From positions 13,631-77,630 of the forward strand of contig CAZTCT010000002.1 in assembly GCA_964612415.1 (NCBI GenBank): a stretch of DNA of 64,000 nucleotides, given 5' to 3'. Below, in pieces: positions 1 to 64,000 of the stretch. The notes under the pieces were generated by a model, which saw nothing but the letters and a program-made list of their open reading frames with translations, was not told where the DNA came from and did not search any database. Positions within the stretch are counted from its first letter, which is position 1; each line of letters begins with the position of its first letter. The DNA comes from an uncultured Candidatus Saccharibacteria bacterium. Its GTDB lineage: Bacteria; Patescibacteriota; Minisyncoccia; Phycocordibacterales; CAYRGE01. The translations under genes were made by a program, and so were the position numbers.

Positions 1-132
1 CCCCCAGAAGGAGGCCTTGCCATAGGGCTAGAACGCCTTACAGCGCGTATTTTGGGCCTAGATAACGTGCGGGAGGCCACCCTCTTCCCAAGGGACATAA
101 ACCGCATAGACACCCTCCTTTCGCAGGAATAA
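1..132 (+). CDS. 3' end of a class II (IIb-like) aminoacyl-tRNA synthetase, partial at window edge
   Basis: Frame 1 reads PPEGGLAIGLERLTARILGLDNVREATLFPRD...QE*. This is the class II aaRS motif-3 pattern of the Asp/Asn/Lys-RS type; TAA at 130-132. Confidence 0.6.
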   Translation, partial: PPEGGLAIGLERLTARILGLDNVREATLFPRDINRIDTLLSQE

Positions 133-245
133 GGGCTAAATTGCCACCCCCCCCCTACTGAGGCAAATAGTCGGGGGAGGGGATATATAGGGAGAAAGGC
201 TTAAAACCCTTATTTTAAGCCATATTTTGGGCTTATCCCCATACT

Positions 246-310
246 TTTGAAATGTACGAGGTGGTTGGAAAAACGGCTCAACCGATCGGTTGAGCCGTTT
301 TTTGCCCCTT
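246..310. repeat. Repeat copy 1. Contains a 26-nt perfect palindrome ACGGCTCAACCGATCGGTTGAGCCGT (273..298) flanked by an A-run and a T-run, giving a bidirectional intrinsic terminator. Shares a 5' extension (aaatgtacgaggtggtt) with copy 2.
   Basis: Exact palindrome read directly; identical copies at 32041..32066 and 57583..57608. Confidence 0.85.
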
Positions 311-397
311 TATGACCCCCTTGGATAAAGAGGGGGGGGTAGGGTGTTTTTCACCTAAAAATGGGGCTTTTTGGGGCAAAAATGCTAGAATAGCCGC

Positions 398-1144
398 ATG
401 TTTGACGATGCTATCTATACCATCAAAACTGACGTTTTTGAGGGCCCCCTGGACATGCTTTTGGACCTCATAGAGAGGCGAAAACTGCTTATAAACGATA
501 TATCGCTTGCCAAAGTGGCGGATGACTATATTGCGTATGCCAAGAATCTTGAGCAATTTCCGACCGCGCAGGCGGCCGGCTTTTTGCTTGTGGCTTCTAC
601 GCTTGTGCTTATCAAATCAAAGTCACTTTTGCCGACGCTGTCTCTTTCGCCGGAAGAAGAAGGGAGTATCGCTGATCTTGAGCGAAGGCTCAAGATACTC
701 AAGCGTCTTCGTGAGGCAAGTTCCCATGTGAGACGCACCTTTGGCGCAGCGCCACTATTTTTCCGTACACAAGGCGGATTTTCTGAGCCTGTCTTTGCGC
801 CACATGAGAGTATGACCGTCTCAAATCTTGCAGAAGCAATGAATGGAATGGTTGCGCGCTTCCCGCGAAAAGAATTTATCCCAGAGGCAGTGGTGCGCAA
901 AGTTGTAAGCATTGAAGAGATGATAGACAACTTGATGGATCGTGTACGCGAGACAATGCAGATGAGCTTTAAAGAATTCTCAAACAAAACCAAGCGCACG
1001 GATGCAACAGTCAAAGAGGAGCGTCTGCACATGATCGTGAGCTTTCTTGCGATGCTTGAGCTCGTGAAGCAGGGCTCACTCATGGCGCGACAAGATGATA
1101 GATTCGCAGATATTTTGCTGGAACCCGAACAGACAGTACAATAA
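398..1144 (+). CDS. scpA: Segregation and condensation protein A (ScpA kleisin)
   Basis: N-term MFDDAIYTIKTDVFEGPLDMLLDLIERRKL matches the ScpA signature; followed by scpB. Confidence 0.9.
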   Translation: MFDDAIYTIKTDVFEGPLDMLLDLIERRKLLINDISLAKVADDYIAYAKNLEQFPTAQAAGFLLVASTLVLIKSKSLLPTLSLSPEEEGSIADLERRLKILKRLREASSHVRRTFGAAPLFFRTQGGFSEPVFAPHESMTVSNLAEAMNGMVARFPRKEFIPEAVVRKVVSIEEMIDNLMDRVRETMQMSFKEFSNKTKRTDATVKEERLHMIVSFLAMLELVKQGSLMARQDDRFADILLEPEQTVQ

Positions 1145-1152
1145 CAATCATT

Positions 1153-1734
1153 ATGCAGACAAGCGCGCACATAGAAGCAATACTTTTTTACAAAGCGGCA
1201 CCCGTGGGCGTGTCTGAACTTGCGCGCATACTTGGAGTGAGCGAAGACGAGATCGCAAATGGACTCAATGAGCTTGAGGCAAATCTCGCGACGCGCGGTG
1301 TTCGTCTCTTGCGAAAAGGAGACGAGGTTTTGCTCGGTACCGCACCCGACGCAAGTGCCCAGATAGAGGCTTTAATTAAAGACGAATTGGCAAAAGACCT
1401 CGGCAAAGCAGGACTCGAGACACTCTCTATCGTCTTGTACCGCGGGCCAATCTCGCGTGCCGATATTGACTACATTCGCGGAGTAAACTCAACATTTGTT
1501 CTGCGAAATTTGCTCATTCGTGGGCTAGTAGAGCGCGTGGCGCATCCAACAGATCAACGTGCGTACCTATACCAAGCAACGTTTGAACTACTTGGGTATC
1601 TGGGAGTGACTCGCATTGAAGAGCTTCCGGAGTATACTGAAGTAAACAGTGAGATCAATGCGCTCTACGACCGACGCGCAGCCGAAGAAGCAGCGAGTGT
1701 AACTCCCGACGAACAGGAAAATGCCACCCAATAA
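1153..1734 (+). CDS. scpB: Segregation and condensation protein B (ScpB)
   Basis: HIEAILFYKAAPVGVSELARILGVSEDEI and LSIVLYRGPISRADIDYIRG winged-helix repeats typical of ScpB; 8 nt after scpA. Confidence 0.9.
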   Translation: MQTSAHIEAILFYKAAPVGVSELARILGVSEDEIANGLNELEANLATRGVRLLRKGDEVLLGTAPDASAQIEALIKDELAKDLGKAGLETLSIVLYRGPISRADIDYIRGVNSTFVLRNLLIRGLVERVAHPTDQRAYLYQATFELLGYLGVTRIEELPEYTEVNSEINALYDRRAAEEAASVTPDEQENATQ

Positions 1735-2713
1735 AAATCTTTCAGACAAGCTAATAATGATCCGGAAAGTGATGTCTGCTACTGCTATCGTGGCCTTTGT
1801 CGCAACGCTCGTCACGTGGGCTGGGCAGATGCGCTACGCAGAACCGGAAGGACAACATGCGCAAGCGCTTGCGACTACTACTCCCGCACAAGCGATTGAT
1901 TATTTTGCAGGAGCTTCTCATTCGATTGTTGCGAAAGCGGCGTATGTCAAAGATACGTCTGACGGACGCGTGTTGTACGAACAAGATGCCTCCGAACAGC
2001 TACCACTTGCGTCACTCACAAAGATCATGACTGCGATTGTGGCGATTGATACGCTCCCTTCATCGCTTGTGGTTGAAATTGCACCAGAAGACCTTTTGGA
2101 GGATGGAGATTCGGGTCTTTTTGCATATGAACGGTGGAGGCTTACAGATCTCCTTGATTACACCCTAATGGTCTCATCAAATGATGGCGCGCATGCCATT
2201 GCGCGTACCGCAGGGATGCGACTACTTAATACAAGTGCGACTACTTCAGACCCAGTGAAGATATTTGTGGAGCATATGAATGCCAAGGCGCGCGAAATCG
2301 GGCTTGAGCATACGTATTTCTTGAATCCGACAGGGCTTGATGTTGACTCGGGTGTAAGTGGAGCATATGGGACGGCTGCCGATGTCGCCAGACTCGCGAC
2401 GTATGCCATGGTCTCGTATCCGGGAGTTTTTGACTCAACAACCCGCGCAACGGAGAATTTTGAATCTATGAGTGGCTTCACTCATGTGGCCACTAATACG
2501 CACGCACTGCCCAATACAGTGTCTGGGATTGCTGTCTCAAAGACGGGCTATACGGACCTGGCGGGAGGAAATCTTGTGGTGGTATTTGAGGTTGCGCCGC
2601 TGCATCCAATCGTCGCCGTAGCGCTTGGCTCCACAGAGGATGAACGGTTTACGGATATTTATACGCTCGCCGATGCCGCCATACGATCTTTTAGCGGGAA
2701 GAGCGGAGAATAG
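1721..2713 (+). CDS. dacA: D-alanyl-D-alanine carboxypeptidase (S11 serine peptidase, PBP5-like)
   Basis: SLTK (SxxK) active-site motif, SxN (VSSND) and KTG motifs; N-terminal TM. Start may be the internal Met at about 1757. Confidence 0.8.
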   Translation: MPPNKNLSDKLIMIRKVMSATAIVAFVATLVTWAGQMRYAEPEGQHAQALATTTPAQAIDYFAGASHSIVAKAAYVKDTSDGRVLYEQDASEQLPLASLTKIMTAIVAIDTLPSSLVVEIAPEDLLEDGDSGLFAYERWRLTDLLDYTLMVSSNDGAHAIARTAGMRLLNTSATTSDPVKIFVEHMNAKAREIGLEHTYFLNPTGLDVDSGVSGAYGTAADVARLATYAMVSYPGVFDSTTRATENFESMSGFTHVATNTHALPNTVSGIAVSKTGYTDLAGGNLVVVFEVAPLHPIVAVALGSTEDERFTDIYTLADAAIRSFSGKSGE

Positions 2714-2767
2714 CGATATACCCAGGTTTAAAGGGGAGGCACAAATTTTCGGCTATAATAGACCACA

Positions 2768-3820
2768 ATGATTCTCGATGTTGTTAAAGTATTTCTTCCG
2801 ACGGTACTTGCATTCGGCGTGGGCATAGCCATTACCCCTGTACTGACACATTATTTGTATAAGTACAAAATGTGGAAGAAAAAAGCGCGTAATGAGGCGC
2901 TCGGCGGAGGAAGTACTCCAATATTCAACCAGCTCCACAAAGAAAAGGAGGTGGGGACACCACGCATGGGTGGTGTGGTCATTTGGGCAAGTGCGCTTGT
3001 GGTATCGCTCGGGTTCTTTCTTGCCGCAGCACTTTCCTCAAGTGACCTGATGGACAAGTTAAATTTTTTGAGTCGAGAACAGACGTGGCTTCCGCTATTT
3101 ACGCTTATCATCGCGTCACTCGTGGGCCTATTGGATGACTTTTTGCAAGTGCAGGGCAGGGGCGGGTATGTTGCGGGAGGGTTATCGCTCACACTGCGGA
3201 TTTTTATTGTATTTGTGATCGGGATCGTGGCAGGGTGGTGGTTTTTTGACAAGCTTGATGTCTCGACAATCTATGTTCCTTTTGTGGGGGATTTCTCTCT
3301 GGGGATACTTATGATCCCATTTTTTGCGATTGTCATGCTCGCGCTCTTCTCTGGCGGAGTGATTGATGGGCTCGATGGACTCTCGGGTGGAGTCATGGCA
3401 ACTATATTTTCTGCATATGCAACCATCGCCTTTTTCAATAACCAGATAGATTTGGCTGCATTTTGCGCCGTTGTAGCTGGGGCGACACTTGCGTTTTTGT
3501 GGTTTAATATCCCACCCGCGCGCTTCTACATGACTGAAACGGGTATACTTGGACTTACTACCACGCTTGCGGTCGTCGCATTCCTCACACAGTCAGTGCT
3601 TGTGCTACCAATTATTGCTTTCCCATTATTTGCCGCGTCTGGTTCAGTAATCATCCAACAATTATCAAAAAAGTTTAGGGGCAAAAAAGTATTTCTTGTT
3701 GCGCCGATACACCACCACTTTGAAGCACTTGGATGGCCGTCATACAAGGTCACTATGCGCTTTTGGATCATATCTGTGGTATGCGCCATATTAGGAGTTG
3801 TCATTGCACTTGCCGGATAG
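2768..3820 (+). CDS. mraY: Phospho-N-acetylmuramoyl-pentapeptide transferase MraY
   Basis: Polytopic membrane protein with a conserved APIHHHFE motif. Confidence 0.92.
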   Translation: MILDVVKVFLPTVLAFGVGIAITPVLTHYLYKYKMWKKKARNEALGGGSTPIFNQLHKEKEVGTPRMGGVVIWASALVVSLGFFLAAALSSSDLMDKLNFLSREQTWLPLFTLIIASLVGLLDDFLQVQGRGGYVAGGLSLTLRIFIVFVIGIVAGWWFFDKLDVSTIYVPFVGDFSLGILMIPFFAIVMLALFSGGVIDGLDGLSGGVMATIFSAYATIAFFNNQIDLAAFCAVVAGATLAFLWFNIPPARFYMTETGILGLTTTLAVVAFLTQSVLVLPIIAFPLFAASGSVIIQQLSKKFRGKKVFLVAPIHHHFEALGWPSYKVTMRFWIISVVCAILGVVIALAG

Positions 3821-4925
3821 TGCCATGTTGAAGCGCCATCATGTAGACACGTTTTTTCTGGGTATTGTAGTTTTGCTTATTGTCGTCGGCTTTTTGATAT
3901 TTCTCTCAGCGTCCCTGGGGCTCTTGGCGCGCGATGGCGCAACATATTCATCCGTTGCGTTGCGGCAGGTCGTTCTCGGCATCATTTTAGGCTGCGCTGG
4001 TATGTTCGCAACAGCAAAGATGAATTACCAAATCTGGAGAAAATACTCCCCATATTTTTTCCTCATTGCATTGATCAGTACCGCACTTGTCTTTGTCCCT
4101 GGGATCGGACTTGAACATGGAGGTGCTACACGATGGATTGATCTCAAGTTTATTACCTTTCAGCCGGCTGAAATATTAAAACTTGCTGCGGTAGTGTATC
4201 TTGCCGCTATCTTTTCGGGGTCAAAAGTAGACATGAAGGCCTTTGGGCGCGGGCCTATGTTTACGCTTATAGTCATTGGACTTTCGGGATTCATGCTCGC
4301 ACTGCAACCCGACTTTGGGACATTGCTCGTGATATCCATAGCCGCACTAGGCGTACTTGTCGCTGCTGGGGCGAAATGGCGACACCTTGGGGCCATATTG
4401 CTTATGCTCTTCCTTGCCGCAGCTGTGGTTGTGGCGACAAAGCCCTATGTACTTGATCGCTTCACCACATTCCTCTCTCCAGAACACGATACGAGTGGGT
4501 CATCATATCAAGTGTCGCAGTCTTTGATCGCAATTGGCTCAGGTGAATTGACCGGGCGCGGATTTGGTCAGAGTGTGCAGAAGTTTCAATTCCTTCCAGA
4601 GCCGACAGGCGACTCGGTATTTGCCGTTGCAAGCGAGGAGTTCGGCTTCATTGGCGCAATGACGCTCATTGTACTGTATCTCATGTTCGCATTTAGGGGA
4701 TTGGCGATCGCACACAATGCTGCAGATAAATTTGGCGGACTACTTGTTGTAGGCATTGTGATACTTGTGGTTGCGCAGTCATTTATAAATATTGCGTCAA
4801 TGCTTGGTCTTTTCCCACTCACAGGAATGCCACTTCTATTTGTAAGTCAAGGTGGCACAGCACTCTTCTTTACTCTAGTGGAGATTGGTATAATTTTGAA
4901 TGTCTCACGAAATATCATAAAATAA
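3798..4925 (+). CDS. ftsW: SEDS-family peptidoglycan glycosyltransferase FtsW/RodA
   Basis: 10-TM protein with FLPEPTGDSVFAV..EEFGFIGA motifs; sits between mraY and murG. Start may be Met at about 3825. Confidence 0.88.
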   Translation: MSLHLPDSAMLKRHHVDTFFLGIVVLLIVVGFLIFLSASLGLLARDGATYSSVALRQVVLGIILGCAGMFATAKMNYQIWRKYSPYFFLIALISTALVFVPGIGLEHGGATRWIDLKFITFQPAEILKLAAVVYLAAIFSGSKVDMKAFGRGPMFTLIVIGLSGFMLALQPDFGTLLVISIAALGVLVAAGAKWRHLGAILLMLFLAAAVVVATKPYVLDRFTTFLSPEHDTSGSSYQVSQSLIAIGSGELTGRGFGQSVQKFQFLPEPTGDSVFAVASEEFGFIGAMTLIVLYLMFAFRGLAIAHNAADKFGGLLVVGIVILVVAQSFINIASMLGLFPLTGMPLLFVSQGGTALFFTLVEIGIILNVSRNIIK

Positions 4926-4932
4926 TCTCAAT

Positions 4933-6060
4933 ATGCTACGCGTACTTTTTACAGGAAGTGGTGGAGGAGGGCACTTTTATCCCGTTATTGCGATCGTTCA
5001 ACAACTCAACGAACGTATTGATAAAGAAAAGCTCGTGAATGTTGAGCTTTATTATATGGCAGATTCTGTGCTAGACGAGCGGCTGCTTTTTGAGAACAAT
5101 GTGAAGTTCAAGAAAGTTCCAACGGGAAAACTGCGTGGCTATTTCTCTATTCAGAATTTTATTGATGTCTTTAAAACATTTGCTGCACTATTTAAAGCGG
5201 TCGGACAAATGTACTCTTTGTACCCTGACGTTGTTGTGGGGAAGGGGGGTTATGGGAGCTTACCAGCATTATTTGCGGCACGCTTTTTGCGCATACCAGT
5301 CATCATACACGAATCGGACACGGTCCCCGGGAAGGTGAATAAATGGGCGGGTAAGTTTGCGGAGCGAATCGCTGTGTCGTATCCGTCAGCTGCTGAATAT
5401 TTCCCAAAGGAAAAAGTTGCACTTACTGGACAGCCCATACGCCGTGAAATCCTTTATCCTCGTAAAGAAGGTGCAGGAGCTGCCTTTTTACTTGAACCGG
5501 GTACACCAACACTCCTTGTGCTTGGAGGATCTCAAGGTGCTCAGATGATCAACGAGGCCCTTATGCAGGTCATCCCAGGTCTCTTAGAGCGATTTCAGAT
5601 CATCCACCAGACGGGCTCTGAAAATTATGCAGCGGTGACGCAAATGGCAGGAGCGATGCTTGAGAATCATCAGTACAAAGCACGATATCATCCCATGCCA
5701 TTTCTTGATGATATGAAACTGCAACTTGCAGCTGGAGCAGCTACCCTTGTCTTGTCGCGCGCGGGCTCAACGATATTTGAGATTGCTGCGTGGGGACTTC
5801 CGTCTATTGTGGTTCCCATCACAAAATCAAATGGAGACCACCAGCGAAAGAATGCTTTTGCATATGCGCGCGCAGGAGCATGCGAGGTCATTGAGGAAGC
5901 CAATCTAAGTGCAAATATTCTTGCCTCCGAGATAACCCGACTCATGGATGATGGCGAAGAGCGTAAGCGCATGAGTGACGCTGCGAAGAATTTTGCGAAA
6001 TACGACGCAGCAGAGAAAATAGCTGACGCGGTTACCGAGATACTGGTTAAGCACCACTAA
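4933..6060 (+). CDS. murG: Undecaprenyl-PP-MurNAc-pentapeptide-UDPGlcNAc GlcNAc transferase MurG
   Basis: FTGSGGGGHFYP N-terminal G-loop, GT28 family; mraY-ftsW-murG order. Confidence 0.9.
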   Translation: MLRVLFTGSGGGGHFYPVIAIVQQLNERIDKEKLVNVELYYMADSVLDERLLFENNVKFKKVPTGKLRGYFSIQNFIDVFKTFAALFKAVGQMYSLYPDVVVGKGGYGSLPALFAARFLRIPVIIHESDTVPGKVNKWAGKFAERIAVSYPSAAEYFPKEKVALTGQPIRREILYPRKEGAGAAFLLEPGTPTLLVLGGSQGAQMINEALMQVIPGLLERFQIIHQTGSENYAAVTQMAGAMLENHQYKARYHPMPFLDDMKLQLAAGAATLVLSRAGSTIFEIAAWGLPSIVVPITKSNGDHQRKNAFAYARAGACEVIEEANLSANILASEITRLMDDGEERKRMSDAAKNFAKYDAAEKIADAVTEILVKHH

Positions 6061-6098
6061 TTACCAGCAAAAAACTATGGTAAAATGGGCCTATTCTT

Positions 6099-7421
6099 AT
6101 GAAAGATAAGCCTGTCATTACCCGATTTGCTCCGTCGCCAACTGGAGTCCTGCATGTAGGAAGCGCACGAACCGCTCTCTTTAATTATTTGTACGCAAAA
6201 AAGACCGGAGGGCGCTCAATCCTGCGCATTGAAGATACCGACAAAGAGCGTTCTAAGCCAGAGTTTGAAGAAGACATAAAGGAAGGACTTGCCTGGCTTG
6301 GTATTACATATGATGAGTTCTACCGGCAGAGTGAACGCGAGGCTGTGTACGCTAAGCATATTCAAAAATTGATTGATACCGGGCATGCCTACATCTCTCA
6401 AGAGGAGGTGAAGGAGGAGGGACAGCGAGCTGAGGTGATTAGATTTAAAAACCCCAACCAAAAGGTTTCTTTTGATGATATTGTGCGCGGAACGATAGAG
6501 TTTGATACGACTGACCTTGGAGATTTTGTCATCGCAAAATCACTTACAGAGCCACTGTATCACTTGGCAGTAGTGGTGGATGATTTTGTTATGGGAGTGA
6601 CGCACATCATTCGTGGAGAGGATGGGATTTCAAATACTCCTCGGCAGATTTTGATCCAAGAAGCGCTCGGGGCACCGCGCCCAGTATATGCGCACATACC
6701 ACTCATTCTTGCTCCAGACCGCTCCAAGCTCTCTAAGCGGCATGGCGCTCAGTCCATCCTTGAATATAGAAATGAAGGATATCTTCCGGAAGCAATCGTA
6801 AACTTCTTGGCGCTTATAGGCTGGAATCCAGGAGACGAGAGGGAAGTATTCACACTCGCAGAACTTGTAACAGAATTTTCACTTGAACGCATAAATAAAT
6901 CAGGAGCAATTTTTAATGCAGAAAAATTGCTCTGGATCAATAAAGAGCACTTGAAGCGTTTGCCCGAATCAGAAATTATTGAACGCATTCAAGGTGCTCT
7001 GGGTGTATCGCAAGACATGGCAACGAGACTCATGCCGATAGTTTTGGAGCGCATTTCCAGCTGGAAGGAGTTTGATCAACTTGTGAATGATGGAGACTTC
7101 TCATATGTGAATGCGCAGCCTGAATATGAGACGAACAAGCTCCTTTGGAAAGATGAGCCAGATACTCAAAAGACCGCCTTGCGGCTTAAGCATATAGTTG
7201 AAACTTTGACGGGTATTGATAGTGACAGCTTTCACGCAGACACAGTAAAGACAGCTATCTGGGATTATGCCACCACTGAAGGGCGTGGGACCGTGCTCTG
7301 GCCTATGCGATATGCATTGTCAGGCAAAGAAAAATCTCCAGACCCCTTTGTCCTCGCTGAATTATTGGGCAAAGACGAGTCTATCAATAGAATTAACGTA
7401 GCAATCAGTAAATTAAGTTAA
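6099..7421 (+). CDS. gltX: Glutamyl-tRNA synthetase
   Basis: HVGSARTALFNY (HIGH-like) and KLSKRHG (KMSKS) class I motifs of GluRS. Confidence 0.9.
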   Translation: MKDKPVITRFAPSPTGVLHVGSARTALFNYLYAKKTGGRSILRIEDTDKERSKPEFEEDIKEGLAWLGITYDEFYRQSEREAVYAKHIQKLIDTGHAYISQEEVKEEGQRAEVIRFKNPNQKVSFDDIVRGTIEFDTTDLGDFVIAKSLTEPLYHLAVVVDDFVMGVTHIIRGEDGISNTPRQILIQEALGAPRPVYAHIPLILAPDRSKLSKRHGAQSILEYRNEGYLPEAIVNFLALIGWNPGDEREVFTLAELVTEFSLERINKSGAIFNAEKLLWINKEHLKRLPESEIIERIQGALGVSQDMATRLMPIVLERISSWKEFDQLVNDGDFSYVNAQPEYETNKLLWKDEPDTQKTALRLKHIVETLTGIDSDSFHADTVKTAIWDYATTEGRGTVLWPMRYALSGKEKSPDPFVLAELLGKDESINRINVAISKLS

Positions 7422-7424
7422 GTC

Positions 7425-8717
7425 ATGGGCTACAGGCGCTTTTTTACATACATACTACGAATCGTTTTGGTCACCGGCATTATTATTTTTGGCGGGCATT
7501 ATGCTTTGGCCGACACGGTTTCAGATCTTCAGCAAAAAATTTCTGCACAGAAGGGAAGTATTGAAGCCCTTGAAAAGGAGATAGCTCAATACGAGAAGGA
7601 TTTGGTTAATATTGGCAAGGAGAAGAACACCCTTAAAAATACTGTCCAGTCGCTTGAACTCAATCAGAAAAAACTTGAGACAGATATCAGTCTCACGGAA
7701 AATAAAATTGATGGAACAAATCTTGAGATAGAAAGACTTGGACTTGAGATCAATACAAAAGAGTCTGACATAGGCGACCAGCATACCGCCTTAGCCCAAA
7801 GTATGCGGCTTGTGAACGAAGTTGAAGAAACATCTCTCATTGAGGTTATGTTGTCAAATAATAGTCTTGCCGAGTTTCTTGGTGCCGTAGATCAATTGGC
7901 GCAATTGCAATCTCTCATGCAAGGTCATATCAGTGATTTGCGTGATGCAAAGACCGACCTGGAAGGAAAGGTGACTGAGAGCCAAAAAAAGAAAGCGGAA
8001 TTGGTGTCACTCACCAACAAACTCTCAGACCAAAAGCAGATCGTAGTTATTAACAAAAATCAACAGCAATCTCTCCTCAAAGATACACAAAATAAAGAGT
8101 CTCAGTATCAAGCAACTCTAACGAGCAAGAAGAAGCTCAAAGAAGCGTTTGAGCAAGAGCTTCTTGATTATGAATCGCAGCTCAAGATCGCGATTGATCT
8201 GAGTCAGCTTCCGAGCAGGGGTACTGCGGTGCTTTCGTGGCCACTAGCCAAGATCCAGATCACGCAATTCTTTGGTGACACAGAATTCTCGCGAACAGGC
8301 GCGTATAATGGAAAGGGGCATAACGGTATTGACCTCGGGGCGTCAATCGGCACGCCGCTTATGGCGGCTGCGGAGGGTACCGTGGTGGGTACAGGAGATA
8401 CCGATTTGGCGTGTCCTGGAGCTTCCTATGGTCGCTGGGTGCTTATCCAGCATAAGAATGGGCTCTCTACGCTCTATGGGCATCTTTCCCTCATTAAAGT
8501 ATCCAGCGGGGACACAGTGAGCCGCGGCAGTATAATTGGATATAGTGGCAACACAGGATATACCACAGGCCCACACCTGCACTTTACCGTTTTTGCGACT
8601 CAAGGTGTCCAGGTAGGACAATTGAAAAGCAAAGTTTGCAGCGCAACATACACACTGCCGCTTGCATCGCTCAACGCATATCTAAACCCGATGGATTATC
8701 TACCTCCAGCACCATAA
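7425..8717 (+). CDS. M23 (LytM-type) peptidoglycan endopeptidase with N-terminal coiled coil (EnvC-like architecture)
   Basis: Long Q/K/E-rich coiled coil followed by HNGIDLGA (HxxxD) and HLHF (HxH) M23 metal motifs. Confidence 0.85.
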   Translation: MGYRRFFTYILRIVLVTGIIIFGGHYALADTVSDLQQKISAQKGSIEALEKEIAQYEKDLVNIGKEKNTLKNTVQSLELNQKKLETDISLTENKIDGTNLEIERLGLEINTKESDIGDQHTALAQSMRLVNEVEETSLIEVMLSNNSLAEFLGAVDQLAQLQSLMQGHISDLRDAKTDLEGKVTESQKKKAELVSLTNKLSDQKQIVVINKNQQQSLLKDTQNKESQYQATLTSKKKLKEAFEQELLDYESQLKIAIDLSQLPSRGTAVLSWPLAKIQITQFFGDTEFSRTGAYNGKGHNGIDLGASIGTPLMAAAEGTVVGTGDTDLACPGASYGRWVLIQHKNGLSTLYGHLSLIKVSSGDTVSRGSIIGYSGNTGYTTGPHLHFTVFATQGVQVGQLKSKVCSATYTLPLASLNAYLNPMDYLPPAP

Positions 8718-8725
8718 ACATTTAT

Positions 8726-9019
8726 ATGAATACAAGAAAGGGATTAGTCGGACTGGTCATTGTTTTAGTCACAGGAATTGTCATTTTGGCCTATGTGGGT
8801 ATCACATATAGTGATATTGAGCAGTCTGGGCCATTTCAATGGATATTGAGCTTCACTAAGCATGTGTGGGAAGCATATCTCGTGCCAGGTGCATCATGGA
8901 TCTGGCAACATGTGGTCATTGGTATCGTCGTTCCCGCATTTGCAAAATTTTTTGGAGGGAATGAGTCATCCATTATAGAAACAGCCACGTCTACGGCATC
9001 TACAACATCAGCGATATGA
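8726..9019 (+). CDS. Small membrane protein (one N-terminal TM, S/T-rich C-terminus), hypothetical
   Basis: ORF-track start at 8636 (TTG) overlaps the M23 gene; the in-frame ATG at 8726 (MNTRKGLVGLVIVLV...) is more plausible. The stop overlaps the next ATG (ATGA). Confidence 0.55.
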   Translation: MNTRKGLVGLVIVLVTGIVILAYVGITYSDIEQSGPFQWILSFTKHVWEAYLVPGASWIWQHVVIGIVVPAFAKFFGGNESSIIETATSTASTTSAI

Positions 9020-9426
9020 GAATCTTCGTGTGTGCGAGCAAATCTTTCTACCCACAAGCAAGGTCAATTATTGATACCTTGCAGGAGCTTGAGCACGTTG
9101 TTACGCCTCCAAATGGCTTTAATGAGCCTGAGATGGAACAGCAGATGAAGGATATGCCGCACAATGAGTACCTTGCATGGAAAAGAGCTATGTTCAAGCA
9201 AGACGCCGTACATATAGAGGCCAACGATGGGATATTGGTCCTGAACCTAGAAAAAGGAGGTAAAAAGAATTATATTGGCGGCGCAACATTTTTAGAAATA
9301 TTTAAGGCGTGGGAACTAGGGAAGAAAATATTTTTATACAATCCAATTCCTGAAGGAATACTTGCTGATGAATTAATAGGGATGGGCCCGATTATCCTTA
9401 ATGGCAATTTGCAGAATATACGGTAG
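9016..9426 (+). CDS. Nucleoside 2-deoxyribosyltransferase-like (NDT/Rossmann-like fold) protein
   Basis: MRIFVCASKSF N-terminus and GGATFLEIFKAWELGKKIF resemble the NDT-family G/DxGTxxExG...LGKP catalytic-Glu region (recalled motif). Confidence 0.5.
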   Translation: MRIFVCASKSFYPQARSIIDTLQELEHVVTPPNGFNEPEMEQQMKDMPHNEYLAWKRAMFKQDAVHIEANDGILVLNLEKGGKKNYIGGATFLEIFKAWELGKKIFLYNPIPEGILADELIGMGPIILNGNLQNIR

Positions 9427-9508
9427 GAGGGCCTATTGTCCCTATAGTGATACGTCGGAAAATGTATATTGTGCGACATTAGTATTGTTGGCCACAAGGC
9501 TCTTCCCC

Positions 9509-10168
9509 TTAGCGCCTATGTCTGCGCATGTTGTATTGCCGCAACGGACAATTATCATGTTTGTGATGTGGTCCACCTTTGCAGTATGCCCGACCATAAG
9601 AGATAAGAAGATATGTCATTTCAAACCACTGATCTTTTGGTATGAGTGCCATTAAATCTTTTTCAATCTTCTCTGGAGTCTTCTCTTTGGTGAGTCCAAG
9701 GAGTTGGGAGAGTCGTATCACATGCGTATCTACTGCTATCCCCTCCACTACCCCATAGGCATTGCCTAGTACAACATTTGCAGTCTTGCGAGCGACTCCA
9801 GGTATCAAAAGCATCTCATTCATTGTCTTTGGTATTTTCCCTTGGAACCTTTCTTGTATCATTTTAACTGCGCCTAAAATATTTTTTGCTTTATTGCGGT
9901 AAAAGCCGGTAGACTTTATATCTTGTTCAAATTGAGCCTGCGATGCACCCACATAAGAATCTAAAGTTGGATATTTTTTGAAAAGTTTTTCTGTGACCTC
10001 GTTCACCTTTTTGTCCGTACATTGTGCCGAAAGAATAACCGCAACGAGCAATTCCCAATCGTTTGAATAATTGAGAGCAATTTTTGCATTAGGAAAAAGC
10101 CCGCGCAGTTCACTGATAATCTTTTGTGCACGAGCCTTTTCTTTTGTGCTGCGTTTAATCTCCTTCAT
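9509..10168 (-). CDS. nth: Endonuclease III (Nth), HhH-GPD glycosylase/lyase with 4Fe-4S
   Basis: HhH-GPD core plus C-terminal CKGGPHHKHDNCPL cysteine cluster. Confidence 0.88.
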   Translation of the reverse strand: MKEIKRSTKEKARAQKIISELRGLFPNAKIALNYSNDWELLVAVILSAQCTDKKVNEVTEKLFKKYPTLDSYVGASQAQFEQDIKSTGFYRNKAKNILGAVKMIQERFQGKIPKTMNEMLLIPGVARKTANVVLGNAYGVVEGIAVDTHVIRLSQLLGLTKEKTPEKIEKDLMALIPKDQWFEMTYLLISYGRAYCKGGPHHKHDNCPLRQYNMRRHRR

Positions 10169-10171
10169 ATT

Positions 10172-11002
10172 TCACTGCGGCAATGTGTATGTGTTATTGG
10201 TGCGTACCAGCAAGCCTTCGCGCAGCAACGCTTCAAGGCCTTTGGTGACTTGATGTTGAGGGAAGTCTTTTGTGGCGCCCACGATTTGCCCTTTTCCTAC
10301 CCTCCCCTTCTTAAGAAGTATGCGCATTATGACGCCGCGCACCTGACGGTCCGAACCCAAAAATTTACCTTGCTTCCTATAATGGACGCTCTTGTGGTTT
10401 GGATTTGCAGTCGCTTTTGGCAGTTGTGAGCCATAGTCCATAAGTGCCCAGTACCAAATTCGCGGCGAACGGGCCATCTTAATAGTTTTTTCTATAAGCG
10501 GCAAAAGTTCTTCATCATGCACTTGCGCCCTCCGCTTTGCAAAATGATAGATAAAAACTCTGCGAATGTTCGTCTCAATAAAGGCTTCTCTTTCGTCGAA
10601 TGCAAAAGCTCTTATGGCACCTGCCGTAGATTGCCCTATCCCAGGCAATCTAAGAAGGTCGTCTCTGCTCTGTGGCACACGCCCGTCATGTCTTTGCATA
10701 ATAACCCTTGCGGTATCCGAAAGAGCGCGAGCTCGGCGGTTATATCCAAGACCACTCCAGATGCTCAAAACTTCTGAAAGAGGAGCGGATGCGAGTGATC
10801 TGATATCTGGGTACTTGGCAATGAACTCCCTATACTTCCCTTCTACCCGTCCGACTTGTGTCTGCTGCAGCATAAATTCCGAGACCAAGATCTTGTATGG
10901 ATCTCGTGTTTTTCGCCACGGGAGGGCTCTCCCTTTTTCGTTATAAAAATTTTCAATTTCTTCTACAAATTTCTTAACCTTTGCCGTCGTAGCAGCAATC
11001 AT
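10172..11002 (-). CDS. MutY/EndoIII-like HhH-GPD DNA glycosylase lacking the Fe-S cysteines
   Basis: LPWRKTRDPYKILVSEFMLQQTQV and LPGIGQSTAGAI HhH motifs; no Cys cluster. Start likely the Met at 11002 that overlaps the upstream stop (ATGA), rather than 11083. Confidence 0.75.
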   Translation of the reverse strand: MIAATTAKVKKFVEEIENFYNEKGRALPWRKTRDPYKILVSEFMLQQTQVGRVEGKYREFIAKYPDIRSLASAPLSEVLSIWSGLGYNRRARALSDTARVIMQRHDGRVPQSRDDLLRLPGIGQSTAGAIRAFAFDEREAFIETNIRRVFIYHFAKRRAQVHDEELLPLIEKTIKMARSPRIWYWALMDYGSQLPKATANPNHKSVHYRKQGKFLGSDRQVRGVIMRILLKKGRVGKGQIVGATKDFPQHQVTKGLEALLREGLLVRTNNTYTLPQ

Positions 11003-11598
11003 ACGTTTGTAAAAATCTCTGGTATCGGGTATTTCGCATATTCGGGCAAAATATTCTTCCCATAAAGAATCCTTGAGAAACATTCTGCCTCTAGTTTGGC
11101 GTCAATGAGACCATGATGCGGCACTTCAATATCATGCATTCCTGTGTAGCGTAGAATCCCTTCTAAGTTTAAATCGGTTCTATCGTTGCGCAGAGGCACT
11201 GGAATTCCCCTTTTTACATGATCTGCGTAAGCAACTGAATGCAGGTCTACAACCCGATGTGGAAACTGGAAATCAATGCGTGCTTTTGCAAAAGAGAAAT
11301 TAAGATAGTCGCGATCTATGGCCACATTTTGCCCCGCGAGTGTTTTGTCGTTTGACTGCTCAACCCAATGAAAAAAAGATTGCATTATGTCCTCAAGACT
11401 TTGCTTATTTGGATCAGTCACTTCGGCTTCAGTGAAGCCAGACACCGCCAGTCCTTCTGGGTTGATCTCTGCCCCATCCCAAATGCGACACTCCTCGTAA
11501 AATTGCCGGTCTGGATTACTAAAATCGACACCGCCGATACTCACAATAGAATTGCGCTGGGGTAAGAGTCCTGTAGCTTCAATATCAACGACAAGCAT
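10999..11598 (-). CDS. DEDDh 3'-5' exonuclease (DnaQ/epsilon-like)
   Basis: Exo I DIEATG, Exo II NVAIDRDYL and Exo III HHGLIDA motifs. Confidence 0.8.
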   Translation of the reverse strand: MLVVDIEATGLLPQRNSIVSIGGVDFSNPDRQFYEECRIWDGAEINPEGLAVSGFTEAEVTDPNKQSLEDIMQSFFHWVEQSNDKTLAGQNVAIDRDYLNFSFAKARIDFQFPHRVVDLHSVAYADHVKRGIPVPLRNDRTDLNLEGILRYTGMHDIEVPHHGLIDAKLEAECFSRILYGKNILPEYAKYPIPEIFTNV

Positions 11599-11613
11599 GA
11601 TTTTAGTTTAGAA

Positions 11614-12051
11614 CTATTGTGCTACTAAATGGGCGAGCTTTTCTGTCGCGTTATTTAAAACTGTTCGGGATTCCTCGTAAGTGATCAAGTCGGCAGCTTC
11701 TTTTGAGGTTGCCCATTTGGCATCCACAATTTCGCTTTCTTGCAACTTAAGCTCCTTCTCTGGTACGCGTCCCAAGAAATACATAACTGTCTTACTAATC
11801 GACACTCCATCTTCTTGAAATTCATACGATTCACGAAGTGGTGCAGGGTCAATGATATCGCATGACACGATTCCTGTTTCTTCGCATAGCTCACGCATTG
11901 CAGCAGTAAGTGGAGCTTCGGAGCTTTCCGCCCTCCCCTTTGGGAATCCCCAATGCCCTTTTTTGTGCTGGACAATGAGATAAAGTGGTTCCTTCTCTTG
12001 AAAATAAACTGGAACAATTCCGAAAGATGCTTGGATTTTTTCTTTTTGCAT
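11614..12051 (-). CDS. NUDIX hydrolase
   Basis: Nudix box GHWGFPKGRAESSEAPLTAAMRELCEETGI (GX5EX7REUXEEXGU). Confidence 0.88.
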   Translation of the reverse strand: MQKEKIQASFGIVPVYFQEKEPLYLIVQHKKGHWGFPKGRAESSEAPLTAAMRELCEETGIVSCDIIDPAPLRESYEFQEDGVSISKTVMYFLGRVPEKELKLQESEIVDAKWATSKEAADLITYEESRTVLNNATEKLAHLVAQ

Positions 12052-12057
12052 ATATTC

Positions 12058-12477
12058 CTACAGTCCTGGGCAATTGCTTGCAGGTTTGTACCCTGCCTTC
12101 TCTGCTTCCTTTTTTGATTGGAACCAGATTTTATTTGCTTCGCTGATACGAGCTGCACCAGAGCACCAAGGATAATGATACTTGTCACTGTTCTTTGACG
12201 CAACTAATAACCCAGATTGCCCCGATATTGATGGGGTTTCGGCAGGCGCCTTTTGTGCGTCGCTAGATATGGCTGGTAAACGTGTGCCTGCCGGTGATTC
12301 TCCGGGGTAAATGATCTGGACTGGCCCTCCTGAAACTTCGTCCCCAACAGAGAGTCTCCCGAGCCCAAAACTGGCAAATGCTACAAGGACAATAATGAGT
12401 GCCGTGAGGAGTTCGGGACGAGAAGGGGCCGCTTTTGCCCCCTTGATTTTTTGAGTGAAATGTTTTATACTCCCCAT
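12058..12477 (-). CDS. Membrane-anchored secreted protein with a C-terminal Cys/His motif (YHYPWC...NCPG), hypothetical
   Basis: N-terminal TM (LLTALIIVLVAFASFGL), low-complexity linker, and a C-terminal about 40-aa segment KYHYPWCSGAARISEANKIWFQSKKEAEKAGYKPASNCPG resembling small metal-binding C-terminal modules. Confidence 0.55.
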   Translation of the reverse strand: MGSIKHFTQKIKGAKAAPSRPELLTALIIVLVAFASFGLGRLSVGDEVSGGPVQIIYPGESPAGTRLPAISSDAQKAPAETPSISGQSGLLVASKNSDKYHYPWCSGAARISEANKIWFQSKKEAEKAGYKPASNCPGL

Positions 12478-12535
12478 ATTCTCGTCGCCTCAGGCGGTGA
12501 GCAAATACTAATTTAATTTATCATAACGATACAGT

Positions 12536-12808
12536 ATGGCAACAAAAAAAGCCGGAGGAACAGCTAAAAACCTGCGCGATTCAAATCCAAAGTATCTAGG
12601 GGTCAAGCTTTCTGATGGACAAAAAGCAAAAGAAGGTGCAGTTATCGTCCGTCAGCGCGGCACACGCATTCTCGCAGGTGCAAATGTTCGCATAGGGCGT
12701 GACCACACCCTTTTCGCAGCAAAAGCTGGCACAGTTTCCTTTACAACAGTGCGAAAGACAAACTTCAACGGAAAATCAACAAAGAAAAAAGTTGCGCACG
12801 TTAAGTAA
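12536..12808 (+). CDS. rpmA: Ribosomal protein L27
   Basis: [24 protein letters not shown] canonical L27 N-terminus. Confidence 0.93.
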
Positions 12809-12825
12809 TGATATGGAGAAGCAAA

Positions 12826-12852
12826 GAAAAACCCCGCCAAGTGCGGGGTTTT
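12826..12852. terminator. Bidirectional intrinsic terminator between convergent rpmA and rplI
   Basis: AAAAA-CCCCGC-CAAGT-GCGGGG-TTTTT read directly. Confidence 0.8.
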
Positions 12853-12855
12853 TCT

Positions 12856-13305
12856 TTATTCTTCAACCACTTCAACTTCAAGTGTCACTTTGCCTCTATG
12901 TTCGCCTACGGTAATCCCAAGTGGGTGAATCCCAGCCTCTTTTATGGGCTTCTTAAGGGTAATATGCTCTGGTGACAGGTCGATGTCAGTCTGCTCCTTT
13001 ATTGCCTGCGCAATTTCTGCCTGATGAAGACCTGCAAAAAGATGCCCTTGATCATTCCCCTTGCCACTCATCTTGACCGTAATAGTTGCAAGGTCACCCA
13101 AGCTCTTAACCAAGAGCTCTTCTCGGACGGCAAGCTCCTGCTGATGGCGCAAGTTTAATGCCTCGTAGCGCTTCATCGCTGCCTTCGTGGCCACTTCAGC
13201 CTTTTTGGCTGGGAAAAGGAAGTTTCTAGCAAATCCTGGTGAAACTTCAGCAATTTGATACTTTTTGCCTACTTTGTGTACGTCTTGTAAAAGGATAACT
13301 TTCAT
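12856..13305 (-). CDS. rplI: Ribosomal protein L9
   Basis: MKVILLQDVHKVGKKYQIAEVSPGFARNFLFP typical L9 N-domain. Confidence 0.92.
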   Translation of the reverse strand: MKVILLQDVHKVGKKYQIAEVSPGFARNFLFPAKKAEVATKAAMKRYEALNLRHQQELAVREELLVKSLGDLATITVKMSGKGNDQGHLFAGLHQAEIAQAIKEQTDIDLSPEHITLKKPIKEAGIHPLGITVGEHRGKVTLEVEVVEE

Positions 13306-13366
13306 GGTGTTTTTGGTTAGTCCGCCGATTATAGCAAAGGGACGCGCTCCTTCGCAAGTAAGATTT

Positions 13367-14605
13367 TTACCTCAAAACCTCAAAAGCTTTTTGGAGCTGT
13401 GGGTCACGCCCAGCCTTAAGATCAGCTTCAGTAAGTGGTACTTTGTAGTCAGGTGTAATCCCTGTGCCATTAATGCCAGTGTCATCTGGCAAAAGCCAAC
13501 GAGCGACGGTAATCTTGAGGGAGGTATCATCAGTAACATCGATCAATTGCTGTACGGACCCCTTTCCAAAAGTCTGCTCTCCGACGATTTCCCCCACACC
13601 GTTCTTTGAAAGTGCCCCAGCAAGAATCTCCGACGCTGACGCAGAGCCTTCATTCACCAATATTACAAGATGAAGATTTTCATTGAAGATATCGTAGCCC
13701 TTGCTGCGGTAGATTTCTTCTTTCTGCTTCTCCCCAAAATCCTCCTTCACTACCACATCTCCTATCGGCAAAAACCAACTTGCTATATCAACCGCAGCGT
13801 CAAGATACCCGCCCGGGTTATTTCTGAGATCGAGAATAAGTTTTGTATACCCCTGATTGAAACTTAGTGTTGCAAATTCTCTTAATGCCTCTCTGAATTT
13901 GTCCGGCGAGGTGGCGCTGAAGCTCACAAGGCGGATCAGAAATGCCCGCTCTTCTGGATAATCCTCCGTTTCAACTACTGGAACATCAATAACATCTCGA
14001 GATACCTTGACCTCAAACGGTTCTGTGCGAGTGGTGCGATCAATAAGAAGCGTTACCTGAGTACCCTTCGGCCCTCTGATCAGGTCCACAGCCTCATTAA
14101 TGCTAAGGTCTGTGGTGTCGGTGTCGTCGATTTTTAGAATTCTATCTCCTGCGGCAAGTCCCGCTCTCTCAGCAGGAGTGCCCTTGAGCGGTGTAATGAT
14201 GGTAAGGACCCCGTCAACAATATCGATTTCCATTCCGACTCCCTCAAAATCCCCTCGTACTTCGCTTTCAAAATATTGCTTCGCTTTTGGCGGGAAGAAC
14301 ACTGAGTATGGATCTCCGAGCTTGGCAACAAGACCTTCGATTGCACCCCAGACCTTCTCTTGGTCACTCGGCATTTCTCCAACATAGAGTTCGTTGATGT
14401 CATTCCATGTTTTCCAGAATGGCGCAAAATCGACGGTCGTGCTTGCAAAAAGTCCTGCCGGGCCGGCATTCATTGGGTACGCACCCATCCCATTGATATC
14501 GTCTAGACGCAACGATGCAAAGAAATATCCCGCGCCAAAGGCGAGGGCTAATGCAATGATGCTCCCTGCTAGAAAAATACGCCGACGCGATGGTTCGGTG
14601 TTCAT
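13367..14605 (-). CDS. ctpA: Carboxyl-terminal processing protease (S41, PDZ-containing)
   Basis: PDZ segment and S41 catalytic region GSASASEILAGAL...TFGKGSVQ; likely start at MNTEPSRRRIFLAG (14605) rather than the GTG at 14674. Confidence 0.85.
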   Translation of the reverse strand: MNTEPSRRRIFLAGSIIALALAFGAGYFFASLRLDDINGMGAYPMNAGPAGLFASTTVDFAPFWKTWNDINELYVGEMPSDQEKVWGAIEGLVAKLGDPYSVFFPPKAKQYFESEVRGDFEGVGMEIDIVDGVLTIITPLKGTPAERAGLAAGDRILKIDDTDTTDLSINEAVDLIRGPKGTQVTLLIDRTTRTEPFEVKVSRDVIDVPVVETEDYPEERAFLIRLVSFSATSPDKFREALREFATLSFNQGYTKLILDLRNNPGGYLDAAVDIASWFLPIGDVVVKEDFGEKQKEEIYRSKGYDIFNENLHLVILVNEGSASASEILAGALSKNGVGEIVGEQTFGKGSVQQLIDVTDDTSLKITVARWLLPDDTGINGTGITPDYKVPLTEADLKAGRDPQLQKAFEVLR

Positions 14606-14685
14606 TGCAAAATTATCGCAAACTATCCACTTGTGGTCAAACGCACTCGCCGATATACTTACATCAATAAACACCAGTTCTCTGC

Positions 14686-15600
14686 ATGATTACTCGCTAT
14701 AAGCACAAAGAGATTGTTTGGATTGACCTTGAGTCCCCCACCAAAGAAGAGGTTCGTGAGGTGATGGAAGAATTTCATATTCACCCAATGGTTGCAAATG
14801 AGCTTCTTGTTCCTACGTTGCGCGCGAAAGTGGATGTGTATGATGACTACATCTATCTTATACTCCACTTCCCTATTATCTCGCACCACCATGATGGCAA
14901 GGTTGAACAAGAACTCGACTTCATCATTGGCAAGAATTTTCTTATTACTACTCACTACACGCTTATTGATCCACTGCACGAATTCTCAAAAATCTTTGAA
15001 GTTAATTCGATGCTAGATAAGAGTAATTTTGGGTCACATGCAGGATTTCTATTTTTCTACCTGATTCGAGAGCTTTACCAAACACTTTCTCGCGAACTTG
15101 ATTCTGCGGGAAGTGCATTAATGAAGATTGAAGAGCGTATCTTCGCGGGCGATGAAGTGCGTATGGTGAAGGCAATTTCCGGGGTGAACCGCAATCTGCT
15201 CAACTTCACGCAAGCCACTCGGCATCACAAGGAAGTACTTGAGTCCTTTGAGATCGCCGGCAAGCGACTATTTGGCGACGAGTTCTCGTATTATTTGCGC
15301 GCCATCATGGGCGAGTACTACAAAATGGCGAGCATCCTCACAAGCTATAAAGAGACGCTAAGTGACCTGCGTGTGACAAACGATTCCCTTCTTACTACAC
15401 GAACCAATGAGATTATGAAAGTCCTTACCATCATTACCGTGGTTATTTCACCGCTCGCATTTGTCACCGCGCTGTTTTCAATGAACACCAGATATATCCC
15501 TCTTGTGGGGGCACCAAACGATTTTTGGGTAGTTTTCGGCATTCTTCTCGGCGTTTTCTTTGCGATGATAGCCTACTTTCGCTACAAGAAATGGTTCTAA
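14686..15600 (+). CDS. corA: CorA-family divalent cation transporter (variant SMN signature instead of GMN)
   Basis: Soluble N-domain plus two C-terminal TMs with FSMNTRYIPLVG where CorA has YGMNFxxMPEL. Confidence 0.65.
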   Translation: MITRYKHKEIVWIDLESPTKEEVREVMEEFHIHPMVANELLVPTLRAKVDVYDDYIYLILHFPIISHHHDGKVEQELDFIIGKNFLITTHYTLIDPLHEFSKIFEVNSMLDKSNFGSHAGFLFFYLIRELYQTLSRELDSAGSALMKIEERIFAGDEVRMVKAISGVNRNLLNFTQATRHHKEVLESFEIAGKRLFGDEFSYYLRAIMGEYYKMASILTSYKETLSDLRVTNDSLLTTRTNEIMKVLTIITVVISPLAFVTALFSMNTRYIPLVGAPNDFWVVFGILLGVFFAMIAYFRYKKWF

Positions 15601-15633
15601 ATCTCCCGTCGCTAGATATGATATAGTTTCCAA

Positions 15634-17043
15634 ATGGAAATCTTTCTGCAAAACACCGCTTCGCGAGAGAAAGAGGAGTTTACCCCCCAAGACCCAGGTC
15701 GTGTAAAAATTTATAGTTGTGGCCCGACCGTATACGAGAGAGCACATATTGGCAATCTGCGCGCATTTCTTCTCTCTGATGTACTACGCAGGGTTTTTGA
15801 ATATAACGACTATGAGGTCACACAGGTGATCAATATCACTGATGTTGGACACCTCACCAGTGACGCCGATGAGGGTGAAGACAAGCTCGAGGCAGCAGCA
15901 CGTTCAAAAAAGCAGAGTGCGCAGGAAATTGCAGTTTACTTCACGAATTTATTTTTCAATGATATTGGTGCGTTAAATATCAAGATGGATAGGACCATCT
16001 TCCCGCGTGCTACGGCGCACATCACGGAGCAAATTAATCTTATTGCGCGACTGGAGGAGAAAGGCTACACATATCAAACGTCCGACGGTGTGTACTTTGA
16101 TACCAGCAAGTTTCCGCCCTATGCCGATTTTGCGCATCTTGATGTTTCGGGACTCAAAGAAGGTGCGCGCGTTGATATTGGAGAAAAGCGAAATGCAACA
16201 GATTTTGCTCTTTGGAAATTCAGCCCAAAGGATGCTGGGCGCCAACAAGAGTGGGCTTCGCCGTGGGGGCAGGGATTCCCTGGTTGGCATATTGAATGCT
16301 CCGCGATGGCAATACGGTATCTTGGAGATGAATTTGATGTGCATACTGGCGGCATTGATCATATTTCCGTACACCACACAAACGAGATCGCCCAATCAGA
16401 GGCTGCTACCGGGCGAAAGTTCGTACATTATTGGCTGCATAGTGAATTTATGACGATTGAGGGCGAGAAGATGTCAAAGTCTATCGGCAACACATTTTCA
16501 CTTGATGATTTGTCTACAAAGAATATCCACCCCCTTGCCTACCGATATTGGCTTCTTACCGCACATTACCGCACCCCGCTAAATTTCACATGGGAGACGC
16601 TCACTGGCGCATCACAAGCGCTTTTGCGCCTTTATAAATACATCACCGACCTCCCCACTTCACAAGGAGGTATCCCCGCCCAATATGCCGAGCGGTTCCA
16701 GGAAGCAGTAAATGATGACCTTAACACACCAAAAGGTCTTGCGCTCGTCTGGGAGCTTATCCATGATGAGCAAATTGCTCCCGAAGACAAATACGCAGCG
16801 CTCATTAAGTTTGATGAGGTGCTGGGGCTGGATCTTAAAAATGCCCAGAATTACTTAACATCTTTTGAACAGCTTATCCCCATAAGCGAATTACCCCCAG
16901 AAATACGCGAGCTTGTCCGCGCTCGCGAAAATGCCCGTAAAACAAAGGCTTGGGAGGAAGCTGATGCTGCCCGTCTACAAATTGAAGAGGCCGGGTACCA
17001 CATAGAAGACGGAAAAGATGGGCCAAAAATCAGCAAAAAATAG
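15634..17043 (+). CDS. cysS: Cysteinyl-tRNA synthetase
   Basis: CGPTVYERAHIGNLR (HIGH), KMSKSIGN (KMSKS), Cys-binding region. Confidence 0.92.
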   Translation: MEIFLQNTASREKEEFTPQDPGRVKIYSCGPTVYERAHIGNLRAFLLSDVLRRVFEYNDYEVTQVINITDVGHLTSDADEGEDKLEAAARSKKQSAQEIAVYFTNLFFNDIGALNIKMDRTIFPRATAHITEQINLIARLEEKGYTYQTSDGVYFDTSKFPPYADFAHLDVSGLKEGARVDIGEKRNATDFALWKFSPKDAGRQQEWASPWGQGFPGWHIECSAMAIRYLGDEFDVHTGGIDHISVHHTNEIAQSEAATGRKFVHYWLHSEFMTIEGEKMSKSIGNTFSLDDLSTKNIHPLAYRYWLLTAHYRTPLNFTWETLTGASQALLRLYKYITDLPTSQGGIPAQYAERFQEAVNDDLNTPKGLALVWELIHDEQIAPEDKYAALIKFDEVLGLDLKNAQNYLTSFEQLIPISELPPEIRELVRARENARKTKAWEEADAARLQIEEAGYHIEDGKDGPKISKK

Positions 17044-17081
17044 CTGTCTGCCCGCTGACTTGTTGTGCTACAATAGCGTTC

Positions 17082-18461
17082 ATGGCCGACAAGAAAACAA
17101 GCTCTCCTTTGCGTGTTCCGCCTCAAAATCTTGAGACAGAAAAGGCGCTTCTCGGATCAATAATGCTGAAGCCAGCATCCCTCATTGAAGTCTCAGACCT
17201 TGTCACTCCCGAGTCTTTTTATGCTGAGAAGCACAAGATCATATTTCAGGCGATGCTCGATCTTTTTCATAAAAAGGAGCCAATTGACCTTCTCTCCCTC
17301 TCCTCTAAATTAAATGAGCAAAAGCTGCTGACTCAAATCGGTGGCCGAGCGTACCTGACCGAGCTTGTAAATATTGTTCCTTCTGCAGCAAACGTTGGAC
17401 ACTATGCAGATGTCGTTCACCGCAAACGAGTCCTGCGCGATCTCATTGAGATCGCAGAGCGAATAGCTCAAGCGGGATACGATGAGACCGAAGACTTGGA
17501 AGTTGTTTTAGATAATGCAGAAAAAAATATTCTCGGCGTCACTGCACTTGGCGTGAAGCGCTCATATGTAAACCTCCGCGACACTCTTGAGGAAGCATGG
17601 GAGAGATTGGACAAACTTCACAAATCAGACGGGGGACTTCGTGGTGTGCCGACCGGCTTTCAGTCATTGGATGACAAACTCTCCGGTCTTCAGAAGTCAG
17701 ACCTCATTATTCTGGCAGCCCGCCCTTCCGTCGGTAAAACATCTCTTGCGCTTGATATCGCGCGAAATGCTGCCCTTCAGCATAAGGTGCCCACATGTAT
17801 ATTCTCGCTTGAAATGAGCTCTCAGCAACTTGTTGATAGGATGCTTTCAGCTGAGTCAAAAGTGGATTCCTGGAAAATTCGCACTGGTAAAATTTCAAAT
17901 GAGGGTGAATTTGAGCAGATCCAGCATGCAATGTCTCGTCTTGCCGAGGCCCCCATCTTTATTGACGACCAGGCTGGCAATACAATCATGAAGATGCGCT
18001 CTGTTGCACGTCGTGTGAAGAGTCAGCACGGACTTGGTCTTATTGTTGTAGACTACCTACAGCTCATGATGACCTCAAAGCAGTATGATTCATTGGTCAC
18101 CCAGGTCACTGAGATATCTCGCTCCCTTAAGGCACTCGCACGCGAGCTTGATGTGCCAGTACTTGCCCTCTCGCAGCTCTCTCGCGCCGTAGAACACCGT
18201 CGAGACCGCCCTCGCCTCTCTGATCTTCGTGACTCAGGTTCTATTGAACAAGATGCTGACTTGGTAATGTTCATCCACCGCCCAGACCGCTATGTTGAGA
18301 ACTCAGATCGTCCGAACATTGCAGAAATCTTGATCGAGAAGCATCGTAATGGTCCAACTGGAAAAGTGGAGCTCTACTTTGACGACAAGAAAACATCATT
18401 TGTTAACTTGGATAATAGCGAGTGGAGCGAGAGCGCAATGGCAGCTACAGACGACTTTTAA
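17082..18461 (+). CDS. dnaB: Replicative DNA helicase DnaB
   Basis: N-terminal DnaB domain (PPQNLETEKALLGSIML), Walker A ARPSVGKTS, H4 and RecA-like motifs. Confidence 0.93.
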   Translation: MADKKTSSPLRVPPQNLETEKALLGSIMLKPASLIEVSDLVTPESFYAEKHKIIFQAMLDLFHKKEPIDLLSLSSKLNEQKLLTQIGGRAYLTELVNIVPSAANVGHYADVVHRKRVLRDLIEIAERIAQAGYDETEDLEVVLDNAEKNILGVTALGVKRSYVNLRDTLEEAWERLDKLHKSDGGLRGVPTGFQSLDDKLSGLQKSDLIILAARPSVGKTSLALDIARNAALQHKVPTCIFSLEMSSQQLVDRMLSAESKVDSWKIRTGKISNEGEFEQIQHAMSRLAEAPIFIDDQAGNTIMKMRSVARRVKSQHGLGLIVVDYLQLMMTSKQYDSLVTQVTEISRSLKALARELDVPVLALSQLSRAVEHRRDRPRLSDLRDSGSIEQDADLVMFIHRPDRYVENSDRPNIAEILIEKHRNGPTGKVELYFDDKKTSFVNLDNSEWSESAMAATDDF

Positions 18462-18466
18462 TTTCT

Positions 18467-19090
18467 ATGAATGAGCTTGAGAAACTGGTCACTCTTTTTG
18501 CGAAGCTCCCAGGTGTTGGCAAACGGCAAGCGCGCCGTTTTGTGTACCACCTTTTGACCAGGGACAAGTCCGTAACCAAAGCGCTCATACAGGAGCTTGG
18601 ACGGCTCCATGAGCATATCTCTCAATGCGACCATTGTATGCGCTTCTTTGAAAAGAAAGGCGGCCCTGGCACACTCTGTCGCACGTGCGCAGACCCCCAC
18701 ACAGACAGAGCATCCATGCTTGTCGTTGAGAAGGATGTTGACCTTGAAAGTGTTGAGCGAAGCGGTGCATACTCCGGCAGATATTTTGTTATTGGCGGGA
18801 CACTCCCAATTCTTGAGAAGGAGCCAGAAAAGATGATACGCCTCAAAGCATTTATCTCCGAGCTAAAACGGGCCGCAAAGGAAGACAATCTCAGTGAAAT
18901 AATCTTCGCTCTCTCGGCGACTCCTGAAGGAGAGTACACAGCAGAGTACCTAAAGACTGCCACAAAAGAGGCAGGGTTTGGAGAAATTAGTACCAGTATC
19001 CTTGGACGCGGGCTCTCCACTGGAAGCGAGCTTGAATACTCCGATGAGGAGACGCTAAAAAGCGCCCTCAAGAATCGGGGCGCTTTTTAA
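18467..19090 (+). CDS. recR: Recombination protein RecR
   Basis: HhH (LPGVGKRQARRFVYHLL), C4 zinc finger CDHC...CRTC, Toprim. Start taken at MNELEKL (18467) just after the dnaB stop. Confidence 0.88.
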   Translation: MNELEKLVTLFAKLPGVGKRQARRFVYHLLTRDKSVTKALIQELGRLHEHISQCDHCMRFFEKKGGPGTLCRTCADPHTDRASMLVVEKDVDLESVERSGAYSGRYFVIGGTLPILEKEPEKMIRLKAFISELKRAAKEDNLSEIIFALSATPEGEYTAEYLKTATKEAGFGEISTSILGRGLSTGSELEYSDEETLKSALKNRGAF

Positions 19091-19109
19091 ACTGCTTTTT
19101 GTATTTTAA

Positions 19110-19424
19110 TTACTTAACTGAGGAGATTTTCACCTTAAGGTATTGCTGTCGGTGCCCGTTTTTCTTGAAGTAGCGACTCTTTGCTTTGTAGTGAATAACA
19201 GTGATCTTCTTCCCCCTTCCTACCTTTTCAACTACGCCGTTCACCTTAGCCCCTTTGATGTATGGGGTTCCGATGGTGGTCTGCTTTCCGTCTGAAAGGA
19301 AAAGGACCTTATCAAAGGCAACTTTATCGCCCTCCTTGAGGTCGCCCATGATCTCAATATTTACGAGAGAATCTGGAGACACCTTGTATTGCTTTCCTCC
19401 TGTTTCGATAACTGCGATTTCCAT
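19110..19424 (-). CDS. rplU: Ribosomal protein L21
   Basis: MEIAVIETGGKQYKV canonical L21. Confidence 0.92.
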   Translation of the reverse strand: MEIAVIETGGKQYKVSPDSLVNIEIMGDLKEGDKVAFDKVLFLSDGKQTTIGTPYIKGAKVNGVVEKVGRGKKITVIHYKAKSRYFKKNGHRQQYLKVKISSVK

Positions 19425-19489
19425 AGATTTCGGGATTATACCAAAGACATTAAATTCCGCAAGAGAGCGGAGATTGACCTTATTTTTTA

Positions 19490-19518
19490 ATTATAGCATA
19501 TTATGTCACCCACGTCAA
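19490..19518 (-). promoter_or_regulatory. Consensus sigma70-type promoter (TTGACG-17-TATAAT) upstream of rplU
   Basis: Minus-strand reading TTGACGtgggtgacataatatgcTATAAT; a second TGGTATAAT lies 10 nt from the rplU ATG. Confidence 0.6.
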
Positions 19519-19520
19519 TC

Positions 19521-20603
19521 CTAATCCTCTTCAGATTCAGGCTTCTCTAGTAAATCCACTTCCACTTCGTTAGATGTACCGGTAACTCTCAAAATATCCT
19601 TATCAATCTTTCCAAACTCCTTCTGTGCGGAATTGTAGTGACTCACTGTCGTCCCAAGCGATGTCCCAAGCTTTGTAAAAAATTGTTGATATGCCCCTAG
19701 ATGCCGCCCTAGCTCCCCTACCCGCTTTTGAATATCCTTTGCCTGCTCTTCAATCTGCAACGCCTTAAGCCCCTGTAGCACCGTCTGCAGATATGCCAAA
19801 AATGATGTCGGTGAGGCAATGATGACTTTCTTCGCAAATGCATACTCTATCAAGTCACGCGTTTGTGTCTTCATTGCCCCCACCTGGTTTATCAAAAGGT
19901 CATAGTAAACTCCTTCAGAAGGAATGAACATGAACGCGAATTCCATCGTGTTCTCTTCTGGGCGAACATATTTTGATGTTTCGTCAATGCGAAGTTTGAG
20001 GTCTTGTTTGAAGGCTTTCTCATATTTTTCCCGCTCTGCCTTATCGCGTGATTCAATAGCACGATTATAATTTTCCAACGAGAACTTTGAATCCACAGGG
20101 ATGATGCGATCTTTCACTTTCACGATTGCATCCACGATCTCACCGTTTTTGAACATGTATTGCATCTCATACGAGCCGGGAGGCAATACATTTTTAAGCA
20201 CAGTCTCAAGATAGTATTCACCTAGTACTCCGCGTTGCTTCGGGTTCTGTAGAACATCCTGAAGATTCTGGAGCTGGTCAGCAAAATCGACAACCTGTCG
20301 GTTCACTTCCTTTACACTCGTCAGCTCACGGGTAATCTCTTGGATAAGCTTCTGCGACTGATCAAACTGTGCGCGCATCGTGGTGTTAAGCTCACGTTGT
20401 GAATCTCCGAGCTTCGCCTCAAGCGCACGAGTGAGATTGTCTATCTGATTTTGCAGGAGAACGAGCCCTTGATCATCCCCGCGAGACTCCCCTCGCGATC
20501 GTCGTGCAACAATCCAGGCGAACACGCCGCCAATAGCTGCTCCGACAAGAATCCAGATGATAAGTTCAGGGCTCATATTGAGTCGATGGTACCATACCCA
20601 CAA
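19521..20603 (-). CDS. rmuC: DNA recombination protein RmuC
   Basis: N-terminal TM, coiled coil, GEYYLETVL... RmuC core. Confidence 0.85.
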   Translation of the reverse strand: MWVWYHRLNMSPELIIWILVGAAIGGVFAWIVARRSRGESRGDDQGLVLLQNQIDNLTRALEAKLGDSQRELNTTMRAQFDQSQKLIQEITRELTSVKEVNRQVVDFADQLQNLQDVLQNPKQRGVLGEYYLETVLKNVLPPGSYEMQYMFKNGEIVDAIVKVKDRIIPVDSKFSLENYNRAIESRDKAEREKYEKAFKQDLKLRIDETSKYVRPEENTMEFAFMFIPSEGVYYDLLINQVGAMKTQTRDLIEYAFAKKVIIASPTSFLAYLQTVLQGLKALQIEEQAKDIQKRVGELGRHLGAYQQFFTKLGTSLGTTVSHYNSAQKEFGKIDKDILRVTGTSNEVEVDLLEKPESEED

Positions 20604-20619
20604 CCGACGCGTCTATCAC

Positions 20620-23328
20620 CTACCCTGCCCGTTTCTGTGGCATACGAAACACGATATATTTTGATATCTCCACTACAGTAAGGTTGATTGTTCCAAAAAG
20701 CAGGACCGCAAGCACTGTGATGTATGTCGGAGCGGCCAAGGTGAGGAGGTGCTGGAGTGCGGGTGTAACCAGTGCCAAAAGAAGAGCCAGAAGGCTAAAT
20801 GAAAGCGCACCAAGTAAATAGCGGTTTGAGGAGAGTTTGATCTTCCATAAAGGTTGATGGAGGTTCTTCATTGCAAATGCAAAGAAGATAGAATCTATTG
20901 AAACAGCAATAAACATCAGGGTTCGGAGTTCATCAATCGGCGTACCTAGATGATCTAACGTGAGATAGAGTATTCCCAGGAAAATCCCTGTCATCCCCGC
21001 TACAAGAAAGATGAGTTTCTTAAGCTTTTGGGTCACGATCTCTTTCATTGAGTGCTCACGAGGGTCTTTTTTCATAGACTCTGGCTCAAGCGGTTCAAAT
21101 GCAAACGCAAAGTTCATAAATCCTTCTTCGACGATCTTTGTCCAGAGGATCTGTGACGGCAACAACGGCAATGGCTTTCCCAAGAAAAGCGCTACTGTCA
21201 CCACCACAATCTCACTGAAACTCGTTGAAAGAAGGTATGTGATGATCTTTTTTAGATTATCCCTGATGCGTCTTCCCTCCTCTATTGCACTTGTGATAAC
21301 GCTGAAGCTGTCATCAAGCAAGATGATATCTGATGCGTCTTTTGCGACTTCAGTACCACTACCGAGTGCGAGACCAATATCAGCATTGCGTAGTGCTGGG
21401 GCATCATTTACCCCGTCTCCTGTCATTGCAACAACCTCTCCATTGCCGCGCAAAAGACGTGCAAGGCGCAGTTTATGCTCAGGAAGTACTCGTGCAAAGA
21501 CAGAGTGCTTTTTGATCGTAGCGAGCAGATCTTCGTCGTTGAGCCCCTCAAGGTCTTTCCCAAGAATCGCCTTCTCCTCTCCATGCGCAATGCCTGCCTC
21601 GCGCGCAATGGCAAGCGCAGTCTCTGGATTATCCCCTGTCGCCATGACTACACGCGTCCCCACATTCTGCACGATCTTGATAGCTGCAGGCACATCCGCT
21701 CGCAGAGGGTCATGCATCGCGATAAAGCCCCCAAAAACAAACCCCTCAAGGTCAGCAGCCGTTTTCTCATCTATCTTCTCATCCGAAATGTCTTTGTATC
21801 CAACACCGATGAGTCGCATACCTTTCTTGCTATAAGAATGATGCGCCCGTGCAAGAAGTGCATGCTTTTCTTTTGTAAGCCGCTCAGACTTACCATTTCG
21901 ATAAGCAGACTTCGCGTGTTCAAGTATAAATTCTGGAGCACCGGTTATATAAAAGCGTTTCATTTTCTTTCTTGGCAAAGAGTGCAGAGATCCGGCAAAA
22001 CGCCGCTCTGGATTGAATGGGAGGTAATCAACGCGCGCATATTCGCGCAAAAGGTCTTTCTGTGAAAGTCCGAGTTCAATGCCTGCAGTCATGATTGCCT
22101 TCTCCACCGGACGCCCGCGCACCACCCAGCCAGCAAGCGCTTCGCCTTCATTTTCAACAAACGCATCTGAGGTTAGTATCGCCATTTTGAGCGCATCAAG
22201 TCCATCCGCATGTACTTTAAGCTGTTTTGCAGTTGGCGCATCTCCAGGCGGTTGCTCTGTCGGCTCTTCAAGCAATGTCGCAAGTGTGATGATCTCGGCA
22301 ACTTGCATCTGCGCTTTTGTGAGCGTGCCCGTTTTGTCGGTGAGAATGATCGTCGTCCCTCCAAGCGTCTCAGCCGCAAGCAGATTTCGCACAAGACCGC
22401 CTTTTTTAAGAATTGATTCCATCCCAATCGCAAGTACCACGGTCACGGCAACAGGAAGCCCTTCTGGCATGGCGGCAACGGCAATAGCAATAGAAATGAA
22501 TATAAGATCAAAGAGCTCGTATCCGCGCGCAAGCCCGACGATGAGAATGAGTGCCAAGACACCCAAAATGACGTACATGAGAAAAGTAGCGAGACGGTGA
22601 ATACTCTTCTGAAGTGGCGTACTCTCGTCTATTTTCTCGCCGAGAGATTGCGCAATAACTCCAATCTGTGTCTTGTTTCCCGTGGCAATAACAATACCTT
22701 GCCCAGTCCCTGTGGCGACAAGTGTACCCATCCACGCCATATTGCCCTGCTCGCTCAATGGCGCTTCGCCAGCGATCACCTGACTGTCTTTACTTACTGG
22801 AACCCACTCGCCAGTAAGCGTTGCTTCATTTGTTGAAAGATCTTGTGCGATCAAAATTCTCACATCTGCGGGGACATACATTCCGGCAGATAATTCAATG
22901 ATATCCCCGGGGACGAGCTCCTCTGTCTGCACGATAGACTTTCTGCCTTCGCGAATAACTACAGCAGTCCGCTCTTGAGACTTAGCGAGCCGATCAAAAG
23001 CAGTGAAAGCTCTTTCTTCTTGGAAAACGCCAATGATGACATTGATAGCGAGTGCGATACCAATGACGATTGCATTCGTGTACTCTCCAAGGAGAATCGT
23101 TGCTACGCCCGCACCAAGAAGCACAAGCACAAGCGGATTCTTTAGTTGAGTGAGGATTCGCTGTAAAACGGTAACCTTTTTGTGCCGTTCAAAAACATTT
23201 TTCCCGTAATTCTTTTGCCGTTTGGCGACTTCGCCTCCCGCAAGCCCGCTTTTAAGGTCCGAGACGAACTCTGTCAGTAAATCTTCTTGAGTTTTTTGAT
23301 ACCATAGCGCCGATTTTTCTGGCGACAT
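20620..23328 (-). CDS. P-type cation-transporting ATPase (PIIA, Ca2+/SERCA-like)
   Basis: DKTGTLT phosphorylation motif, PEGLP, TGDGVNDAPAL, 10 TM. Confidence 0.9.
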   Translation of the reverse strand: MSPEKSALWYQKTQEDLLTEFVSDLKSGLAGGEVAKRQKNYGKNVFERHKKVTVLQRILTQLKNPLVLVLLGAGVATILLGEYTNAIVIGIALAINVIIGVFQEERAFTAFDRLAKSQERTAVVIREGRKSIVQTEELVPGDIIELSAGMYVPADVRILIAQDLSTNEATLTGEWVPVSKDSQVIAGEAPLSEQGNMAWMGTLVATGTGQGIVIATGNKTQIGVIAQSLGEKIDESTPLQKSIHRLATFLMYVILGVLALILIVGLARGYELFDLIFISIAIAVAAMPEGLPVAVTVVLAIGMESILKKGGLVRNLLAAETLGGTTIILTDKTGTLTKAQMQVAEIITLATLLEEPTEQPPGDAPTAKQLKVHADGLDALKMAILTSDAFVENEGEALAGWVVRGRPVEKAIMTAGIELGLSQKDLLREYARVDYLPFNPERRFAGSLHSLPRKKMKRFYITGAPEFILEHAKSAYRNGKSERLTKEKHALLARAHHSYSKKGMRLIGVGYKDISDEKIDEKTAADLEGFVFGGFIAMHDPLRADVPAAIKIVQNVGTRVVMATGDNPETALAIAREAGIAHGEEKAILGKDLEGLNDEDLLATIKKHSVFARVLPEHKLRLARLLRGNGEVVAMTGDGVNDAPALRNADIGLALGSGTEVAKDASDIILLDDSFSVITSAIEEGRRIRDNLKKIITYLLSTSFSEIVVVTVALFLGKPLPLLPSQILWTKIVEEGFMNFAFAFEPLEPESMKKDPREHSMKEIVTQKLKKLIFLVAGMTGIFLGILYLTLDHLGTPIDELRTLMFIAVSIDSIFFAFAMKNLHQPLWKIKLSSNRYLLGALSFSLLALLLALVTPALQHLLTLAAPTYITVLAVLLFGTINLTVVEISKYIVFRMPQKRAG

Positions 23329-23368
23329 ATGGAAATCATTATATCACAGCCCCATTTTGCACCGGGCG

Positions 23369-23390
23369 CCCTATTTGAGCTAAAATAGGG
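23369..23390. promoter_or_regulatory. Perfect 8-bp-arm palindrome CCCTATTT-gagcta-AAATAGGG, 5 nt upstream of the yqeY ATG and overlapping a TAAAAT -10-like box
   Basis: Read directly; candidate operator or 5' hairpin. Confidence 0.4.
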
Positions 23391-23395
23391 CTACT

Positions 23396-23848
23396 ATGCT
23401 ACAACAAAAAATTAAGTCTGAGTTACCCGCAGCCATGAAAGCAAAGGATGCTTTGCGAGTGAATGTACTGAAAGGAATGATGTCAGGGTTTACCAACGAG
23501 CTTGTTGCTCGCGGCGTTCCTCCACAGGGTGAGCTTGATGACGACGGCGTACTTACTGTAATCCGACGTCTTGCCAAGCAGCGCAAAGACTCAATTGAAC
23601 AATTCACAAAAGGTGGCCGACAAGAACTCGCGGACAAAGAAGCAGCAGAGCTTGCTATCCTTGAGAGCTACCTCCCACAAATGATGCCGATAGATGAGAT
23701 CCGCAAACTCGCACAAGCAAAGCAAAGCGAGCTTGGTATCACTGACAAAGCAAAAGCAGGAATGCTTATGGGCGCACTTATGAAAGACCTCAAGGGTAAA
23801 GCCGATGGTGCAGATGTTAAAACTGCGGTAGACGAATTATTTGCTTAG
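23396..23848 (+). CDS. yqeY: GatB/YqeY-domain protein
   Basis: ALRVNVLKGMMSGF...ILESYLPQMM typical YqeY. Confidence 0.85.
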   Translation: MLQQKIKSELPAAMKAKDALRVNVLKGMMSGFTNELVARGVPPQGELDDDGVLTVIRRLAKQRKDSIEQFTKGGRQELADKEAAELAILESYLPQMMPIDEIRKLAQAKQSELGITDKAKAGMLMGALMKDLKGKADGADVKTAVDELFA

Positions 23849-25071
23849 TTTCCAAACGAGCGCTTGGAACGTAGGTTGCGATGATATGAGATAGCAAATC
23901 TATGCGCTTCGTTATTGGCAAGTAGAATTTCTTGTTCGTGCGCCTCAATGATGCGCCTCTCCCCAAGGATATCCTTTGGCCGGTGATGCTCATCCTTCAC
24001 TACAGAAACTACCGGGATTGAAAGCCCCGCCTCGTCTAGTACCTTCTCGGCTGCCTTTTTCTGTGCCTTCCCGCCATCAATGACGAAAAGTCTTGGAAGT
24101 CGCCACTCATTGTGAGCAAGCCTCCTTTCTATGATCTCCTTGAGTGCCCGAGTATCATCTGCGCCAGTGAAGCTTTTGATTTTGAATTTTCGGTAGGCAC
24201 TCTTGTTTGGCTCACCGTCCTCTACTACTGTCATCACACCAACAGAAGCTACTCCGCTTATATGCGCAATGTCGTAACTCTCAATGCGAAAATTGCGCAG
24301 TGTCTTGAGTGAATCCTCTTTGATAAGCGCGACATCTTGTATATGAGTAAGCCCAAAGATCGTCCGCTTGATACGCTCGGCTTCTTCAAACTCACGCATC
24401 TTTGCCGCGCGCTTCATGTCCTGCTTGAGGGTGCGAAGAAGTTCTGATTTTTTGCCATTGAAAAGCAGCTTGATTCTGCGAATTGTCTTTTTGTACTCTG
24501 CTTTGCTTACTACGCCACTACACACACCTGGACACAGATTGATCTGCGCATTAAAGCACGGACGTCCTCTCTCGGGTTCGCATGTGTCTCGAAACGGGAA
24601 TATCTTTCGAATGATCTTTAGCGCCTCTTTCAAATCCTTGCCATGCGGGAACGGCCCGAATACTGTATCTACTTTGTATGAAAGCTTTTTTGCAGGATCA
24701 AAGAGTTCGCGTCCCCGTACCAAAAGCACTCGAGGGAAATCCTCTTTTGTAATGACCGCGTAATTGAAACTTTTATCATCTTTATCACGACTGTTATATG
24801 GCGGGTGATGCTTCTTGATAAGCGCTGCCTCTAAGAGGAGTGCCTCTAGGGCCGACTCCGTCAGAACATGCTTGATCGTCTTTGCGCGCAATACCATGTT
24901 CACCATGTGAGGTCCGCGCGTCTCGGCAAGGTCAGTATCAAAATAGCTACGGACACGATCGCGTAAAAATGTGGCTTTCCCTACATAAAGCACTTTCCCT
25001 TTTGCATCACAGAACAGATACACACCCGGCTTTTTGGGGAGTTTTAGTTTTTGAAATGCTGCTAAATTCAT
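23845..25071 (-). CDS. uvrC: Excinuclease ABC subunit C, compact form (GIY-YIG + UVR + RNase H-like endonuclease; no C-terminal HhH2)
   Basis: GVYLFCDAKGKVLYVGKA GIY-YIG, UVR helix, ESYDIAHISG endonuclease motif; 408 aa. Confidence 0.82.
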   Translation of the reverse strand: MNLAAFQKLKLPKKPGVYLFCDAKGKVLYVGKATFLRDRVRSYFDTDLAETRGPHMVNMVLRAKTIKHVLTESALEALLLEAALIKKHHPPYNSRDKDDKSFNYAVITKEDFPRVLLVRGRELFDPAKKLSYKVDTVFGPFPHGKDLKEALKIIRKIFPFRDTCEPERGRPCFNAQINLCPGVCSGVVSKAEYKKTIRRIKLLFNGKKSELLRTLKQDMKRAAKMREFEEAERIKRTIFGLTHIQDVALIKEDSLKTLRNFRIESYDIAHISGVASVGVMTVVEDGEPNKSAYRKFKIKSFTGADDTRALKEIIERRLAHNEWRLPRLFVIDGGKAQKKAAEKVLDEAGLSIPVVSVVKDEHHRPKDILGERRIIEAHEQEILLANNEAHRFAISYHRNLRSKRSFGN

Positions 25072-25072
25072 A

Positions 25073-27667
25073 TTACTTTGAATGAGCTCGCCCTCTTTTG
25101 AGTATCTTCCCTAGATACTTGCCGGTGTGCGAATTCTTGTTGTTCGCAATATCCTCTGGAGTCCCTTTGGCAACGATCTTCCCTCCCCCTGCTCCACCTT
25201 CTGGGCCAAAGTCTAAAGCATAATCAAGACACTTGATCACATCAAGATTGTGCTCAATAAGGACAACGGTATTACCTTTATCGACAAGTTTTTGGAGAAT
25301 CTCAAGGAGCTTGCGCACATCCTCATAGTGCAAGCCCACTGTTGGCTCATCAAGTAGATACACCGTCTTCATTAAATCCGGGCGATATAGTTCAGATGAT
25401 ATCTTCACACGCTGCGCCTCACCACCTGAGAGTGTTGTAGCCGACTGTCCGAGTTCAAGATACCCAAGACCCACGTCAACAAGCGTCTTGAGACGATCTG
25501 AAATCGCTGGAATATCTTCAAAAAAGTCATGCGCTTCTTCAATGGTCATCTTAAGCACTTCGTAAATACTTTTCTTCTTGTATTTCACTTCGAGCGTCTC
25601 TTTCTGATAGCGCTTCCCATGACACACATCACAGGTTACATATACCGTCGGCAAGAAATGCATCTCCACTGCGATGACACCATTCCCTTGGCACGCTTCA
25701 CAGCGCCCGCCCTTCACGTTGAAAGAGAATCTGCTTGGGCCCCATCCACGAATACGTGCCTCTTCTGTCTCGGCAAATAGATCACGTATGAATGTAAAAG
25801 CGCCTGTGTATGTCGCTGGGTTTGAGCGGGGCGTACGTCCAATAGGAGACTGGTCTATGAGGATCGCACGATGTACATACTCCGTGCCAGTGAACTCTGC
25901 CGCATTGTATACCTTATTGCTCCTATATCTACGGTCAAAACGTGCGCGGAGGTTTTGATAGAGCACCTCATACATAAACGATGATTTCCCTGAACCAGAA
26001 ACACCCGTAATGCCAACCAATTTCCCAAGAGGGATTTCGGCATTCAGATTCTTAATATTAAACACATTTGCCCCGACGATCTTTATCTTCCCCTTATCCT
26101 GATTTCTGCGCGTCTTTGGTATTTCAATTTCTTCATCCCCACGCAAGAAATCAAGCGTGAGTGATTTATGCTTTTTGTTCGCCAAGAGCTCATCAAGATA
26201 TCCAGAGACCACCACATTGCCTCCATGTACTCCAGCACCCGGGCCGATGTCTACAAGGTAGTCAGATGCAAAAATCGTATCCTCATCATGTTCAACAACG
26301 ATGATGGTATTGCCTAGGTCTCGCAAGCCGGCGAGCGTGCGGATAAGACGGTCATTGTCTCTCTGATGCAACCCGATCGTAGGCTCATCAAGTACATAGA
26401 GTGCGCCCACAAGCTGCGAGCCAAGCTGCGACGCAAGACGGATACGCTGTGCTTCACCACCAGAGAGCGTATTGGCACGACGGCTTAGCGTCAGATAGTC
26501 CAGGCCAACATTGAGCATGAAGGAGAGTCTGCTCTCAATCTCTTTGATAACAACTTTTGAAATCTCCTTTTCTTGTGGTGTAAGTTTCACTTCTATGAAA
26601 AAGTCTGCAGCATCTGCGATAGACATTGAGGTGATGTCATCAATGTTTTTCCCATCGATGAGTACGTGCAAGGCCTCTGGACGCAGACGCTTCCCTTTAC
26701 ACTCAGGACACTCTTCCTCGCCCATGAAATGCTTTGTCCCGAGCCCATTACACGCAGAACATGCACCGTATGGCGAGTTAAATGAAAATAGTCTTGGCTC
26801 AACTTCCGGATAAGAGAATCCATCATGCGGGCATGAGTGTCGTGTAGACATGAGCTTCTCGTCCTCTTCTTCCTTAGCAGTAAAGCGCGCTTTCACCAAG
26901 CCATCCGATTCGCCAATCGCTCGCTCAATAGACTCCGCGAGGCGCTCGCGTGTGCCTTTCAGATTTTCTTTGAGGTCTTCGGTGGATACTTCATCCACAA
27001 CAATATCAATATCGTGAGCTTTGTAGCGTGCAAGGACAAACTTCTCGCGTAGATTGACCGCCTTGCCGTCAATGCGCGCACGCTCGTATCCTTTCCCAAG
27101 CATGTCATAGAGCATCTGATAGTATTCCCCTTTGCGCCCACGCACGACAGGTGCAAGTAGTTGTATCGTCACCTTCTCGCCCTTGCCCCGTGCGAAGCGC
27201 TTGGCTTCATCAATGATGAAATTCATAATCTCCTCCTGTGAGAGCCGCTCAATTTTTCTTCCGCACAAAAGACAATGAGGGATGCCGACACGAGCAAAGA
27301 GCACGCGCAAATAGTCGTATATTTCTGTTGTAGTGGCTACGGTAGAGCGCGGGTTATGAGAAGCGCTCTTTTGGTCAATGGAGATTGCAGGAGAGAGTCC
27401 AACGATCTCGTCTACATCAGGCTTCTGCATCTGGTGCAAAAATTGTCGCGCGTATGCAGAGAGAGACTCCACATAGCGTCTTTGCCCTTCGGCAAATATC
27501 GTATCAAATGCCAAAGACGACTTCCCTGATCCAGAAAGCCCTGTGAATACGACCATCTTGTTGCGGGGTAACTCAACCGTGATGTCCTTGAGGTTGTGAG
27601 TACGAGCACCCTTTACGATGATCTTCTCAAGCCCTGCATTTGCCTTGTGTGTGTCTTTTTTTGACAT
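25073..27667 (-). CDS. uvrA: Excinuclease ABC subunit A
   Basis: Two ABC ATPase modules (GLSGSGKSS / GVSGSGKSS) and zinc-finger cysteines. Confidence 0.93.
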
Positions 27668-27712
27668 AAGCTAACGCCCCCTCGCTCGTGTGTAGAGGGG
27701 GTATATAGGCAG

Positions 27713-27740
27713 ATTATACTCCGAGTAGGGGCGAAAACAA
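27713..27740 (-). promoter_or_regulatory. Putative internal promoter (TTGTTT-16-TATAAT) for uvrA, followed by a CCCCCTC...GAGGGGG hairpin in the leader
   Basis: Read on the minus strand in the 74-nt uvrB-uvrA spacer. Confidence 0.4.
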
Positions 27741-27741
27741 G

Positions 27742-29805
27742 TTATTTTCCTTTTGCTTTTTTGGTCTTTTTGTCAGGTTGTCCTACTCCTTTAGCCAAGC
27801 TCTCTTGAAGAAGCCGAATCTCATCGCGTAAGATAGCTGCAGTTTCAAAGTCCAAGATTTTTGCAGCAGCATTCATCTGCTTCTCCTTCTGTCTCAAAAG
27901 TCGGTCAGGATTTTTCTTGAATATTGGTAGATCAGTCTCAATGTTCGCACGCACAGCTTTATCATGAGCTTTTTCAAATTGCTCCGTAATGTCGTGTATC
28001 TTCTTCTCAATAGTCTTCGGGGTGATACCATGCTCTTTATTGTACGCAAGCTGCAACGCTCTGCGGCGGTTGGTTTCCCCTATTGCCCGCTCCATTGAGC
28101 CTGTCATTTGATCAGCGTAGAGAATGACGCGTCCGGTCGCATTACGCGCGGCGCGCCCAATGGTCTGGATAAGCGATGTCTCCGAACGCAAGAAGCCTTC
28201 TTTGTCTGCGTCCAAAATACCAATGAGCGCTACTTCTGGAAGATCAAGACCTTCACGAAGGAGGTTGACCCCGACAAGACAATCAAAAGCGCCTTTGCGA
28301 AATTCCGTGAGGATACGGATGCGATCTATCGTCTTTATCTCGCTATGCAAATATTCCGAGCGAAGCTTCTGCTCTTTGAGATACGCACTTAGGTCTTCCG
28401 CCATCTTTTTCGTCAGCGTGGTAGCAAGTACGCGATAGCCCTTCTTTACTACTGCCTTAGCTTCTTCAATGAAATCAGGCACCTGCCCCTTGAACTTACC
28501 CTTACTCACAATCGGTCGTACTTCAAGTTCGGGATCAACAAGCCCTGTCGGACGAATGATCTGCTCGGCGACATGGCCTTTACTCTTCTCCATCTCGTAT
28601 TCTCCCGGAGTAGCAGATGTATATATGACTTGCCCAACGCGCTCTTCAAATTCTTTGAACTGGAGCGGTCTGTTGTCCAGTGCACTTGGCAGGCGAAAGC
28701 CGAATTCAATAAGAGACTTCTTGCGTGAGGCATCTCCGGCGTGCATGCCACCAACCTGTGGGATGGTCACATGCGACTCATCTATCACGGTAAGGAAGTC
28801 GGGCTTCCCATCTTTTGTATGTGGGAAATATGCGAGAAGTGTATCTGGCGGATCGCCCTCTTCGCGCCCAGCAAGATGGCGTGAATAATTCTCAATACCG
28901 TTGCAATATCCCACTTCCTTGATCATCGCCAAGTCATAATTCGTACGCCTGCGTAGACGCTCAGCCTCTAGAAGCTTCCCTTCCTTTTTAAGCACCTTCA
29001 GACGGTCGGCAAGCTCATTTTTGATCGCGGTTATCGCGCGCTTGCGTTCATCCTCGGGAGTGAGGAAGTGCTTCGCAGGAAAAAGGAAAAGTGTATTGGG
29101 AGTATCAATGATCGCACGCGTGATAGCGTCTATTTTCTCAATTGATTTTATTTTGCCCACACCAAGGTCAACCCGATAAATCACTCTCTCTGATACAGGC
29201 ATGATCTCTACCCTATTGCCAATAGCACGAAATGTCCCAGGGGTGAGGTCGGATGGGGTGCGCTCAAAAAATACTTGTACAAGTTTTGCTATCAAGCTCC
29301 TGCGCTCAAGCTTGTCCCCCACATTGAGCTCCAAATGCTGTTTGCGATATTCCTCGGGGCTTCCAATACCATAGATACAAGATACTGATGCGACAATGAT
29401 GACATCGCGCCGCGTAAGGAGTGCTTGTGTTGATGCATGACGAAGACGGTCAATCTCTTCATTGATTTGTGCATCCTTCTCTATATATGTATCCGATGCA
29501 GCCAAATACGCTTCTGGTTGGTAGTAGTCATAGTATGAAACGAAATAATGTACTTCATTCTCTGGGAAAAATTCCTTGTACTCTTGCGCAAGCTGCGCAG
29601 CAAGCGTTTTGTTGTGCGCAATCACAAGCGTAGGCTTGTTCACATTGGCGATGACATTGGCAATCGTGAAGGTCTTGCCCGACCCCGTCACACCGAGCAG
29701 TGTCTGGTGCTCGATATCAGAATTAAGCCCTTTGGTGAGGGCTTCTATGGCCTTGGGCTGATCGCCCGCCGGCTCCCATTCGCTTTTGAGATTAAAACTT
29801 GCCAT
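27742..29805 (-). CDS. uvrB: Excinuclease ABC subunit B
   Basis: Helicase motifs, beta-hairpin, C-terminal UVR domain. Confidence 0.93.
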   Translation of the reverse strand: MASFNLKSEWEPAGDQPKAIEALTKGLNSDIEHQTLLGVTGSGKTFTIANVIANVNKPTLVIAHNKTLAAQLAQEYKEFFPENEVHYFVSYYDYYQPEAYLAASDTYIEKDAQINEEIDRLRHASTQALLTRRDVIIVASVSCIYGIGSPEEYRKQHLELNVGDKLERRSLIAKLVQVFFERTPSDLTPGTFRAIGNRVEIMPVSERVIYRVDLGVGKIKSIEKIDAITRAIIDTPNTLFLFPAKHFLTPEDERKRAITAIKNELADRLKVLKKEGKLLEAERLRRRTNYDLAMIKEVGYCNGIENYSRHLAGREEGDPPDTLLAYFPHTKDGKPDFLTVIDESHVTIPQVGGMHAGDASRKKSLIEFGFRLPSALDNRPLQFKEFEERVGQVIYTSATPGEYEMEKSKGHVAEQIIRPTGLVDPELEVRPIVSKGKFKGQVPDFIEEAKAVVKKGYRVLATTLTKKMAEDLSAYLKEQKLRSEYLHSEIKTIDRIRILTEFRKGAFDCLVGVNLLREGLDLPEVALIGILDADKEGFLRSETSLIQTIGRAARNATGRVILYADQMTGSMERAIGETNRRRALQLAYNKEHGITPKTIEKKIHDITEQFEKAHDKAVRANIETDLPIFKKNPDRLLRQKEKQMNAAAKILDFETAAILRDEIRLLQESLAKGVGQPDKKTKKAKGK

Positions 29806-29859
29806 AATTACTATAGAAACATACTATAGCACTTTGCGAGACAATCCCAGGAGACTCTC

Positions 29860-30033
29860 ATGCACACCAAGAGCGCACTTGAAACCGCCTTTGACAGGCA
29901 GATGATGGGACACCCAACCTCTGCCGACCTCCCACTCGATGGAATGCACAGTTTCGATGTTCCGAGTATCCCGGTAGATAAACACGCTATCGAGGAAGCA
30001 ATAGCAGCTCTTCAAAAAATATTCTCTCATTGA
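29860..30033 (+). CDS. Small hypothetical protein (57 aa), below the ORF-track length cutoff
   Basis: ATG preceded by AGGAGA at -7 spacing; MHTKSALETAFDRQMMGHPTSADLPLDGMHSFDVPSIPVDKHAIEEAIAALQKIFSH*; immediately followed by C14 and a hairpin/T-run terminator. Confidence 0.4.
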   Translation: MHTKSALETAFDRQMMGHPTSADLPLDGMHSFDVPSIPVDKHAIEEAIAALQKIFSH

Positions 30034-30036
30034 GCT

Positions 30037-30076
30037 CCCCCCCCCCCCCCGCCCTCACCGGCGGGGTTTTCATTTT
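30037..30076 (+). terminator. Intrinsic terminator (C14 run + CCCCGCC-ctcacc-GGCGGGG + TTTT) after the small plus-strand ORF; overlaps the tgt stop codon
   Basis: Read directly. Confidence 0.6.
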
Positions 30077-31281
30077 CCGTAATATTGAGTGAGAAATTCG
30101 TCGCGGTACTTCTCAAAATTGCCATCGAGTATCGCTTGCCGCATATTGTTCACCATTTTAATAATGAACGTCAGATTGTGGATTGACCCGAGTGTCGCAG
30201 CAAGCATTTCCTTGGAGCGATACAGGTGCGAGAGATAGCTTCGTGTGTAATTTTCGCACGTGTAGCATCCGCATTCACTATCAATCGGCGATGAGTCGCG
30301 TGTGAACTGTGAATTGAAAATATTTATCCGTCCATCATGGGTATAGAGACCCCCGGTTCTACCAAGGCGCGTCGGTGCCACGCAATCAAACAAATCGCAT
30401 CCATTCTCTACGGCACCAAAGAGATCAAGCGGTTCCCCGATGCCAAGCAGGTGTCGCGGCTTCTCTTCAGGCAAAATCTTGTTCACCCATGCGACAGCAG
30501 TATTCATATCCTCTTTATCAAACGAGCCTCCAATACCGAATCCATCAAAATCCATTCGCCCTACTTCTTCTGCACTCTCTTTGCGTAAGTCTTCAAAGCG
30601 GCCGCCTTGCACAATACCAAAGAGCGCTTGCTTGTTCGAAGCTTCATTGTTCGCATCGTGCGCGTCTAGGCTTCGTTTTGCCCAACGGTGTGTACGTGCG
30701 AGTGCCTCTTTTTGATATTCATATGACGCACGCGGAGATGTGCATTCATCAAACGCAAAGATAACATCTGCGCCAATGCCATGTTGTATTTCGATCGAGC
30801 GCTCTGGAGTGAATAGATGCTCTGATCCATCGTATGGAGATTTGAACGACACACCGTCTTCGGTCACCTTTGCAAGCGGCGTCTCTTCGCCTTCCGGTGC
30901 TTCGCGCGCATCGCTCGTTTCATCGCCCTTTGCCACTTTACTCACTCCTTTGCCATACGCCACACCCAGCGAGAATGCCTGGAATCCACCAGAGTCAGTC
31001 ATGGTGGGCCCTGTCCAGTTCATAAACTTATGCAGTCCTCCAGAGGCCTGAATAATGTCATGCCCAGGCTCCAAATAGAGATGATATGTATTGGCAAGTA
31101 CCACCTGTGCGCCGGCATTCTTCACTTGCTCTGGTGTAAGTGATTTAACAGTTCCCTTCGTGCCGACAGTGACAAAAGCGGGCGTTTGTATCTCGCCGTG
31201 TGGTGTTGTAAGCACGCCAGCACGACCCAAGTGCCCTTTGAGCTTCTTCTGAATATTAAATGTTATTGGTGAGTCAAACAT
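30070..31281 (-). CDS. tgt: Queuine tRNA-ribosyltransferase
   Basis: TIM-barrel Tgt core and zinc site CGCYTC...H. Confidence 0.9.
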   Translation of the reverse strand: MFDSPITFNIQKKLKGHLGRAGVLTTPHGEIQTPAFVTVGTKGTVKSLTPEQVKNAGAQVVLANTYHLYLEPGHDIIQASGGLHKFMNWTGPTMTDSGGFQAFSLGVAYGKGVSKVAKGDETSDAREAPEGEETPLAKVTEDGVSFKSPYDGSEHLFTPERSIEIQHGIGADVIFAFDECTSPRASYEYQKEALARTHRWAKRSLDAHDANNEASNKQALFGIVQGGRFEDLRKESAEEVGRMDFDGFGIGGSFDKEDMNTAVAWVNKILPEEKPRHLLGIGEPLDLFGAVENGCDLFDCVAPTRLGRTGGLYTHDGRINIFNSQFTRDSSPIDSECGCYTCENYTRSYLSHLYRSKEMLAATLGSIHNLTFIIKMVNNMRQAILDGNFEKYRDEFLTQYYGK

Positions 31282-31311
31282 GTAGCATCACGATAGCGCG
31301 GGAATGTATTT

Positions 31312-31340
31312 TTGACAACTAGCGCATCTCCAGGTATAGT
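31312..31340 (+). promoter_or_regulatory. Consensus promoter TTGACA-17-TATAGT for folA
   Basis: tttTTGACAactagcgcatctccaggTATAGT; GAAGAGGA Shine-Dalgarno about 10 nt from the ATG. Confidence 0.6.
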
Positions 31341-31388
31341 TTGTCCGGAACATATCACAACGAAAACTAGACGAAGAGGATTTCGTAG

Positions 31389-31937
31389 ATGGACATTACA
31401 ATGATAGTTGCGCTCGGCGACAAAACTCATGTCATCGGCAAAAACGGAGAACTCCCCTGGCCATTCTTAGCAAAGGATTTGGCCAACTTCAAAGAGAGGA
31501 CGCTCGGCAAACCCTGTATTATGGGGAGAAAGACTGCCGAGTCGATCATGGCACGCTTGGGGAAGAGGAGGCTTCTCCCAGACCGAACGAATATTGTACT
31601 GACACGAGGATGCCGTCTCTATGATCATCCTAACGCCTATTGCGTAGAATCAGTAAATGAGGCGCTTCTCTACGCAAAAGAGCACGCAAATGGGCAAAAT
31701 GAAGCAATGATCATTGGGGGTGCCGAGATCTACAAATTGTTTTTTCCGTATGCAACTCGAATGATCATTACCATCGTCTACGGCGACTATGAGGGTGACA
31801 CTTATTTCCCCCGCTGGGACGAAGGAACTTGGATGAATCTCGAGGAGGAGACTCGCGCATTCCCGCCCGAGAATTCAACCCCCGGTTTCCGTATCGAGAC
31901 ATACAAACGCGTCGGCAAACCTGCACTTGCAATCTAG
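31389..31937 (+). CDS. folA: Dihydrofolate reductase
   Basis: IVALGDKTHVIGKNGELPW...ANFKERTLGKPCIMGRKTAESI DHFR signature. Confidence 0.82.
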   Translation: MDITMIVALGDKTHVIGKNGELPWPFLAKDLANFKERTLGKPCIMGRKTAESIMARLGKRRLLPDRTNIVLTRGCRLYDHPNAYCVESVNEALLYAKEHANGQNEAMIIGGAEIYKLFFPYATRMIITIVYGDYEGDTYFPRWDEGTWMNLEEETRAFPPENSTPGFRIETYKRVGKPALAI

Positions 31938-31944
31938 CACCCCC

Positions 31945-31984
31945 CCCCCTGCAAAACAGGCGTTTTGCAGGGGGTTTCTTTTTT
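31945..31984 (+). terminator. Intrinsic terminator of folA (13-bp G/C-rich stem + T10)
   Basis: CCCCCTGCAAAAC-aggc-GTTTTGCAGGGGG-TTTCTTTTTT. Confidence 0.8.
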
Positions 31985-32014
31985 ATCCCTTAAACACGAG
32001 GAGAGCTCATAGAT

Positions 32015-32077
32015 TTCAAATGTACGAGGTGGTTTAAAAAACGGCTCAACCGATCGGTTGAGCCGTTTTTTGCCCCT
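32015..32077. repeat. Repeat copy 2 (palindrome 32041..32066) between convergent folA and the ROK kinase gene
   Basis: About 60 nt nearly identical to copy 1, including the aaatgtacgaggtggtt extension. Confidence 0.85.
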
Positions 32078-32926
32078 CTAGAGGCCTTTTTGTCGCAAAT
32101 ATGCCATAGCCCCATGGACCCCCATTTCATCCCCAAATACTGCAGGGACTATCTCTGGCGCAACGGGGATAGTCCCCCTAATAGTGTCCTCAAGGCAAAG
32201 GCGCACCTCTGGGATGGGTATCCCGATCTTATTCATCATAGAACCCCCCAAGACAATGACCTCGGGTGACCAGAGCATGCAAATATCATGAAGCCCATAG
32301 GCAAGCCATTTGGCTTTTTCTTTCCAAAACTCTTCATCAGTGATTTCAACTGGCTTTCGTCCCTCATGTTGCTCAGTACAGGCGCCACTTATATAGCTTG
32401 CAAGATATCCCCCGCCGCAAATGTTTTGCGTATCGTTTAGTTTAGAGGCATCCACAATAAGCCAACTTGGCTCAAATCCTGTTGCACTCTCATCAATACG
32501 TCCGTCAACAAAACGGCATCCTCCAACTCCAGTACTTACTGTTATGTACGCCGCGATCCGTCGTCCTTGCGCTGGTCCATACGTGACTTGTGCAAGTCCC
32601 CCCATCGCAGCATCATTTTCAATAAAGACCTTACACCCGAGCGCGTTTTCAAATTGATCTTTTATTGGCTGTCGCAACCAGCCCTTAATATTTGTCCCGC
32701 CAGAAACCAATTCCGTTTTTTCGGCATTCGGAGAAGCTGCAACGCCAATTGCCGCAGCCTTAAGCGGCGTATCCCCACGAAGTTCTGTGATGACGCGCAC
32801 CACTTCGCTCACTCCTTCATGAAAATCAGGTGGTGTAGAAAAAACTTTTACCTCCCCAAAAGTGAGGAGGTCTGCCGAAAGCGCTACGCGTGTTTTTGTT
32901 CCACCGATATCAACTAGTGCGTACAT
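32078..32926 (-). CDS. ROK-family sugar kinase (glucokinase-like)
   Basis: N-terminal DIGGTKTRVAL, ENDAAMGGLA, VSTGVGGC ROK/actin-like ATPase motifs; last gene of the glycogen-PPP operon. Confidence 0.75.
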   Translation of the reverse strand: MYALVDIGGTKTRVALSADLLTFGEVKVFSTPPDFHEGVSEVVRVITELRGDTPLKAAAIGVAASPNAEKTELVSGGTNIKGWLRQPIKDQFENALGCKVFIENDAAMGGLAQVTYGPAQGRRIAAYITVSTGVGGCRFVDGRIDESATGFEPSWLIVDASKLNDTQNICGGGYLASYISGACTEQHEGRKPVEITDEEFWKEKAKWLAYGLHDICMLWSPEVIVLGGSMMNKIGIPIPEVRLCLEDTIRGTIPVAPEIVPAVFGDEMGVHGAMAYLRQKGL

Positions 32927-32935
32927 AGGATAATT

Positions 32936-33910
32936 CTACACGCCCGCAGGAAGGGCGCAACCATTAAACGCCCGCACCTGTTCATTGTATTGGGCAACTC
33001 TTGTTTTGATCGAGGCAATAAGATCATTCACTTGAGCCACAAGAGTATTGTACTGATTAACTTTCGCATTATATGCATCGAAGTCTTGTTTTGACATACT
33101 ATTGAGTTCTTCACCCATAACATCTAGTTGTGCTTTGAGTGTGTCAACAGTTTTTTGATCTTGTTCAATACCTGCTTTAAGTTCGGGGCTTGGGCTTGGG
33201 CATGCAGACAGTGACCTGCCAAATTCCTGCACCGCCATCCACACTGTTCTGCCCTCATATGTGCCCTTCTTTACAGAAACGCCAATCTCCTGGTAAAGCG
33301 GATTGAGAATGTTAGCACGATGACCAGGACTATTCATCCACGCATCTACTAAATCAGCATCACCATCAAACGTCCCCATCGCAAGATTTTCTCCAATATT
33401 CACATACGCATATCCAACGCGAGCTGCGAGCGTCTCTACATTTGCTCCTGTAGGTGATTCGTGCTCAAAGTATTGGAGCTGAAACATATCATCTACCTTG
33501 AGTTCTGCCGCATTCCCTAACCGCGCATTTTCGAGAAGTGCAGGCAGTCCGTGTGCCACACGCTGCTTATTGGTCTCAGCAATCACTCCTGAGATTGTAA
33601 TCGTGTGAGGATCAGAAGGTGTGACATTTATATTTTTGACAAGCGGTGCGGGCTTTGACACGACCTTCCCTTCCACTGATTCGTTCTTTACAGTCTCTTC
33701 TAGCGGAGCAATTGCGTCATTCCCATCCCCCACCCCTGATGCCGAAACACTCCCTTCATTGGGCGAGACGACGTTGGCAGGAATTTTTACCGCATTTTGA
33801 TATGCAACATCATTTTTAAAATCCACAACATTCTCAATCTGAAAATAGACGAAGGTGGCAGAGCCAATGAATGCGAGAAGTGCAAGTACAAAAAGTTTAA
33901 GGAATTGCAT
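32936..33910 (-). CDS. CAP/SCP (YkwD-like) domain protein with N-terminal TM and C-terminal coiled coil
   Basis: CAP core with SPGHRANIL motif. Confidence 0.75.
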   Translation of the reverse strand: MQFLKLFVLALLAFIGSATFVYFQIENVVDFKNDVAYQNAVKIPANVVSPNEGSVSASGVGDGNDAIAPLEETVKNESVEGKVVSKPAPLVKNINVTPSDPHTITISGVIAETNKQRVAHGLPALLENARLGNAAELKVDDMFQLQYFEHESPTGANVETLAARVGYAYVNIGENLAMGTFDGDADLVDAWMNSPGHRANILNPLYQEIGVSVKKGTYEGRTVWMAVQEFGRSLSACPSPSPELKAGIEQDQKTVDTLKAQLDVMGEELNSMSKQDFDAYNAKVNQYNTLVAQVNDLIASIKTRVAQYNEQVRAFNGCALPAGV

Positions 33911-33911
33911 A

Positions 33912-34682
33912 TTAGACCAATGCTTTTATTTTACTAAGTGTATTATAGAGCGCGCGATCAGTATAGAGCGTCCCTGGCACCTCACGGAGTATACGTGCAG
34001 GAGTATCCGCGAGCGAACCATTTTCGGTCATTTTGGCGATCGCCCCTGCTTTCCCTTCTCCTGTTGCAAATACATATACCTGTTTCAATTCCTTTAGAAA
34101 TGTCATGGTGGCCGTTATACGAACTCTAAACATATTTTTGCCTCCTGCGTCGTATGTACTGACCCACTCTTTGCCGCAAAATTGTTCTTGAAAGAAAGCC
34201 TGATCTTCTGGATACGGCATGATCCCCGCCGTATGTCCATCCGCCCCAATCCCCGCAGTTGCGATCATTTCCCCTTTTGGATATTTTTTCCTCCATGCGT
34301 GGAGAAGTTTTTCAAATCCTTTTGCGATACTCTCAGGACTGCGTGACTCCCCTTGCTTGATCTCTATGAAAGAAACCCCTTTGTCTGCCGCAACATGCGC
34401 AAACCGCATGAGTGACAGTGCCCGAGAATTGCTAGTCCTCCCCGTTGGGTCGTACCGCTCATCCAAAACGCCTATAGTAAGGTATCCACCAAGCACTTTC
34501 TTGTCCACGTGCCCGAATATACCGAGCGCAGTGCCTCCAGAGGCGAGTAGTAAGATGGGCTGTTTTTTGCGTTTGGCAATACGCAAATATCGCGATAAGT
34601 CCGCTGCGGCAACGCGCGCAGCTTCGTCTGCTGTCCTTTCAACATTGACAGTAAGTGCCCCAATGACATCAGTAACCGCCAT
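33912..34682 (-). CDS. pgl: 6-phosphogluconolactonase (NagB/Pgl family)
   Basis: Glucosamine-6-P isomerase/6PGL fold (LLASGGT..., GADGHTAG); sits in zwf-gnd-pgl order. Start at MAVTDVIG (34682) avoids overlap with gnd. Confidence 0.75.
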   Translation of the reverse strand: MAVTDVIGALTVNVERTADEAARVAAADLSRYLRIAKRKKQPILLLASGGTALGIFGHVDKKVLGGYLTIGVLDERYDPTGRTSNSRALSLMRFAHVAADKGVSFIEIKQGESRSPESIAKGFEKLLHAWRKKYPKGEMIATAGIGADGHTAGIMPYPEDQAFFQEQFCGKEWVSTYDAGGKNMFRVRITATMTFLKELKQVYVFATGEGKAGAIAKMTENGSLADTPARILREVPGTLYTDRALYNTLSKIKALV

Positions 34683-34683
34683 T

Positions 34684-35577
34684 TTATTTTTTTGAAACGT
34701 CGTGCCCGCCAAATTCGTTGCGGAGCGCAGACACTACCTTTCCTGTGTATGTCTCGTTACCTTTTGACTGCACACGAAAATCTAGTGCGGCCTCAATCGC
34801 CGGAGTCGCAAGCTCCTGCTCTTTTGCCTCCTCAACGGTCCACATCCCCTCCCCCGAGTGTGCAACTTCTCCAGAAATATCCGAAAGTGCACTCCCATGT
34901 TTTTTGTATGCGGACACAAGCCACTCAATAAGCCGCGACTCAATCACACTTCCGTGATTATACAAATTCGCGACCGCCTCAAGATCAAGGTCAAACTGTG
35001 AATTTTGCATCAGCGCAAATCCTTCCCCAATGGATTGCATCATGCCATATTCAATGCCATTGTGAACCATTTTCACAAAATGCCCGGAGCCAGAGGCACC
35101 ACAATACAGAAGTGCGTCCTCTGCGGCGATGTCTGTAAAAAGTTTTTTGTGCGCATCAAAAGTCTCTTTCTCTCCTCCTACCATGACACATGCGCCAGTT
35201 TTTGCGCCACCCGGGCCACCACTCACCCCCGCATCAAGATACTTAATTCCTCTACCCTCCAGCATTTTTGACCTAATGACCGTCTTTTTGTAAGGAGAGT
35301 TGCCTCCATCAATGATCGTGTCGCCTGATTCAAGCTGCGGCAAGAGCTCAGCGAGTACGGCATCAACAACCCCGTGCGGAACCATGAGCCATACCGTTCG
35401 CGGAGCTGAGAGTTTTTTGAAATCTGCAACACTTTCGGCGACCTCTGCGATGTCTGCCGCCTTTCCTCTAGCTCCCTCGTTCGCATCGTAAGCCAATACA
35501 TCCCACCCCACATTCACAAGGTGAGATATCATATTGAGCCCCATTTTTCCCAATCCAATGTATCCAATTTTACTCAT
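34684..35577 (-). CDS. gnd: 6-phosphogluconate dehydrogenase, short (about 300 aa) form
   Basis: N-terminal IGYIGLGKMGLNM Rossmann motif and 6PGDH core. Confidence 0.85.
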   Translation of the reverse strand: MSKIGYIGLGKMGLNMISHLVNVGWDVLAYDANEGARGKAADIAEVAESVADFKKLSAPRTVWLMVPHGVVDAVLAELLPQLESGDTIIDGGNSPYKKTVIRSKMLEGRGIKYLDAGVSGGPGGAKTGACVMVGGEKETFDAHKKLFTDIAAEDALLYCGASGSGHFVKMVHNGIEYGMMQSIGEGFALMQNSQFDLDLEAVANLYNHGSVIESRLIEWLVSAYKKHGSALSDISGEVAHSGEGMWTVEEAKEQELATPAIEAALDFRVQSKGNETYTGKVVSALRNEFGGHDVSKK

Positions 35578-35581
35578 CGCT

Positions 35582-36994
35582 TTATTCTACCTCAAGTTGT
35601 TCGCCTTTCTTATATTTTACCAAAGGTAACGTCCCCCACGAATTGATAATGGGCGTAATGAAGGCCCACGCCCTCTCAACTTCATTTGTACTTGCAAAGA
35701 GAGTTTGGTCTCCAATGATACTATCGTAGAGAACCTTTTCATACGCATCCGGTATGGGTAATGTGTCCGCATCGCCATTGTAGGCAAACGAGAGAAGGCG
35801 GGCGGCAAGGTCATGGTCAAACCCAGCTTTTCTTGCCCAAAACCGAACAGATATACCTTCGTCAGGTTGTATGCGAAATACTAAAACATTTTCATGCTCA
35901 ATCTCGTCATCATGTGAACAGAGACATGTGTCGCTATGTTTAAATGTAACGCGAATCTCAGTCTTCCGCTCCGCAAGCGCTTTCCCGCTTTCAAGATAAA
36001 ATGGCACCCCTTCCCAACGGGGCATGTTTAAAAATGCACGCAGCTTAAAGTATGTCTCCGTCTGCGAGTGAGGGCTAACACCTTTCCCTAATGCATATTC
36101 ATTATACTGAGCGCGAAACGCATCAAGAGTAACATCAAGTGGCGCTAGGGCGTCAAAAACTTCCGCCCTTTTCGCGCGTATAGAGTCAGCAGACATGCCA
36201 TCAGGTCTGTTCATCGCAACAAGCGCAAGCATCTGCAAGATATGGTTCTGCCCCACATCCCGCAGCTCTCCAACTCCATCGTAAAAGTCACCCCGAAATG
36301 ATAAATCAGAGGTGTCGCTCATCATTATCTCCACTTTTCGGATGTGCTCTTTATTCCACAATGGCTCAAAAAGGCGGTTTGCAAATCTAAACATCAAAAT
36401 ATCCTGTACAGCGTTCTTCCCAAGATAATGATCGATTCGGAAAATTTGCTCCTCTTTGAACAGCAGCCCTAGTGTTCGGTCGAGCTCTTTTGCTGTCTTG
36501 ATATCTTTCCCAAATGGTTTTTCAATGAGAATACGGGTCCACCCAGTTTTATCACTACAAGAAAGTGAGAGTCCTGAATTAGCAATTTGCCCAATAATAT
36601 CTTCGTAGTGCCCAGGAGAAGCTGCGAGATAAAGTAACTTATTCGTACACATCTTGATTTGCTTCTCAAACGCAATGACCGCAAGCGCAAGCGCCCCATA
36701 TGCATCTGCAGAATTAAAGTCCCCGGACAAATAGTGGATACGTTCAACAAAGGCACGCACCTTGTCTTTGTCTGCAACGCGCCCAAGAATGCTCTCCCTC
36801 TCCACGAACTCGCGATACTCTGCATCGCTAAACTCCCTTCGCGAGAAACCAATGAGCCGCCATTGATCAGGCAAAAGACCCCTGCTGTAGAGATCAAAAA
36901 GTGCGGGAAGGAGTTTTTTGCGTGCTAAATCTCCAGTGCCGCCAAATATTACAAAAATAGTAGGGACATTCCCTACTTTTATCTTCTCGGGCAT
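35582..36994 (-). CDS. zwf: Glucose-6-phosphate 1-dehydrogenase
   Basis: RIDHYLGK and EKPFGKD signature motifs. Confidence 0.92.
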   Translation of the reverse strand: MPEKIKVGNVPTIFVIFGGTGDLARKKLLPALFDLYSRGLLPDQWRLIGFSRREFSDAEYREFVERESILGRVADKDKVRAFVERIHYLSGDFNSADAYGALALAVIAFEKQIKMCTNKLLYLAASPGHYEDIIGQIANSGLSLSCSDKTGWTRILIEKPFGKDIKTAKELDRTLGLLFKEEQIFRIDHYLGKNAVQDILMFRFANRLFEPLWNKEHIRKVEIMMSDTSDLSFRGDFYDGVGELRDVGQNHILQMLALVAMNRPDGMSADSIRAKRAEVFDALAPLDVTLDAFRAQYNEYALGKGVSPHSQTETYFKLRAFLNMPRWEGVPFYLESGKALAERKTEIRVTFKHSDTCLCSHDDEIEHENVLVFRIQPDEGISVRFWARKAGFDHDLAARLLSFAYNGDADTLPIPDAYEKVLYDSIIGDQTLFASTNEVERAWAFITPIINSWGTLPLVKYKKGEQLEVE

Positions 36995-37009
36995 ATGTTC
37001 TCGTGTAAT

Positions 37010-39013
37010 CTAATTTTTGTCCGCCTCGTGCTGGTAGAGCGGATCACATTCAAGGCACAAACCGAGCTCTTCAAGCCGGTCGAGATATTTTATCACAGTG
37101 ATGACATACTCTGAATGGCTCCATGCCAGGGGAGCTGCCGAAATCTGAGCTCCTGTCTCTGGGTCAAGTTGCTCGGAGAGCACCCCGCTTTTGCGGGCAT
37201 GATCGACTGTCCAGCGCAACCAGCCCTTGGCAACTGCGAAATCATTAGAATTTTTTGCCTTTGCGATGTAGTATTGCGCAAGCCATAGTGTGGTAATAAA
37301 CCACGGATTGCCCGTCACCTCCTTTCGGGTCTTGTAGAACTTGTCCCCTGTATATCGGGCGATGCCTCCAATGAGGGTTGGAGCTGCGAGCTTTTTTTCT
37401 ACAAGCATGATCATCTCATATAAGCGCGGATCATCCGGAGGAAGTACTCCAAACGCGAAAAGTCCGTACACACTGCTCATATCAAGAGTATCGTCAACAG
37501 TCTTTTTGCCTTGTTCAAAGTTTACAAGTTTGTAAAACATTTTTTGCTGCGGATCATAGAGGTGTGTCAAAATAGCTTCCTTCACCTCCTCTGCGGCACT
37601 TTTGTAATACTCCTGGCTTCGCTTTTTCCCAAGTAATGCTGCAAATTGCGACGCGGCATTCAGAGCGCCGTAGACCGTACAGGCAGTAAATGTGGAAATG
37701 CCGTACTTCTCTTCCCAGAGATCATAACTTGGATGTGGAAGTCGAGAAGTTTCATCTCTGAAAAGTACCATAAAGTCTGCTGCCTTTTTGATAAGCGAGT
37801 TGTAAATAGTTTCAATGAACTCCACATCGTGAGAAAGTGTGTAGTGCTTCCAGAGACTCAAGAGAACAAGGGCTGTTTCATCTTCTTGTATTGGGAGCTG
37901 AAATTCCCCTCCACGTATCCAGGGCTGCCATGAGCTTCCAAGCGATCCATCTGGACGATATTTGTGCATAAAATATCCGCCGTCAGAGATAATTTCATCA
38001 CACATACGGAAGAATCGCTGGGCGGAATTAAAGTCACCTGCCATATCGAGCGCCATAGAGGCATACGCTGCATCTCTCGGCCACATGTAGCTATATGTGT
38101 CTTTTCCGCCCTGGAGCATGTCTGAGTCGCCAGATGCGATGATAGAGCCGCGCATGTCCGTATGCGCTCGAATAACAAAAAGTGATTTCTTAAAAAGCTT
38201 GGTCACCGACTCATCTAGGTCGTGGAAATTAAACTTCTCCTTTTTTATCCATGCATTCCAAAAATCATGCGTTGTTCTGATCATATGCTCTGGAGTCTTA
38301 CTCATTGTGTAGTCAGAAATTTGTCGGGCTTCAGAGACAGATTCCGCTGAGACAAGCCAGTAATAAAGCACTTTCTCCTCCCGAGGATCATACACACGAT
38401 AAAATCCGACCACCGAGTCAGTGGGCCCATGCTCTATCGCATTGCGGGACAAAACCCCATCCTCAGCGTCTTTGTACGATCCTTCTTTGCCTTCAATATT
38501 GAAAACCCCAGTGGTGTAGTCATCAAAAGGCCTGTCATTACACCTGCCTCCGATAGCAAAAACTCGTTTACCGCTATAGTGAACGATTACATGATTGCGC
38601 GGGTCAAAATATGCCGTGTCACCACTGTGTGCACCTGAAATCTCAAACTCATGTGCAAAAAAAACTTTTATTGTTCGTTTTTGATCGGAAAGGTTGCGGG
38701 TAATACACCTGCGCAAAAAAACATTTTTTTCATTATAAATTGTGTCCGATATCTCAAGCTCTACTTGCAGTTGCTCATTACGGGCAATGGTCTTGCCAGC
38801 AAGCGCGTCATCGGCACTCTCCACACTCACCTTCCAAGATGGGTCGGAAAGCCATTTGAGTGTGCCGTCTACCCACACACCGATCCTATGTCGAGAGTGC
38901 CCACTGATATGATTTTCTAACCCAATGTACGGGAAATACAAATCCCGAACGAACGCGTGTTCGTCAAGGCAGACCATCATATTGCCGTTCCCTAGGGCAA
39001 GATGACGCGGCAT
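37010..39013 (-). CDS. GH15 family glucoamylase/glucodextranase-like glycoside hydrolase
   Basis: Archaeal-type GH15 N-domain plus (alpha/alpha)6 catalytic domain (recalled COG3387-like pattern). Confidence 0.75.
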   Translation of the reverse strand: MPRHLALGNGNMMVCLDEHAFVRDLYFPYIGLENHISGHSRHRIGVWVDGTLKWLSDPSWKVSVESADDALAGKTIARNEQLQVELEISDTIYNEKNVFLRRCITRNLSDQKRTIKVFFAHEFEISGAHSGDTAYFDPRNHVIVHYSGKRVFAIGGRCNDRPFDDYTTGVFNIEGKEGSYKDAEDGVLSRNAIEHGPTDSVVGFYRVYDPREEKVLYYWLVSAESVSEARQISDYTMSKTPEHMIRTTHDFWNAWIKKEKFNFHDLDESVTKLFKKSLFVIRAHTDMRGSIIASGDSDMLQGGKDTYSYMWPRDAAYASMALDMAGDFNSAQRFFRMCDEIISDGGYFMHKYRPDGSLGSSWQPWIRGGEFQLPIQEDETALVLLSLWKHYTLSHDVEFIETIYNSLIKKAADFMVLFRDETSRLPHPSYDLWEEKYGISTFTACTVYGALNAASQFAALLGKKRSQEYYKSAAEEVKEAILTHLYDPQQKMFYKLVNFEQGKKTVDDTLDMSSVYGLFAFGVLPPDDPRLYEMIMLVEKKLAAPTLIGGIARYTGDKFYKTRKEVTGNPWFITTLWLAQYYIAKAKNSNDFAVAKGWLRWTVDHARKSGVLSEQLDPETGAQISAAPLAWSHSEYVITVIKYLDRLEELGLCLECDPLYQHEADKN

Positions 39014-39019
39014 GAGATT

Positions 39020-39358
39020 TTATCGATATGAAGCAAGCCGTTTAGCAACCGCTTTTTGAGCAGCATTTTGACTTTTTGCTGCACGAAGCGATTTGGCACA
39101 TGCTGCATCTTGGAGTATGTCATTCACCCACGAGGCAAAGTCGTTGCGCCCCTTTTCAACATGATACCCGTACTGCTCCGCCGATATCTCCTTGAGCGCA
39201 GTTGAAAGTTCTTTGAGATCTTTGAGTACTGGGCCATTATTCACCCAAAAACACACTTCTGCAGAAGCAACGACTAGCTCCTTGCCTCTTTTCTTTGCAG
39301 GAGTTTTAGCTTTTGTTTTCGTTGTCTTCTTTGTTGTTTTTATAGTTTTCTTTTTCAT
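39020..39358 (-). CDS. Small protein with Lys-rich histone-like N-tail plus a conserved-looking C-domain (CFWVNNGPVLKDL...), hypothetical
   Basis: MKKKTIKTTKKTTKTKAKTPAKKRGK tail; embedded between GH15 and GH57 with 6-14 nt spacers. Confidence 0.5.
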   Translation of the reverse strand: MKKKTIKTTKKTTKTKAKTPAKKRGKELVVASAEVCFWVNNGPVLKDLKELSTALKEISAEQYGYHVEKGRNDFASWVNDILQDAACAKSLRAAKSQNAAQKAVAKRLASYR

Positions 39359-39371
39359 AATATTTTTTTAA

Positions 39372-40607
39372 TTATACCAAAAGTTTCTCTCTTTCTCCTC
39401 TCGCACCTTTACTTTCTCGCTCCACGCGTATCTTAAGATCGTTAATCGCGTTCATAAAAGCGATATACGCCTCGTATGGAGACTCATACGGATTGAAGTA
39501 TTTATGTACGTCTCCATCTGCAAACCACTTAGTGCACATGTAGTAGAAGTGGTCTGATGTTTGAAGTCTCCTCCAATCACGAATGATATCGAGATTCTTG
39601 GTTGCAAGTACCGCGTCTTCTAGCGCATAGATGCTTTCGAGTGCATTGTGCTGTAGTGGGTTAGACCTCCACGCAGAGAGATCTCGCTCAACATCAGCCC
39701 AAGACACATAGTGCGGAACGTCTAGCTCACCTACAGATGGATAGCGCAACGCCGCTTCAGTTGGCGTCACAAAGTCATTGTCGGGGTGTTTGAGTACTTC
39801 CCCAGGCAAAGCGCGCAAGAAATCAAAGATGCCTGTATCTGCCCATTGGTGCTCGCCAAACGTTTCGTAATCCATGAAGAGATTCACTACATTGCCATTT
39901 CCATTCACCGCAGATACCCATTGTGCAAACTGTGGTGCGGTAAGTGGGTACCCTGCCCAATCTCGAGAGGAAAAGCGGAAGGCAATGTCGTCTGAAAGGC
40001 GATAGTGTTTGAGTAAGAGCTTAATGTTTTTTGCACCCGGCGCGCTATAGAGGAAAGAAGGGCTTTTCCACCCAAGAATATGATCTGCTCCTTCCGCAAT
40101 GATGCCAAGATATCCCATCTCAGCGGCTGTTTTTGCAACTTCATTGCTGAAAATAAGCTCAGTATTTCTAAAGACACGTGGAGTGTAGCCAAAAAGTTTT
40201 TTGACTTTCTGCTTATGAAAAAGTACTTGCTTCTTGAATTCCTCTTTGGAGTAAAGGAAAGCGAGTGAATGAAAATATGTCTCACTCAGAATTTCAACTC
40301 TTCCTGTGTCCACAAGCCGCTTAAATGAGTCAAGTGTCTCTGGAGAAAATTCTTCAAGTTGATCCAAAAAGACCCCTGACAGGGAGAAGCTTACTCGAAA
40401 GTCTGGATATTGATTGAGCAAATCAAGAAGAACTGCGTTTGCTGGCAGGTAGCACTTCCCCGCTACCTTATTCAAAACTTTTCTATTGTTTGTGTCACGT
40501 TCCGCCTCATCATTGAAATATTGATGATCCTTCCCAATATCAAAAATTCGATATCGCTTAATGCGATATGGTTGGTGTACCTGAAAATAAAAGCAGACTG
40601 ACGCCAT
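39372..40607 (-). CDS. GH57 family alpha-glucan-active enzyme (amylase/branching-enzyme type)
   Basis: N-terminal CFYFQVHQPYR matches the GH57 (HQP) signature. Confidence 0.78.
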   Translation of the reverse strand: MASVCFYFQVHQPYRIKRYRIFDIGKDHQYFNDEAERDTNNRKVLNKVAGKCYLPANAVLLDLLNQYPDFRVSFSLSGVFLDQLEEFSPETLDSFKRLVDTGRVEILSETYFHSLAFLYSKEEFKKQVLFHKQKVKKLFGYTPRVFRNTELIFSNEVAKTAAEMGYLGIIAEGADHILGWKSPSFLYSAPGAKNIKLLLKHYRLSDDIAFRFSSRDWAGYPLTAPQFAQWVSAVNGNGNVVNLFMDYETFGEHQWADTGIFDFLRALPGEVLKHPDNDFVTPTEAALRYPSVGELDVPHYVSWADVERDLSAWRSNPLQHNALESIYALEDAVLATKNLDIIRDWRRLQTSDHFYYMCTKWFADGDVHKYFNPYESPYEAYIAFMNAINDLKIRVERESKGARGEREKLLV

Positions 40608-40609
40608 AA

Positions 40610-41824
40610 TTATTTTTTAAATAACGAATGATAAATATCAATGCACCTCTGTGCCGCACGCCTCCAATTGAGCCCTTGCACCTCTCCTCTACTGTAGTCT
40701 CTTAGAGTTGAGTGGAGTGTTGGGTGTTTCAACACACTCAAAATTTTATTTGCAGTCTCATCAATATCCCAGAAATCAACCTTGAGCGCATGAGTGAGTA
40801 CTTCCGATACGCCTGACTGCTTAGAGATAATGACAGGAACCCCGCTTGCGACCGCTTCAAGCGGAGTAATGCCAAAAGGCTCCGAAATAGAAGGCATTAC
40901 AAATACATCCGCGACTCGATAAAGCGATTTGAGATCATCTCCTCGCAAAAACCCGACAAAGAGGAGTTTCTCTCCTATCCCAAGATACGCCGCCTCATTC
41001 ATGATCTTGTGCTGCATATCTCCTGACCCAGAAACGACGAACAATACGTTTGGATCATGCTCCAGCACCTTCTTGGCTGCACGTACAAAATATTCAGGAC
41101 CCTTTTGTATTGTGATACGCCCCACGAAAAGAACGATTTTGCGCCCGCCAGCCTTGAGGGCAGCAAGACTATCGGCGTAAGATGACGGCGCCCACTCGTC
41201 GCCATCAACGCCATTATACACGACCTGAACCTTCTCTCTTGGCACTCCGTAGTGCACAACGAGTTTCTCCTTCGTTTGTTCACTTACTGCGATGATGAGA
41301 TCTGCCTCTTCCATTGATGAGCGCTCAATGTTGTACACATCCTGATTGACTCCATGCCCGCCAGTGCGATCAAACTCGGTGGCATGCACATGCAACACAA
41401 GCGGTTTACCACTTACACGCTTGGCTTGAACTCCTGCGAGAAATGAAAGCCAGTCATGTGCGTGGATTACATCAAAATCTTCCTCTTCTGCAATTTCACG
41501 GGCCAGCACACCATACCTTCTCACCTCATCTATCAGCGAAAGCGCGAACATGCCTTTCCCTTTGCGCAACATCTCGGCGTATTTCTCAGAGGTAAGGTAG
41601 GGGTACAGATACGCGGGCACATTTCTAAATTTCAAACTCACGCCTTTATCAGCAAAGCGCAGTTTTGCATATGGTGAATCTACGGGAACTGTTTTGGGGA
41701 GTACGAAAGTGACTGAAACGTCCTCCTCGCACAATGCCTTTGTGAGGCCAAAACATGCAGTCCCCAGCCCTCCACTATTGTGGGGTGGGAATTCCCATCC
41801 AAACATAAGAACTCGTAAAGGCAT
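40610..41824 (-). CDS. glgA: Glycogen synthase-like retaining glycosyltransferase (GT4/GT5)
   Basis: MPLRVLMFGWEFPPHNSGGLGTA N-terminus, GT-B C-terminal E-x7-E region; ORF-track start at 41869 adds 15 unconserved aa. Confidence 0.75.
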   Translation of the reverse strand: MPLRVLMFGWEFPPHNSGGLGTACFGLTKALCEEDVSVTFVLPKTVPVDSPYAKLRFADKGVSLKFRNVPAYLYPYLTSEKYAEMLRKGKGMFALSLIDEVRRYGVLAREIAEEEDFDVIHAHDWLSFLAGVQAKRVSGKPLVLHVHATEFDRTGGHGVNQDVYNIERSSMEEADLIIAVSEQTKEKLVVHYGVPREKVQVVYNGVDGDEWAPSSYADSLAALKAGGRKIVLFVGRITIQKGPEYFVRAAKKVLEHDPNVLFVVSGSGDMQHKIMNEAAYLGIGEKLLFVGFLRGDDLKSLYRVADVFVMPSISEPFGITPLEAVASGVPVIISKQSGVSEVLTHALKVDFWDIDETANKILSVLKHPTLHSTLRDYSRGEVQGLNWRRAAQRCIDIYHSLFKK

Positions 41825-42163
41825 TGGCGTTATATGAACTTCTGTGCGGGATAAAACAACGGGCAACAACTCTATGCGGCGCTAAGACTGAAAAAGAAAG
41901 TGGCGGGTACACATTGCCCCATCACATATAGCGCGTGTGGGAATGAGCCCGCCTTGCATAAAGTCATTACTTTTTATTTTCATGGTTGTACAGTGACGCT
42001 CGTTTGCTCGTGAGCGGTGCTATACGCAAATGACGGCAACCCGACTTTTGCCGAACTTTGCGCGCACACTTCATTTTAGCACGCAACTTCTCTCTTCTGC
42101 CATAAAAAATCTGTTAATAATGCGCTCCTGGCGCGAAATTGGGTATGGTATAGTTGTTCCTGT

Positions 42164-42883
42164 ATGAAAAAACAAAAACCGTCTAGCCGAAAAAAGCGAG
42201 TCAATCTACGTGAGTCAAAAATCCCGCGCAAACCTTACACACGAAAGGAAATTGAACACACCGCAAAGGAACGTATTGCACTTGTGGGACGTGAACTTTC
42301 AGACGGAATCTCATTTTCGCAGCGACATACCCGCTCAGTAACCGTCTTTGGATCAACACGATTGCGCCCAGGAAACCCTTTGTATAAAAAAGCGTACAGT
42401 CTTGCGAAGCGCATATCAAAAGAAGGATTCGCCATCACCACAGGGGGTGGCCCAGGAGCCATGGAGGCTGCGAATAAAGGCGCGCATGATGCAGGCGGGC
42501 ACTCACTTGGCTTTACCATTCGCCTCCCACAAGAAGAAGTGGCAAACCCATACGTAAATGAGTCGGTGAATTTCTATTACTTCTTTACGCGCAAAGTAGC
42601 TCTTTCATTTGCCGCAGAGGCTTATGTGTATTTCCCTGGTGGTTTTGGTACCTTAGACGAACTTTTTGAAATTCTTACCCTTGTACAGACTCACAAGATA
42701 CCGCCTGTGCCAATTATCCTTTTTGGCAAAGAATACTGGACACCCCTTGATACGTTCTTCAAAAAACACCTTGCACAAAAATATAAGACGATAGATAAAA
42801 AGGACACGGGGCTCTACATCATTACCGATAGTGAAGACAAGGCAATGGAGGCAATCAGGCGTGCCCCCATTAGAAGGAAGTAG
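42164..42883 (+). CDS. LOG-family (TIGR00730) nucleotide 5'-monophosphate phosphoribohydrolase
   Basis: GGGPGAMEA and PGGFGTLDELFE motifs. Confidence 0.82.
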   Translation: MKKQKPSSRKKRVNLRESKIPRKPYTRKEIEHTAKERIALVGRELSDGISFSQRHTRSVTVFGSTRLRPGNPLYKKAYSLAKRISKEGFAITTGGGPGAMEAANKGAHDAGGHSLGFTIRLPQEEVANPYVNESVNFYYFFTRKVALSFAAEAYVYFPGGFGTLDELFEILTLVQTHKIPPVPIILFGKEYWTPLDTFFKKHLAQKYKTIDKKDTGLYIITDSEDKAMEAIRRAPIRRK

Positions 42884-43133
42884 TCTTGTACCCTTCTGCT
42901 TTAAGTTTTTTGACCTTTTGGCTCGCTCCTTTATTGTACCCTCCAGCTTTGCCATCTGAGCGAATGACGCGATGGCAGGGAATGTTGGGGTTGTAATTGG
43001 TCTTCATGATCGCCCCTACAGCTCGCGCAGCATGTGGGTTACCCGCCCGCACCGCAACCTGCTTGTATGTAAGGACACTCCCCTTTGGAATCTTGCTCAC
43101 AATTGTGAGCACTTTGTCACGAAAGCTTTGCAT
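42870..43133 (-). CDS. ogt: Stand-alone MGMT C-terminal domain (methylated-DNA-protein-cysteine methyltransferase, 87 aa)
   Basis: PCHRV active-site motif with Cys retained; start 1 nt after the helicase stop. Confidence 0.8.
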   Translation of the reverse strand: MQSFRDKVLTIVSKIPKGSVLTYKQVAVRAGNPHAARAVGAIMKTNYNPNIPCHRVIRSDGKAGGYNKGASQKVKKLKAEGYKTTSF

Positions 43134-43134
43134 A

Positions 43135-46100
43135 TTATTGTGGCTTCATTGTCGCACGAAGCGCGCAATAATCGCAATCCTTCTTTCCGCATGTTTTGTC
43201 CCAGAACGCAAGACTGTAAATCTCGCTTCCAATCCGCTTCATTTCCCGCACAAGCTCGTCAACCTCGTCTTGAGATATCACAAAGCGTTCTTTTTTGAAC
43301 CGCCCCTTATCATCAGGCTCAACGAAGTCAATTTCACCAGTCTCCATCTTATATTTCCCTTCGTCATATCTGTCTAGCAGATATTTATAAAAAACAAGCT
43401 GCCGCTTATATTCCCCGTCGCTTGATTTAGTTTTACCTTCAATCGCATTACGTGAGCGTGGTTTTGATGTCTTGTAGTCAACCACATTTATTCCGCCATC
43501 TCCCTCCTCAATCTTATCGATTACCCCGCGCAATGTAATAATCAAAGGCTCGCCACTATTCTCAATGGTTAGATAAGGGCCAGCAATAGAAAATTCAGTT
43601 GCAATAGGCACCACCACTGAATGCTTGTACGCTTTGTAGTACCCCAAGAGCGCGCGCTTCCCTTTCGCGAGTAAATCAGTAAAGTCCGTCGCCGAAAGGG
43701 GCTCTCGCCCAAGAAGCCCAGCTAGGCGTTCTTCAAGAAAGCTCTCTGTCGGTGACTCTCCGGCTCGTAGCGCGTCATAATATTCTTTCAAGATACGGTG
43801 TATCACTGTTCCATACATTTGGAATTTAGAATATGGCCGCGGAATACGTACCAGGCTTACAAAAAAGTACTCCCATGGACAGCGCAGGTAATTATTAACC
43901 GCGGTGATGGAGAGGCCTTGTTCTAAAAAAAGCTCCTGCAAATATTTTTTGTCCGCAATTTCTGGGCCTTGATTTATACGAGGCGCAAAAATTCGCTCCT
44001 TTTCTTTTTGATATTTTGCTTCAAATTCGCCGACATCCTGCGACCTGATCAGCTTTACGTCAATTTCTCCGACAAACTGCGATGGAAGCTGATGCCGCCC
44101 ATCTATACTGGTTGAAGAATAGCTCAATGAAACTCCCTTGCGTGCTCGTGTGAGGAGCACATAGAAGAGCCTTCTTTCGTCCTCAACTTCACCTTCAAAC
44201 GACAGGGCAATGTCACCGCGCGCAACCCGGAAGGATGTTCGTGACCTTCTTCCTCCCCAGTGCTTGTCGTAAACACCGATTGCATATACATAATCAAACT
44301 CAAGTCCTTTTGCCTTGTGAGCCGTCATAAGACGCACGCCCCCGCCCCCTGCGCGATGCGGCATTTTTACAAGAACACCATGCCTCTCTAGAATCGCAAT
44401 GTACTCAAGAAAATCGCGCAACAAATATTCACGGTGGCCTAATACCGCTCTCTCTGCTTCAGTGAAAAACCCCTCGAGTGTTTCCATGCGCCTTGTGCCG
44501 CCTACTTCTGCAAGAATTGAGTGCAGGAAGCCTGACTCACGGACCACCACCTCAAGCGTTTCAAGGAGCCCGCGATTTCGGGCAAGCTTCCCCCACCCAG
44601 CCATGTTCTTCGCAAGCCTCAATATTGTCTCTTGCGCTTCTACGCCTGCTTTCTCTAATACTTTTTTTGACTTCATAGTCCCGTATAATGGGATTCGCTC
44701 CTTTCGCGCATGTGATATGACGCGATGCACATCAATATTGGGGATACCAAGAAAATCAATGTAGAGCGCCGCGGCAAGTACTGTGTCATCTCCCAGGTCC
44801 TCAACGGCGCGCAATAGTGCAATAAGCTTGCGAAGATCTTGGTCGCTTAAAAGGTCTCTGTCGGAGAGAACTATAAATGGTATGTCACTCTTTTCTAGAT
44901 ATCTGAGCACTGTATGCGCATCATTATTATCCCTGTAAAAAATGGCAATCTCTTCGGGTGGGACTCCATCAGAGATTTTCTTTCTTATGTCATCAACGAG
45001 GAAAAAATACTCATATTCAGGGGAAGAAAATTCGGAGAGGAGTATGGGAGCAGGGCCTGCTTCCTTTTTTGCCACCAGAGGGGCATGGAGCGTTTTGTCG
45101 TCAACCCTGTTGTGCAATATAACGCTATGCGCTGCATCAAGAATATCTTGTCGGGAGCGATAGTTCTCCGTCAGTGTAATAATGAGTGCGCTCGGGAATT
45201 TGTCTTTGAAGTATAGGAAGTTCGCCAGAGAGGCGCCTTGGAATCTGAAGATTGCTTGCTTCTCATCTCCCACAATAAAAAGATTGGGGTCCTCGTGGAA
45301 ACTTGCGAGAAGCTCAAGGATACGATTTTGCGCATTGTTCGTATCCTGGTGTTCGTCCGCGAGAATATACTGGTAGTTTTCCTGCAGACCAAGGAGAAAA
45401 TCTGAATTGCGCTCCATAGCACGCACTGCCTCAATGATCATGTCCTCATAGTCATACTTCTTATCTGCTTCAATTTCTTCCTGATACATTTGATACGCTC
45501 GCGCAAGCTCTTTTGTCTTCTCAATATCCTTTAATTCCTGTAAATACGCTCCCTTCATTTTGCCTTTGTGCGCGCCCTTTTCATGATAAAGATCCGGCAA
45601 CTGATTGAACGCATCTTCGGACTGCTCAACGATGCGCGTAAACACATCGGGAGCAATCCCCTCGCGCTTGAGATGTTGTATCGCCCCTAAAATAGAACGG
45701 ACGTAGAAAAACACATCTCCGTAAGGACGAAGAAGGTTGAATCCTCCTTTTTCGAGTACGCGCTCAACAATAGCGATCCTATCTACATCCGTTGCGCTTG
45801 TTCCGCCGATAATTCTAGGGAACTCATCGGGGTACGTAATAATGAGGTCTTGGCAAAATGAATGGAAAGTCATGATATTGACCCGGTAGGCCGGACTTCC
45901 AATAATCTCCACTAGACGTTTGCGCATTGAATGCGCACCCGACTCTGTAAATGTAAGCGCAAGAATATTTTCGGGCATCGTGTCGGTCTTGAGAAGAATG
46001 TTCGCGATACGCAGCGTAAGTGTTTGTGTCTTGCCTGTCCCAGGGCCGGCAATAACCATGACAGGCCCCTCTATCGCATCCACGGCTTGTTGCTGTGCCT

Positions 46101-46161
46101 TGTTAAGCCTCTTATATTCACGCTGAAATGTAGCCGCATCCATTGGCTCATTATAGCCCAT
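43135..46161 (-). CDS. UvrD/PcrA-type SF1 helicase fused to a C-terminal PD-(D/E)xK nuclease with Cys cluster (AddA/AdnA-like)
   Basis: Walker A GPGTGKTQ, UvrD motifs, C-terminal VVDYKTSK plus CGKKDCDYC. Start taken at MGYNEPMD (46161), because the ORF-track Met at 46182 lies inside the upstream terminator hairpin. Confidence 0.8.
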   Translation of the reverse strand: MGYNEPMDAATFQREYKRLNKAQQQAVDAIEGPVMVIAGPGTGKTQTLTLRIANILLKTDTMPENILALTFTESGAHSMRKRLVEIIGSPAYRVNIMTFHSFCQDLIITYPDEFPRIIGGTSATDVDRIAIVERVLEKGGFNLLRPYGDVFFYVRSILGAIQHLKREGIAPDVFTRIVEQSEDAFNQLPDLYHEKGAHKGKMKGAYLQELKDIEKTKELARAYQMYQEEIEADKKYDYEDMIIEAVRAMERNSDFLLGLQENYQYILADEHQDTNNAQNRILELLASFHEDPNLFIVGDEKQAIFRFQGASLANFLYFKDKFPSALIITLTENYRSRQDILDAAHSVILHNRVDDKTLHAPLVAKKEAGPAPILLSEFSSPEYEYFFLVDDIRKKISDGVPPEEIAIFYRDNNDAHTVLRYLEKSDIPFIVLSDRDLLSDQDLRKLIALLRAVEDLGDDTVLAAALYIDFLGIPNIDVHRVISHARKERIPLYGTMKSKKVLEKAGVEAQETILRLAKNMAGWGKLARNRGLLETLEVVVRESGFLHSILAEVGGTRRMETLEGFFTEAERAVLGHREYLLRDFLEYIAILERHGVLVKMPHRAGGGGVRLMTAHKAKGLEFDYVYAIGVYDKHWGGRRSRTSFRVARGDIALSFEGEVEDERRLFYVLLTRARKGVSLSYSSTSIDGRHQLPSQFVGEIDVKLIRSQDVGEFEAKYQKEKERIFAPRINQGPEIADKKYLQELFLEQGLSITAVNNYLRCPWEYFFVSLVRIPRPYSKFQMYGTVIHRILKEYYDALRAGESPTESFLEERLAGLLGREPLSATDFTDLLAKGKRALLGYYKAYKHSVVVPIATEFSIAGPYLTIENSGEPLIITLRGVIDKIEEGDGGINVVDYKTSKPRSRNAIEGKTKSSDGEYKRQLVFYKYLLDRYDEGKYKMETGEIDFVEPDDKGRFKKERFVISQDEVDELVREMKRIGSEIYSLAFWDKTCGKKDCDYCALRATMKPQ

Positions 46162-46195
46162 AAGAAAAAGCCCCCACACCATCTGTTTGGTGTGG
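46162..46195 (-). terminator. Intrinsic terminator downstream of the cytochrome c gene (CCACACC-loop-GGTGTGG + CTTTTTCTT)
   Basis: Read on the minus strand; a second GCCCG...CGGGC hairpin at 46209..46228. Confidence 0.7.
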
Positions 46196-46242
46196 AGGCT
46201 TGGGGTAAGCCCGACTTGTAAGGCGGGCGTTTGTTGTAAGGC

Positions 46243-46614
46243 TTACTGGGAGCCGGCCAGGCTCAAGACGAAGTCCACGAGCGTCGCGATATCACCGTCG
46301 GAGACACGCGGGCTGTAGGGCGGCATGGGCACACCACCAGTGACTTCGGTCCAGTTGCCCTTGCCGCCGGCCTTGACCTTGGCGACGAGTGCGTCCTTGG
46401 CGCCGGCATCACCCTGATACTTCTTGGATACGTCCATCCATGCCGGACCGACGACCTTCTTGTCGATGGCGTGGCAGGCGATACAGCCGCTTGATTTGGC
46501 CAGGTCGGGCATTTCGGCGGCGTTGGCGGGGACATTGGGCAGCAGAATGATACAGGAAACGATGATTGCCAGCGCGATCGGCATCAGTATGCGGTTAAGG
46601 GTTCCCTGAAACAT
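46243..46614 (-). CDS. Class I c-type cytochrome (cytochrome c551/c552-like) with signal peptide; compositionally foreign (GC-rich) gene
   Basis: CIACH haem-binding motif; GCIACHAIDKKVVGPAWMDV...GVPMPP closely resembles Pseudomonas cytochrome c-551 (recalled); GGAGGG Shine-Dalgarno at -8; GC3 strongly elevated. Confidence 0.85.
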   Translation of the reverse strand: MFQGTLNRILMPIALAIIVSCIILLPNVPANAAEMPDLAKSSGCIACHAIDKKVVGPAWMDVSKKYQGDAGAKDALVAKVKAGGKGNWTEVTGGVPMPPYSPRVSDGDIATLVDFVLSLAGSQ

Positions 46615-46651
46615 GCGTATTTCCCTCCTTCAGTCTTGTGGATTTAAGGTA

Positions 46652-46676
46652 CAAAAAAGGCACACACCTGTGTACC
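46652..46676 (-). terminator. Intrinsic terminator of the HAD gene (GGTACACA-gg-TGTGTGCC + TTTTTTGT on minus strand), 35 nt upstream of the cytochrome c ATG
   Basis: Read directly. Confidence 0.65.
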
Positions 46677-46721
46677 TCTTTCAACTATAGCATATATCCT
46701 TTCCCCTGTAAAGTACCCGCT

Positions 46722-47432
46722 CTAGATCTCGTAGACGACATCCTTTCGTTCCACCACAACCTTCCACCCATTGATTTTTGCATATCTATAGAGCGTATTG
46801 TTGGGGTTGAAACATATCGGTATCTCTACTAACTCGAGGACAGGAATATCACCTTCTGTATCACCCACTCCAATAGACCCTTCAAGAGTAAGATTCTCTT
46901 TCTCCATTGCCCTCTTCACGATATTAGATTTGTTTGCAATCAAGTGTTCGTCAACCACCGAGCCTGTGAAGCGATCTCCGGGACCGATCTCATAAATGCG
47001 TCCGTACACTTTATCAAACCCATATTGTTCACAAAATTTATCCAAAATAGACTTTGGGGATTGAGATATTGCGAGGAGAAAATAGCCTTTCTTCTTCAGG
47101 TCATGCACAAGGTCGCGCGTATACCGATACACCCGGTTTTGATGGTGTGCAAGCACATGATCTGCGGTATCTGCGAATTCACTATAATGCACACCTTTGA
47201 TGTGCTTCATGAACGATTTCACGACGGCACCAATATAGTCTTCATAGGTGCCCTCTCGATCAAGCCACGCACGATATTCTTTCTCAAAACTAGCTCGTGC
47301 CCCCTCGGGGAATATCTCTTTCTCGACAAGCGCAGACACAAGCTCAATGAGCAAGCTTGAGCGGAAAATAGTACCGTCTACATCAAATATCGCGACTTGC
47401 CGCTTAGACTTCATTCTATGATAGTACCACAA
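46722..47432 (-). CDS. HAD-superfamily hydrolase (HAD-IB/phosphoserine-phosphatase-like)
   Basis: DVDGT motif I, C-terminal GDTEGD motif IV. Confidence 0.75.
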   Translation of the reverse strand: MWYYHRMKSKRQVAIFDVDGTIFRSSLLIELVSALVEKEIFPEGARASFEKEYRAWLDREGTYEDYIGAVVKSFMKHIKGVHYSEFADTADHVLAHHQNRVYRYTRDLVHDLKKKGYFLLAISQSPKSILDKFCEQYGFDKVYGRIYEIGPGDRFTGSVVDEHLIANKSNIVKRAMEKENLTLEGSIGVGDTEGDIPVLELVEIPICFNPNNTLYRYAKINGWKVVVERKDVVYEI

Positions 47433-47453
47433 GCAAACCCCCGAGAGGCGGGG

Positions 47454-47786
47454 TCAAACATCTACCGGAACATGCTGCGCAACCTTTTGCCGAAGCACCG
47501 CCATAAGCTCGTCATCCCCTCTGCTAAATACGTCTGGGATATCGAGATCGTAAATGAGCTTTCGGTATGTATTGAAATGCCTTTCAATAAATGTACGATG
47601 GCTTTCTTCGCCTTCTGACATCACAAATACAATATCTGCCCAATTGAGAAGGTCCTGGGAGATTGGATATGGAGAGAGTGGATTGGTGCCACAAAATCGT
47701 GCTTCATAGAGCTTAGACTTCCTGAATAGATCCACGGCAGTAGGTGCGCGACGGAGTCCTTCTGTACAGACAAAAAGGATATGCAT
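47454..47786 (-). CDS. Low-molecular-weight phosphatase/ArsC-fold protein with variant P-loop (CTEGLRR)
   Basis: MHILFVCTEGLRRAPTA keeps the C-X5-R spacing; DIPD candidate general acid. Start taken at the internal Met (ORF track 47867). Confidence 0.5.
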   Translation of the reverse strand: MHILFVCTEGLRRAPTAVDLFRKSKLYEARFCGTNPLSPYPISQDLLNWADIVFVMSEGEESHRTFIERHFNTYRKLIYDLDIPDVFSRGDDELMAVLRQKVAQHVPVDV

Positions 47787-47956
47787 GCGATTCCCTGTGC
47801 GTGTGATGTTCTGAACCACACTTCCAAGAAACCCTTTGATGCTTGGTTGTGCGTAAGATGCAGGCATTGTTGCTTATATTATCTGCCATCAGCACCTCGC
47901 CTGCAATGCAAACTGTGGAAAGCACGATCCTTCGCGCCTTGCTATAATGCATCCAT

Positions 47957-48673
47957 ATGAGCGAAAACGACGAGGTGCGCCTTTTTGATGATTACGGCGA
48001 GGAGTATGCGGTAACCGATTATGTACTTGGATACGCACAGGTAGCAAAATTGCTTTCGCCTCTGGCGGGAACACGAGTTTTGGACTACGGCACTGGGTCC
48101 GGCAAATTCGCACGCTTCCTCCACCGTGAAGGTGCTTCAGTCATTGGCGTGGACATCTCAAAAGAAATGATCGCTGCGGCAGAAACACGCGAAGACGGCA
48201 TCCTTTATGCCCATATTACAAGCGGAGATCTCTCACTATTTCCTGACGGGTCATTCGATGCAGTGGTAGCAAACTTCGTACTCTGTATGATAGAAAGTCC
48301 TGACGAAATCCTCAAAATCACAAAGGAAGCGCACCGGGTTCTTAAGCCCGATGGGAAATTTATCATCCTACATGTGAATTGGGATGACTGCGCAGGAAGA
48401 GAATTTGTATCATTCTCACTAGAGAACCCACAGAATCTACAAGAAGGTGCCCGTGTTACCACCCTTTTGAAATCGGAACCTCCCCTTCCGCAAGTTGAGT
48501 ACTATCGCCCTGTTGAATTTTATACAAAAATTCTTTCAGAGAATGGGTTCTCTGATATGTCAGCGATAAAGCCAACACTTGAAAGCGTCCCTCTAGAGGA
48601 CAAAGTGCGCGTTTCATGGCTTGCCGAGGCGCTCTGTCCTCCATTTGTCATTATCTCAGCACGCAAGCGCTAG
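47957..48673 (+). CDS. Class I SAM-dependent methyltransferase
   Basis: VLDYGTGSGKFARFL motif I. Confidence 0.8.
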   Translation: MSENDEVRLFDDYGEEYAVTDYVLGYAQVAKLLSPLAGTRVLDYGTGSGKFARFLHREGASVIGVDISKEMIAAAETREDGILYAHITSGDLSLFPDGSFDAVVANFVLCMIESPDEILKITKEAHRVLKPDGKFIILHVNWDDCAGREFVSFSLENPQNLQEGARVTTLLKSEPPLPQVEYYRPVEFYTKILSENGFSDMSAIKPTLESVPLEDKVRVSWLAEALCPPFVIISARKR

Positions 48674-50061
48674 CCGTTTATTTTTGCGGTGATAAATGAG
48701 ACGAGGTCCGAGACAGGAATACGCTCCTGCTTCATCGTATCTCTATCGCGTACGGTGACGGCATTGTCTGACAGTGTGTCAAAATCAACAGTCACACAAA
48801 ATGGCGTACCGATCTCATCTTGCCGGCGATAACGCTTTCCGATATTGCCGTTGTCATCCCACATGATCTGCGGAACGACTTTTTTTACTTCATCAAAAAT
48901 CTCTCGGGCTTTGCCGACAAGTTCTGGTTTGTTTTTGAGCAAGGGAAAGATAGCTGCTTTTACAGGAGCAACACTTGGAGCAAATTTTAGATACGCTCGC
49001 TTCTCCCCCTCTACTTCCTCCTCCTTATACGCAGACGAAAGGACTGCGAGAATAGTACGATCAACTCCCAATGATGGCTCAATGACGTGAGGGACTAGCG
49101 GCTCTTTGCCCTCTTCTGTATACATGAGTGGCTGTGTGGATGTCTTTGCATGAGCTGACAAATCAAAATCTGTGCGATATGCCAATCCATACAACTCTTT
49201 GCGGCCAAATGGGAAATCAAACTCAAAATCTATAGTGCGCTTACTGTAGTGCGCGCGATCTTCATCGGCAACTTCAAGTTCATGCACCCCGTCTTTTGTG
49301 ATACCCACCGCAGTAATAAAACTCCAAATAACTTGCCGCCATTCTTCAAATTTTGTCTCCCAGTTTTCCGGCGCAACAAAATATTCAACTTCCATCTGCT
49401 CAAACTCTCGAGAACGAAAAACAAAGTCGCGTGGCGCGATCTCGTTACGAAATGCTTTGCCGATTTGGGCCAAGCCAAATGGCAATTTGGGGTGGAATGA
49501 GTCTACGACATTCTTAAAGTTCACAAACATGCCACCAGCTGTCTCTGGACGAAGGTATGAGATACTCGTTTCGTCTTCCATTGCTCCAACATGAGTCTTG
49601 AACATCATGTTGAATTGGCGAACAGGACCGAAAGCGTGCTCCCGCTTTTTGTCCGAATCATTCTTGTCGCATAACAGCAATTCTTTGTCGGCTGACGGCA
49701 TTGCTTTTATGTCGAAATTGTTCTCATTGGCTCGCTGTTTCGCTTCTTCAACATGATCTGCGCGGAACCTACGTTTACATTTTGAGCATTCCACAAGCGG
49801 ATCAGAAAAGCCCGCGACATGACCACTTGCCTCCCACACGCGCGGGTGCATAAGGATCGCGGCATCTATGCCATACATATCACTGCGACTCTCGACAAAC
49901 ATCCTCCACCAGAGATTTTTGATGTTGTTCTTGAGTGTCACTCCAAGAGGGCCATAGTCCCATGTCCCAGCAAGCCCTCCGTAGATCTCTGACCCTTGAT
50001 AGATGAACCCTCTTCGTTTTGCAAGTGAGACAATATTGTCTAGTGTGTATTCCTTCTCCAT
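48670..50061 (-). CDS. glyQS: Glycyl-tRNA synthetase, single-chain (archaeal/eukaryal-type alpha2)
   Basis: N-terminal EIYGGLAGTWDYGPLG and class II motifs. Confidence 0.9.
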   Translation of the reverse strand: MEKEYTLDNIVSLAKRRGFIYQGSEIYGGLAGTWDYGPLGVTLKNNIKNLWWRMFVESRSDMYGIDAAILMHPRVWEASGHVAGFSDPLVECSKCKRRFRADHVEEAKQRANENNFDIKAMPSADKELLLCDKNDSDKKREHAFGPVRQFNMMFKTHVGAMEDETSISYLRPETAGGMFVNFKNVVDSFHPKLPFGLAQIGKAFRNEIAPRDFVFRSREFEQMEVEYFVAPENWETKFEEWRQVIWSFITAVGITKDGVHELEVADEDRAHYSKRTIDFEFDFPFGRKELYGLAYRTDFDLSAHAKTSTQPLMYTEEGKEPLVPHVIEPSLGVDRTILAVLSSAYKEEEVEGEKRAYLKFAPSVAPVKAAIFPLLKNKPELVGKAREIFDEVKKVVPQIMWDDNGNIGKRYRRQDEIGTPFCVTVDFDTLSDNAVTVRDRDTMKQERIPVSDLVSFITAKING

Positions 50062-50078
50062 GAAAGTCTTTCTGTCGT

Positions 50079-50363
50079 TTATTGTGTTGCCATCTTTGCT
50101 CCTCCGTGATGCCCGGGCGCGTCGTGATGTTCGTCGTGCTCCTGCTCTGGAGGACGCCTCTTATTTAGCATTGCATTATAGCGAGGCTGTTGGGAGTGTC
50201 TTGAGTGAGATGACATGCCCTTCATCATGATACGCATAGCGAGCACATTGAGCCCCAGCGCGACAAAGAACAAGAATATGACCGCAGCAATGGCCACAAT
50301 GACGTAAAATATAACGTCAGAATTAACTCCTCCATACAATACTGCTTGGTAATCTTGTATCAT
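50079..50363 (-). CDS. Small membrane protein with His-rich C-terminus, hypothetical
   Basis: One TM (VIFYVIVAIAAVIFLFFVALGL) and HDEHHDAPGHHGG tail. Confidence 0.45.
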   Translation of the reverse strand: MIQDYQAVLYGGVNSDVIFYVIVAIAAVIFLFFVALGLNVLAMRIMMKGMSSHSRHSQQPRYNAMLNKRRPPEQEHDEHHDAPGHHGGAKMATQ

Positions 50364-50388
50364 GTGGCGTGCAAAAACCTAATTACTT

Positions 50389-50835
50389 CTATTTGTCCGC
50401 GGATGTAATACCGTTGAAATGCTCTTCCTTCTCATCTGCTTTTGTCGGCTGAACAACACCATCCTCGTGCTCAGGTGGTGAATAGAGCGTGTAGAGCTTG
50501 AGATCAGACTTCCCAGTATTGATGATGTTGTGCCATGTCCCCGCTGGGATAATGATCGCCCAATCATCTTTAAGGTCGTACTCTACCGCTCCATTATCTA
50601 GGATAGCTTTTGCCTCTCCTTCTTCAATTCGTATGAACTGATCCAGCCCGTGGATCTCGTTTCCAATCTCTCCTCCTGGCTTCACATTCATCACCACAAG
50701 CTGCGTATAGCGGCTTGTATAGAGTACTCGTCTATAATCCGTGTTGTTGACCGTGGTCTCTTCAATATTTGTTGTATACCCCAATGTTTTTTTGCTCATA
50801 GAATTTTTGAGAAATGCGCTTTCAATAAGCCTCAT
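50389..50835 (-). CDS. Cupin-domain protein
   Basis: GxxxxxHxH(...)E-like cupin motifs (GGEIGNEIHGLDQFIRIEEGEA ... PAGTWHNI). Confidence 0.7.
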   Translation of the reverse strand: MRLIESAFLKNSMSKKTLGYTTNIEETTVNNTDYRRVLYTSRYTQLVVMNVKPGGEIGNEIHGLDQFIRIEEGEAKAILDNGAVEYDLKDDWAIIIPAGTWHNIINTGKSDLKLYTLYSPPEHEDGVVQPTKADEKEEHFNGITSADK

Positions 50836-50868
50836 TGTAGCAGAGGTTCCCCCCTGCGTCTACGCTTT

Positions 50869-51258
50869 TTATCTTCCCTCTTGCTCCCACTTTCTCACCA
50901 TACCCTCGTCCATACCAAAGTAGTGCGCGTACTCATGCCATATTGTCTCACGGATTACCCTTTCAATCTGCACTGAGTCTCCACCAGCCTCGCGCTCAAT
51001 AGGATTTTGAAAGAGTGTGATAGTATCTGGCAATGTAGGACCTACCCCATACCCTTCTCCACGCGCAATCGCAGGTACTCCATGATAAAGCCCGAGCAAA
51101 GTTTCGTTCGCACGCAGCCCTTGCTCTTGCCGAGTCTGCGCTGACACATCATCCTCAACAAGAATCGCGACATTTTTGATACGCTCTCGAAATTTCTCAG
51201 GGATGCTCCCTACCGCCCTTACTACAGAAGCCTCAAAATCTTCGCGTGACATCGGCAT
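50869..51258 (-). CDS. Minimal zincin-like metallopeptidase (HExxH; DUF1025-like)
   Basis: HEYAHYFG zinc-binding motif in an about 130-aa protein. Confidence 0.6.
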   Translation of the reverse strand: MPMSREDFEASVVRAVGSIPEKFRERIKNVAILVEDDVSAQTRQEQGLRANETLLGLYHGVPAIARGEGYGVGPTLPDTITLFQNPIEREAGGDSVQIERVIRETIWHEYAHYFGMDEGMVRKWEQEGR

Positions 51259-51267
51259 ACACCGCGT

Positions 51268-51729
51268 CTAGTTGAGCGTCAGAATGACGTAAGTGAGATA
51301 CACACCAAATCCTACCCATATCGCATATGGAATGAACAGAAGCGCTGCAGAACGGATCTTCCCCCAAAGCGCAAAAATAAGAGCGACTGTAGTGAAGAGA
51401 AGCAAGACCGCAACCCAAAGAGAAAGCCCAAAGCTCTGTAGCCAGAAGAATGTCGCTGGCCACAAGACGTTGAGTAAAATATTGAAAACCAGGAGCACAA
51501 TACTTGCCGCAAATGCCTCATCGCGAGACATGACATTCCACATCATAAGCGCCGCAAGCGTTGCTGATGCATACAAAATTATCCACACGAGGGACAAGAC
51601 GCCGCCCGACGGTGCCCAAACTGGTAGTATTAGCGCGTTGTACCACTCAAGCCCATACCCCACAAGCCACCCACCAAACAGCGCGGTCAAGACCGTAATA
51701 ATCGGAATAATGTAATAATTTGGCTTCAT
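51268..51729 (-). CDS. tspO: TspO/MBR tryptophan-rich sensory protein
   Basis: Five-TM, Trp-rich, LFIPYAIWVGFGVYL C-terminus. Confidence 0.85.
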   Translation of the reverse strand: MKPNYYIIPIITVLTALFGGWLVGYGLEWYNALILPVWAPSGGVLSLVWIILYASATLAALMMWNVMSRDEAFAASIVLLVFNILLNVLWPATFFWLQSFGLSLWVAVLLLFTTVALIFALWGKIRSAALLFIPYAIWVGFGVYLTYVILTLN

Positions 51730-51731
51730 TG

Positions 51732-52196
51732 TTATTGCAATACTTTTAAATCGTTAATTACCTCGCTTGCATGACTCTCCGACTTAACGCGCTTGTACAC
51801 TTTCCTAATAATCCCCTGTGGGTCAATAAGAAATGATGTGCGGAGAACACCTTCGCTTTTGCGTCCCATAAAATTTTTTTCTCCCCAGACACCATACGCA
51901 TTTATGACGATGCGATCTGGGTCTGCAAGGATCGGAAAGGTGAGAGAATATTTTTCAGCAAAATGTTTGTGACTCTCCGTAGAGTCCGCGCTCACACCAA
52001 AGACCACTGCATTGACGGCACTAAGGTCAGGAAGTGCGTCACGGATGGAGCATGCTTCCTTTGTACACCCAGGAGTATCATCTTTTGGATAAAAATAAAC
52101 AAGCACCCACTTCCCTCTGTGCTCTGACAAGTGGTGCACAGCGCCATCCTGATCAGAAAGCGCAAACTCCGGAGCCAACGTACCTTCTTCCACCAT
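51732..52196 (-). CDS. bcp: Peroxiredoxin Bcp (thiol peroxidase)
   Basis: PGCTKEAC peroxidatic motif; start taken at MVEEGTLAPEF. Confidence 0.85.
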   Translation of the reverse strand: MVEEGTLAPEFALSDQDGAVHHLSEHRGKWVLVYFYPKDDTPGCTKEACSIRDALPDLSAVNAVVFGVSADSTESHKHFAEKYSLTFPILADPDRIVINAYGVWGEKNFMGRKSEGVLRTSFLIDPQGIIRKVYKRVKSESHASEVINDLKVLQ

Positions 52197-52287
52197 GCAT
52201 AAATATTGTACCAAAACAGAGGCACTGCGCGATAGAAAGTGGGGATTTATATATAACAAAAGGCCAGCATATGCTGGCCTTGGTGTA

Positions 52288-52449
52288 TTAGGGGAGAGTG
52301 TTGAGCGTAGCTTGTGCTTTGGTGAGACTTAACTGTAAAGTCTCAAAGACTGATACGACCAGCGATTCTCCTCCAGAAAAAACTTGTGGCACGATGAATT
52401 TGAGCATGATAAGGAAAAGTCCAAATCCAATAGCTTTTAAAATTCCCAT
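52288..52449 (-). CDS. Candidate small membrane protein (53 aa), not in ORF track
   Basis: MGILKAIGFGLFLIMLKFIVPQVFSGG...; followed on the minus strand by the perfect palindrome GGCCAGCATATGCTGGCC (52263..52280) + TTTTGTT. Weak Shine-Dalgarno. Confidence 0.3.
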   Translation of the reverse strand: MGILKAIGFGLFLIMLKFIVPQVFSGGESLVVSVFETLQLSLTKAQATLNTLP

Positions 52450-52569
52450 GTCGTTGGCTATATCTGATTAGGATACAGCCGGCTAAATTTGCTAATACGA
52501 CGCGGAAACTTTGTAAGCTCTCGTACCTTCTTTTTTAATTATACCACCATTATGAAAATAATGCAAGTC

Positions 52570-53181
52570 CTACTGGAGAAGCCCTCGTAGTACAGGCTCT
52601 ACTCTATCTGCAATCCGCGCATACCCTTTGTCATTTGGATGCACTTCGTCAGACATATATTCCGGATGAGCGAAAAGTCCGTCCAGTACATCAGACACAT
52701 ACGCTGTATGATATTTCTTGCTTGTAGCTTCGTAATATTCCTTAAACGGATCAGAGAAGACACTCCCCCGCACCCCAAGCAAAAGCACGATTGCTCCACG
52801 GTCTTCTATGTTCTGAACAATGTCTGAAAGAGTTTTGAAAGTTTCTTCTATCGGCACTCTTTTGAGGTGGTCATTGCCGCCTAGAAGTAGGATGACCACC
52901 TTTGGACGGTATTTATCAAGTGCATCAATGCGCGCAAGACCATCTGCAGTAGTATTGCCCGATACACCAAGATTTACGATAGGTCTGCCTATGCGTTTGG
53001 AGAGTAGGCTCACAAAGTCATTTCCTGGGCTTGCTCCAACCCCTTGGATCAAGCTGTCCCCAAAAGCGATGATATCCGTCCCCGAGGATGGGTAATTGGC
53101 AATCGTGCTCTCTCCTGAAAAGAAAAAGGAGCCTCCTACAATGAGCGCAAGAGCGACCCCTCCCGCGATTGTGTATTTCAT
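52570..53181 (-). CDS. SGNH/GDSL hydrolase (arylesterase-like), secreted
   Basis: FGDSL block I, GGNDHL block III, DxxH at C-terminus. Confidence 0.82.
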   Translation of the reverse strand: MKYTIAGGVALALIVGGSFFFSGESTIANYPSSGTDIIAFGDSLIQGVGASPGNDFVSLLSKRIGRPIVNLGVSGNTTADGLARIDALDKYRPKVVILLLGGNDHLKRVPIEETFKTLSDIVQNIEDRGAIVLLLGVRGSVFSDPFKEYYEATSKKYHTAYVSDVLDGLFAHPEYMSDEVHPNDKGYARIADRVEPVLRGLLQ

Positions 53182-53747
53182 TCTGCGTCTACTGGCTCGT
53201 TATCTTCAGTTGCCTCAGTAGTTACATCTGGTCCGTCTACTTTGAATGTAAAGCGATAATTTTGTGGCTCAATAGATTGTGAAGCACGTGGAGCTGGCGT
53301 TACTTCTTTGAGTGTAATTGTGTGCCCTTCAAATGGCAGAGTCTCACCAAGCCCTATCGTCTCTTCGGTGCCGGTAGCTCCAGTAGTAATGCGCAGTGTG
53401 AGCTTGACCGTCCCGGCCTGGATGCACACAACATCCACGGGGCAGCGGCTGTCTTCCAGAACGGTAAGAGGTGTGAGGCGAAGATCAAGCGCATTGACTG
53501 CTTGTTTGAGACTTGCGGTTACAGTCGCGGTATTCGGCATATCAACAACAGGGCATGCGGCAAACTCGCATGACGGAGGGATTCGTCCTACCGCAGAACC
53601 ATCTGGACAAATCTTGGCGTCTGCAGTACAAGCCACTGGCTCATTCCCGTCATCTGGAGTTGGCGCTTTTGCCTCTTTTGAGTAAAGGAAAAGGCCTGCA
53701 ATGATGAGTACCAAAACAATAACCCCTGTCGCTATTTTTGAGTTCAT
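53178..53747 (-). CDS. Secreted/membrane-anchored Cys-rich hypothetical protein
   Basis: N-terminal TM, 8 Cys in the first 110 aa; 4-nt overlap with the GDSL gene. Confidence 0.5.
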   Translation of the reverse strand: MNSKIATGVIVLVLIIAGLFLYSKEAKAPTPDDGNEPVACTADAKICPDGSAVGRIPPSCEFAACPVVDMPNTATVTASLKQAVNALDLRLTPLTVLEDSRCPVDVVCIQAGTVKLTLRITTGATGTEETIGLGETLPFEGHTITLKEVTPAPRASQSIEPQNYRFTFKVDGPDVTTEATEDNEPVDAE

Positions 53748-54193
53748 GTGGCTATTATATACCTCTGGTTATGCCCAGCAAGCCATACCTAAAATAAAAG
53801 ACCACATCTTTCTGTGGCCTTTTATTTCTTAAACATGCATCGGATGCACATTGTTTGAGCTTTACGCGTCTTGATGTATTTGCTTCCGCAGAGGCAGAGC
53901 AAAATCTCCGACCTTCGTGGTCGTTCAATCCATTTCCCATCTTTCTGGAACGTTCGTACCGCTCCTGTTTTGATCGCGTTTTTCATAAAATCAAAAACAC
54001 AAGAAGCATCTCTGCCCCTCGATAACATCTAGTCTGTGAAAATAGCGGCGACTAGGTTTATCTCGCCGGTCCGTAGGGCTATCTTCCCCGCTTGAAATGA
54101 GGTAGATACCCTTTGGAATCAATCCTTTGAGTGTTCAATTACACCAATACCCTATCAAAATAAGGGTTTTTTGTCAATTGGGGTCTAGAAACC

Positions 54194-55990
54194 TTATTTT
54201 TTTGGCTGCTTTCGGAGACGGACTGACTGCGGAGTGACCTCCAGGTACTCATCCTCAGACATTACTTCAAGCCCACGCTCAATCGTGAGCTCATACGGAG
54301 GGGTGAGAACGATCGCCTCATCAGAGGACGATGCGCGCACGTTGGTGAGATTCTTGCCTTTGGTAGGATTGACCTCCATTTGCTCGCCCTTGGCGGTATT
54401 GCCGATGACCATGCCCACATATACTTCTGTCGCGGGGCCGATGTAGAGTACTCCGCGCTCCTGCAAGTTCCACAAAGAGAAGCCAAGCGCCTTCCCTGCT
54501 GCCATGGAGATCATTGAACCAACGGCGCGCTTTTTGATCTCTCCTGCATACGGCTTGAAGCCGACCATGCGAGAAGATAGGATGCCTTCCCCTTTCGTAT
54601 CCAAGATAAACTGATTGCGATAACCCAAGAGACCTCTCGTTGGTCCCTCAAAGACAAGACGCAATGTATCATCATGCTGTTTGATGTCCTTCACCACAAA
54701 CTTGCGAGTACCAAGGCGCTCAATGATGACACCTTGATATGCAGACGGCGTGTCAATAACAGTCTCTTCAAACGGCTCAAGCTTCTCGCCGTTCTCTTCA
54801 TGAAAAATAACTTCAGGCTGCGATACCTGGACTTCATATCCTTCGCGGCGCATATTTTCAAGAAGGATTGAGATGTGCAATTCACCACGCCCAAGTACGC
54901 GGAACGATTCTCCGCCGGGAGAAAATTCCACTTTCAAACCTACGTTAACCTCAAGTTCGCGCTCAAGTCGCTCGCGGATCTGGCGCGAAGTAACAAACTT
55001 ACCCTCTCGCCCTGCAAACGGAGAGCTGTTGACCAAAAAGTTGAGCGCGATAGCAGGCTCATCAATCGCAATAGCTGGCAATGGCTCTGCATTCTCAGCG
55101 TCAGTGATCGTCTCTCCAATATAGATATCTGCAAGCCCCGCGATAAGCACAATATCACCCGCTGTTGCTTCCTGTGCCTCAACTCGCTCAAGACCATTGA
55201 AGGTAAGAAGTTTGGTGATGCGGCCTTGCCTTGTCTCTCCTGTGGGCTTCTTTACGAAAACAGTCTGCCCTGTCTTGAGCGTACCTTGGTATACACGAGC
55301 GATTGCGATACGGCCGAGGAAGTTGTCGTATGCGAGATTGAACGGCTGGATCTTCAGTGGTGAAGTTTCAGTGACATTTGATGCTGGTGTTACCTTTTCC
55401 AAAACAAGATCAAGTAGTGGTGTAAGGTCTTTTGATTCATCAGCAAGTTGGCGCTTTGCTTGTCCAAGGCGACCAATGGCATAGATGATTGGGAAATCCG
55501 CTTGTTCGTCAGAAGCACCAAGCTCAAGGAAAAGTTCAAGGACTTGTTCCTCTGTGCGAGCAGGGTCAGCGGCAGGTTTATCAATCTTGTTGATGACCAC
55601 AATCGGCTTAAGCCCAAGCTCAAGTGATTTCTTGAGCACAAAGCGGGTTTGTGGCATTGGCCCTTCCTGCGCGTCAACAACAAGAAGCACCGAGTCGATA
55701 GCACGAAGTACACGCTCTACCTCTGAACCGAAGTCTGCGTGCCCTGGCGTGTCTACAATATTGATCTTCGTATCCTTGTATACAATAGAGGCATTCTTAG
55801 AGTAGATGGTGATGCCTCGCTCTTGTTCAAGTTTGTTGGAGTCCATTGAGGTACCCTCCTCTGCTGCGCCATTTTGACGCAAGATAGCATCGGTCAAGGT
55901 CGTCTTGCCGTGGTCAACGTGCGCGATAATGGCGATGTTTCGGATTTCCATAAAACTAAAAATTGCCTCGTACCCGAGGCGTCGTTCCAA
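54194..55990 (-). CDS. typA: Translational GTPase TypA/BipA
   Basis: AHVDHGKTTL G1, DTPGHADF G3, EF-G-like domains. Confidence 0.92.
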   Translation of the reverse strand: MERRLGYEAIFSFMEIRNIAIIAHVDHGKTTLTDAILRQNGAAEEGTSMDSNKLEQERGITIYSKNASIVYKDTKINIVDTPGHADFGSEVERVLRAIDSVLLVVDAQEGPMPQTRFVLKKSLELGLKPIVVINKIDKPAADPARTEEQVLELFLELGASDEQADFPIIYAIGRLGQAKRQLADESKDLTPLLDLVLEKVTPASNVTETSPLKIQPFNLAYDNFLGRIAIARVYQGTLKTGQTVFVKKPTGETRQGRITKLLTFNGLERVEAQEATAGDIVLIAGLADIYIGETITDAENAEPLPAIAIDEPAIALNFLVNSSPFAGREGKFVTSRQIRERLERELEVNVGLKVEFSPGGESFRVLGRGELHISILLENMRREGYEVQVSQPEVIFHEENGEKLEPFEETVIDTPSAYQGVIIERLGTRKFVVKDIKQHDDTLRLVFEGPTRGLLGYRNQFILDTKGEGILSSRMVGFKPYAGEIKKRAVGSMISMAAGKALGFSLWNLQERGVLYIGPATEVYVGMVIGNTAKGEQMEVNPTKGKNLTNVRASSSDEAIVLTPPYELTIERGLEVMSEDEYLEVTPQSVRLRKQPKK

Positions 55991-56023
55991 AAGAATACAT
56001 TAAAAACTATGATTTGGCAAGCT

Positions 56024-56812
56024 CTATTTGCCTTTATTTACTGCTCCAGGGTGCTTCGTACTCCATTCATACAAAGCAATCGCAGCTGACGCTGCTACAT
56101 TGAGCGATTCACAGCGAGGATGAATGGGTATTGCAAGTGGAATGTCGCAAAGTTCACTTGTCTTCTGGCGAATACCCTTTGATTCATTCCCTAAAACAAA
56201 CACCGCCGGCGCATCAAACTTCTCTTCATCAACGGATACCTTGGCCGTCTCATCAAGCCCATAAATCCAAAAGCCCTTCTCTTTTAATTCACGAATGGTC
56301 ATATTCACATTCCCAATCCGCACCAATGGAACACGGAAGGCCATGCCTGCGGATACCTTAACCACAGCTCCTGTCACTTGTACCTGATTGTGTTCTGGAA
56401 AAAGGATGCCAGAGATTCCAAAGGCTGCCGCCGAACGGATAATGGCACCAACATTATGCGGGTCCTGCAGCTCATCCAAGAGCACAAGCGCTGTATCAGA
56501 AGTGACTTTCAAGTCTTTGGCAAAATCCGCAAAAGGGGTCATGAGGTTTTCAACTCCAACAACCCCAATGACTCCTTGGTGTGAGGCTGACTCTTCAATA
56601 TCTCGTGCACCTTTGTCAGAGCCAAGTGTTGCAGTTGGAATATTGTGCCTCTTTATAAGACTAGTGAGCTTGGCATCAGATGCCTGCGGAGCAAGATACA
56701 CTTTCTTGATGACATGAGGGCTGTTTTGGAGCGCTTCAGTCAGAGCGTGCTTGCCGTAGATATAGATTTTTTCCTGTTTCATAAAGGTACTCAAAAGTGT
56801 ACATGACTGCAC
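56024..56812 (-). CDS. rlmB: SpoU/TrmH-family RNA 2'-O-methyltransferase with N-terminal L30e-like domain (RlmB-type)
   Basis: SPOUT motifs (VLGNES..G; ESLNVA). Confidence 0.82.
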   Translation of the reverse strand: MQSCTLLSTFMKQEKIYIYGKHALTEALQNSPHVIKKVYLAPQASDAKLTSLIKRHNIPTATLGSDKGARDIEESASHQGVIGVVGVENLMTPFADFAKDLKVTSDTALVLLDELQDPHNVGAIIRSAAAFGISGILFPEHNQVQVTGAVVKVSAGMAFRVPLVRIGNVNMTIRELKEKGFWIYGLDETAKVSVDEEKFDAPAVFVLGNESKGIRQKTSELCDIPLAIPIHPRCESLNVAASAAIALYEWSTKHPGAVNKGK

Positions 56813-56850
56813 GCATTATGCCAACTCCGCTTGATTAAGACGCTCCCGCC

Positions 56851-57579
56851 ATGTATCGTGATGCTATGAAAAAGCCAAGGAAGGCACCCAAGAAAATCGG
56901 CAACGAGTTTTGGAACAAGGAATACGGCGCCCCGGCAAATTTTGCCCTCTCACTCAATCCGAGTGAAGACCTGCAGAAATTTGTGCGTTTTCTTGAGCGT
57001 GAGCACGGAAGAGTGTACCTCAATCCGATTGCATCAGTCCTTGACCTCGGTTGTGGCAATGGGCGCAACCTCATGTACTTGGCGAAGAACTACAATATGC
57101 GCGGTGTAGGATACGACATATCCAAGGAAGCAATTGATCAGGCAAAGGAGGCAAGCCGGGATATGCGCATTGAGTACGATGTGCGCTCAGTCGCAGAACC
57201 CCTGCCACTCCCCGACAAATCGCAAACAATTGTTTTGGACATGATGGTATCTCATGTGCTCAATAAAAACGAGCGCGAACAGCTGCGTGAAGAAACTGCA
57301 CGCGTTTTAAAACCAGGCGGCTGGCTTTTCTTAAAAACATTTCTCCGTGATGAAGACCGTCATGCAGAGCGACTCCTGCGAGAGCACCCTGCTGAGGAAA
57401 TGGGCTCATATGTACACCCTGAGATCGGTGTTGTTGAGCACGTATTCACAGAAGATGAGCTCCGTGAAGAGCTTGAGAAGAATTTTTTCATCCACAAGGT
57501 TTATACCTCCCACCGACACCTTATTCGCGGCAAAGCTGCCAAGCGACGCAGTATTTCCATATATGCCCAGCGGGTATAA
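56851..57579 (+). CDS. Class I SAM-dependent methyltransferase
   Basis: VLDLGCGNGRNLMYL motif I. Confidence 0.8.
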   Translation: MYRDAMKKPRKAPKKIGNEFWNKEYGAPANFALSLNPSEDLQKFVRFLEREHGRVYLNPIASVLDLGCGNGRNLMYLAKNYNMRGVGYDISKEAIDQAKEASRDMRIEYDVRSVAEPLPLPDKSQTIVLDMMVSHVLNKNEREQLREETARVLKPGGWLFLKTFLRDEDRHAERLLREHPAEEMGSYVHPEIGVVEHVFTEDELREELEKNFFIHKVYTSHRHLIRGKAAKRRSISIYAQRV

Positions 57580-57582
57580 AAA

Positions 57583-57608
57583 ACGGCTCAACCGATCGGT
57601 TGAGCCGT
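57583..57608. repeat. Repeat copy 3: the same 26-nt palindrome + A/T runs between convergent genes (bidirectional terminator)
   Basis: Identical to 273..298 and 32041..32066. Confidence 0.85.
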
Positions 57609-57635
57609 TTTTTGTGGCTTAAAATCGTTGTGTGC

Positions 57636-58019
57636 CTACCCAAGGAAATACGGCAAAAAGATGAGTATGCCAATCGCCGCCGAAGTAATCGCCGCAAGCA
57701 ATACTGCCCCTGCGGCGACATCTTTGGTATCCCTGGCGGCTGGATGATACTCGGGTGATGTGAGATTCATGTCTATTTCAATTGCAGAATTGAAGGCTTC
57801 GGCAGCAAGGACGAATCCCCCTGCAAATATCAAAAGTATCCAGTCCATTCTGCTGATACCAAAATAAAATCCGAGTACAATCGCTGCGATAAAGACGATC
57901 AATTGAATCTGCCCATTGTGTGCAGTTTTAATAAAAAGACCGAGCCCCCTTCCCGCATGAGCAAAGCTTCGCGCTCGTGACTTAAGTGAAAAATTTTTCT
58001 CAGAAACTTCAGTGTTCAT
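57636..58019 (-). CDS. dgkA: Diacylglycerol/undecaprenol kinase DgkA family
   Basis: 3-TM about 125-aa protein with FNSAIE motif. Confidence 0.82.
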   Translation of the reverse strand: MNTEVSEKNFSLKSRARSFAHAGRGLGLFIKTAHNGQIQLIVFIAAIVLGFYFGISRMDWILLIFAGGFVLAAEAFNSAIEIDMNLTSPEYHPAARDTKDVAAGAVLLAAITSAAIGILIFLPYFLG

Positions 58020-58022
58020 ACA

Positions 58023-58910
58023 TTATTGATCAATGGTGAGCGTCCTGCGAATCGCATCAAATTGATTTAAAAGTGCGGCTCGATCAAACTCTTTTATTGT
58101 CCCTGGATCATAATTCCCAATATTGGTGGAGTGAATGAGGTAGCGCACCCCTACACATGGATTTGTCCCTGGAAGTGCCCATACTTTTTCTTCGTAGAAA
58201 TTCCCTGCTCCAGCTCCAGAGAATTCCCCCACAGAATATTCCGTGTCGTTATCAGTCTCTTGAGACACATCTGCCCCCTCTCCCAAAAAGAGCCCTGCTG
58301 AACAATCTTGCGTGTTTGGAAGGAATTCCACAGAGACCCCCGTATCAAAACTAGAAAGATTTGTTCCCGTCGAGGTAGATGACGCAATGGTGAATTTAAC
58401 TCCATAAATATCCTCTCCTGGACCAAGGGCTTGGTAGCGATATGCGGGGTCAACACTGTACCCTTTTGGGTAACGAATTGAAAACCCCGTTGTCCCATCT
58501 GCATATACCTGAGGTAGTCCTCCAGGATCTGGCGCAACAGCAACACACCCGATGTATGATTTTTCTGCATTGTCTTCAAGTACGAGCGCACCATTGCCTT
58601 TTGACCAAAAAATGAACGATTCATCTTCGTTGGCATATCGAATACCACTTGCCGATATTGTTTGCGGGAGTACAAAGTGTCGACCATCACTAAGCGTGAG
58701 ATCAACGCTTCCAGTAGGCACAGGAGGTTCACCCGGCACGACCTCTTCTTCTGGGGCAGAGCCTTTATAATAGTCCGCGGTCATTGTCTTCCCTTCGTTG
58801 CAAGAGTATGTGACTGATGCAAGAGGCTTCAGTGTGTCTTTGGGGTAATACACGACGATCAACAGCACGAGAATAGTTATTGCAACAAATGTGATGACGT
58901 TACTTTTCAT
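58023..58910 (-). CDS. Secreted protein with MliC-like (lysozyme-inhibitor fold) N-domain plus unknown C-domain
   Basis: N-terminal TM; SCNEGK...LTLSDGRHFVLPQTISASGIRYANEDESFIFWSKGNGALV matches the MliC C..SASGARY..WxKG pattern. Confidence 0.6.
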   Translation of the reverse strand: MKSNVITFVAITILVLLIVVYYPKDTLKPLASVTYSCNEGKTMTADYYKGSAPEEEVVPGEPPVPTGSVDLTLSDGRHFVLPQTISASGIRYANEDESFIFWSKGNGALVLEDNAEKSYIGCVAVAPDPGGLPQVYADGTTGFSIRYPKGYSVDPAYRYQALGPGEDIYGVKFTIASSTSTGTNLSSFDTGVSVEFLPNTQDCSAGLFLGEGADVSQETDNDTEYSVGEFSGAGAGNFYEEKVWALPGTNPCVGVRYLIHSTNIGNYDPGTIKEFDRAALLNQFDAIRRTLTIDQ

Positions 58911-58919
58911 AAAGATATT

Positions 58920-59714
58920 TTATTTCCTACTCGTTAAAATTGCTATAAAAATGGCGAGCATTATAAGAACGATCGTCCCTCCTGTGGAAAGGTTGAAGTA
59001 GAAGGAAACACAAATACCTGCCAAGACCGAGAACAATGATATTCCCTCAGCGTAAAGTATAGTCTTTGTGAAATTCTTACGAAGTTGTAGGGCTGCAACA
59101 ACTGGAATAACAATAAGCGCTGCAATGAGCAATACTCCAACGATAGGGATAGAAAGTGCGATGGTTACCGCCGCAAGGACGATGAGCACAGTGTTCATCT
59201 TCTTGACCGGTATGCCTGCAACGCGTGCAGACTCCTCATCAAACGTTGCATAAATAAGCTCTTTATAAAAGAGCGCGAGTACTCCGAGCACTACGACCGC
59301 GAGTACTCCGATAGTGTAAATGTCCTGCTGGGTTACAGTAACAATACTCCCAAAGAGGTAATTGAAAAGGTTGGTATTAAACCCTTTCCCAAAACTCAGC
59401 AAGATCGTGGCAAGAGCGAGCGCCCCTGACAAAAAGAGCGCCAGAGCCGACTCGCCATAGACTCGCTTCGTCGTGCGGAGTCGCTCAATGCCAAGGGAGG
59501 CAACCGCTGTAACACCTATCGCCGTGAGAACCGGATTTATCTTAAGCAAAAGCCCGAGTGCAATACCCGCAAGCGAGACATGCGCGAGTGTATCGGCAAT
59601 GAGCGAATACCGGCGTAATACAAGAAATGTACCGATAAGCGGCGCGATGATGCCAATGACAATGCCTGCCTCAAAAGCTCTCACCACAAAAGTGTACTGA
59701 AAAATTTCTAGCAT
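58920..59714 (-). CDS. znuB: Metal (Zn/Mn) ABC transporter permease
   Basis: 8-TM ABC-3 family permease. Confidence 0.85.
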   Translation of the reverse strand: MLEIFQYTFVVRAFEAGIVIGIIAPLIGTFLVLRRYSLIADTLAHVSLAGIALGLLLKINPVLTAIGVTAVASLGIERLRTTKRVYGESALALFLSGALALATILLSFGKGFNTNLFNYLFGSIVTVTQQDIYTIGVLAVVVLGVLALFYKELIYATFDEESARVAGIPVKKMNTVLIVLAAVTIALSIPIVGVLLIAALIVIPVVAALQLRKNFTKTILYAEGISLFSVLAGICVSFYFNLSTGGTIVLIMLAIFIAILTSRK

Positions 59715-59717
59715 AAA

Positions 59718-60458
59718 TTATGGATGAGGGTGAGCCACATTATCTTTATCTTTTAAGTACTTATCGACTGATTCGTGGAAGAACGCGGTGCAATCAATGC
59801 ACACAACATGCATTGCCTGGTCTGCCATACTCTCAATATCGTGGGTGACCAAAAGCACGGTCAGATGCATTTCTTCGTTGAGCTTTTTAAGTAGTGAATA
59901 AAACTCATCTTTAACTGTCTTCTCTACCCCAACAGTAGGTTCGTCCAAGACGAGCACCTCCGGCTCTCCCACAAGCGCACGCGCAATAAAAGCGCGTTGC
60001 TGCTGTCCACCTGACAAGTCTCCAATAAGTCTGTCTTTGAGATCCCACATGCCAACATATTCCAGGGCCTTGCGAACCTTATCATAGTCTTCTGTAGTGA
60101 CATTCTTGAAGAAGCCTCTCTTGCTGAACCGCCCCATAAGAACCACTTCTTCTACAGTGGCTGGAAAGTTGGCATCAAAATTTGTGGCCTTCTGAGGTAC
60201 ATACCCTATCTTTGGCCAGTTTTTGAATTTTTTGATATCTTCCCCGAAAAGCTTTACGGTCCCAGTCGAAGGCTCTACCAGCCCAAGAATGATTTTAATG
60301 AGTGTTGTCTTCCCTGACCCATTGCTCCCAACTAAACCAAGATAGTCTCCCTTGTGAACAGTGAGATTGATGTGCTTGAGCACCTCGTTCCCATTATATG
60401 AGAACGAGACGTCTGCAAGCTCTATGAGGTTTTCGTTGTGGTCTACGGTACCTGGCAT
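59718..60458 (-). CDS. znuC: Metal ABC transporter ATP-binding protein
   Basis: Walker A GSNGSGKTT, LSGGQQQR signature, Walker B. Confidence 0.88.
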   Translation of the reverse strand: MPGTVDHNENLIELADVSFSYNGNEVLKHINLTVHKGDYLGLVGSNGSGKTTLIKIILGLVEPSTGTVKLFGEDIKKFKNWPKIGYVPQKATNFDANFPATVEEVVLMGRFSKRGFFKNVTTEDYDKVRKALEYVGMWDLKDRLIGDLSGGQQQRAFIARALVGEPEVLVLDEPTVGVEKTVKDEFYSLLKKLNEEMHLTVLLVTHDIESMADQAMHVVCIDCTAFFHESVDKYLKDKDNVAHPHP

Positions 60459-61375
60459 TCTAATGCTTCCTCTATATTAGCAAGATTCTGGCGCATTACA
60501 CTAAAATAATCCTCACCTCGTGCAATATCTGCCGGGGTCAGCCCTTCAAGTGGATCAAGGACAAGTGTCTTTGCGCCGATCTCATGTGCAATCGTCTCAG
60601 CGAGCGCGGGAGAGACAAGACTCTCAAAGAAAATAACCTTCACATTGCGCTCACGCGCCAATTTTGTAATGTCGGCAAGCTGCTGGGGGGATGGTTCCGC
60701 GTCAGGAGAAACTCCCGTGATTGGAATTTGATTTATCCCATACGCTGCCGCAAGATACCCAAATGCTGCATGCGCAGTCACAATATCTTGGTTTACGCAC
60801 TCCGCAAGCCCTGCTTTGAATTCTTGATCTAGATTTGCAAGCTTAGTCTCAAGCGCTTCTGCATTCTCACTATAATAATCGGCATGGGCTGGATCGGACT
60901 GCTTGAAGGCTTGCGCGATTTTCTCTACCATTCTTTGTGCAAGTGGTGGAGAAAGCCATACATGTGGATCAGTAATATCCTCGCCATCTTCTTCCATACG
61001 CCCGGTAGTTAATCCTTCACCCGCAATCACCACTCGAGTCTTGTCAGCATCAATGTTTTGGAGCATATTGTCAGCCCATGGCTCAAGCATCCCCCCATTT
61101 AAGACAAGAATGTCGCTTTTTGTAATTTTAGCTATATCTTGTGCGGTGAGATCATAATCATGAGGCTCTCCTCCCGGAGGTGTGATGTTGGTGACCTCAG
61201 CTTGATTTCCTCCTATTTCTGCAGCAAAAAAGTATAAAGGGTAGAACGAAGCAACAACATCAAGTTTTGAACTTTGGATGTCGCTGCCACCTTGTCCTCG
61301 CACTATAAAATAAATTGCGCCGGCAATTAACAACAACCCGACAACAATCTTCAAAAAAGAATGTTCTGTTTTCAT
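60443..61375 (-). CDS. znuA: Metal ABC transporter substrate-binding protein (TroA/ZnuA cluster A-I)
   Basis: N-terminal TM/lipobox-like, DPHVWLSP motif. Confidence 0.85.
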   Translation of the reverse strand: MKTEHSFLKIVVGLLLIAGAIYFIVRGQGGSDIQSSKLDVVASFYPLYFFAAEIGGNQAEVTNITPPGGEPHDYDLTAQDIAKITKSDILVLNGGMLEPWADNMLQNIDADKTRVVIAGEGLTTGRMEEDGEDITDPHVWLSPPLAQRMVEKIAQAFKQSDPAHADYYSENAEALETKLANLDQEFKAGLAECVNQDIVTAHAAFGYLAAAYGINQIPITGVSPDAEPSPQQLADITKLARERNVKVIFFESLVSPALAETIAHEIGAKTLVLDPLEGLTPADIARGEDYFSVMRQNLANIEEALECQVP

Positions 61376-61456
61376 AATCTTATATTTTATTTCTCATAAG
61401 GGAGCAGGAGCCGCTCCATTTCATATGACACACGAATAGTAACTACCGTTTCCCCC

Positions 61457-61484
61457 ATACTATCACTAAAAACCGAGTTGACAA
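61457..61484 (-). promoter_or_regulatory. Putative promoter TTGTCA-16-TAGTAT for the znuABC operon
   Basis: Read on the minus strand; about 80-nt leader containing a GGAGC...GCTCC hairpin and a 5-codon uORF. Confidence 0.45.
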
Positions 61485-61493
61485 GAGCTGCAA

Positions 61494-61520
61494 TAAAAAG
61501 AAACTCCGCGATTAGCGGAG
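61494..61520 (-). terminator. Intrinsic terminator of the NT5C-like gene (CTCCGC-gatta-GCGGAG + TTTCTTTTTA)
   Basis: Read on the minus strand. Confidence 0.65.
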
Positions 61521-61541
61521 CGTAAATTATACTTATGTGAC

Positions 61542-62126
61542 TCAGGCGACATGCCGAACGATGTCATGCCAATCATAAACCCGGGTAACACCTTTTTGTA
61601 ATATCCTGCGGTTCCATGGTCTGTCGTAGAGAAAAGTAGGGATGCCCTCCTGTGCGATCACGTGGACATGTTCAATGTGGTCATCAACAAAAGCGTCCAT
61701 CTCATACCACTTACAAATTTCTGCCTTTGTGACATTTATACCTGAGCCATGATAATTGCCGAGGAAAAACACATCAGCAAAAACGCCAGGGAAGTGCTCC
61801 TCGAGAAGCGCGTGGGTGATATCTCGTATTGTTTTTGGTCGAGATGTTCCTACGACTAACATACACCCTCGATGTTGTTTGAGAAAATTAAGCGATTCAA
61901 CAGCGCGTGGTATTGGTTTAAGGTCCATATGTTCTGGCGAAAGGTAAAACTCGTGTACCCGTCGCACCGCTTCAGCGCGATCACACCCCCAAAGTTTTTC
62001 CAATGGGTAGTCAGTGATTTCATCCATTTTATATGGCGGACCATATGCTGCGTTGTGCCACTGCCGCAACCCATCATTGAAGTCAAAGATAACATCATCA
62101 AAATCAACGCCGATGACCTTCATCAT
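61542..62126 (-). CDS. HAD-like 5'(3')-deoxyribonucleotidase (NT5C family)
   Basis: IGVDFDDV motif I, HAD core; recalled resemblance to the PF06941 family. Confidence 0.55.
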   Translation of the reverse strand: MMKVIGVDFDDVIFDFNDGLRQWHNAAYGPPYKMDEITDYPLEKLWGCDRAEAVRRVHEFYLSPEHMDLKPIPRAVESLNFLKQHRGCMLVVGTSRPKTIRDITHALLEEHFPGVFADVFFLGNYHGSGINVTKAEICKWYEMDAFVDDHIEHVHVIAQEGIPTFLYDRPWNRRILQKGVTRVYDWHDIVRHVA

Positions 62127-62189
62127 GGTTTTTCCTCCCTTCTATTCTGCCTGAGTGTCTCAAAGAGCTTGGTGCACTATACCACTCTC

Positions 62190-63254
62190 CTACCCGAAAG
62201 TGAACGCGTAGAAGCGAGCACCTGTTCCTCGCACTTTGAGCTCAAGAGTATGCTCTCCCGCAACATCGTTCTTGATAAGTTTATAGAGACGGCTCTCCTT
62301 GATTGTAACAATGCCTCCATCACTAACATCAGCCCCTTTGCTTGAGCTCACTAGCTTTCCGTCTTGCCATACTTCCATTTCTATATCCGAATCAGCTTCA
62401 GCGACAATATATACCTCTTTTGCATAATATTTGTATACAATACTTGAATTAGTCTTGGATTCTGCATATTCTGACGCAACATTCCAGTCTCCGCCAAGAT
62501 AGAGCGCGTTGCGGAAAAGAGTTTCGGGGACCGCAAATGTCTGATTCCCCACCTGCCCTTTTGCGCCGTTCATGAGATACTCATTTCTAAAGGCTCCTAG
62601 ATATGTTTCTGGGCTGCGTGTTTCGATATTTGTTTTAGGGACACTCGACGCCGCAAGTCCGCTTGTGTCAGGCATCGCATCTCCCAGTGCTTGGGCCCTC
62701 TCAGCAAGAAGCTCTTGAATTTTTTCTTCTGTCTCTTCGTATGCCCCTTCCCCGATATGGTCATACACAACATTGCCGTGGATATCAATGAGATACTTGC
62801 GCGGCCAATATCTGTTCCCGTAAGCGCGCCATGTGGCGTAATCATTATCCAGCACAATAGGATATTCTATGCCGAAATTTTTCATCGCTTCGCGTACATT
62901 ATTGATGTCTTTCTCAAATGCGAACTCTGGAGTATGAATGCCCACGATCTCGAGTCCTTGGTCTTTATATTTCTCATACCACGCATTCATATAAGGAAAA
63001 GTGCGCTGGCAATTAATACAGCTATAGGTGAGAAAATCTACTAAAATCACCTTTTTCCCAACCAACTCTCCGAGGGTGATGCTGTCTGTATTCACAAACC
63101 CAGATGGATCCACGATTTCCTTGTACGGGTTCTCTCCAAGAGCAACAACATTACTGTCTGTCTTTGTTTGAGAGGGTGCTGCGCTCAAGATAACAATCCC
63201 CACAGCAAGTAGTACGAGAAGAATAACGCCGATGATGTATTCAGGTCTTTTCAT
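62190..63254 (-). CDS. Membrane-anchored thioredoxin-like thiol-disulfide oxidoreductase (TlpA/ResA/DipZ-C-terminal type) with extra C-terminal beta-rich domain
   Basis: TM, then LVDFLTYSCINCQRTFP CxxC redoxin domain, then about 160-aa extra domain. Confidence 0.8.
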   Translation of the reverse strand: MKRPEYIIGVILLVLLAVGIVILSAAPSQTKTDSNVVALGENPYKEIVDPSGFVNTDSITLGELVGKKVILVDFLTYSCINCQRTFPYMNAWYEKYKDQGLEIVGIHTPEFAFEKDINNVREAMKNFGIEYPIVLDNDYATWRAYGNRYWPRKYLIDIHGNVVYDHIGEGAYEETEEKIQELLAERAQALGDAMPDTSGLAASSVPKTNIETRSPETYLGAFRNEYLMNGAKGQVGNQTFAVPETLFRNALYLGGDWNVASEYAESKTNSSIVYKYYAKEVYIVAEADSDIEMEVWQDGKLVSSSKGADVSDGGIVTIKESRLYKLIKNDVAGEHTLELKVRGTGARFYAFTFG

Positions 63255-63257
63255 ATG

Positions 63258-63983
63258 CTATTGCACTTTATCCAATAATTTCTGTTCAATCTTAGTCACA
63301 TCAAAAAACCCACTATCTAAAATTGATGCCTCAAGTTTTTTCTCATACCCCACCGCAATGAAAAGCCCGAGCAGGATGAAGAAAATACCAATCCCTCTTT
63401 TGAAGTACCCATGGGAATCTGAGAAAGCGGCAAGACGATCTGCAAATCGTTGCCCTAAAAGTGCGATCATGAGAAGTACTAGTGACAACCCGACAACATA
63501 TGAGAGTAGATATACCGTGCCGAGCAAAAACGATGCTGGCAATACAGACGCCAAAATCACAAAGTATGTAGGCGAACACGTAGAGAAGACAGGCCCAAGG
63601 GCGGCACCAACCATAATGTCTCCAAAGACAGTTTTCTTCTGGTAGCCTGTCCCGACCAACTTATTGGACCCAGCAGAGAGACGAGCGATGCCAGGAAGTT
63701 TCTCCCACAGACTAGGAAATACAAGGACAAGGCCAAAGAGAACCAACACACCTCCTGAGAAATACGTCCACACTTCCGGGGGCACCATGATGAATACCGT
63801 TGACGCCTTAAGCAGATACGTAAAGAGAATGATAGAGAGAGCAAGAGACCCAACAACAATGTATGGGGTAGATTTGCTCCTCCCTGCAGCAGAAGAGCCG
63901 ATCACCACTGGCAGAAGTGGCAAGATGCATGGTGCCAAAACCGTGAGAACTCCAGCAATAAACGAAACAATGAGAAAAGTCAT
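63258..63983 (-). CDS. ccdA: Cytochrome c-type biogenesis/disulfide-reductant membrane protein CcdA (DsbD core)
   Basis: 6-TM with the two conserved Cys (LAPCILPLLP; FSTCSPTYF). Confidence 0.85.
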   Translation of the reverse strand: MTFLIVSFIAGVLTVLAPCILPLLPVVIGSSAAGRSKSTPYIVVGSLALSIILFTYLLKASTVFIMVPPEVWTYFSGGVLVLFGLVLVFPSLWEKLPGIARLSAGSNKLVGTGYQKKTVFGDIMVGAALGPVFSTCSPTYFVILASVLPASFLLGTVYLLSYVVGLSLVLLMIALLGQRFADRLAAFSDSHGYFKRGIGIFFILLGLFIAVGYEKKLEASILDSGFFDVTKIEQKLLDKVQ

Positions 63984-64000
63984 GCTACTTTACACGAGAG

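What the first reader, a model, noticed from the sequence alone, without database searches (positions are those of the whole stretch)
42870..46161. UvrD-type helicase/PD-(D/E)xK-nuclease fusion translationally coupled to an 87-aa stand-alone MGMT domain
The roughly 1000-aa protein combines an SF1 UvrD-like motor with a C-terminal RecB/Cas4-like nuclease that carries a Cys cluster (CGKKDCDYC). Its stop codon is 1 nt from the start of a mini alkyltransferase that retains PCHRV.

Coupling an end-resecting helicase-nuclease with a suicide alkyl-repair protein suggests a dedicated alkylation/break repair module.

The ORF-track start of the helicase lies inside the cytochrome c terminator hairpin, so the true start is probably MGYNEPMD.
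Basis: partly seen in the sequence, partly recalled or inferred. Interest (0 to 1): 0.5.

Follow-up and report, generated by a model that had tools for sequence, protein, structure and literature searches.

The report
Two ordinary repair genes, packed together
A helicase-nuclease and a miniature alkyl-repair protein, both common in Patescibacteria, sit 1 nt apart here, but only in this one genus-level lineage, so this looks like genome compaction and not a dedicated repair module.

Summary
A UvrD/PcrA-type helicase with a C-terminal RecB/Cas4-type PD-(D/E)xK nuclease and four conserved Cys (43135..46143/46161, minus strand) ends 1 nt before an 87-aa MGMT C-domain protein (42870..43133). That protein keeps PCHRV and every other catalytic residue.

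Both proteins belong to large Patescibacteria (CPR) families: over 7,800 helicase-nuclease hits and 3,601 MGMT-family hits, the best 120 almost all 82-107 aa.

The pairing is not conserved.
- None of 77 species-level helicase loci has MGMT directly downstream.
- None of 80 mini-MGMT loci carries the helicase.
- The four closest helicase relatives (55-58% identity) lack it.
- Only contigs at 92-100% nucleotide identity share it.

A 1-nt spacer is ordinary in this genome: 16 of 46 same-strand gene pairs are 4 nt apart or less.

The likeliest start is ATG 46143 (MDAATF), not MGYNEPMD. It fits the homologues and a genome-wide leaderless pattern, with TATAAT ending 6 nt upstream.

One lead remains. 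About 30% of mini-MGMT loci elsewhere have a stand-alone Cas4-like Fe-S nuclease directly upstream. It is a distant relative of the helicase's nuclease domain, so a nuclease-MGMT partnership is not excluded.

The parts
46168..46201 (-). Intrinsic terminator hairpin of the upstream cytochrome c gene. The ORF-track ATG 46182 of the helicase lies in its 3' arm.
   Evidence: 14 pairs, 8 G-C, T tract.: -29 kcal/mol, z -3.46; compensatory G-C to A-T change in strain contig L086.
46150..46155 (-). TATAAT -10-like box ending 6 nt before ATG 46143; inferred promoter of a leaderless helicase-MGMT transcript.
   Evidence: sequence; 18 of 60 genes in the window have such a hexamer ending 4-10 nt before the start, mode 6 nt. 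SD-like motifs at only 10 of 60 starts.
43135..46143 (-). Helicase-nuclease CDS from the best-supported start (MDAATF..., 1002 aa). Alternative starts are 46161 (MGYNEPMD) and 46182 (ORF track).
   Evidence: homologues begin 3-5 residues before the conserved F; residues 1-14 of the ORF-track protein have pLDDT below 50; more than 7,800 homologues of about 1000 aa with the same architecture.
44113..46107 (-). SF1A UvrD/PcrA-type motor. Motif I is AGPGTGKT (46027-46050), II DEHQD (45343-45357), III VGDEKQAIF, IV ENYRS, V TAHKAKGLEF, VI VLLTRAR.
   Evidence: Pfam. PcrA 1pjr 6e-70. Foldseek PcrA/UvrD 7e-34; motifs invariant across the family.
43153..43914 (-). C-terminal RecB/Cas4-type PD-(D/E)xK nuclease domain. 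Key residues are H795, E863, D889 (GVIDK), D902-Y-K904 (VVDYKT, 43468-43485) and Q928..Y932.
   Evidence: PDDEXK_1 7e-26. D889, D902, K904, Q928, Y932 and H795 invariant in 31 diverse sequences; the domain profile aligns D902 with the catalytic D1014 of AdnB.
43165..43191 (-). C998-x4-C1003-x2-C1006 (CGKKDCDYC). Together with C768 (43879-43881) this is the presumed four-Cys Fe-S ligand set of Cas4/AddB/Dna2-type nucleases.
   Evidence: all four Cys invariant in 29 sequences. L015 has replaced all four, L069 has lost all four (one replaced, three deleted), and L071 has lost C768, C1003 and C1006 and has S at the C998 column.
43133..43137 (-). Stop-start junction TAA-T-ATG; possible termination-reinitiation site.
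   Evidence: sequence; no SD-like motif upstream; spacing of this kind is common in the window.
42870..43133 (-). 87-aa alkyltransferase consisting of the AGT C-terminal domain only; PCHRV at 42966-42980. Its 3' end overlaps the convergent LOG-family gene (42164..42883) by 14 nt.
   Evidence: PF01035 7.4e-28. TIGR00589 78 bits against a cut-off of 46.4; human AGT 4e-14; model pLDDT 87, TM 0.86, rmsd 1.8 A to human AGT residues 92-175; catalytic residues invariant.

Best explanation
These are two independent, widely distributed Patescibacteria DNA-repair genes that became adjacent in one genus-level lineage and are now co-expressed. They are not a conserved dedicated module.

Gene 1 is the phylum-wide single-chain helicase-nuclease. 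It has a UvrD/PcrA-type SF1A motor, inferred to translocate 3'->5'. A RecB/AddB/Cas4-type PD-(D/E)xK nuclease carrying a four-Cys (Fe-S type) module is fused to its C-terminus. I infer that it unwinds DNA and cuts the displaced or tracked strand, as the AddA, RecB and AdnB subunits do, and that it serves general recombination and excision repair. uvrA and uvrB lie 15 kb away.

Gene 2 is the common CPR mini-MGMT, an AGT catalytic C-domain without the N-terminal domain. I infer that it flips O6-alkylguanine into its pocket and irreversibly transfers the alkyl group to Cys53.

Transcription most likely starts at a TATAAT box 6 nt upstream of ATG 46143, giving a leaderless mRNA. The MGMT ORF, which has no SD, would then be translated by ribosomes that terminate at UAA and restart 1 nt downstream.

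Shown: domains, motifs, the junction, and the lack of conserved adjacency. Inferred: activities, the transcription start and the translational coupling.
For: - Domains and motifs are intact.
- Both families are large and mostly CPR. The helicase-nuclease gave 7,832 hits of about 1000 aa with the same architecture. The MGMT query gave 3,601 hits, the best 120 almost all 82-107 aa, which NCBI names 'MGMT family protein'.
- Adjacency is absent elsewhere. None of 77 species-level helicase loci has MGMT downstream, and 2 of 80 have it about 3.4 kb upstream. P0002, P0005, P0006 and P0007 (55-58% identity) lack it. None of 80 mini-MGMT loci carries the helicase.
- The pair is shared only by contigs at 100% and about 92% nucleotide identity.
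- The recurrent helicase context points to a housekeeping role. A DsbA-like gene lies convergent downstream in 25 of 77 loci, with rpoD (about 16) and dnaG (about 10) upstream.
- Tight spacing is generic: 16 of 46 same-strand pairs are 4 nt apart or less, and 91% of the window is coding.
- Both genes are under purifying selection between strains: pN/pS 0.04 for the helicase and 0.26 for MGMT.
- The leaderless pattern is seen at 18 of 60 genes.
Against: - Mini-MGMT genes elsewhere are directly preceded by a stand-alone Cas4-like Fe-S nuclease in 21 of 71 loci, in varied flanking contexts. The juxtaposition here with a homologous nuclease domain may therefore not be pure chance.
- AGT C-domains fused to an endonuclease are known (review PMC10779285).
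- The arrangement survives about 8% nucleotide divergence.
- No biochemical activity, transcript map or whole genome was available.
Confidence: 0.7

Rival explanations
1. A functional nuclease-MGMT partnership, which is a looser version of the first reader's idea. Mini-MGMT lacks the N-terminal domain and works with a Cas4/RecB-type Fe-S nuclease domain. It recognises or repairs O6-alkylguanine, and the nuclease incises or processes the site or the resulting protein-DNA intermediate. In most lineages the partner is a stand-alone nuclease; here it would be the nuclease domain of the helicase.
For: - 24 of 80 mini-MGMT loci carry the solo Cas4-like nuclease. In 21 it lies directly upstream on the same strand, often overlapping.
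- The flanks of the pair vary: MgtC in 8, ATP-cone/Mrr in 5, and at least 10 different downstream genes.
- MGMTs in paired loci are as divergent from each other as random pairs, 64% against 61% identity.
- The solo nuclease is a distant homologue of the helicase's nuclease domain (blastp 8e-7). It also sits beside the helicase in L020 and L023.
- AGT-EndoV fusions and the ATL-NER link are precedents.
Against: - Orthologous helicase-nucleases in 77 other species have no MGMT next to them.
- Many paired loci share a block (MnmA, Mrr, MgtC, nuclease, MGMT) that could simply be inherited synteny.
- No nuclease-MGMT fusion was found among the 120 closest solo-nuclease homologues or among 10 long representatives.
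- From the nuclease side, 1 of 3 loci checked has RmuC instead.
Confidence: 0.17
2. The mini-MGMT acts mainly as an ATL-like damage sensor. It hands O6-alkylguanine lesions to UvrABC nucleotide excision repair, with the co-expressed helicase-nuclease playing the UvrD role, so that co-transcription serves NER.
For: - Like ATLs, it lacks the N-terminal domain.
- uvrA and uvrB are present in the window at 25073-29805.
- The helicase's best family matches are PcrA and UvrD.
Against: - The Cys is retained, together with His, Glu, Tyr and Asn of the transfer network, all invariant in the family.
- The model is closer to true AGTs (TM 0.86, 44% identity) than to Atl1 (TM 0.76, 35%).
- The pairing is not conserved.
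Confidence: 0.08
3. The helicase-nuclease is an anti-phage defence component, as proposed for other UvrD-Cas4-like fusions or for Gabija GajB, and MGMT is a passenger.
For: - PADLOC GajB models match the motor (4.9e-84).
- Hudaiberdiev et al. 2017 place many UvrD-Cas4-like fusions in defence contexts.
Against: - The GajB matches cover only the generic UvrD motor.
- No GajA, restriction-modification or Dcm/Vsr partners were seen among the recurrent neighbours, which are dnaG, rpoD and a DsbA-like gene.
- The family is near-universal in the group, uniform in length and under strong purifying selection.
Confidence: 0.03

Closest known systems
AdnB / AddA / RecB subunits of the bacterial end-resection machines AdnAB, AddAB and RecBCD
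   Same: An N-terminal UvrD-like SF1A motor followed by a C-terminal RecB-family PD-(D/E)xK nuclease in one chain of about 1000-1200 aa. Full-length Foldseek alignments were obtained to AddA (4ceh_A, TM 0.53), RecB and AdnB. The nuclease profile aligns D902 with AdnB D1014.
   Different: No conserved partner subunit (AddB, AdnA, RecC/RecD) is encoded nearby in 77 loci. NCBIfam scores are far below the AddA and RecB cut-offs. From my own knowledge, not tested here, the four-Cys module sits in AddB and not AddA in AddAB; in this protein it is in the motor-bearing chain.
UvrD-Cas4-like fusion proteins of pfam12705 (Hudaiberdiev et al. 2017, PMC5704561)
   Same: The same domain architecture: a UvrD-like SF1 helicase with a Cas4-like PF12705 nuclease.
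   Different: The described fusions are mostly found in Type III R-M or Dcm/Vsr defence contexts. The CPR family here sits in housekeeping contexts. Whether it belongs to the same monophyletic branch was not tested.
PcrA / UvrD / Rep helicases
   Same: These are the best sequence and fold matches for residues 26-714. All SF1A motifs are present.
   Different: The score of 335 bits is far below the 911-bit PcrA equivalog cut-off, and there is an extra 270-aa nuclease domain.
O6-alkylguanine-DNA alkyltransferases (Ogt, Ada-C, human MGMT)
   Same: PCHRV is present, together with the equivalents of Tyr114, Arg128, Asn137, Tyr158 and Glu172. The model superposes at rmsd 1.8 A on the human AGT C-domain.
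   Different: The N-terminal domain is entirely missing: 87 aa against 160-210 aa.
Alkyltransferase-like proteins (Atl1, YbaZ/eATL, vpAtl 2KIF)
   Same: Stand-alone proteins made only of the C-domain fold, about 100-130 aa.
   Different: ATLs lack the acceptor Cys and do not transfer alkyl groups. This protein keeps the Cys and the whole catalytic network.
AGTendoV of Ferroplasma acidarmanus and archaeal ATL-EndoV fusions
   Same: An alkyltransferase C-domain without the usual N-domain, linked to a nuclease (review PMC10779285).
   Different: Those are true fusions with an endonuclease V domain. Here the genes are separate, the nuclease is of the PD-(D/E)xK type, and the adjacency is not conserved.

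Membership tests
SF1A UvrD/PcrA/Rep helicase superfamily | Helicase motifs I, II, III, IV, V and VI, and the 1A/1B/2A/2B fold | tested here: met
   AGPGTGKT, DEHQD, VGDEKQAIF, NYRS, TAHKxKGLEF and LTRAR are invariant. Pfam PF00580 and PF13361 match. Foldseek gives PcrA/UvrD at E 7e-34.
PcrA or UvrD equivalog (NCBIfam TIGR01073 / TIGR01075) | Score above the curated whole-protein cut-off | tested here: not met
   335 bits against 911 for PcrA, and 252 against 1144 for UvrD.
RecB-family PD-(D/E)xK nuclease | Catalytic motifs GxhD, hhD-x-K and QxxxY | tested here: met
   D889, D902, K904, Q928 and Y932 are invariant in 31 sequences. PDDEXK_1 matches at 7e-26. The domain aligns to the AdnB catalytic D1014.
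Cas4/AddB/Dna2-type Fe-S nuclease | One Cys N-terminal and three Cys C-terminal to the nuclease core, ligating a 4Fe-4S cluster | tested here: inconclusive
   The Cys pattern is present (C768, C998, C1003, C1006). It is invariant in 29 sequences. L015 and L069 have lost all four and L071 most of them. Metal binding cannot be tested here. Cas_Cas4 Pfam (19.1 bits against 22.7) and NCBIfam (37 against 65) are below cut-off.
AddAB / AdnAB / RecBCD heteromeric resection complexes | A partner subunit gene (AddB, AdnA, RecC/RecD) encoded with it, and an equivalog-level score | tested here: not met
   No helicase-like or nuclease-like partner occurs among the recurrent neighbours in 77 loci. AddA scores 144 bits against 708, and RecB 167 against 696. 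The rest of the genome was not available.
O6-alkylguanine-DNA alkyltransferase (AGT/Ogt) | PCHRV acceptor Cys with the His-Glu network, Arg finger, Tyr114 and Asn137 | tested here: met
   alignment to human AGT. Y23, R37, N46, P52-V56, Y66 and E80 are invariant. TIGR00589 scores 78 bits against 46.4.
O6-alkylguanine-DNA alkyltransferase (AGT/Ogt) | Two-domain architecture with an N-terminal domain (Methyltransf_1N or equivalent) | tested here: not met
   Only PF01035 is found, covering residues 4-81 of 87. The helicase ORF ends 1 nt upstream, so there is no room for another domain. The best 120 MGMT-family hits are almost all 82-107 aa.
O6-alkylguanine-DNA alkyltransferase (AGT/Ogt) | Stoichiometric alkyl transfer from DNA to the protein | not testable with these tools
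   This needs biochemistry. The review PMC10779285 states that the N-domain is not strictly required.
Alkyltransferase-like (ATL) proteins | Acceptor Cys replaced (Trp or Ala) in an otherwise AGT-like C-domain | tested here: not met
   PCHRV is retained, and 77 of 81 related loci keep PCHR.
Conserved gene pair or operon (dedicated helicase-nuclease + MGMT module) | Adjacency maintained across independent lineages | tested here: not met
   0 of 77 and 0 of 80 in the two directions. The four nearest relatives are negative. The pair occurs only in contigs of 92-100% nucleotide identity.
Translationally coupled gene pair | Stop and start overlapping or a few nt apart, and downstream translation dependent on upstream translation | tested here: inconclusive
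   The geometry is met (TAA-T-ATG, no SD). Dependence cannot be tested. The same geometry is seen in 16 of 46 same-strand pairs.

The most novel reading that the evidence does not exclude
In Patescibacteria, the N-domain-less mini-MGMT works as a two-part lesion-recognition and incision system with a Cas4/RecB-type Fe-S nuclease. The partner is usually a stand-alone nuclease encoded immediately upstream. In this lineage the nuclease domain of the helicase-nuclease would take that role. This would be a separate-gene analogue of archaeal AGT-EndoV fusions and of ATL-to-NER hand-off.
Probability: 0.15. Interest if true: 0.6.

Novelty: new member of a known kind. Interest (0 to 1): 0.3.

Why it matters
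As it stands, the finding is a caution: in compact CPR genomes a 1-nt stop-start junction between two repair genes is not evidence of a functional module.

Two by-products have some value.

First, the helicase-nuclease family is near-universal in Parcubacteria-type genomes and has no obvious partner subunit. It is a candidate for a minimal single-chain counterpart of AddAB/AdnAB/RecBCD, and possibly of UvrD as well, in organisms with pared-down repair.

Second, Cys-containing, C-domain-only alkyltransferases are abundant and have not been characterised biochemically. They are frequently adjacent to solo Cas4-like nucleases, whose function in CPR is an acknowledged open question (PMC5704561). 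That gives a concrete, testable hypothesis for both proteins.

Tried and rejected
- **LOG gene as the conserved downstream neighbour.** I asked whether the convergent LOG-family gene is the usual neighbour of the helicase, which would make MGMT an insertion between them. It is not: LOG has no match in 80 helicase loci. The usual neighbour is a DsbA-like gene.
- **Single-sequence phmmer of the nuclease domain against PDB.** No hits. A profile was needed.
- **Structure prediction of the nuclease domain alone (A5).** The full-length model was used instead.
- **First ORF-based neighbour census.** It undercounted the solo nuclease (8-11 loci). A tblastn recount gave 24.
- **Search for nuclease-MGMT fusion proteins.** None was found among the 120 closest solo-nuclease homologues or among 10 over-long representatives. 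Those carried NUDIX, HD_4 or DUF2779 instead, or no second Pfam domain.
- **Mosaic or recent-transfer origin of MGMT.** Sliding-window identity between strains was 94-96% in MGMT against a mean of 92% and a range of 85-99%. This is not distinctive enough to claim recombination.
- **Literature on Patescibacteria together with O6-methylguanine repair.** Nothing found.
- **Defence reading.** PADLOC GajB hits match only the generic motor.
- **tRNA scan of the window.** No genes found.

Full report
**1. What is there**

On the minus strand there is a long ORF (43135..46182, 1015 aa on the ORF track) and an 87-aa ORF (42870..43133). The junction reads ...CAA TAA T ATG..., so one base separates the stop from the next start.

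Pfam assigns the long protein as follows:
- UvrD-helicase, 2.5e-61
- UvrD_C, 1.8e-37
- PDDEXK_1, 7e-26, residues 757-1010
- sub-threshold Cas_Cas4 and Dna2

The short protein matches only PF01035, the AGT DNA-binding/catalytic domain, at 7.4e-28. CGKKDCDYC and PCHRV are at the stated places.

Upstream, the cytochrome c gene (46243..46614) ends in a strong hairpin, 46201..46168. It has 14 pairs and a T tract and folds at -29 kcal/mol, z = -3.5. The ORF-track ATG 46182 lies inside it. In a related strain the stem carries a compensatory G-C to A-T change, which argues that the hairpin is functional.

**2. The helicase-nuclease**

All SF1A motifs are present and invariant across 29 homologues: AGPGTGKT, DEHQD, VGDEKQAIFRFQGA, NYRS, TAHKxKGLEF and LTRAR. 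The best solved relatives of the motor are PcrA (6e-70), UvrD and Rep.

An AlphaFold model (pLDDT 82.9) matches PcrA/UvrD for the motor. It aligns over its full length with AddA (4ceh_A, TM 0.53), RecB and AdnB.

In the nuclease domain H795, D889, D902, K904, Q928 and Y932 are invariant in 31 sequences that include Bacteroidota relatives. A profile of the domain finds AdnB as its only PDB match (E 0.0068). In that alignment VVDYKT lies on VLD(1014)WKT, the residue mutated in the nuclease-dead AdnB structures.

Four Cys (C768, C998, C1003, C1006) are invariant in close relatives. L015 has replaced all four, L069 has lost all four (one replaced, three deleted), and L071 has lost C768, C1003 and C1006 and has S at the C998 column. 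Loss of the set together is what one expects of a metal-cluster ligand set of the Cas4/AddB/Dna2 type. Metal binding itself is untested.

NCBIfam scores are far below the equivalog cut-offs of PcrA, UvrD, AddA and RecB. This is therefore a distinct family, not one of those enzymes.

**3. How common is the family, and where does it sit?**

The protein search returned 7,832 hits at E <= 1e-10. The best 120 are all about 990-1050 aa with the same Pfam architecture. The sources name them Parcubacteria, Paceibacterota, Campbellbacteria, Lloydbacteria and similar.

A scan of one genome per species returned 583 relatives, of which 80 were fetched. Recurrent neighbours among 77 usable loci are:
- a convergent DsbA-like gene downstream, in 25 loci
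- rpoD upstream, in about 16
- dnaG upstream, in about 10

This is a housekeeping setting with no partner subunit. UvrD-Cas4-like fusions as an architecture are already described, mostly in defence contexts (PMC5704561). PADLOC GajB matches here cover only the generic motor.

**4. The mini-MGMT**

The alignment to human AGT residues 92-175 (4e-14) retains Tyr114, Arg128, Asn137, Pro-Cys145-His-Arg-Val, Tyr158 and Glu172. The corresponding positions are invariant in 26 homologues.

The model (pLDDT 87) superposes on the human AGT C-domain at TM 0.86 and rmsd 1.8 A. This is closer than to Atl1, at TM 0.76.

The MGMT query returned 3,601 hits, and the best 120 are almost all 82-107 aa. NCBI labels those it names 'MGMT family protein', from Patescibacteria. 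This is an established, if uncharacterised, protein class and not a truncation artefact.

A recent review notes that the AGT N-domain is not strictly required, that C-domain-only versions occur fused to endonuclease V, and that ATLs lack the N-domain (PMC10779285).

**5. Is the pair conserved?**

Forward test. A tblastn of the 87-aa protein against 80 helicase loci, each with 4 kb flanks, found MGMT in only two, L009 and L051. In both it lies about 3.4 kb upstream with unrelated genes between. None has it directly downstream.

Closest relatives. P0002 (58% identity), P0005 and P0006 (55%) and P0007 (55%) have other genes downstream.

Reverse test. 80 metagenomic mini-MGMT loci, 36 of them with at least 3 kb upstream, contain no helicase-nuclease at all.

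The helicase-MGMT-LOG arrangement recurs only in three other assemblies of the same lineage. One is identical to the window (L081), and two are about 92% identical in nucleotides (L086, L087).

In this window 16 of 46 same-strand gene pairs are 4 nt apart or less, and 91% of the sequence is coding. The 1-nt spacer therefore carries little information.

**6. Start codon and expression**

Homologues begin 3-5 residues before the conserved Phe. This matches M14 (MDAATF, ATG 46143) better than MGYNEPMD (46161). Residues 1-14 of the ORF-track protein are unmodelled, with pLDDT below 50.

SD-like motifs occur at only 10 of 60 starts. By contrast, 18 of 60 genes have a TAnnnT-type -10 hexamer ending 4-10 nt before the start, with a mode of 6 nt and few elsewhere in the upstream 40 nt. 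The helicase has TATAAT (46155-46150) ending exactly 6 nt before ATG 46143.

I infer a leaderless transcript starting at or near 46143. That would place ATG 46161 outside the mRNA. I also infer reinitiation for the SD-less MGMT ORF. Both inferences need 5'-end mapping and reporter tests.

**7. An unexpected lead**

Among the 80 mini-MGMT loci, 24 carry a stand-alone nuclease of about 266 aa that matches PDDEXK_1 and Cas4 models. In 21 it is directly upstream on the same strand, out of 71 loci that have more than 300 nt upstream. It has its own Cys motifs, CxxC...C...CDYC.

Several observations bear on whether this pair is meaningful:
- The pair keeps together while its flanks change: MgtC in 8, ATP-cone/Mrr in 5, others upstream, and at least 10 different genes downstream.
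- The MGMTs in paired loci are as divergent from each other as random pairs.
- Starting from the nuclease, 2 of 3 loci checked have MGMT immediately after it, one of them overlapping by 4 nt. The third has RmuC.
- This nuclease is a distant homologue of the helicase's nuclease domain (blastp 8e-7). It sits next to the helicase in L020 and L023.
- NUDIX is the second commonest upstream neighbour (6 of 53), and a nuclease-NUDIX fusion exists (P0365).
- No nuclease-MGMT fusion was found.
- Part of the signal may be inherited synteny: MnmA, Mrr, MgtC, nuclease and MGMT form a shared block.
- The Cas4 phylogenomics paper calls the function of CPR solo-Cas4 unknown and does not mention alkyltransferases.

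**8. Verdict**

The sequence features are real and correctly identified. The claimed dedicated alkylation/break repair module is not supported.

The best explanation (confidence about 0.7) is two common CPR repair genes juxtaposed and co-expressed in one genus-level lineage of a very compact genome.

A looser functional link between mini-MGMT and Cas4/RecB-type nuclease domains remains possible (confidence about 0.15-0.2). It is the only part that would be of wider interest.

Novelty: a new member of known kinds. Interest: 0.3.

Noticed in passing
window 46243-46614 (minus strand): The cytochrome c gene (CIACH haem motif, signal-peptide-like N-terminus) looks foreign. Its GC is 60.8% against 47% for the window. 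It has a strong GAAGGAGG Shine-Dalgarno sequence, unlike almost all other genes here, and its own terminator. It is also present in three other samples' contigs (L081, L086, L168), so it is not a chimera. Two assemblies break inside it at about 46375. From my own knowledge, not tested here, CPR bacteria generally lack respiratory chains, so horizontal acquisition is likely.
   Followed up: partly
whole window (60 genes), e.g. 2768, 17082, 20620-23328, 42164, 47957, 53747: The genome shows a leaderless-type start signal. 18 of 60 genes have a TAnAAT-like hexamer ending 4-10 nt (mode 6) before the start codon, whereas SD-like motifs occur at only 10 of 60 starts.
   Followed up: partly
L093:1285-2327, L111:4192-5240, L159:4205-5249, L169:3001-4136, L173:3001-4055 and 17 further loci: A stand-alone Cas4-like PD-(D/E)xK nuclease with Cys motifs lies directly upstream of the mini-MGMT in 21 of 71 metagenomic loci, with varying flanks. 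I found no report of this gene pair in the papers searched.
   Followed up: partly
P0365 (392 aa); six NUDIX upstream neighbours of mini-MGMT, e.g. L113:4565-5020: NUDIX is the second commonest gene directly upstream of mini-MGMT (6 of 53). One representative protein fuses the solo Cas4-like nuclease to a NUDIX domain. In L113 the order is PolX, NUDIX, MGMT. Together these look like a small damage-avoidance neighbourhood.
   Followed up: no
L003:1038-7626 and about 25 other helicase loci: The recurrent context of the helicase-nuclease in other Parcubacteria is a convergent DsbA-like thioredoxin gene downstream, often with dnaG and rpoD upstream. The helicase thus sits at the end of the macromolecular-synthesis gene cluster.
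   Followed up: partly
L015:6179-6991, L069:4579-5391, L071:6281-7093: A few helicase-nuclease lineages have lost all or most of the four nuclease-domain Cys while keeping D, D-x-K and Q..Y. This suggests the presumed Fe-S module is dispensable for catalysis in some lineages.
   Followed up: no
window 25073-27667 and 27742-29805 (minus strand): uvrA (864 aa) and uvrB (687 aa) are encoded 15 kb from the finding, so nucleotide excision repair is present in this organism.
   Followed up: no
window 42870-42883: The 3' ends of the MGMT gene and of the convergent LOG/TIGR00730-type gene (42164..42883) overlap by 14 nt, and no clear terminator separates them.
   Followed up: no
window 35582-41869 (minus strand): A carbohydrate gene run lies directly downstream of the LOG gene: G6PD, a GH15 glucoamylase-like gene, a DUF5752 gene, GH57 and a GT4/GT5 glycogen-synthase-like gene.
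   Followed up: no
window 42870-46182 compared with L086: Between the two strains, synonymous divergence is lower in MGMT (pS 0.10) than in the helicase (pS 0.35). However, local nucleotide identity varies from 85% to 99% along the region, so this is not clear evidence of recombination.
   Followed up: partly

What the first reader, a model, noticed from the sequence alone, without database searches (positions are those of the whole stretch)
46162..46676. Single GC-rich cytochrome c551-like gene dropped into an AT-richer, otherwise respiration-free gene neighbourhood
The 372-nt ORF 46243..46614 is dominated by GCC/GGC/CTG/GAC codons. Its GC is clearly higher than that of its neighbours (by eye about 60-65% versus about 45-50%), and the change of composition coincides with the ORF ends.

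It encodes a signal peptide plus a CIACH haem motif. The mature part (GCIACHAIDKKVVGPAWMDV...GVPMPP...DGDIATLVDFVLS) aligns convincingly, from memory, with proteobacterial cytochrome c-551/NirM.

The flanks are host-like. A GGAGGG Shine-Dalgarno sits at -8. Its own hairpin/T-run terminator lies downstream (46162..46195). The terminator of the upstream HAD gene sits only about 35 nt before its ATG, which leaves little room for a promoter.

No oxidase, bc-type complex, Ccs/Ccm haem lyase or nitrite reductase is visible in 64 kb. The only possible partners are CcdA plus a thioredoxin at 62190..63983.

This points to a recent single-gene horizontal acquisition, possibly an electron donor for an acquired NirK-type enzyme elsewhere, as reported for some reduced-genome bacteria. 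Alternatively it could be an assembly chimera.
Basis: partly seen in the sequence, partly recalled or inferred. Interest (0 to 1): 0.85.

Follow-up and report, generated by a model that had tools for sequence, protein, structure and literature searches.

The report
Borrowed cytochrome c in a Parcubacterium
A tiny-genome groundwater-type bacterium (Parcubacteria/CPR) carries a small haem protein gene of the cytochrome c551 family that came from Gammaproteobacteria; it has been kept, re-fitted for export and conserved in several related lineages, yet still 'looks foreign' in its DNA composition.

Summary
ORF 46243..46614 (-) has 60.8% GC and GC3 0.77, against 47.1% and 0.47 for the other 61 ORFs (about 5 sd). 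It encodes a Sec-signal plus monohaem class I cytochrome c of the c551/c552 family (PDB matches at E about 1e-18).

It is not an assembly chimera. The same junctions occur in two independent assemblies, and diverged orthologues lie at the same place (HAD hydrolase, cytochrome c, UvrD/PD-(D/E)XK helicase) in at least three further lineages.

The host is a Patescibacteria/Parcubacteria bacterium. The closest relatives of the mature protein (84-88% identity) are uncultured Gammaproteobacteria, so single-gene horizontal transfer is supported.

'Recent' is not supported. The gene co-diverged with its flanks until silent sites were nearly saturated, and it is under purifying selection (dN/dS 0.1-0.26). 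It has a conserved promoter-like element and a signal peptide remodelled to be longer and more hydrophobic.

Despite that age it keeps donor-like GC3 in all three lineages with DNA. I cannot explain this.

The window plus about 8 kb beyond its end holds no haem lyase, oxidase or nitrite reductase, only a thioredoxin/CcdA/redoxin cluster. The partner and the haem-attachment route remain unknown.

It is a new member of a known kind, of moderate interest.

The parts
46243..46614 (-). Cytochrome c gene (123 aa precursor): class I monohaem, c551/c552 (c8) family
   Evidence: ORF. Pfam PF00034. PDB phmmer hits 2d0s, 1dvv and 351c at E about 1e-18. AlphaFold model with Foldseek target-normalised TM 0.73-0.76 to c551/c552. 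GC 0.608 and GC3 0.774.
46519..46614 (-). Export signal, residues 1-32 (MFQGTLNRILMPIALAIIVSCIILLPNVPANA, then AE...). The AXA site is kept. It is longer and more hydrophobic than in any proteobacterial homologue. This allele has a lipobox-like IVSC21.
   Evidence: Signal length is 31-33 residues by the script's measure, against 24.6 +/- 3.1 in 106 homologues. The maximum 15-residue Kyte-Doolittle score is 2.96-3.05 against 1.99 +/- 0.29 (largest other value 2.81). It is the most divergent segment between the window and L003.
46471..46485 (-). Haem-binding motif C44-I-A-C47-H48
   Evidence: Translation. These columns are invariant in alignment A2. They align to C12/C15/H16 of P. aeruginosa c551.
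46324..46326 (-). Met97, predicted sixth haem ligand (in VPMPP)
   Evidence: Invariant in A2. It aligns with the PMPP methionine of c551 and c552.
46623..46630 (-). Shine-Dalgarno AAGGAGGG, 8 nt before the ATG. The string AAGGAGGGAG(T)AT is shared with the closest gammaproteobacterial loci.
   Evidence: Sequence. Comparison with L007, L090 and L094.
46684..46712 (-). Sigma-70-like promoter candidate: TTTACA, 17 nt, TG-n-TATAGT
   Evidence: 10 of 12 consensus matches plus an extended -10. One site in this region is not more than the shuffles give. However, both hexamers and the spacing are kept in L003 and L005 while the spacer sequence has diverged.
46653..46682 (-). Hairpin plus U-run ending the upstream HAD gene. 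It would lie at the very 5' end of a cytochrome c transcript started at the candidate promoter.
   Evidence: 13-pair stem in the RNA fold. Conserved in L003 and L005.
46159..46201 (-). Intrinsic terminator of the cytochrome c gene (14-bp stem, 8 G-C pairs, then a T-run). It abuts the helicase ATG at 46161.
   Evidence: fold z = -5.4; inverted repeat I1. Conserved in L003.
46722..47432 (-). Upstream neighbour: HAD-family hydrolase (host-like composition)
   Evidence: Pfam PF12710. GC3 0.477. Syntenic in L001, L003, L005 and the JGI contig.
43135..46161 (-). Downstream neighbour: UvrD helicase fused to a PD-(D/E)XK nuclease (host-like composition)
   Evidence: Pfam hits. All homologues that carry a source name are Parcubacteria/Patescibacteria.
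62190..63983 (-). CcdA-like thiol-reductant transporter (63258..63983) and a membrane-anchored redoxin/Thioredoxin_10 protein (62190..63254). A possible but non-specific helper for keeping CXXCH reduced.
   Evidence: Pfam hits. Both conserved CcdA cysteines and a CINC motif are present. An anchored WCPIC thioredoxin lies just beyond the window end, and no CcsBA/ResBC lies in the next 8 kb.

Best explanation
The gene encodes a functional, exported monohaem cytochrome c of the c551/c552 (c8) family.

Origin. An ancestor of this Parcubacteria (CPR/Patescibacteria) lineage acquired it as a single gene from a Gammaproteobacterium with about 60% GC. The donor-type ribosome-binding site probably came with it. 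It landed in the intergenic space between a HAD hydrolase and a UvrD/PD-(D/E)XK helicase. It has been inherited there since, so the event is old rather than recent.

Domestication. It sits behind a host-type promoter-like element and has its own terminator. Its export signal has been rebuilt into the longer, more hydrophobic form typical of single-membrane bacteria. That form could also act as a membrane anchor, and in this allele possibly as a lipoprotein signal.

Inferred mechanism. The precursor is exported by Sec. The CXXCH cysteines are kept reduced outside the membrane, possibly through the thioredoxin/CcdA/redoxin system. Haem is attached by a route not visible here. The holoprotein then shuttles single electrons at the cell surface to or from a partner encoded elsewhere. 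Candidates are NirK, which is widespread in Parcubacteria, a cytochrome c peroxidase, or an oxidase.

Shown: identity, fold, foreign origin, synteny, age, purifying selection and signal remodelling. Inferred: promoter use, haem attachment, partner and direction of electron flow.
For: Identity.
- Pfam PF00034.
- PDB sequence matches to c551/c552 at E = 5e-19.
- Foldseek target-normalised TM 0.73-0.76 with probability 1.0.
- CXXCH and the PMPP methionine are invariant in alignment A2.

Foreign origin.
- GC and GC3 lie about 5 sd from the window genes, and codon usage has z = -5.7.
- The best non-syntenic relatives are Gammaproteobacteria MAGs at 84-88% identity over the mature part.
- The named relatives of the window's GlyRS and helicase are all Paceibacterota, Kaiserbacteria, Minisyncoccia or Parcubacteria.
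- The closest gammaproteobacterial loci have genomic GC 0.56-0.62 and cytochrome GC3 0.72-0.81, the same as here.
- In those genomes the gene also stands alone among unrelated genes.

Not an artefact.
- L001 (10.4 kb, 99.97% identical) and L002 (100% identical) come from other sequencing runs and span both junctions.

Age and vertical descent.
- The order HAD, cytochrome c, helicase recurs in L003/L004, L005 and a JGI contig.
- Window against L005: flanks are 85-88% identical in protein with NG86 dS undefined or above 1.9. The mature cytochrome has dN 0.13 and dS 1.2.
- Observed over expected synonymous difference is 0.83-0.89 for the cytochrome and 0.75-0.91 for the flanks.

Selection.
- dN/dS is 0.11 to 0.26 over the mature part.

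Domestication.
- The promoter hexamers are conserved.
- The signal peptide is longer and more hydrophobic than in all 106 homologues.
- The four syntenic copies form one clade in a neighbour-joining tree and share CI/VACH and AEMPDLAK.

Plausibility of partners.
- nirK is reported as widely dispersed in Parcubacteria (PMC5581439).
- c-type cytochromes occur in Ca. Parcunitrobacter (PMC5220378), whose helicase is among the closest relatives of the window's (55% identity).
Against: - No haem lyase (CcsBA/ResBC or Ccm), haem synthesis gene, oxidase, bc complex or nitrite reductase appears in the 64-kb window or in the 8 kb beyond its end. Holo-protein formation and a partner are therefore unproven.
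- Haem attachment does not normally happen spontaneously in cells (PMC3601427).
- Bootstrap support for a single clade of the syntenic copies is weak (43 of 200), because the domain is short and conserved.
- Donor-like GC3 has persisted (0.76-0.82 in the mature part, 0.73-0.77 in the signal) despite near-saturated silent divergence. That is not what simple vertical descent with neutral amelioration predicts.
- The promoter match is not statistically enriched in the region (1 found, 1.2 expected).
- A transcript started there would begin at a terminator-like hairpin.
- No syntenic 'empty site' was found in more distant relatives. The time of insertion therefore has no upper bound.
Confidence: 0.7

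Rival explanations
1. Recent single-gene acquisition. The gene arrived so recently that its composition has had no time to change.
For: GC3 (0.77) and codon usage are indistinguishable from the closest gammaproteobacterial loci. The ribosome-binding string resembles the donors'.
Against: Orthologues sit at the same site in lineages whose flanks are saturated at silent sites. The cytochrome's own silent sites are 83-89% randomised between these lineages. Nucleotide identity to the best gammaproteobacterial allele is only about 80%. The signal peptide has been rebuilt.
Confidence: 0.07
2. One old insertion whose coding core is repeatedly overwritten, by homologous recombination, with alleles taken up from co-resident (possibly host) Gammaproteobacteria. 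This would keep the composition donor-like.
For: GC3 is not ameliorated. The window's core is as close in DNA to gammaproteobacterial L090 (80.3%) as to the CPR copy L005 (79.4%). The window and L003 show a mosaic pattern: flanks are 98% identical in protein, while the signal and C-terminal segments are strongly divergent. Clade support for the syntenic copies is weak.
Against: The CPR-specific signal peptide has no gammaproteobacterial counterpart, yet its third positions are also GC-rich (0.73-0.77). No gammaproteobacterial allele closer than about 80% in DNA was found among about 160 loci. The syntenic copies share derived residues (CI/VACH, AEMPDLAK).
Confidence: 0.13
3. Assembly or binning chimera: a proteobacterial fragment mis-joined into a CPR contig.
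For: The compositional step coincides with the gene.
Against: Identical junctions occur in two other assemblies from different runs. Diverged orthologues with the same neighbours occur in three further data sets. The upstream and downstream signals are conserved and host-like.
Confidence: 0.01
4. The protein is kept for something other than respiratory electron transfer. Examples are haem capture or storage for a haem-auxotrophic cell, peroxide or NO detoxification at the surface, or electron exchange with the host cell's periplasmic chain.
For: No respiratory partner is visible in about 72 kb. A TspO tetrapyrrole-binding protein and peroxiredoxins lie nearby. The protein closely resembles those of likely neighbouring Gammaproteobacteria.
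Against: Every residue needed for a standard His/Met low-spin electron carrier is conserved, and the whole surface-forming mature part is under purifying selection. There is no positive evidence for any of these roles. Most of the genome is unseen.
Confidence: 0.15

Closest known systems
Pseudomonas aeruginosa cytochrome c551 (NirM), Hydrogenobacter thermophilus / Hydrogenophilus thermoluteolus c552 and Nitrosomonas europaea c552 (class I, c8 family)
   Same: 45-55% identity over the whole mature domain. Same CXXCH, the same PMPP methionine ligand and the same four-helix fold. Like them it has a Sec signal.
   Different: It has a 4-residue insertion (NWTEVTGG where c551 has VW--GP) that it shares with its gammaproteobacterial subfamily. 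It is not in a nir operon. It resides in a CPR genome. Its signal peptide is much more hydrophobic.
Stand-alone c551-like cytochromes of uncultured groundwater and sediment Gammaproteobacteria (for example loci L007, L090, L094, L006)
   Same: 84-88% identity in the mature part, the same GC3 and the same ribosome-binding string. Each is a solitary gene with its own terminator.
   Different: They have the Gram-negative type of signal (MK..R, Ala-rich, 23-25 aa). In those genomes the gene's composition matches the genome's, whereas here it does not.
Membrane-anchored or lipoprotein c-type cytochromes of single-membrane bacteria (Bacillus c550/c551; from my own knowledge)
   Same: A small class I cytochrome that has to be held at the outer face of a single membrane. 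The long hydrophobic N-terminus, and in this allele an IVSC lipobox-like site, would do that.
   Different: There is no sequence relationship beyond the class I fold. The anchor or lipidation is inferred, not shown. The other CPR alleles have no cysteine in the signal.
c-type cytochromes of 'Candidatus Parcunitrobacter nitroensis', the CPR bacterium with a respiratory chain (PMC5220378)
   Same: c-type cytochromes in a Parcubacteria-group genome. Its UvrD/nuclease helicase is among the nearest relatives of the window's (55% identity).
   Different: Those are multihaem, sit in a respiratory gene cluster and are reported as highly divergent, not recently transferred. This one is monohaem, isolated and clearly gammaproteobacterial.

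Membership tests
Class I cytochrome c, c551/c552 (c8) subfamily | Single CXXCH haem-binding motif near the N-terminus of the mature protein | tested here: met
   C44-I-A-C47-H48, 12 residues into the predicted mature chain. The columns are invariant in alignment A2.
Class I cytochrome c, c551/c552 (c8) subfamily | Methionine sixth ligand in a Pro-rich loop (PMPP) about 45-50 residues after the histidine | tested here: met
   Met97 in VPMPP aligns with the ligand methionine of 351c/2exv and is invariant.
Class I cytochrome c, c551/c552 (c8) subfamily | Significant sequence and fold similarity to solved members | tested here: met
   phmmer E = 5.5e-19 to 2d0s and 1e-18 to 1dvv/2exv. Foldseek probability 1.0 and target-normalised TM 0.73-0.76. 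The model's mean pLDDT is only 69.5, but 74-89 over most of the core.
Class I cytochrome c, c551/c552 (c8) subfamily | Covalently bound haem and reversible one-electron redox chemistry | not testable with these tools
   Needs protein expression, haem staining and spectroscopy.
NirM (the c551 encoded in nirS operons as donor to cd1 nitrite reductase) | Gene located in a nirS-nirM-nirC type cluster | tested here: not met
   The neighbours are a HAD hydrolase and a helicase. No nir gene was found among the scanned ORFs of the 64 kb.
Horizontally acquired gene | Composition and codon usage atypical for the resident genome | tested here: met
   GC +5 sd, GC3 +5.4 sd, codon log-likelihood z = -5.7.
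Horizontally acquired gene | Closest relatives belong to a different lineage from that of the flanking genes | tested here: met
   The cytochrome's closest relatives are Gammaproteobacteria at 84-88% identity. The flanks' relatives are Parcubacteria/Patescibacteria.
Horizontally acquired gene | Empty site in related genomes, or hallmarks of a mobile element | tested here: inconclusive
   More distant relatives have lost synteny, so no empty site could be shown. There are no flanking repeats, no viral copies and no close plasmid copies.
System II cytochrome c maturation (CcdA + ResA/CcsX + CcsB/CcsA) | CcdA reductant transporter with two conserved membrane cysteines | tested here: met
   63258..63983 has LAPC and FSTC. 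The Pfam DsbD_2 match (24.5 bits) falls just below the gathering score of 24.9.
System II cytochrome c maturation (CcdA + ResA/CcsX + CcsB/CcsA) | Haem-handling synthase CcsB/CcsA (ResB/ResC) | tested here: not met
   Absent from the scanned window ORFs and from the 8 kb upstream of ccdA. The rest of the genome could not be examined.

The most novel reading that the evidence does not exclude
The CPR cell is an episymbiont of a sulfur- or iron-oxidising Gammaproteobacterium and keeps a near-copy of its host's own periplasmic cytochrome at its surface. With it the cell plugs into, or drains, the host's electron-transport chain. It has no respiratory chain or haem lyase of its own, so haem would be taken from the host and attached without a dedicated synthase, as can happen for thermophilic members of this family. 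The donor-like codon usage would be maintained by continued recombination with host DNA, or by selection on silent sites.
Probability: 0.07. Interest if true: 0.85.

Novelty: new member of a known kind. Interest (0 to 1): 0.42.

Why it matters
Bacteria of the Candidate Phyla Radiation are generally described as fermenters without electron-transport chains, and c-type cytochromes are rare exceptions in them.

A c551-type cytochrome of clear gammaproteobacterial origin has been kept under purifying selection at one locus in several Parcubacteria lineages and re-fitted for export. This implies that these cells have some surface redox chemistry, and a way to obtain and attach haem.

It gives a concrete handle for finding that partner: search the complete genomes for NirK, peroxidase, oxidase and CcsBA. 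It may also help to guess the physical host, because the closest gene relatives may mark it.

Donor-like codon usage has persisted after silent sites turned over. That is a small but clean counter-example to simple amelioration, and it could be used to study selection or gene conversion on transferred genes.

Tried and rejected
- **Chimera.** Rejected after finding identical junctions in the independent assemblies L001 and L002.
- **Reaching the rest of the genome.** Look-ups are limited to window proteins. The left end gave only a 4.4-kb contig. The right end gave 8 kb with no haem lyase.
- **Searching for an empty HAD-helicase site.** I used relatives found through GlyRS and through the helicase. 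Synteny is lost at that distance, so this led nowhere.
- **Metagenome scan for more syntenic copies.** All 80 loci lacked HAD or helicase neighbours.
- **Vectors.** There are no viral homologues. Plasmid homologues are below 60% identity. No flanking repeats were found.
- **Known RNA element in the leader.** None was found.
- **Operon context in donors as a clue to function.** The neighbours are unrelated housekeeping genes.
- **Highly expressed host genes preferring GC-ending codons.** There is no sign of this in the window: L9 has GC3 0.45, AhpC 0.43 and BipA 0.51.
- **First tree script.** It timed out and was rewritten.
Full report
**What is there.**
- The minus-strand ORF 46243..46614 encodes 123 residues.
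- Its GC is 0.608 and its GC3 is 0.774. The 62 ORFs of at least 90 aa in the window average 0.471 (sd 0.027) and 0.466 (sd 0.057), and no other ORF exceeds 0.512 GC.
- Under the window's own synonymous codon frequencies it is the worst-fitting gene (z = -5.7). It prefers GCC, CTG, GTC, AAG, ATC and TCC, which are minor codons in the host.
- A two-state fit places the GC-rich segment at 46169..46544 (62.5% against 46.5%).

**What the protein is.**
- It matches Pfam Cytochrom_C.
- By sequence alone it matches the solved c551/c552 cytochromes of Hydrogenophilus, Pseudomonas, Hydrogenobacter and Nitrosomonas at E = 5e-19 to 1e-12.
- The haem motif C44-I-A-C47-H48 and the ligand methionine (Met97 in VPMPP) are invariant among 33 homologues.
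- An AlphaFold model has mean pLDDT 69.5, higher in the core. It superposes on those structures with target-normalised TM 0.73-0.76.
- Membership of the class I c551/c552 (c8) family is therefore met on every feature that sequence can test.
- It is not NirM in the operon sense, because no nir gene is nearby.

**Whose genome this is.**
- The Pfam-scanned ORFs of the window are housekeeping genes. They include ScpAB, FtsW, MurG, GltX, CysS, DnaB, RecR, UvrABC, Tgt, DHFR, G6PD/6PGD, glycogen enzymes, GlyRS, BipA, ZnuABC and a P-type ATPase.
- Where a source name exists, the relatives of its GlyRS and of the helicase next to the cytochrome are Paceibacterota, Kaiserbacteria, Minisyncoccia or the Parcubacteria/Patescibacteria group.
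- One of the nearest helicases (55% identity) is from LBUF02, the genome of 'Ca. Parcunitrobacter nitroensis'. That is a lead, not a placement.
- No oxidase, bc complex, nitrite reductase or haem lyase is in the window.
- The only other CXXCH is the UvrA zinc finger.

**Not an artefact.**
- The exact protein is encoded on two Logan contigs from other sequencing runs. These are 99.97% and 100% identical to the window across both junctions.

**Where the gene came from.**
- Of 1449 homologues, the best non-syntenic ones are 80-89% identical over the mature part. Where named, they are Gammaproteobacteria.
- In one representative genome per species, the 80 best loci are all Proteobacteria, led by uncultured Gammaproteobacteria (84%).
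- The metagenome scan adds alleles at 88% (L090).
- In these genomes the gene's GC3 follows the genome's GC, from 0.25 at 39% GC to 0.81 at 62% GC.
- The closest alleles (L007, L090, L094, L006) come from genomes of 56-62% GC and have GC3 0.72-0.81, the value seen here.
- There too the gene is solitary, with its own terminator and unrelated neighbours. A one-gene transfer is therefore natural.
- The string around the Shine-Dalgarno site (AAGGAGGGAG-TAT) is shared between those loci and the CPR copies. This suggests that the left end of the transferred piece lay just upstream of it.
- No viral copy, close plasmid copy or flanking repeat points to a vector.

**When.**
- Proteins 79%, 73% and 68% identical over their full length are encoded at the same place in other assemblies, between the same HAD hydrolase and the same helicase.
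- In L003 the flanks are 98% identical in protein (dS 0.33-0.47). In L005 they are 85-88% identical, and NG86 dS is undefined or above 1.9.
- The mature cytochrome has dN/dS of 0.26 and 0.11 in these two comparisons.
- Between the window and L005, 44% of its amino-acid-identical codons differ. That is 83% of what full randomisation under its own codon usage would give. The flanking genes reach 75-91%.
- The gene has thus diverged in step with its neighbours, so the insertion predates the split of these lineages.
- The four syntenic copies form one clade in a neighbour-joining tree of 120 homologues, but with weak support (43 of 200 bootstraps).
- They also share CI/VACH and AEMPDLAK, where the listed proteobacterial homologues have CT/LACH.

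**Signs of domestication.**
- The HAD terminator hairpin (46682..46653) and the Shine-Dalgarno site are conserved in the orthologues.
- So are the two hexamers and the 17-nt spacing of a promoter-like element, TTTACA/TGnTATAGT (46712..46684), although the spacer sequence between them has changed.
- That match is not enriched over shuffles, so it rests on conservation alone.
- A transcript started there would begin at the hairpin. Whether the hairpin attenuates or stabilises that transcript is unknown.
- The export signal is the clearest adaptation. In the CPR copies it is about 30-32 residues and rich in Ile, Leu and Phe. Its maximum 15-residue hydropathy is 2.96-3.05.
- In 106 proteobacterial homologues the signal is 24.6 +/- 3.1 residues with hydropathy 1.99 +/- 0.29, and none exceeds 2.81.
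- Longer, more hydrophobic signals are typical of single-membrane bacteria (my own knowledge). Such a segment could also stay in the membrane as an anchor.
- The window allele alone has a lipobox-like I-V-S-C21. Lipoprotein versions of this family do exist in Gallionella and Nitrotoga relatives.

**Two things I cannot explain.**
- First, GC3 is 0.76-0.82 in the mature part of all three CPR copies with DNA, and 0.73-0.77 even in the CPR-specific signal peptide. Yet the silent sites have almost fully turned over.
- Neutral decay towards the host's 0.47 should have erased most of the excess. This is my inference from the standard amelioration argument.
- Three explanations remain open: silent sites are under selection here; the core is repeatedly overwritten by gammaproteobacterial alleles; or a biased conversion process acts.
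- The window core is 80.3% identical in DNA to gammaproteobacterial L090 and 79.4% to CPR L005. The GC-rich third positions of the CPR-only signal argue against pure overwriting.
- Second, between the window and L003 the locus is a mosaic. Sixty-base blocks range from 100% to 78% identity, and the signal-peptide block falls to 38-72%. This means recombination among alleles.

**How it probably works.**
- The protein has everything a His/Met one-electron carrier needs, and selection keeps it.
- I infer Sec export, then cleavage at ANA|AE or retention by the hydrophobic N-terminus.
- I infer that the CXXCH thiols are kept reduced outside the membrane. A membrane-anchored WCPIC thioredoxin, CcdA with both conserved cysteines, and an anchored CINC redoxin form a cluster at and beyond the window's right end.
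- That cluster is compatible with System II maturation but not specific to it. The synthase CcsBA is not in the window or in the next 8 kb.
- Uncatalysed haem attachment is known only for thermophilic relatives expressed in E. coli, and in vitro (PMC3601427). A dedicated system elsewhere in the genome is therefore the more likely route.
- The partner is unknown. nirK is reported as widespread in Parcubacteria, with a cupredoxin proposed as donor (PMC5581439).
- c551 donates to Cu-nitrite reductase in Achromobacter (my own knowledge).

**Verdict.**
- This is a real, old, single-gene transfer of a c551-family cytochrome from Gammaproteobacteria into a Parcubacteria lineage. The gene has been domesticated and conserved.
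- It is a new member of a known kind.
- Its interest lies in implying surface redox chemistry and haem handling in a CPR lineage, and in the unexplained lack of amelioration.
- The key open test is the content of the rest of the genome.

Noticed in passing
window 51268-51729 (-): A TspO/MBR-family membrane protein lies 4.6 kb from the cytochrome gene, next to a peroxiredoxin. Members of this family are annotated as tetrapyrrole-binding. It might bear on haem or porphyrin handling in a cell that probably cannot make haem.
   Followed up: no
window 62190-63983 (-), continuing beyond the window end (L086:7817-8350): Three-gene cluster: a membrane-anchored thioredoxin (WCPIC), CcdA, and a membrane-anchored redoxin with a Thioredoxin_10 C-terminal domain (CINC). 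It resembles actinobacterial DipZ split into parts. Upstream lie an HTH gene, a dienelactone hydrolase, an ECF sigma factor and others, with no CcsBA.
   Followed up: partly
window 46559-46612 compared with L003:779-870: Between two strains whose flanking proteins are 98% identical, the signal-peptide-coding block is only 38-72% identical. The last 12 or so codons also differ sharply. Alleles of this gene are evidently being shuffled by recombination within the population.
   Followed up: partly
window 46552-46563 (-), residues 18-21: The window allele has I-V-S-C, which fits a lipoprotein lipobox. The alleles in L003, L005 and P0005 have no cysteine in the signal. Gallionella and Nitrotoga relatives (L038, L041) are clear lipoproteins (LSAC).
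   Followed up: partly
window 46159-46182 (-): The T-run of the cytochrome c terminator runs straight into the helicase start codon at 46161. The mechanically listed start at 46182 lies inside the hairpin. No promoter or good ribosome-binding site for the 3-kb helicase gene was seen.
   Followed up: no
window 46209-46242 (-): The 3' UTR of the cytochrome gene holds a 9-nt direct repeat (GCCTTACAA twice on the coding strand, listed as TTGTAAGGC at 46216-46224 and 46234-46242). It also holds a small GCCCG/CGGGC hairpin with no counterpart downstream of the gammaproteobacterial genes. Origin unknown.
   Followed up: partly
window 43135-46161 (-); L174: The helicase's closest relatives (58-55% identity, against 48-51% for most CPR hits) include that of 'Ca. 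Parcunitrobacter nitroensis' (LBUF02). That is the one CPR genome described with a respiratory chain and multihaem cytochromes. BipA is 66% identical. The relationship was not established.
   Followed up: partly
window 34684-41869 (-): A run of carbohydrate genes: 6-phosphogluconate dehydrogenase, a lactonase-like gene, G6PD, GH15 glucoamylase-like, GH57 and a GT4/GT5 glycogen-synthase-like gene. An oxidative pentose-phosphate branch next to storage-glucan turnover is notable for a CPR genome.
   Followed up: no
window 9016-9426 (+), 11685-12203 (-), 50079-50363 (-), 53178-53747 (-): Four ORFs of 94-189 aa with host-like composition have no Pfam match at E <= 1e-5.
   Followed up: no
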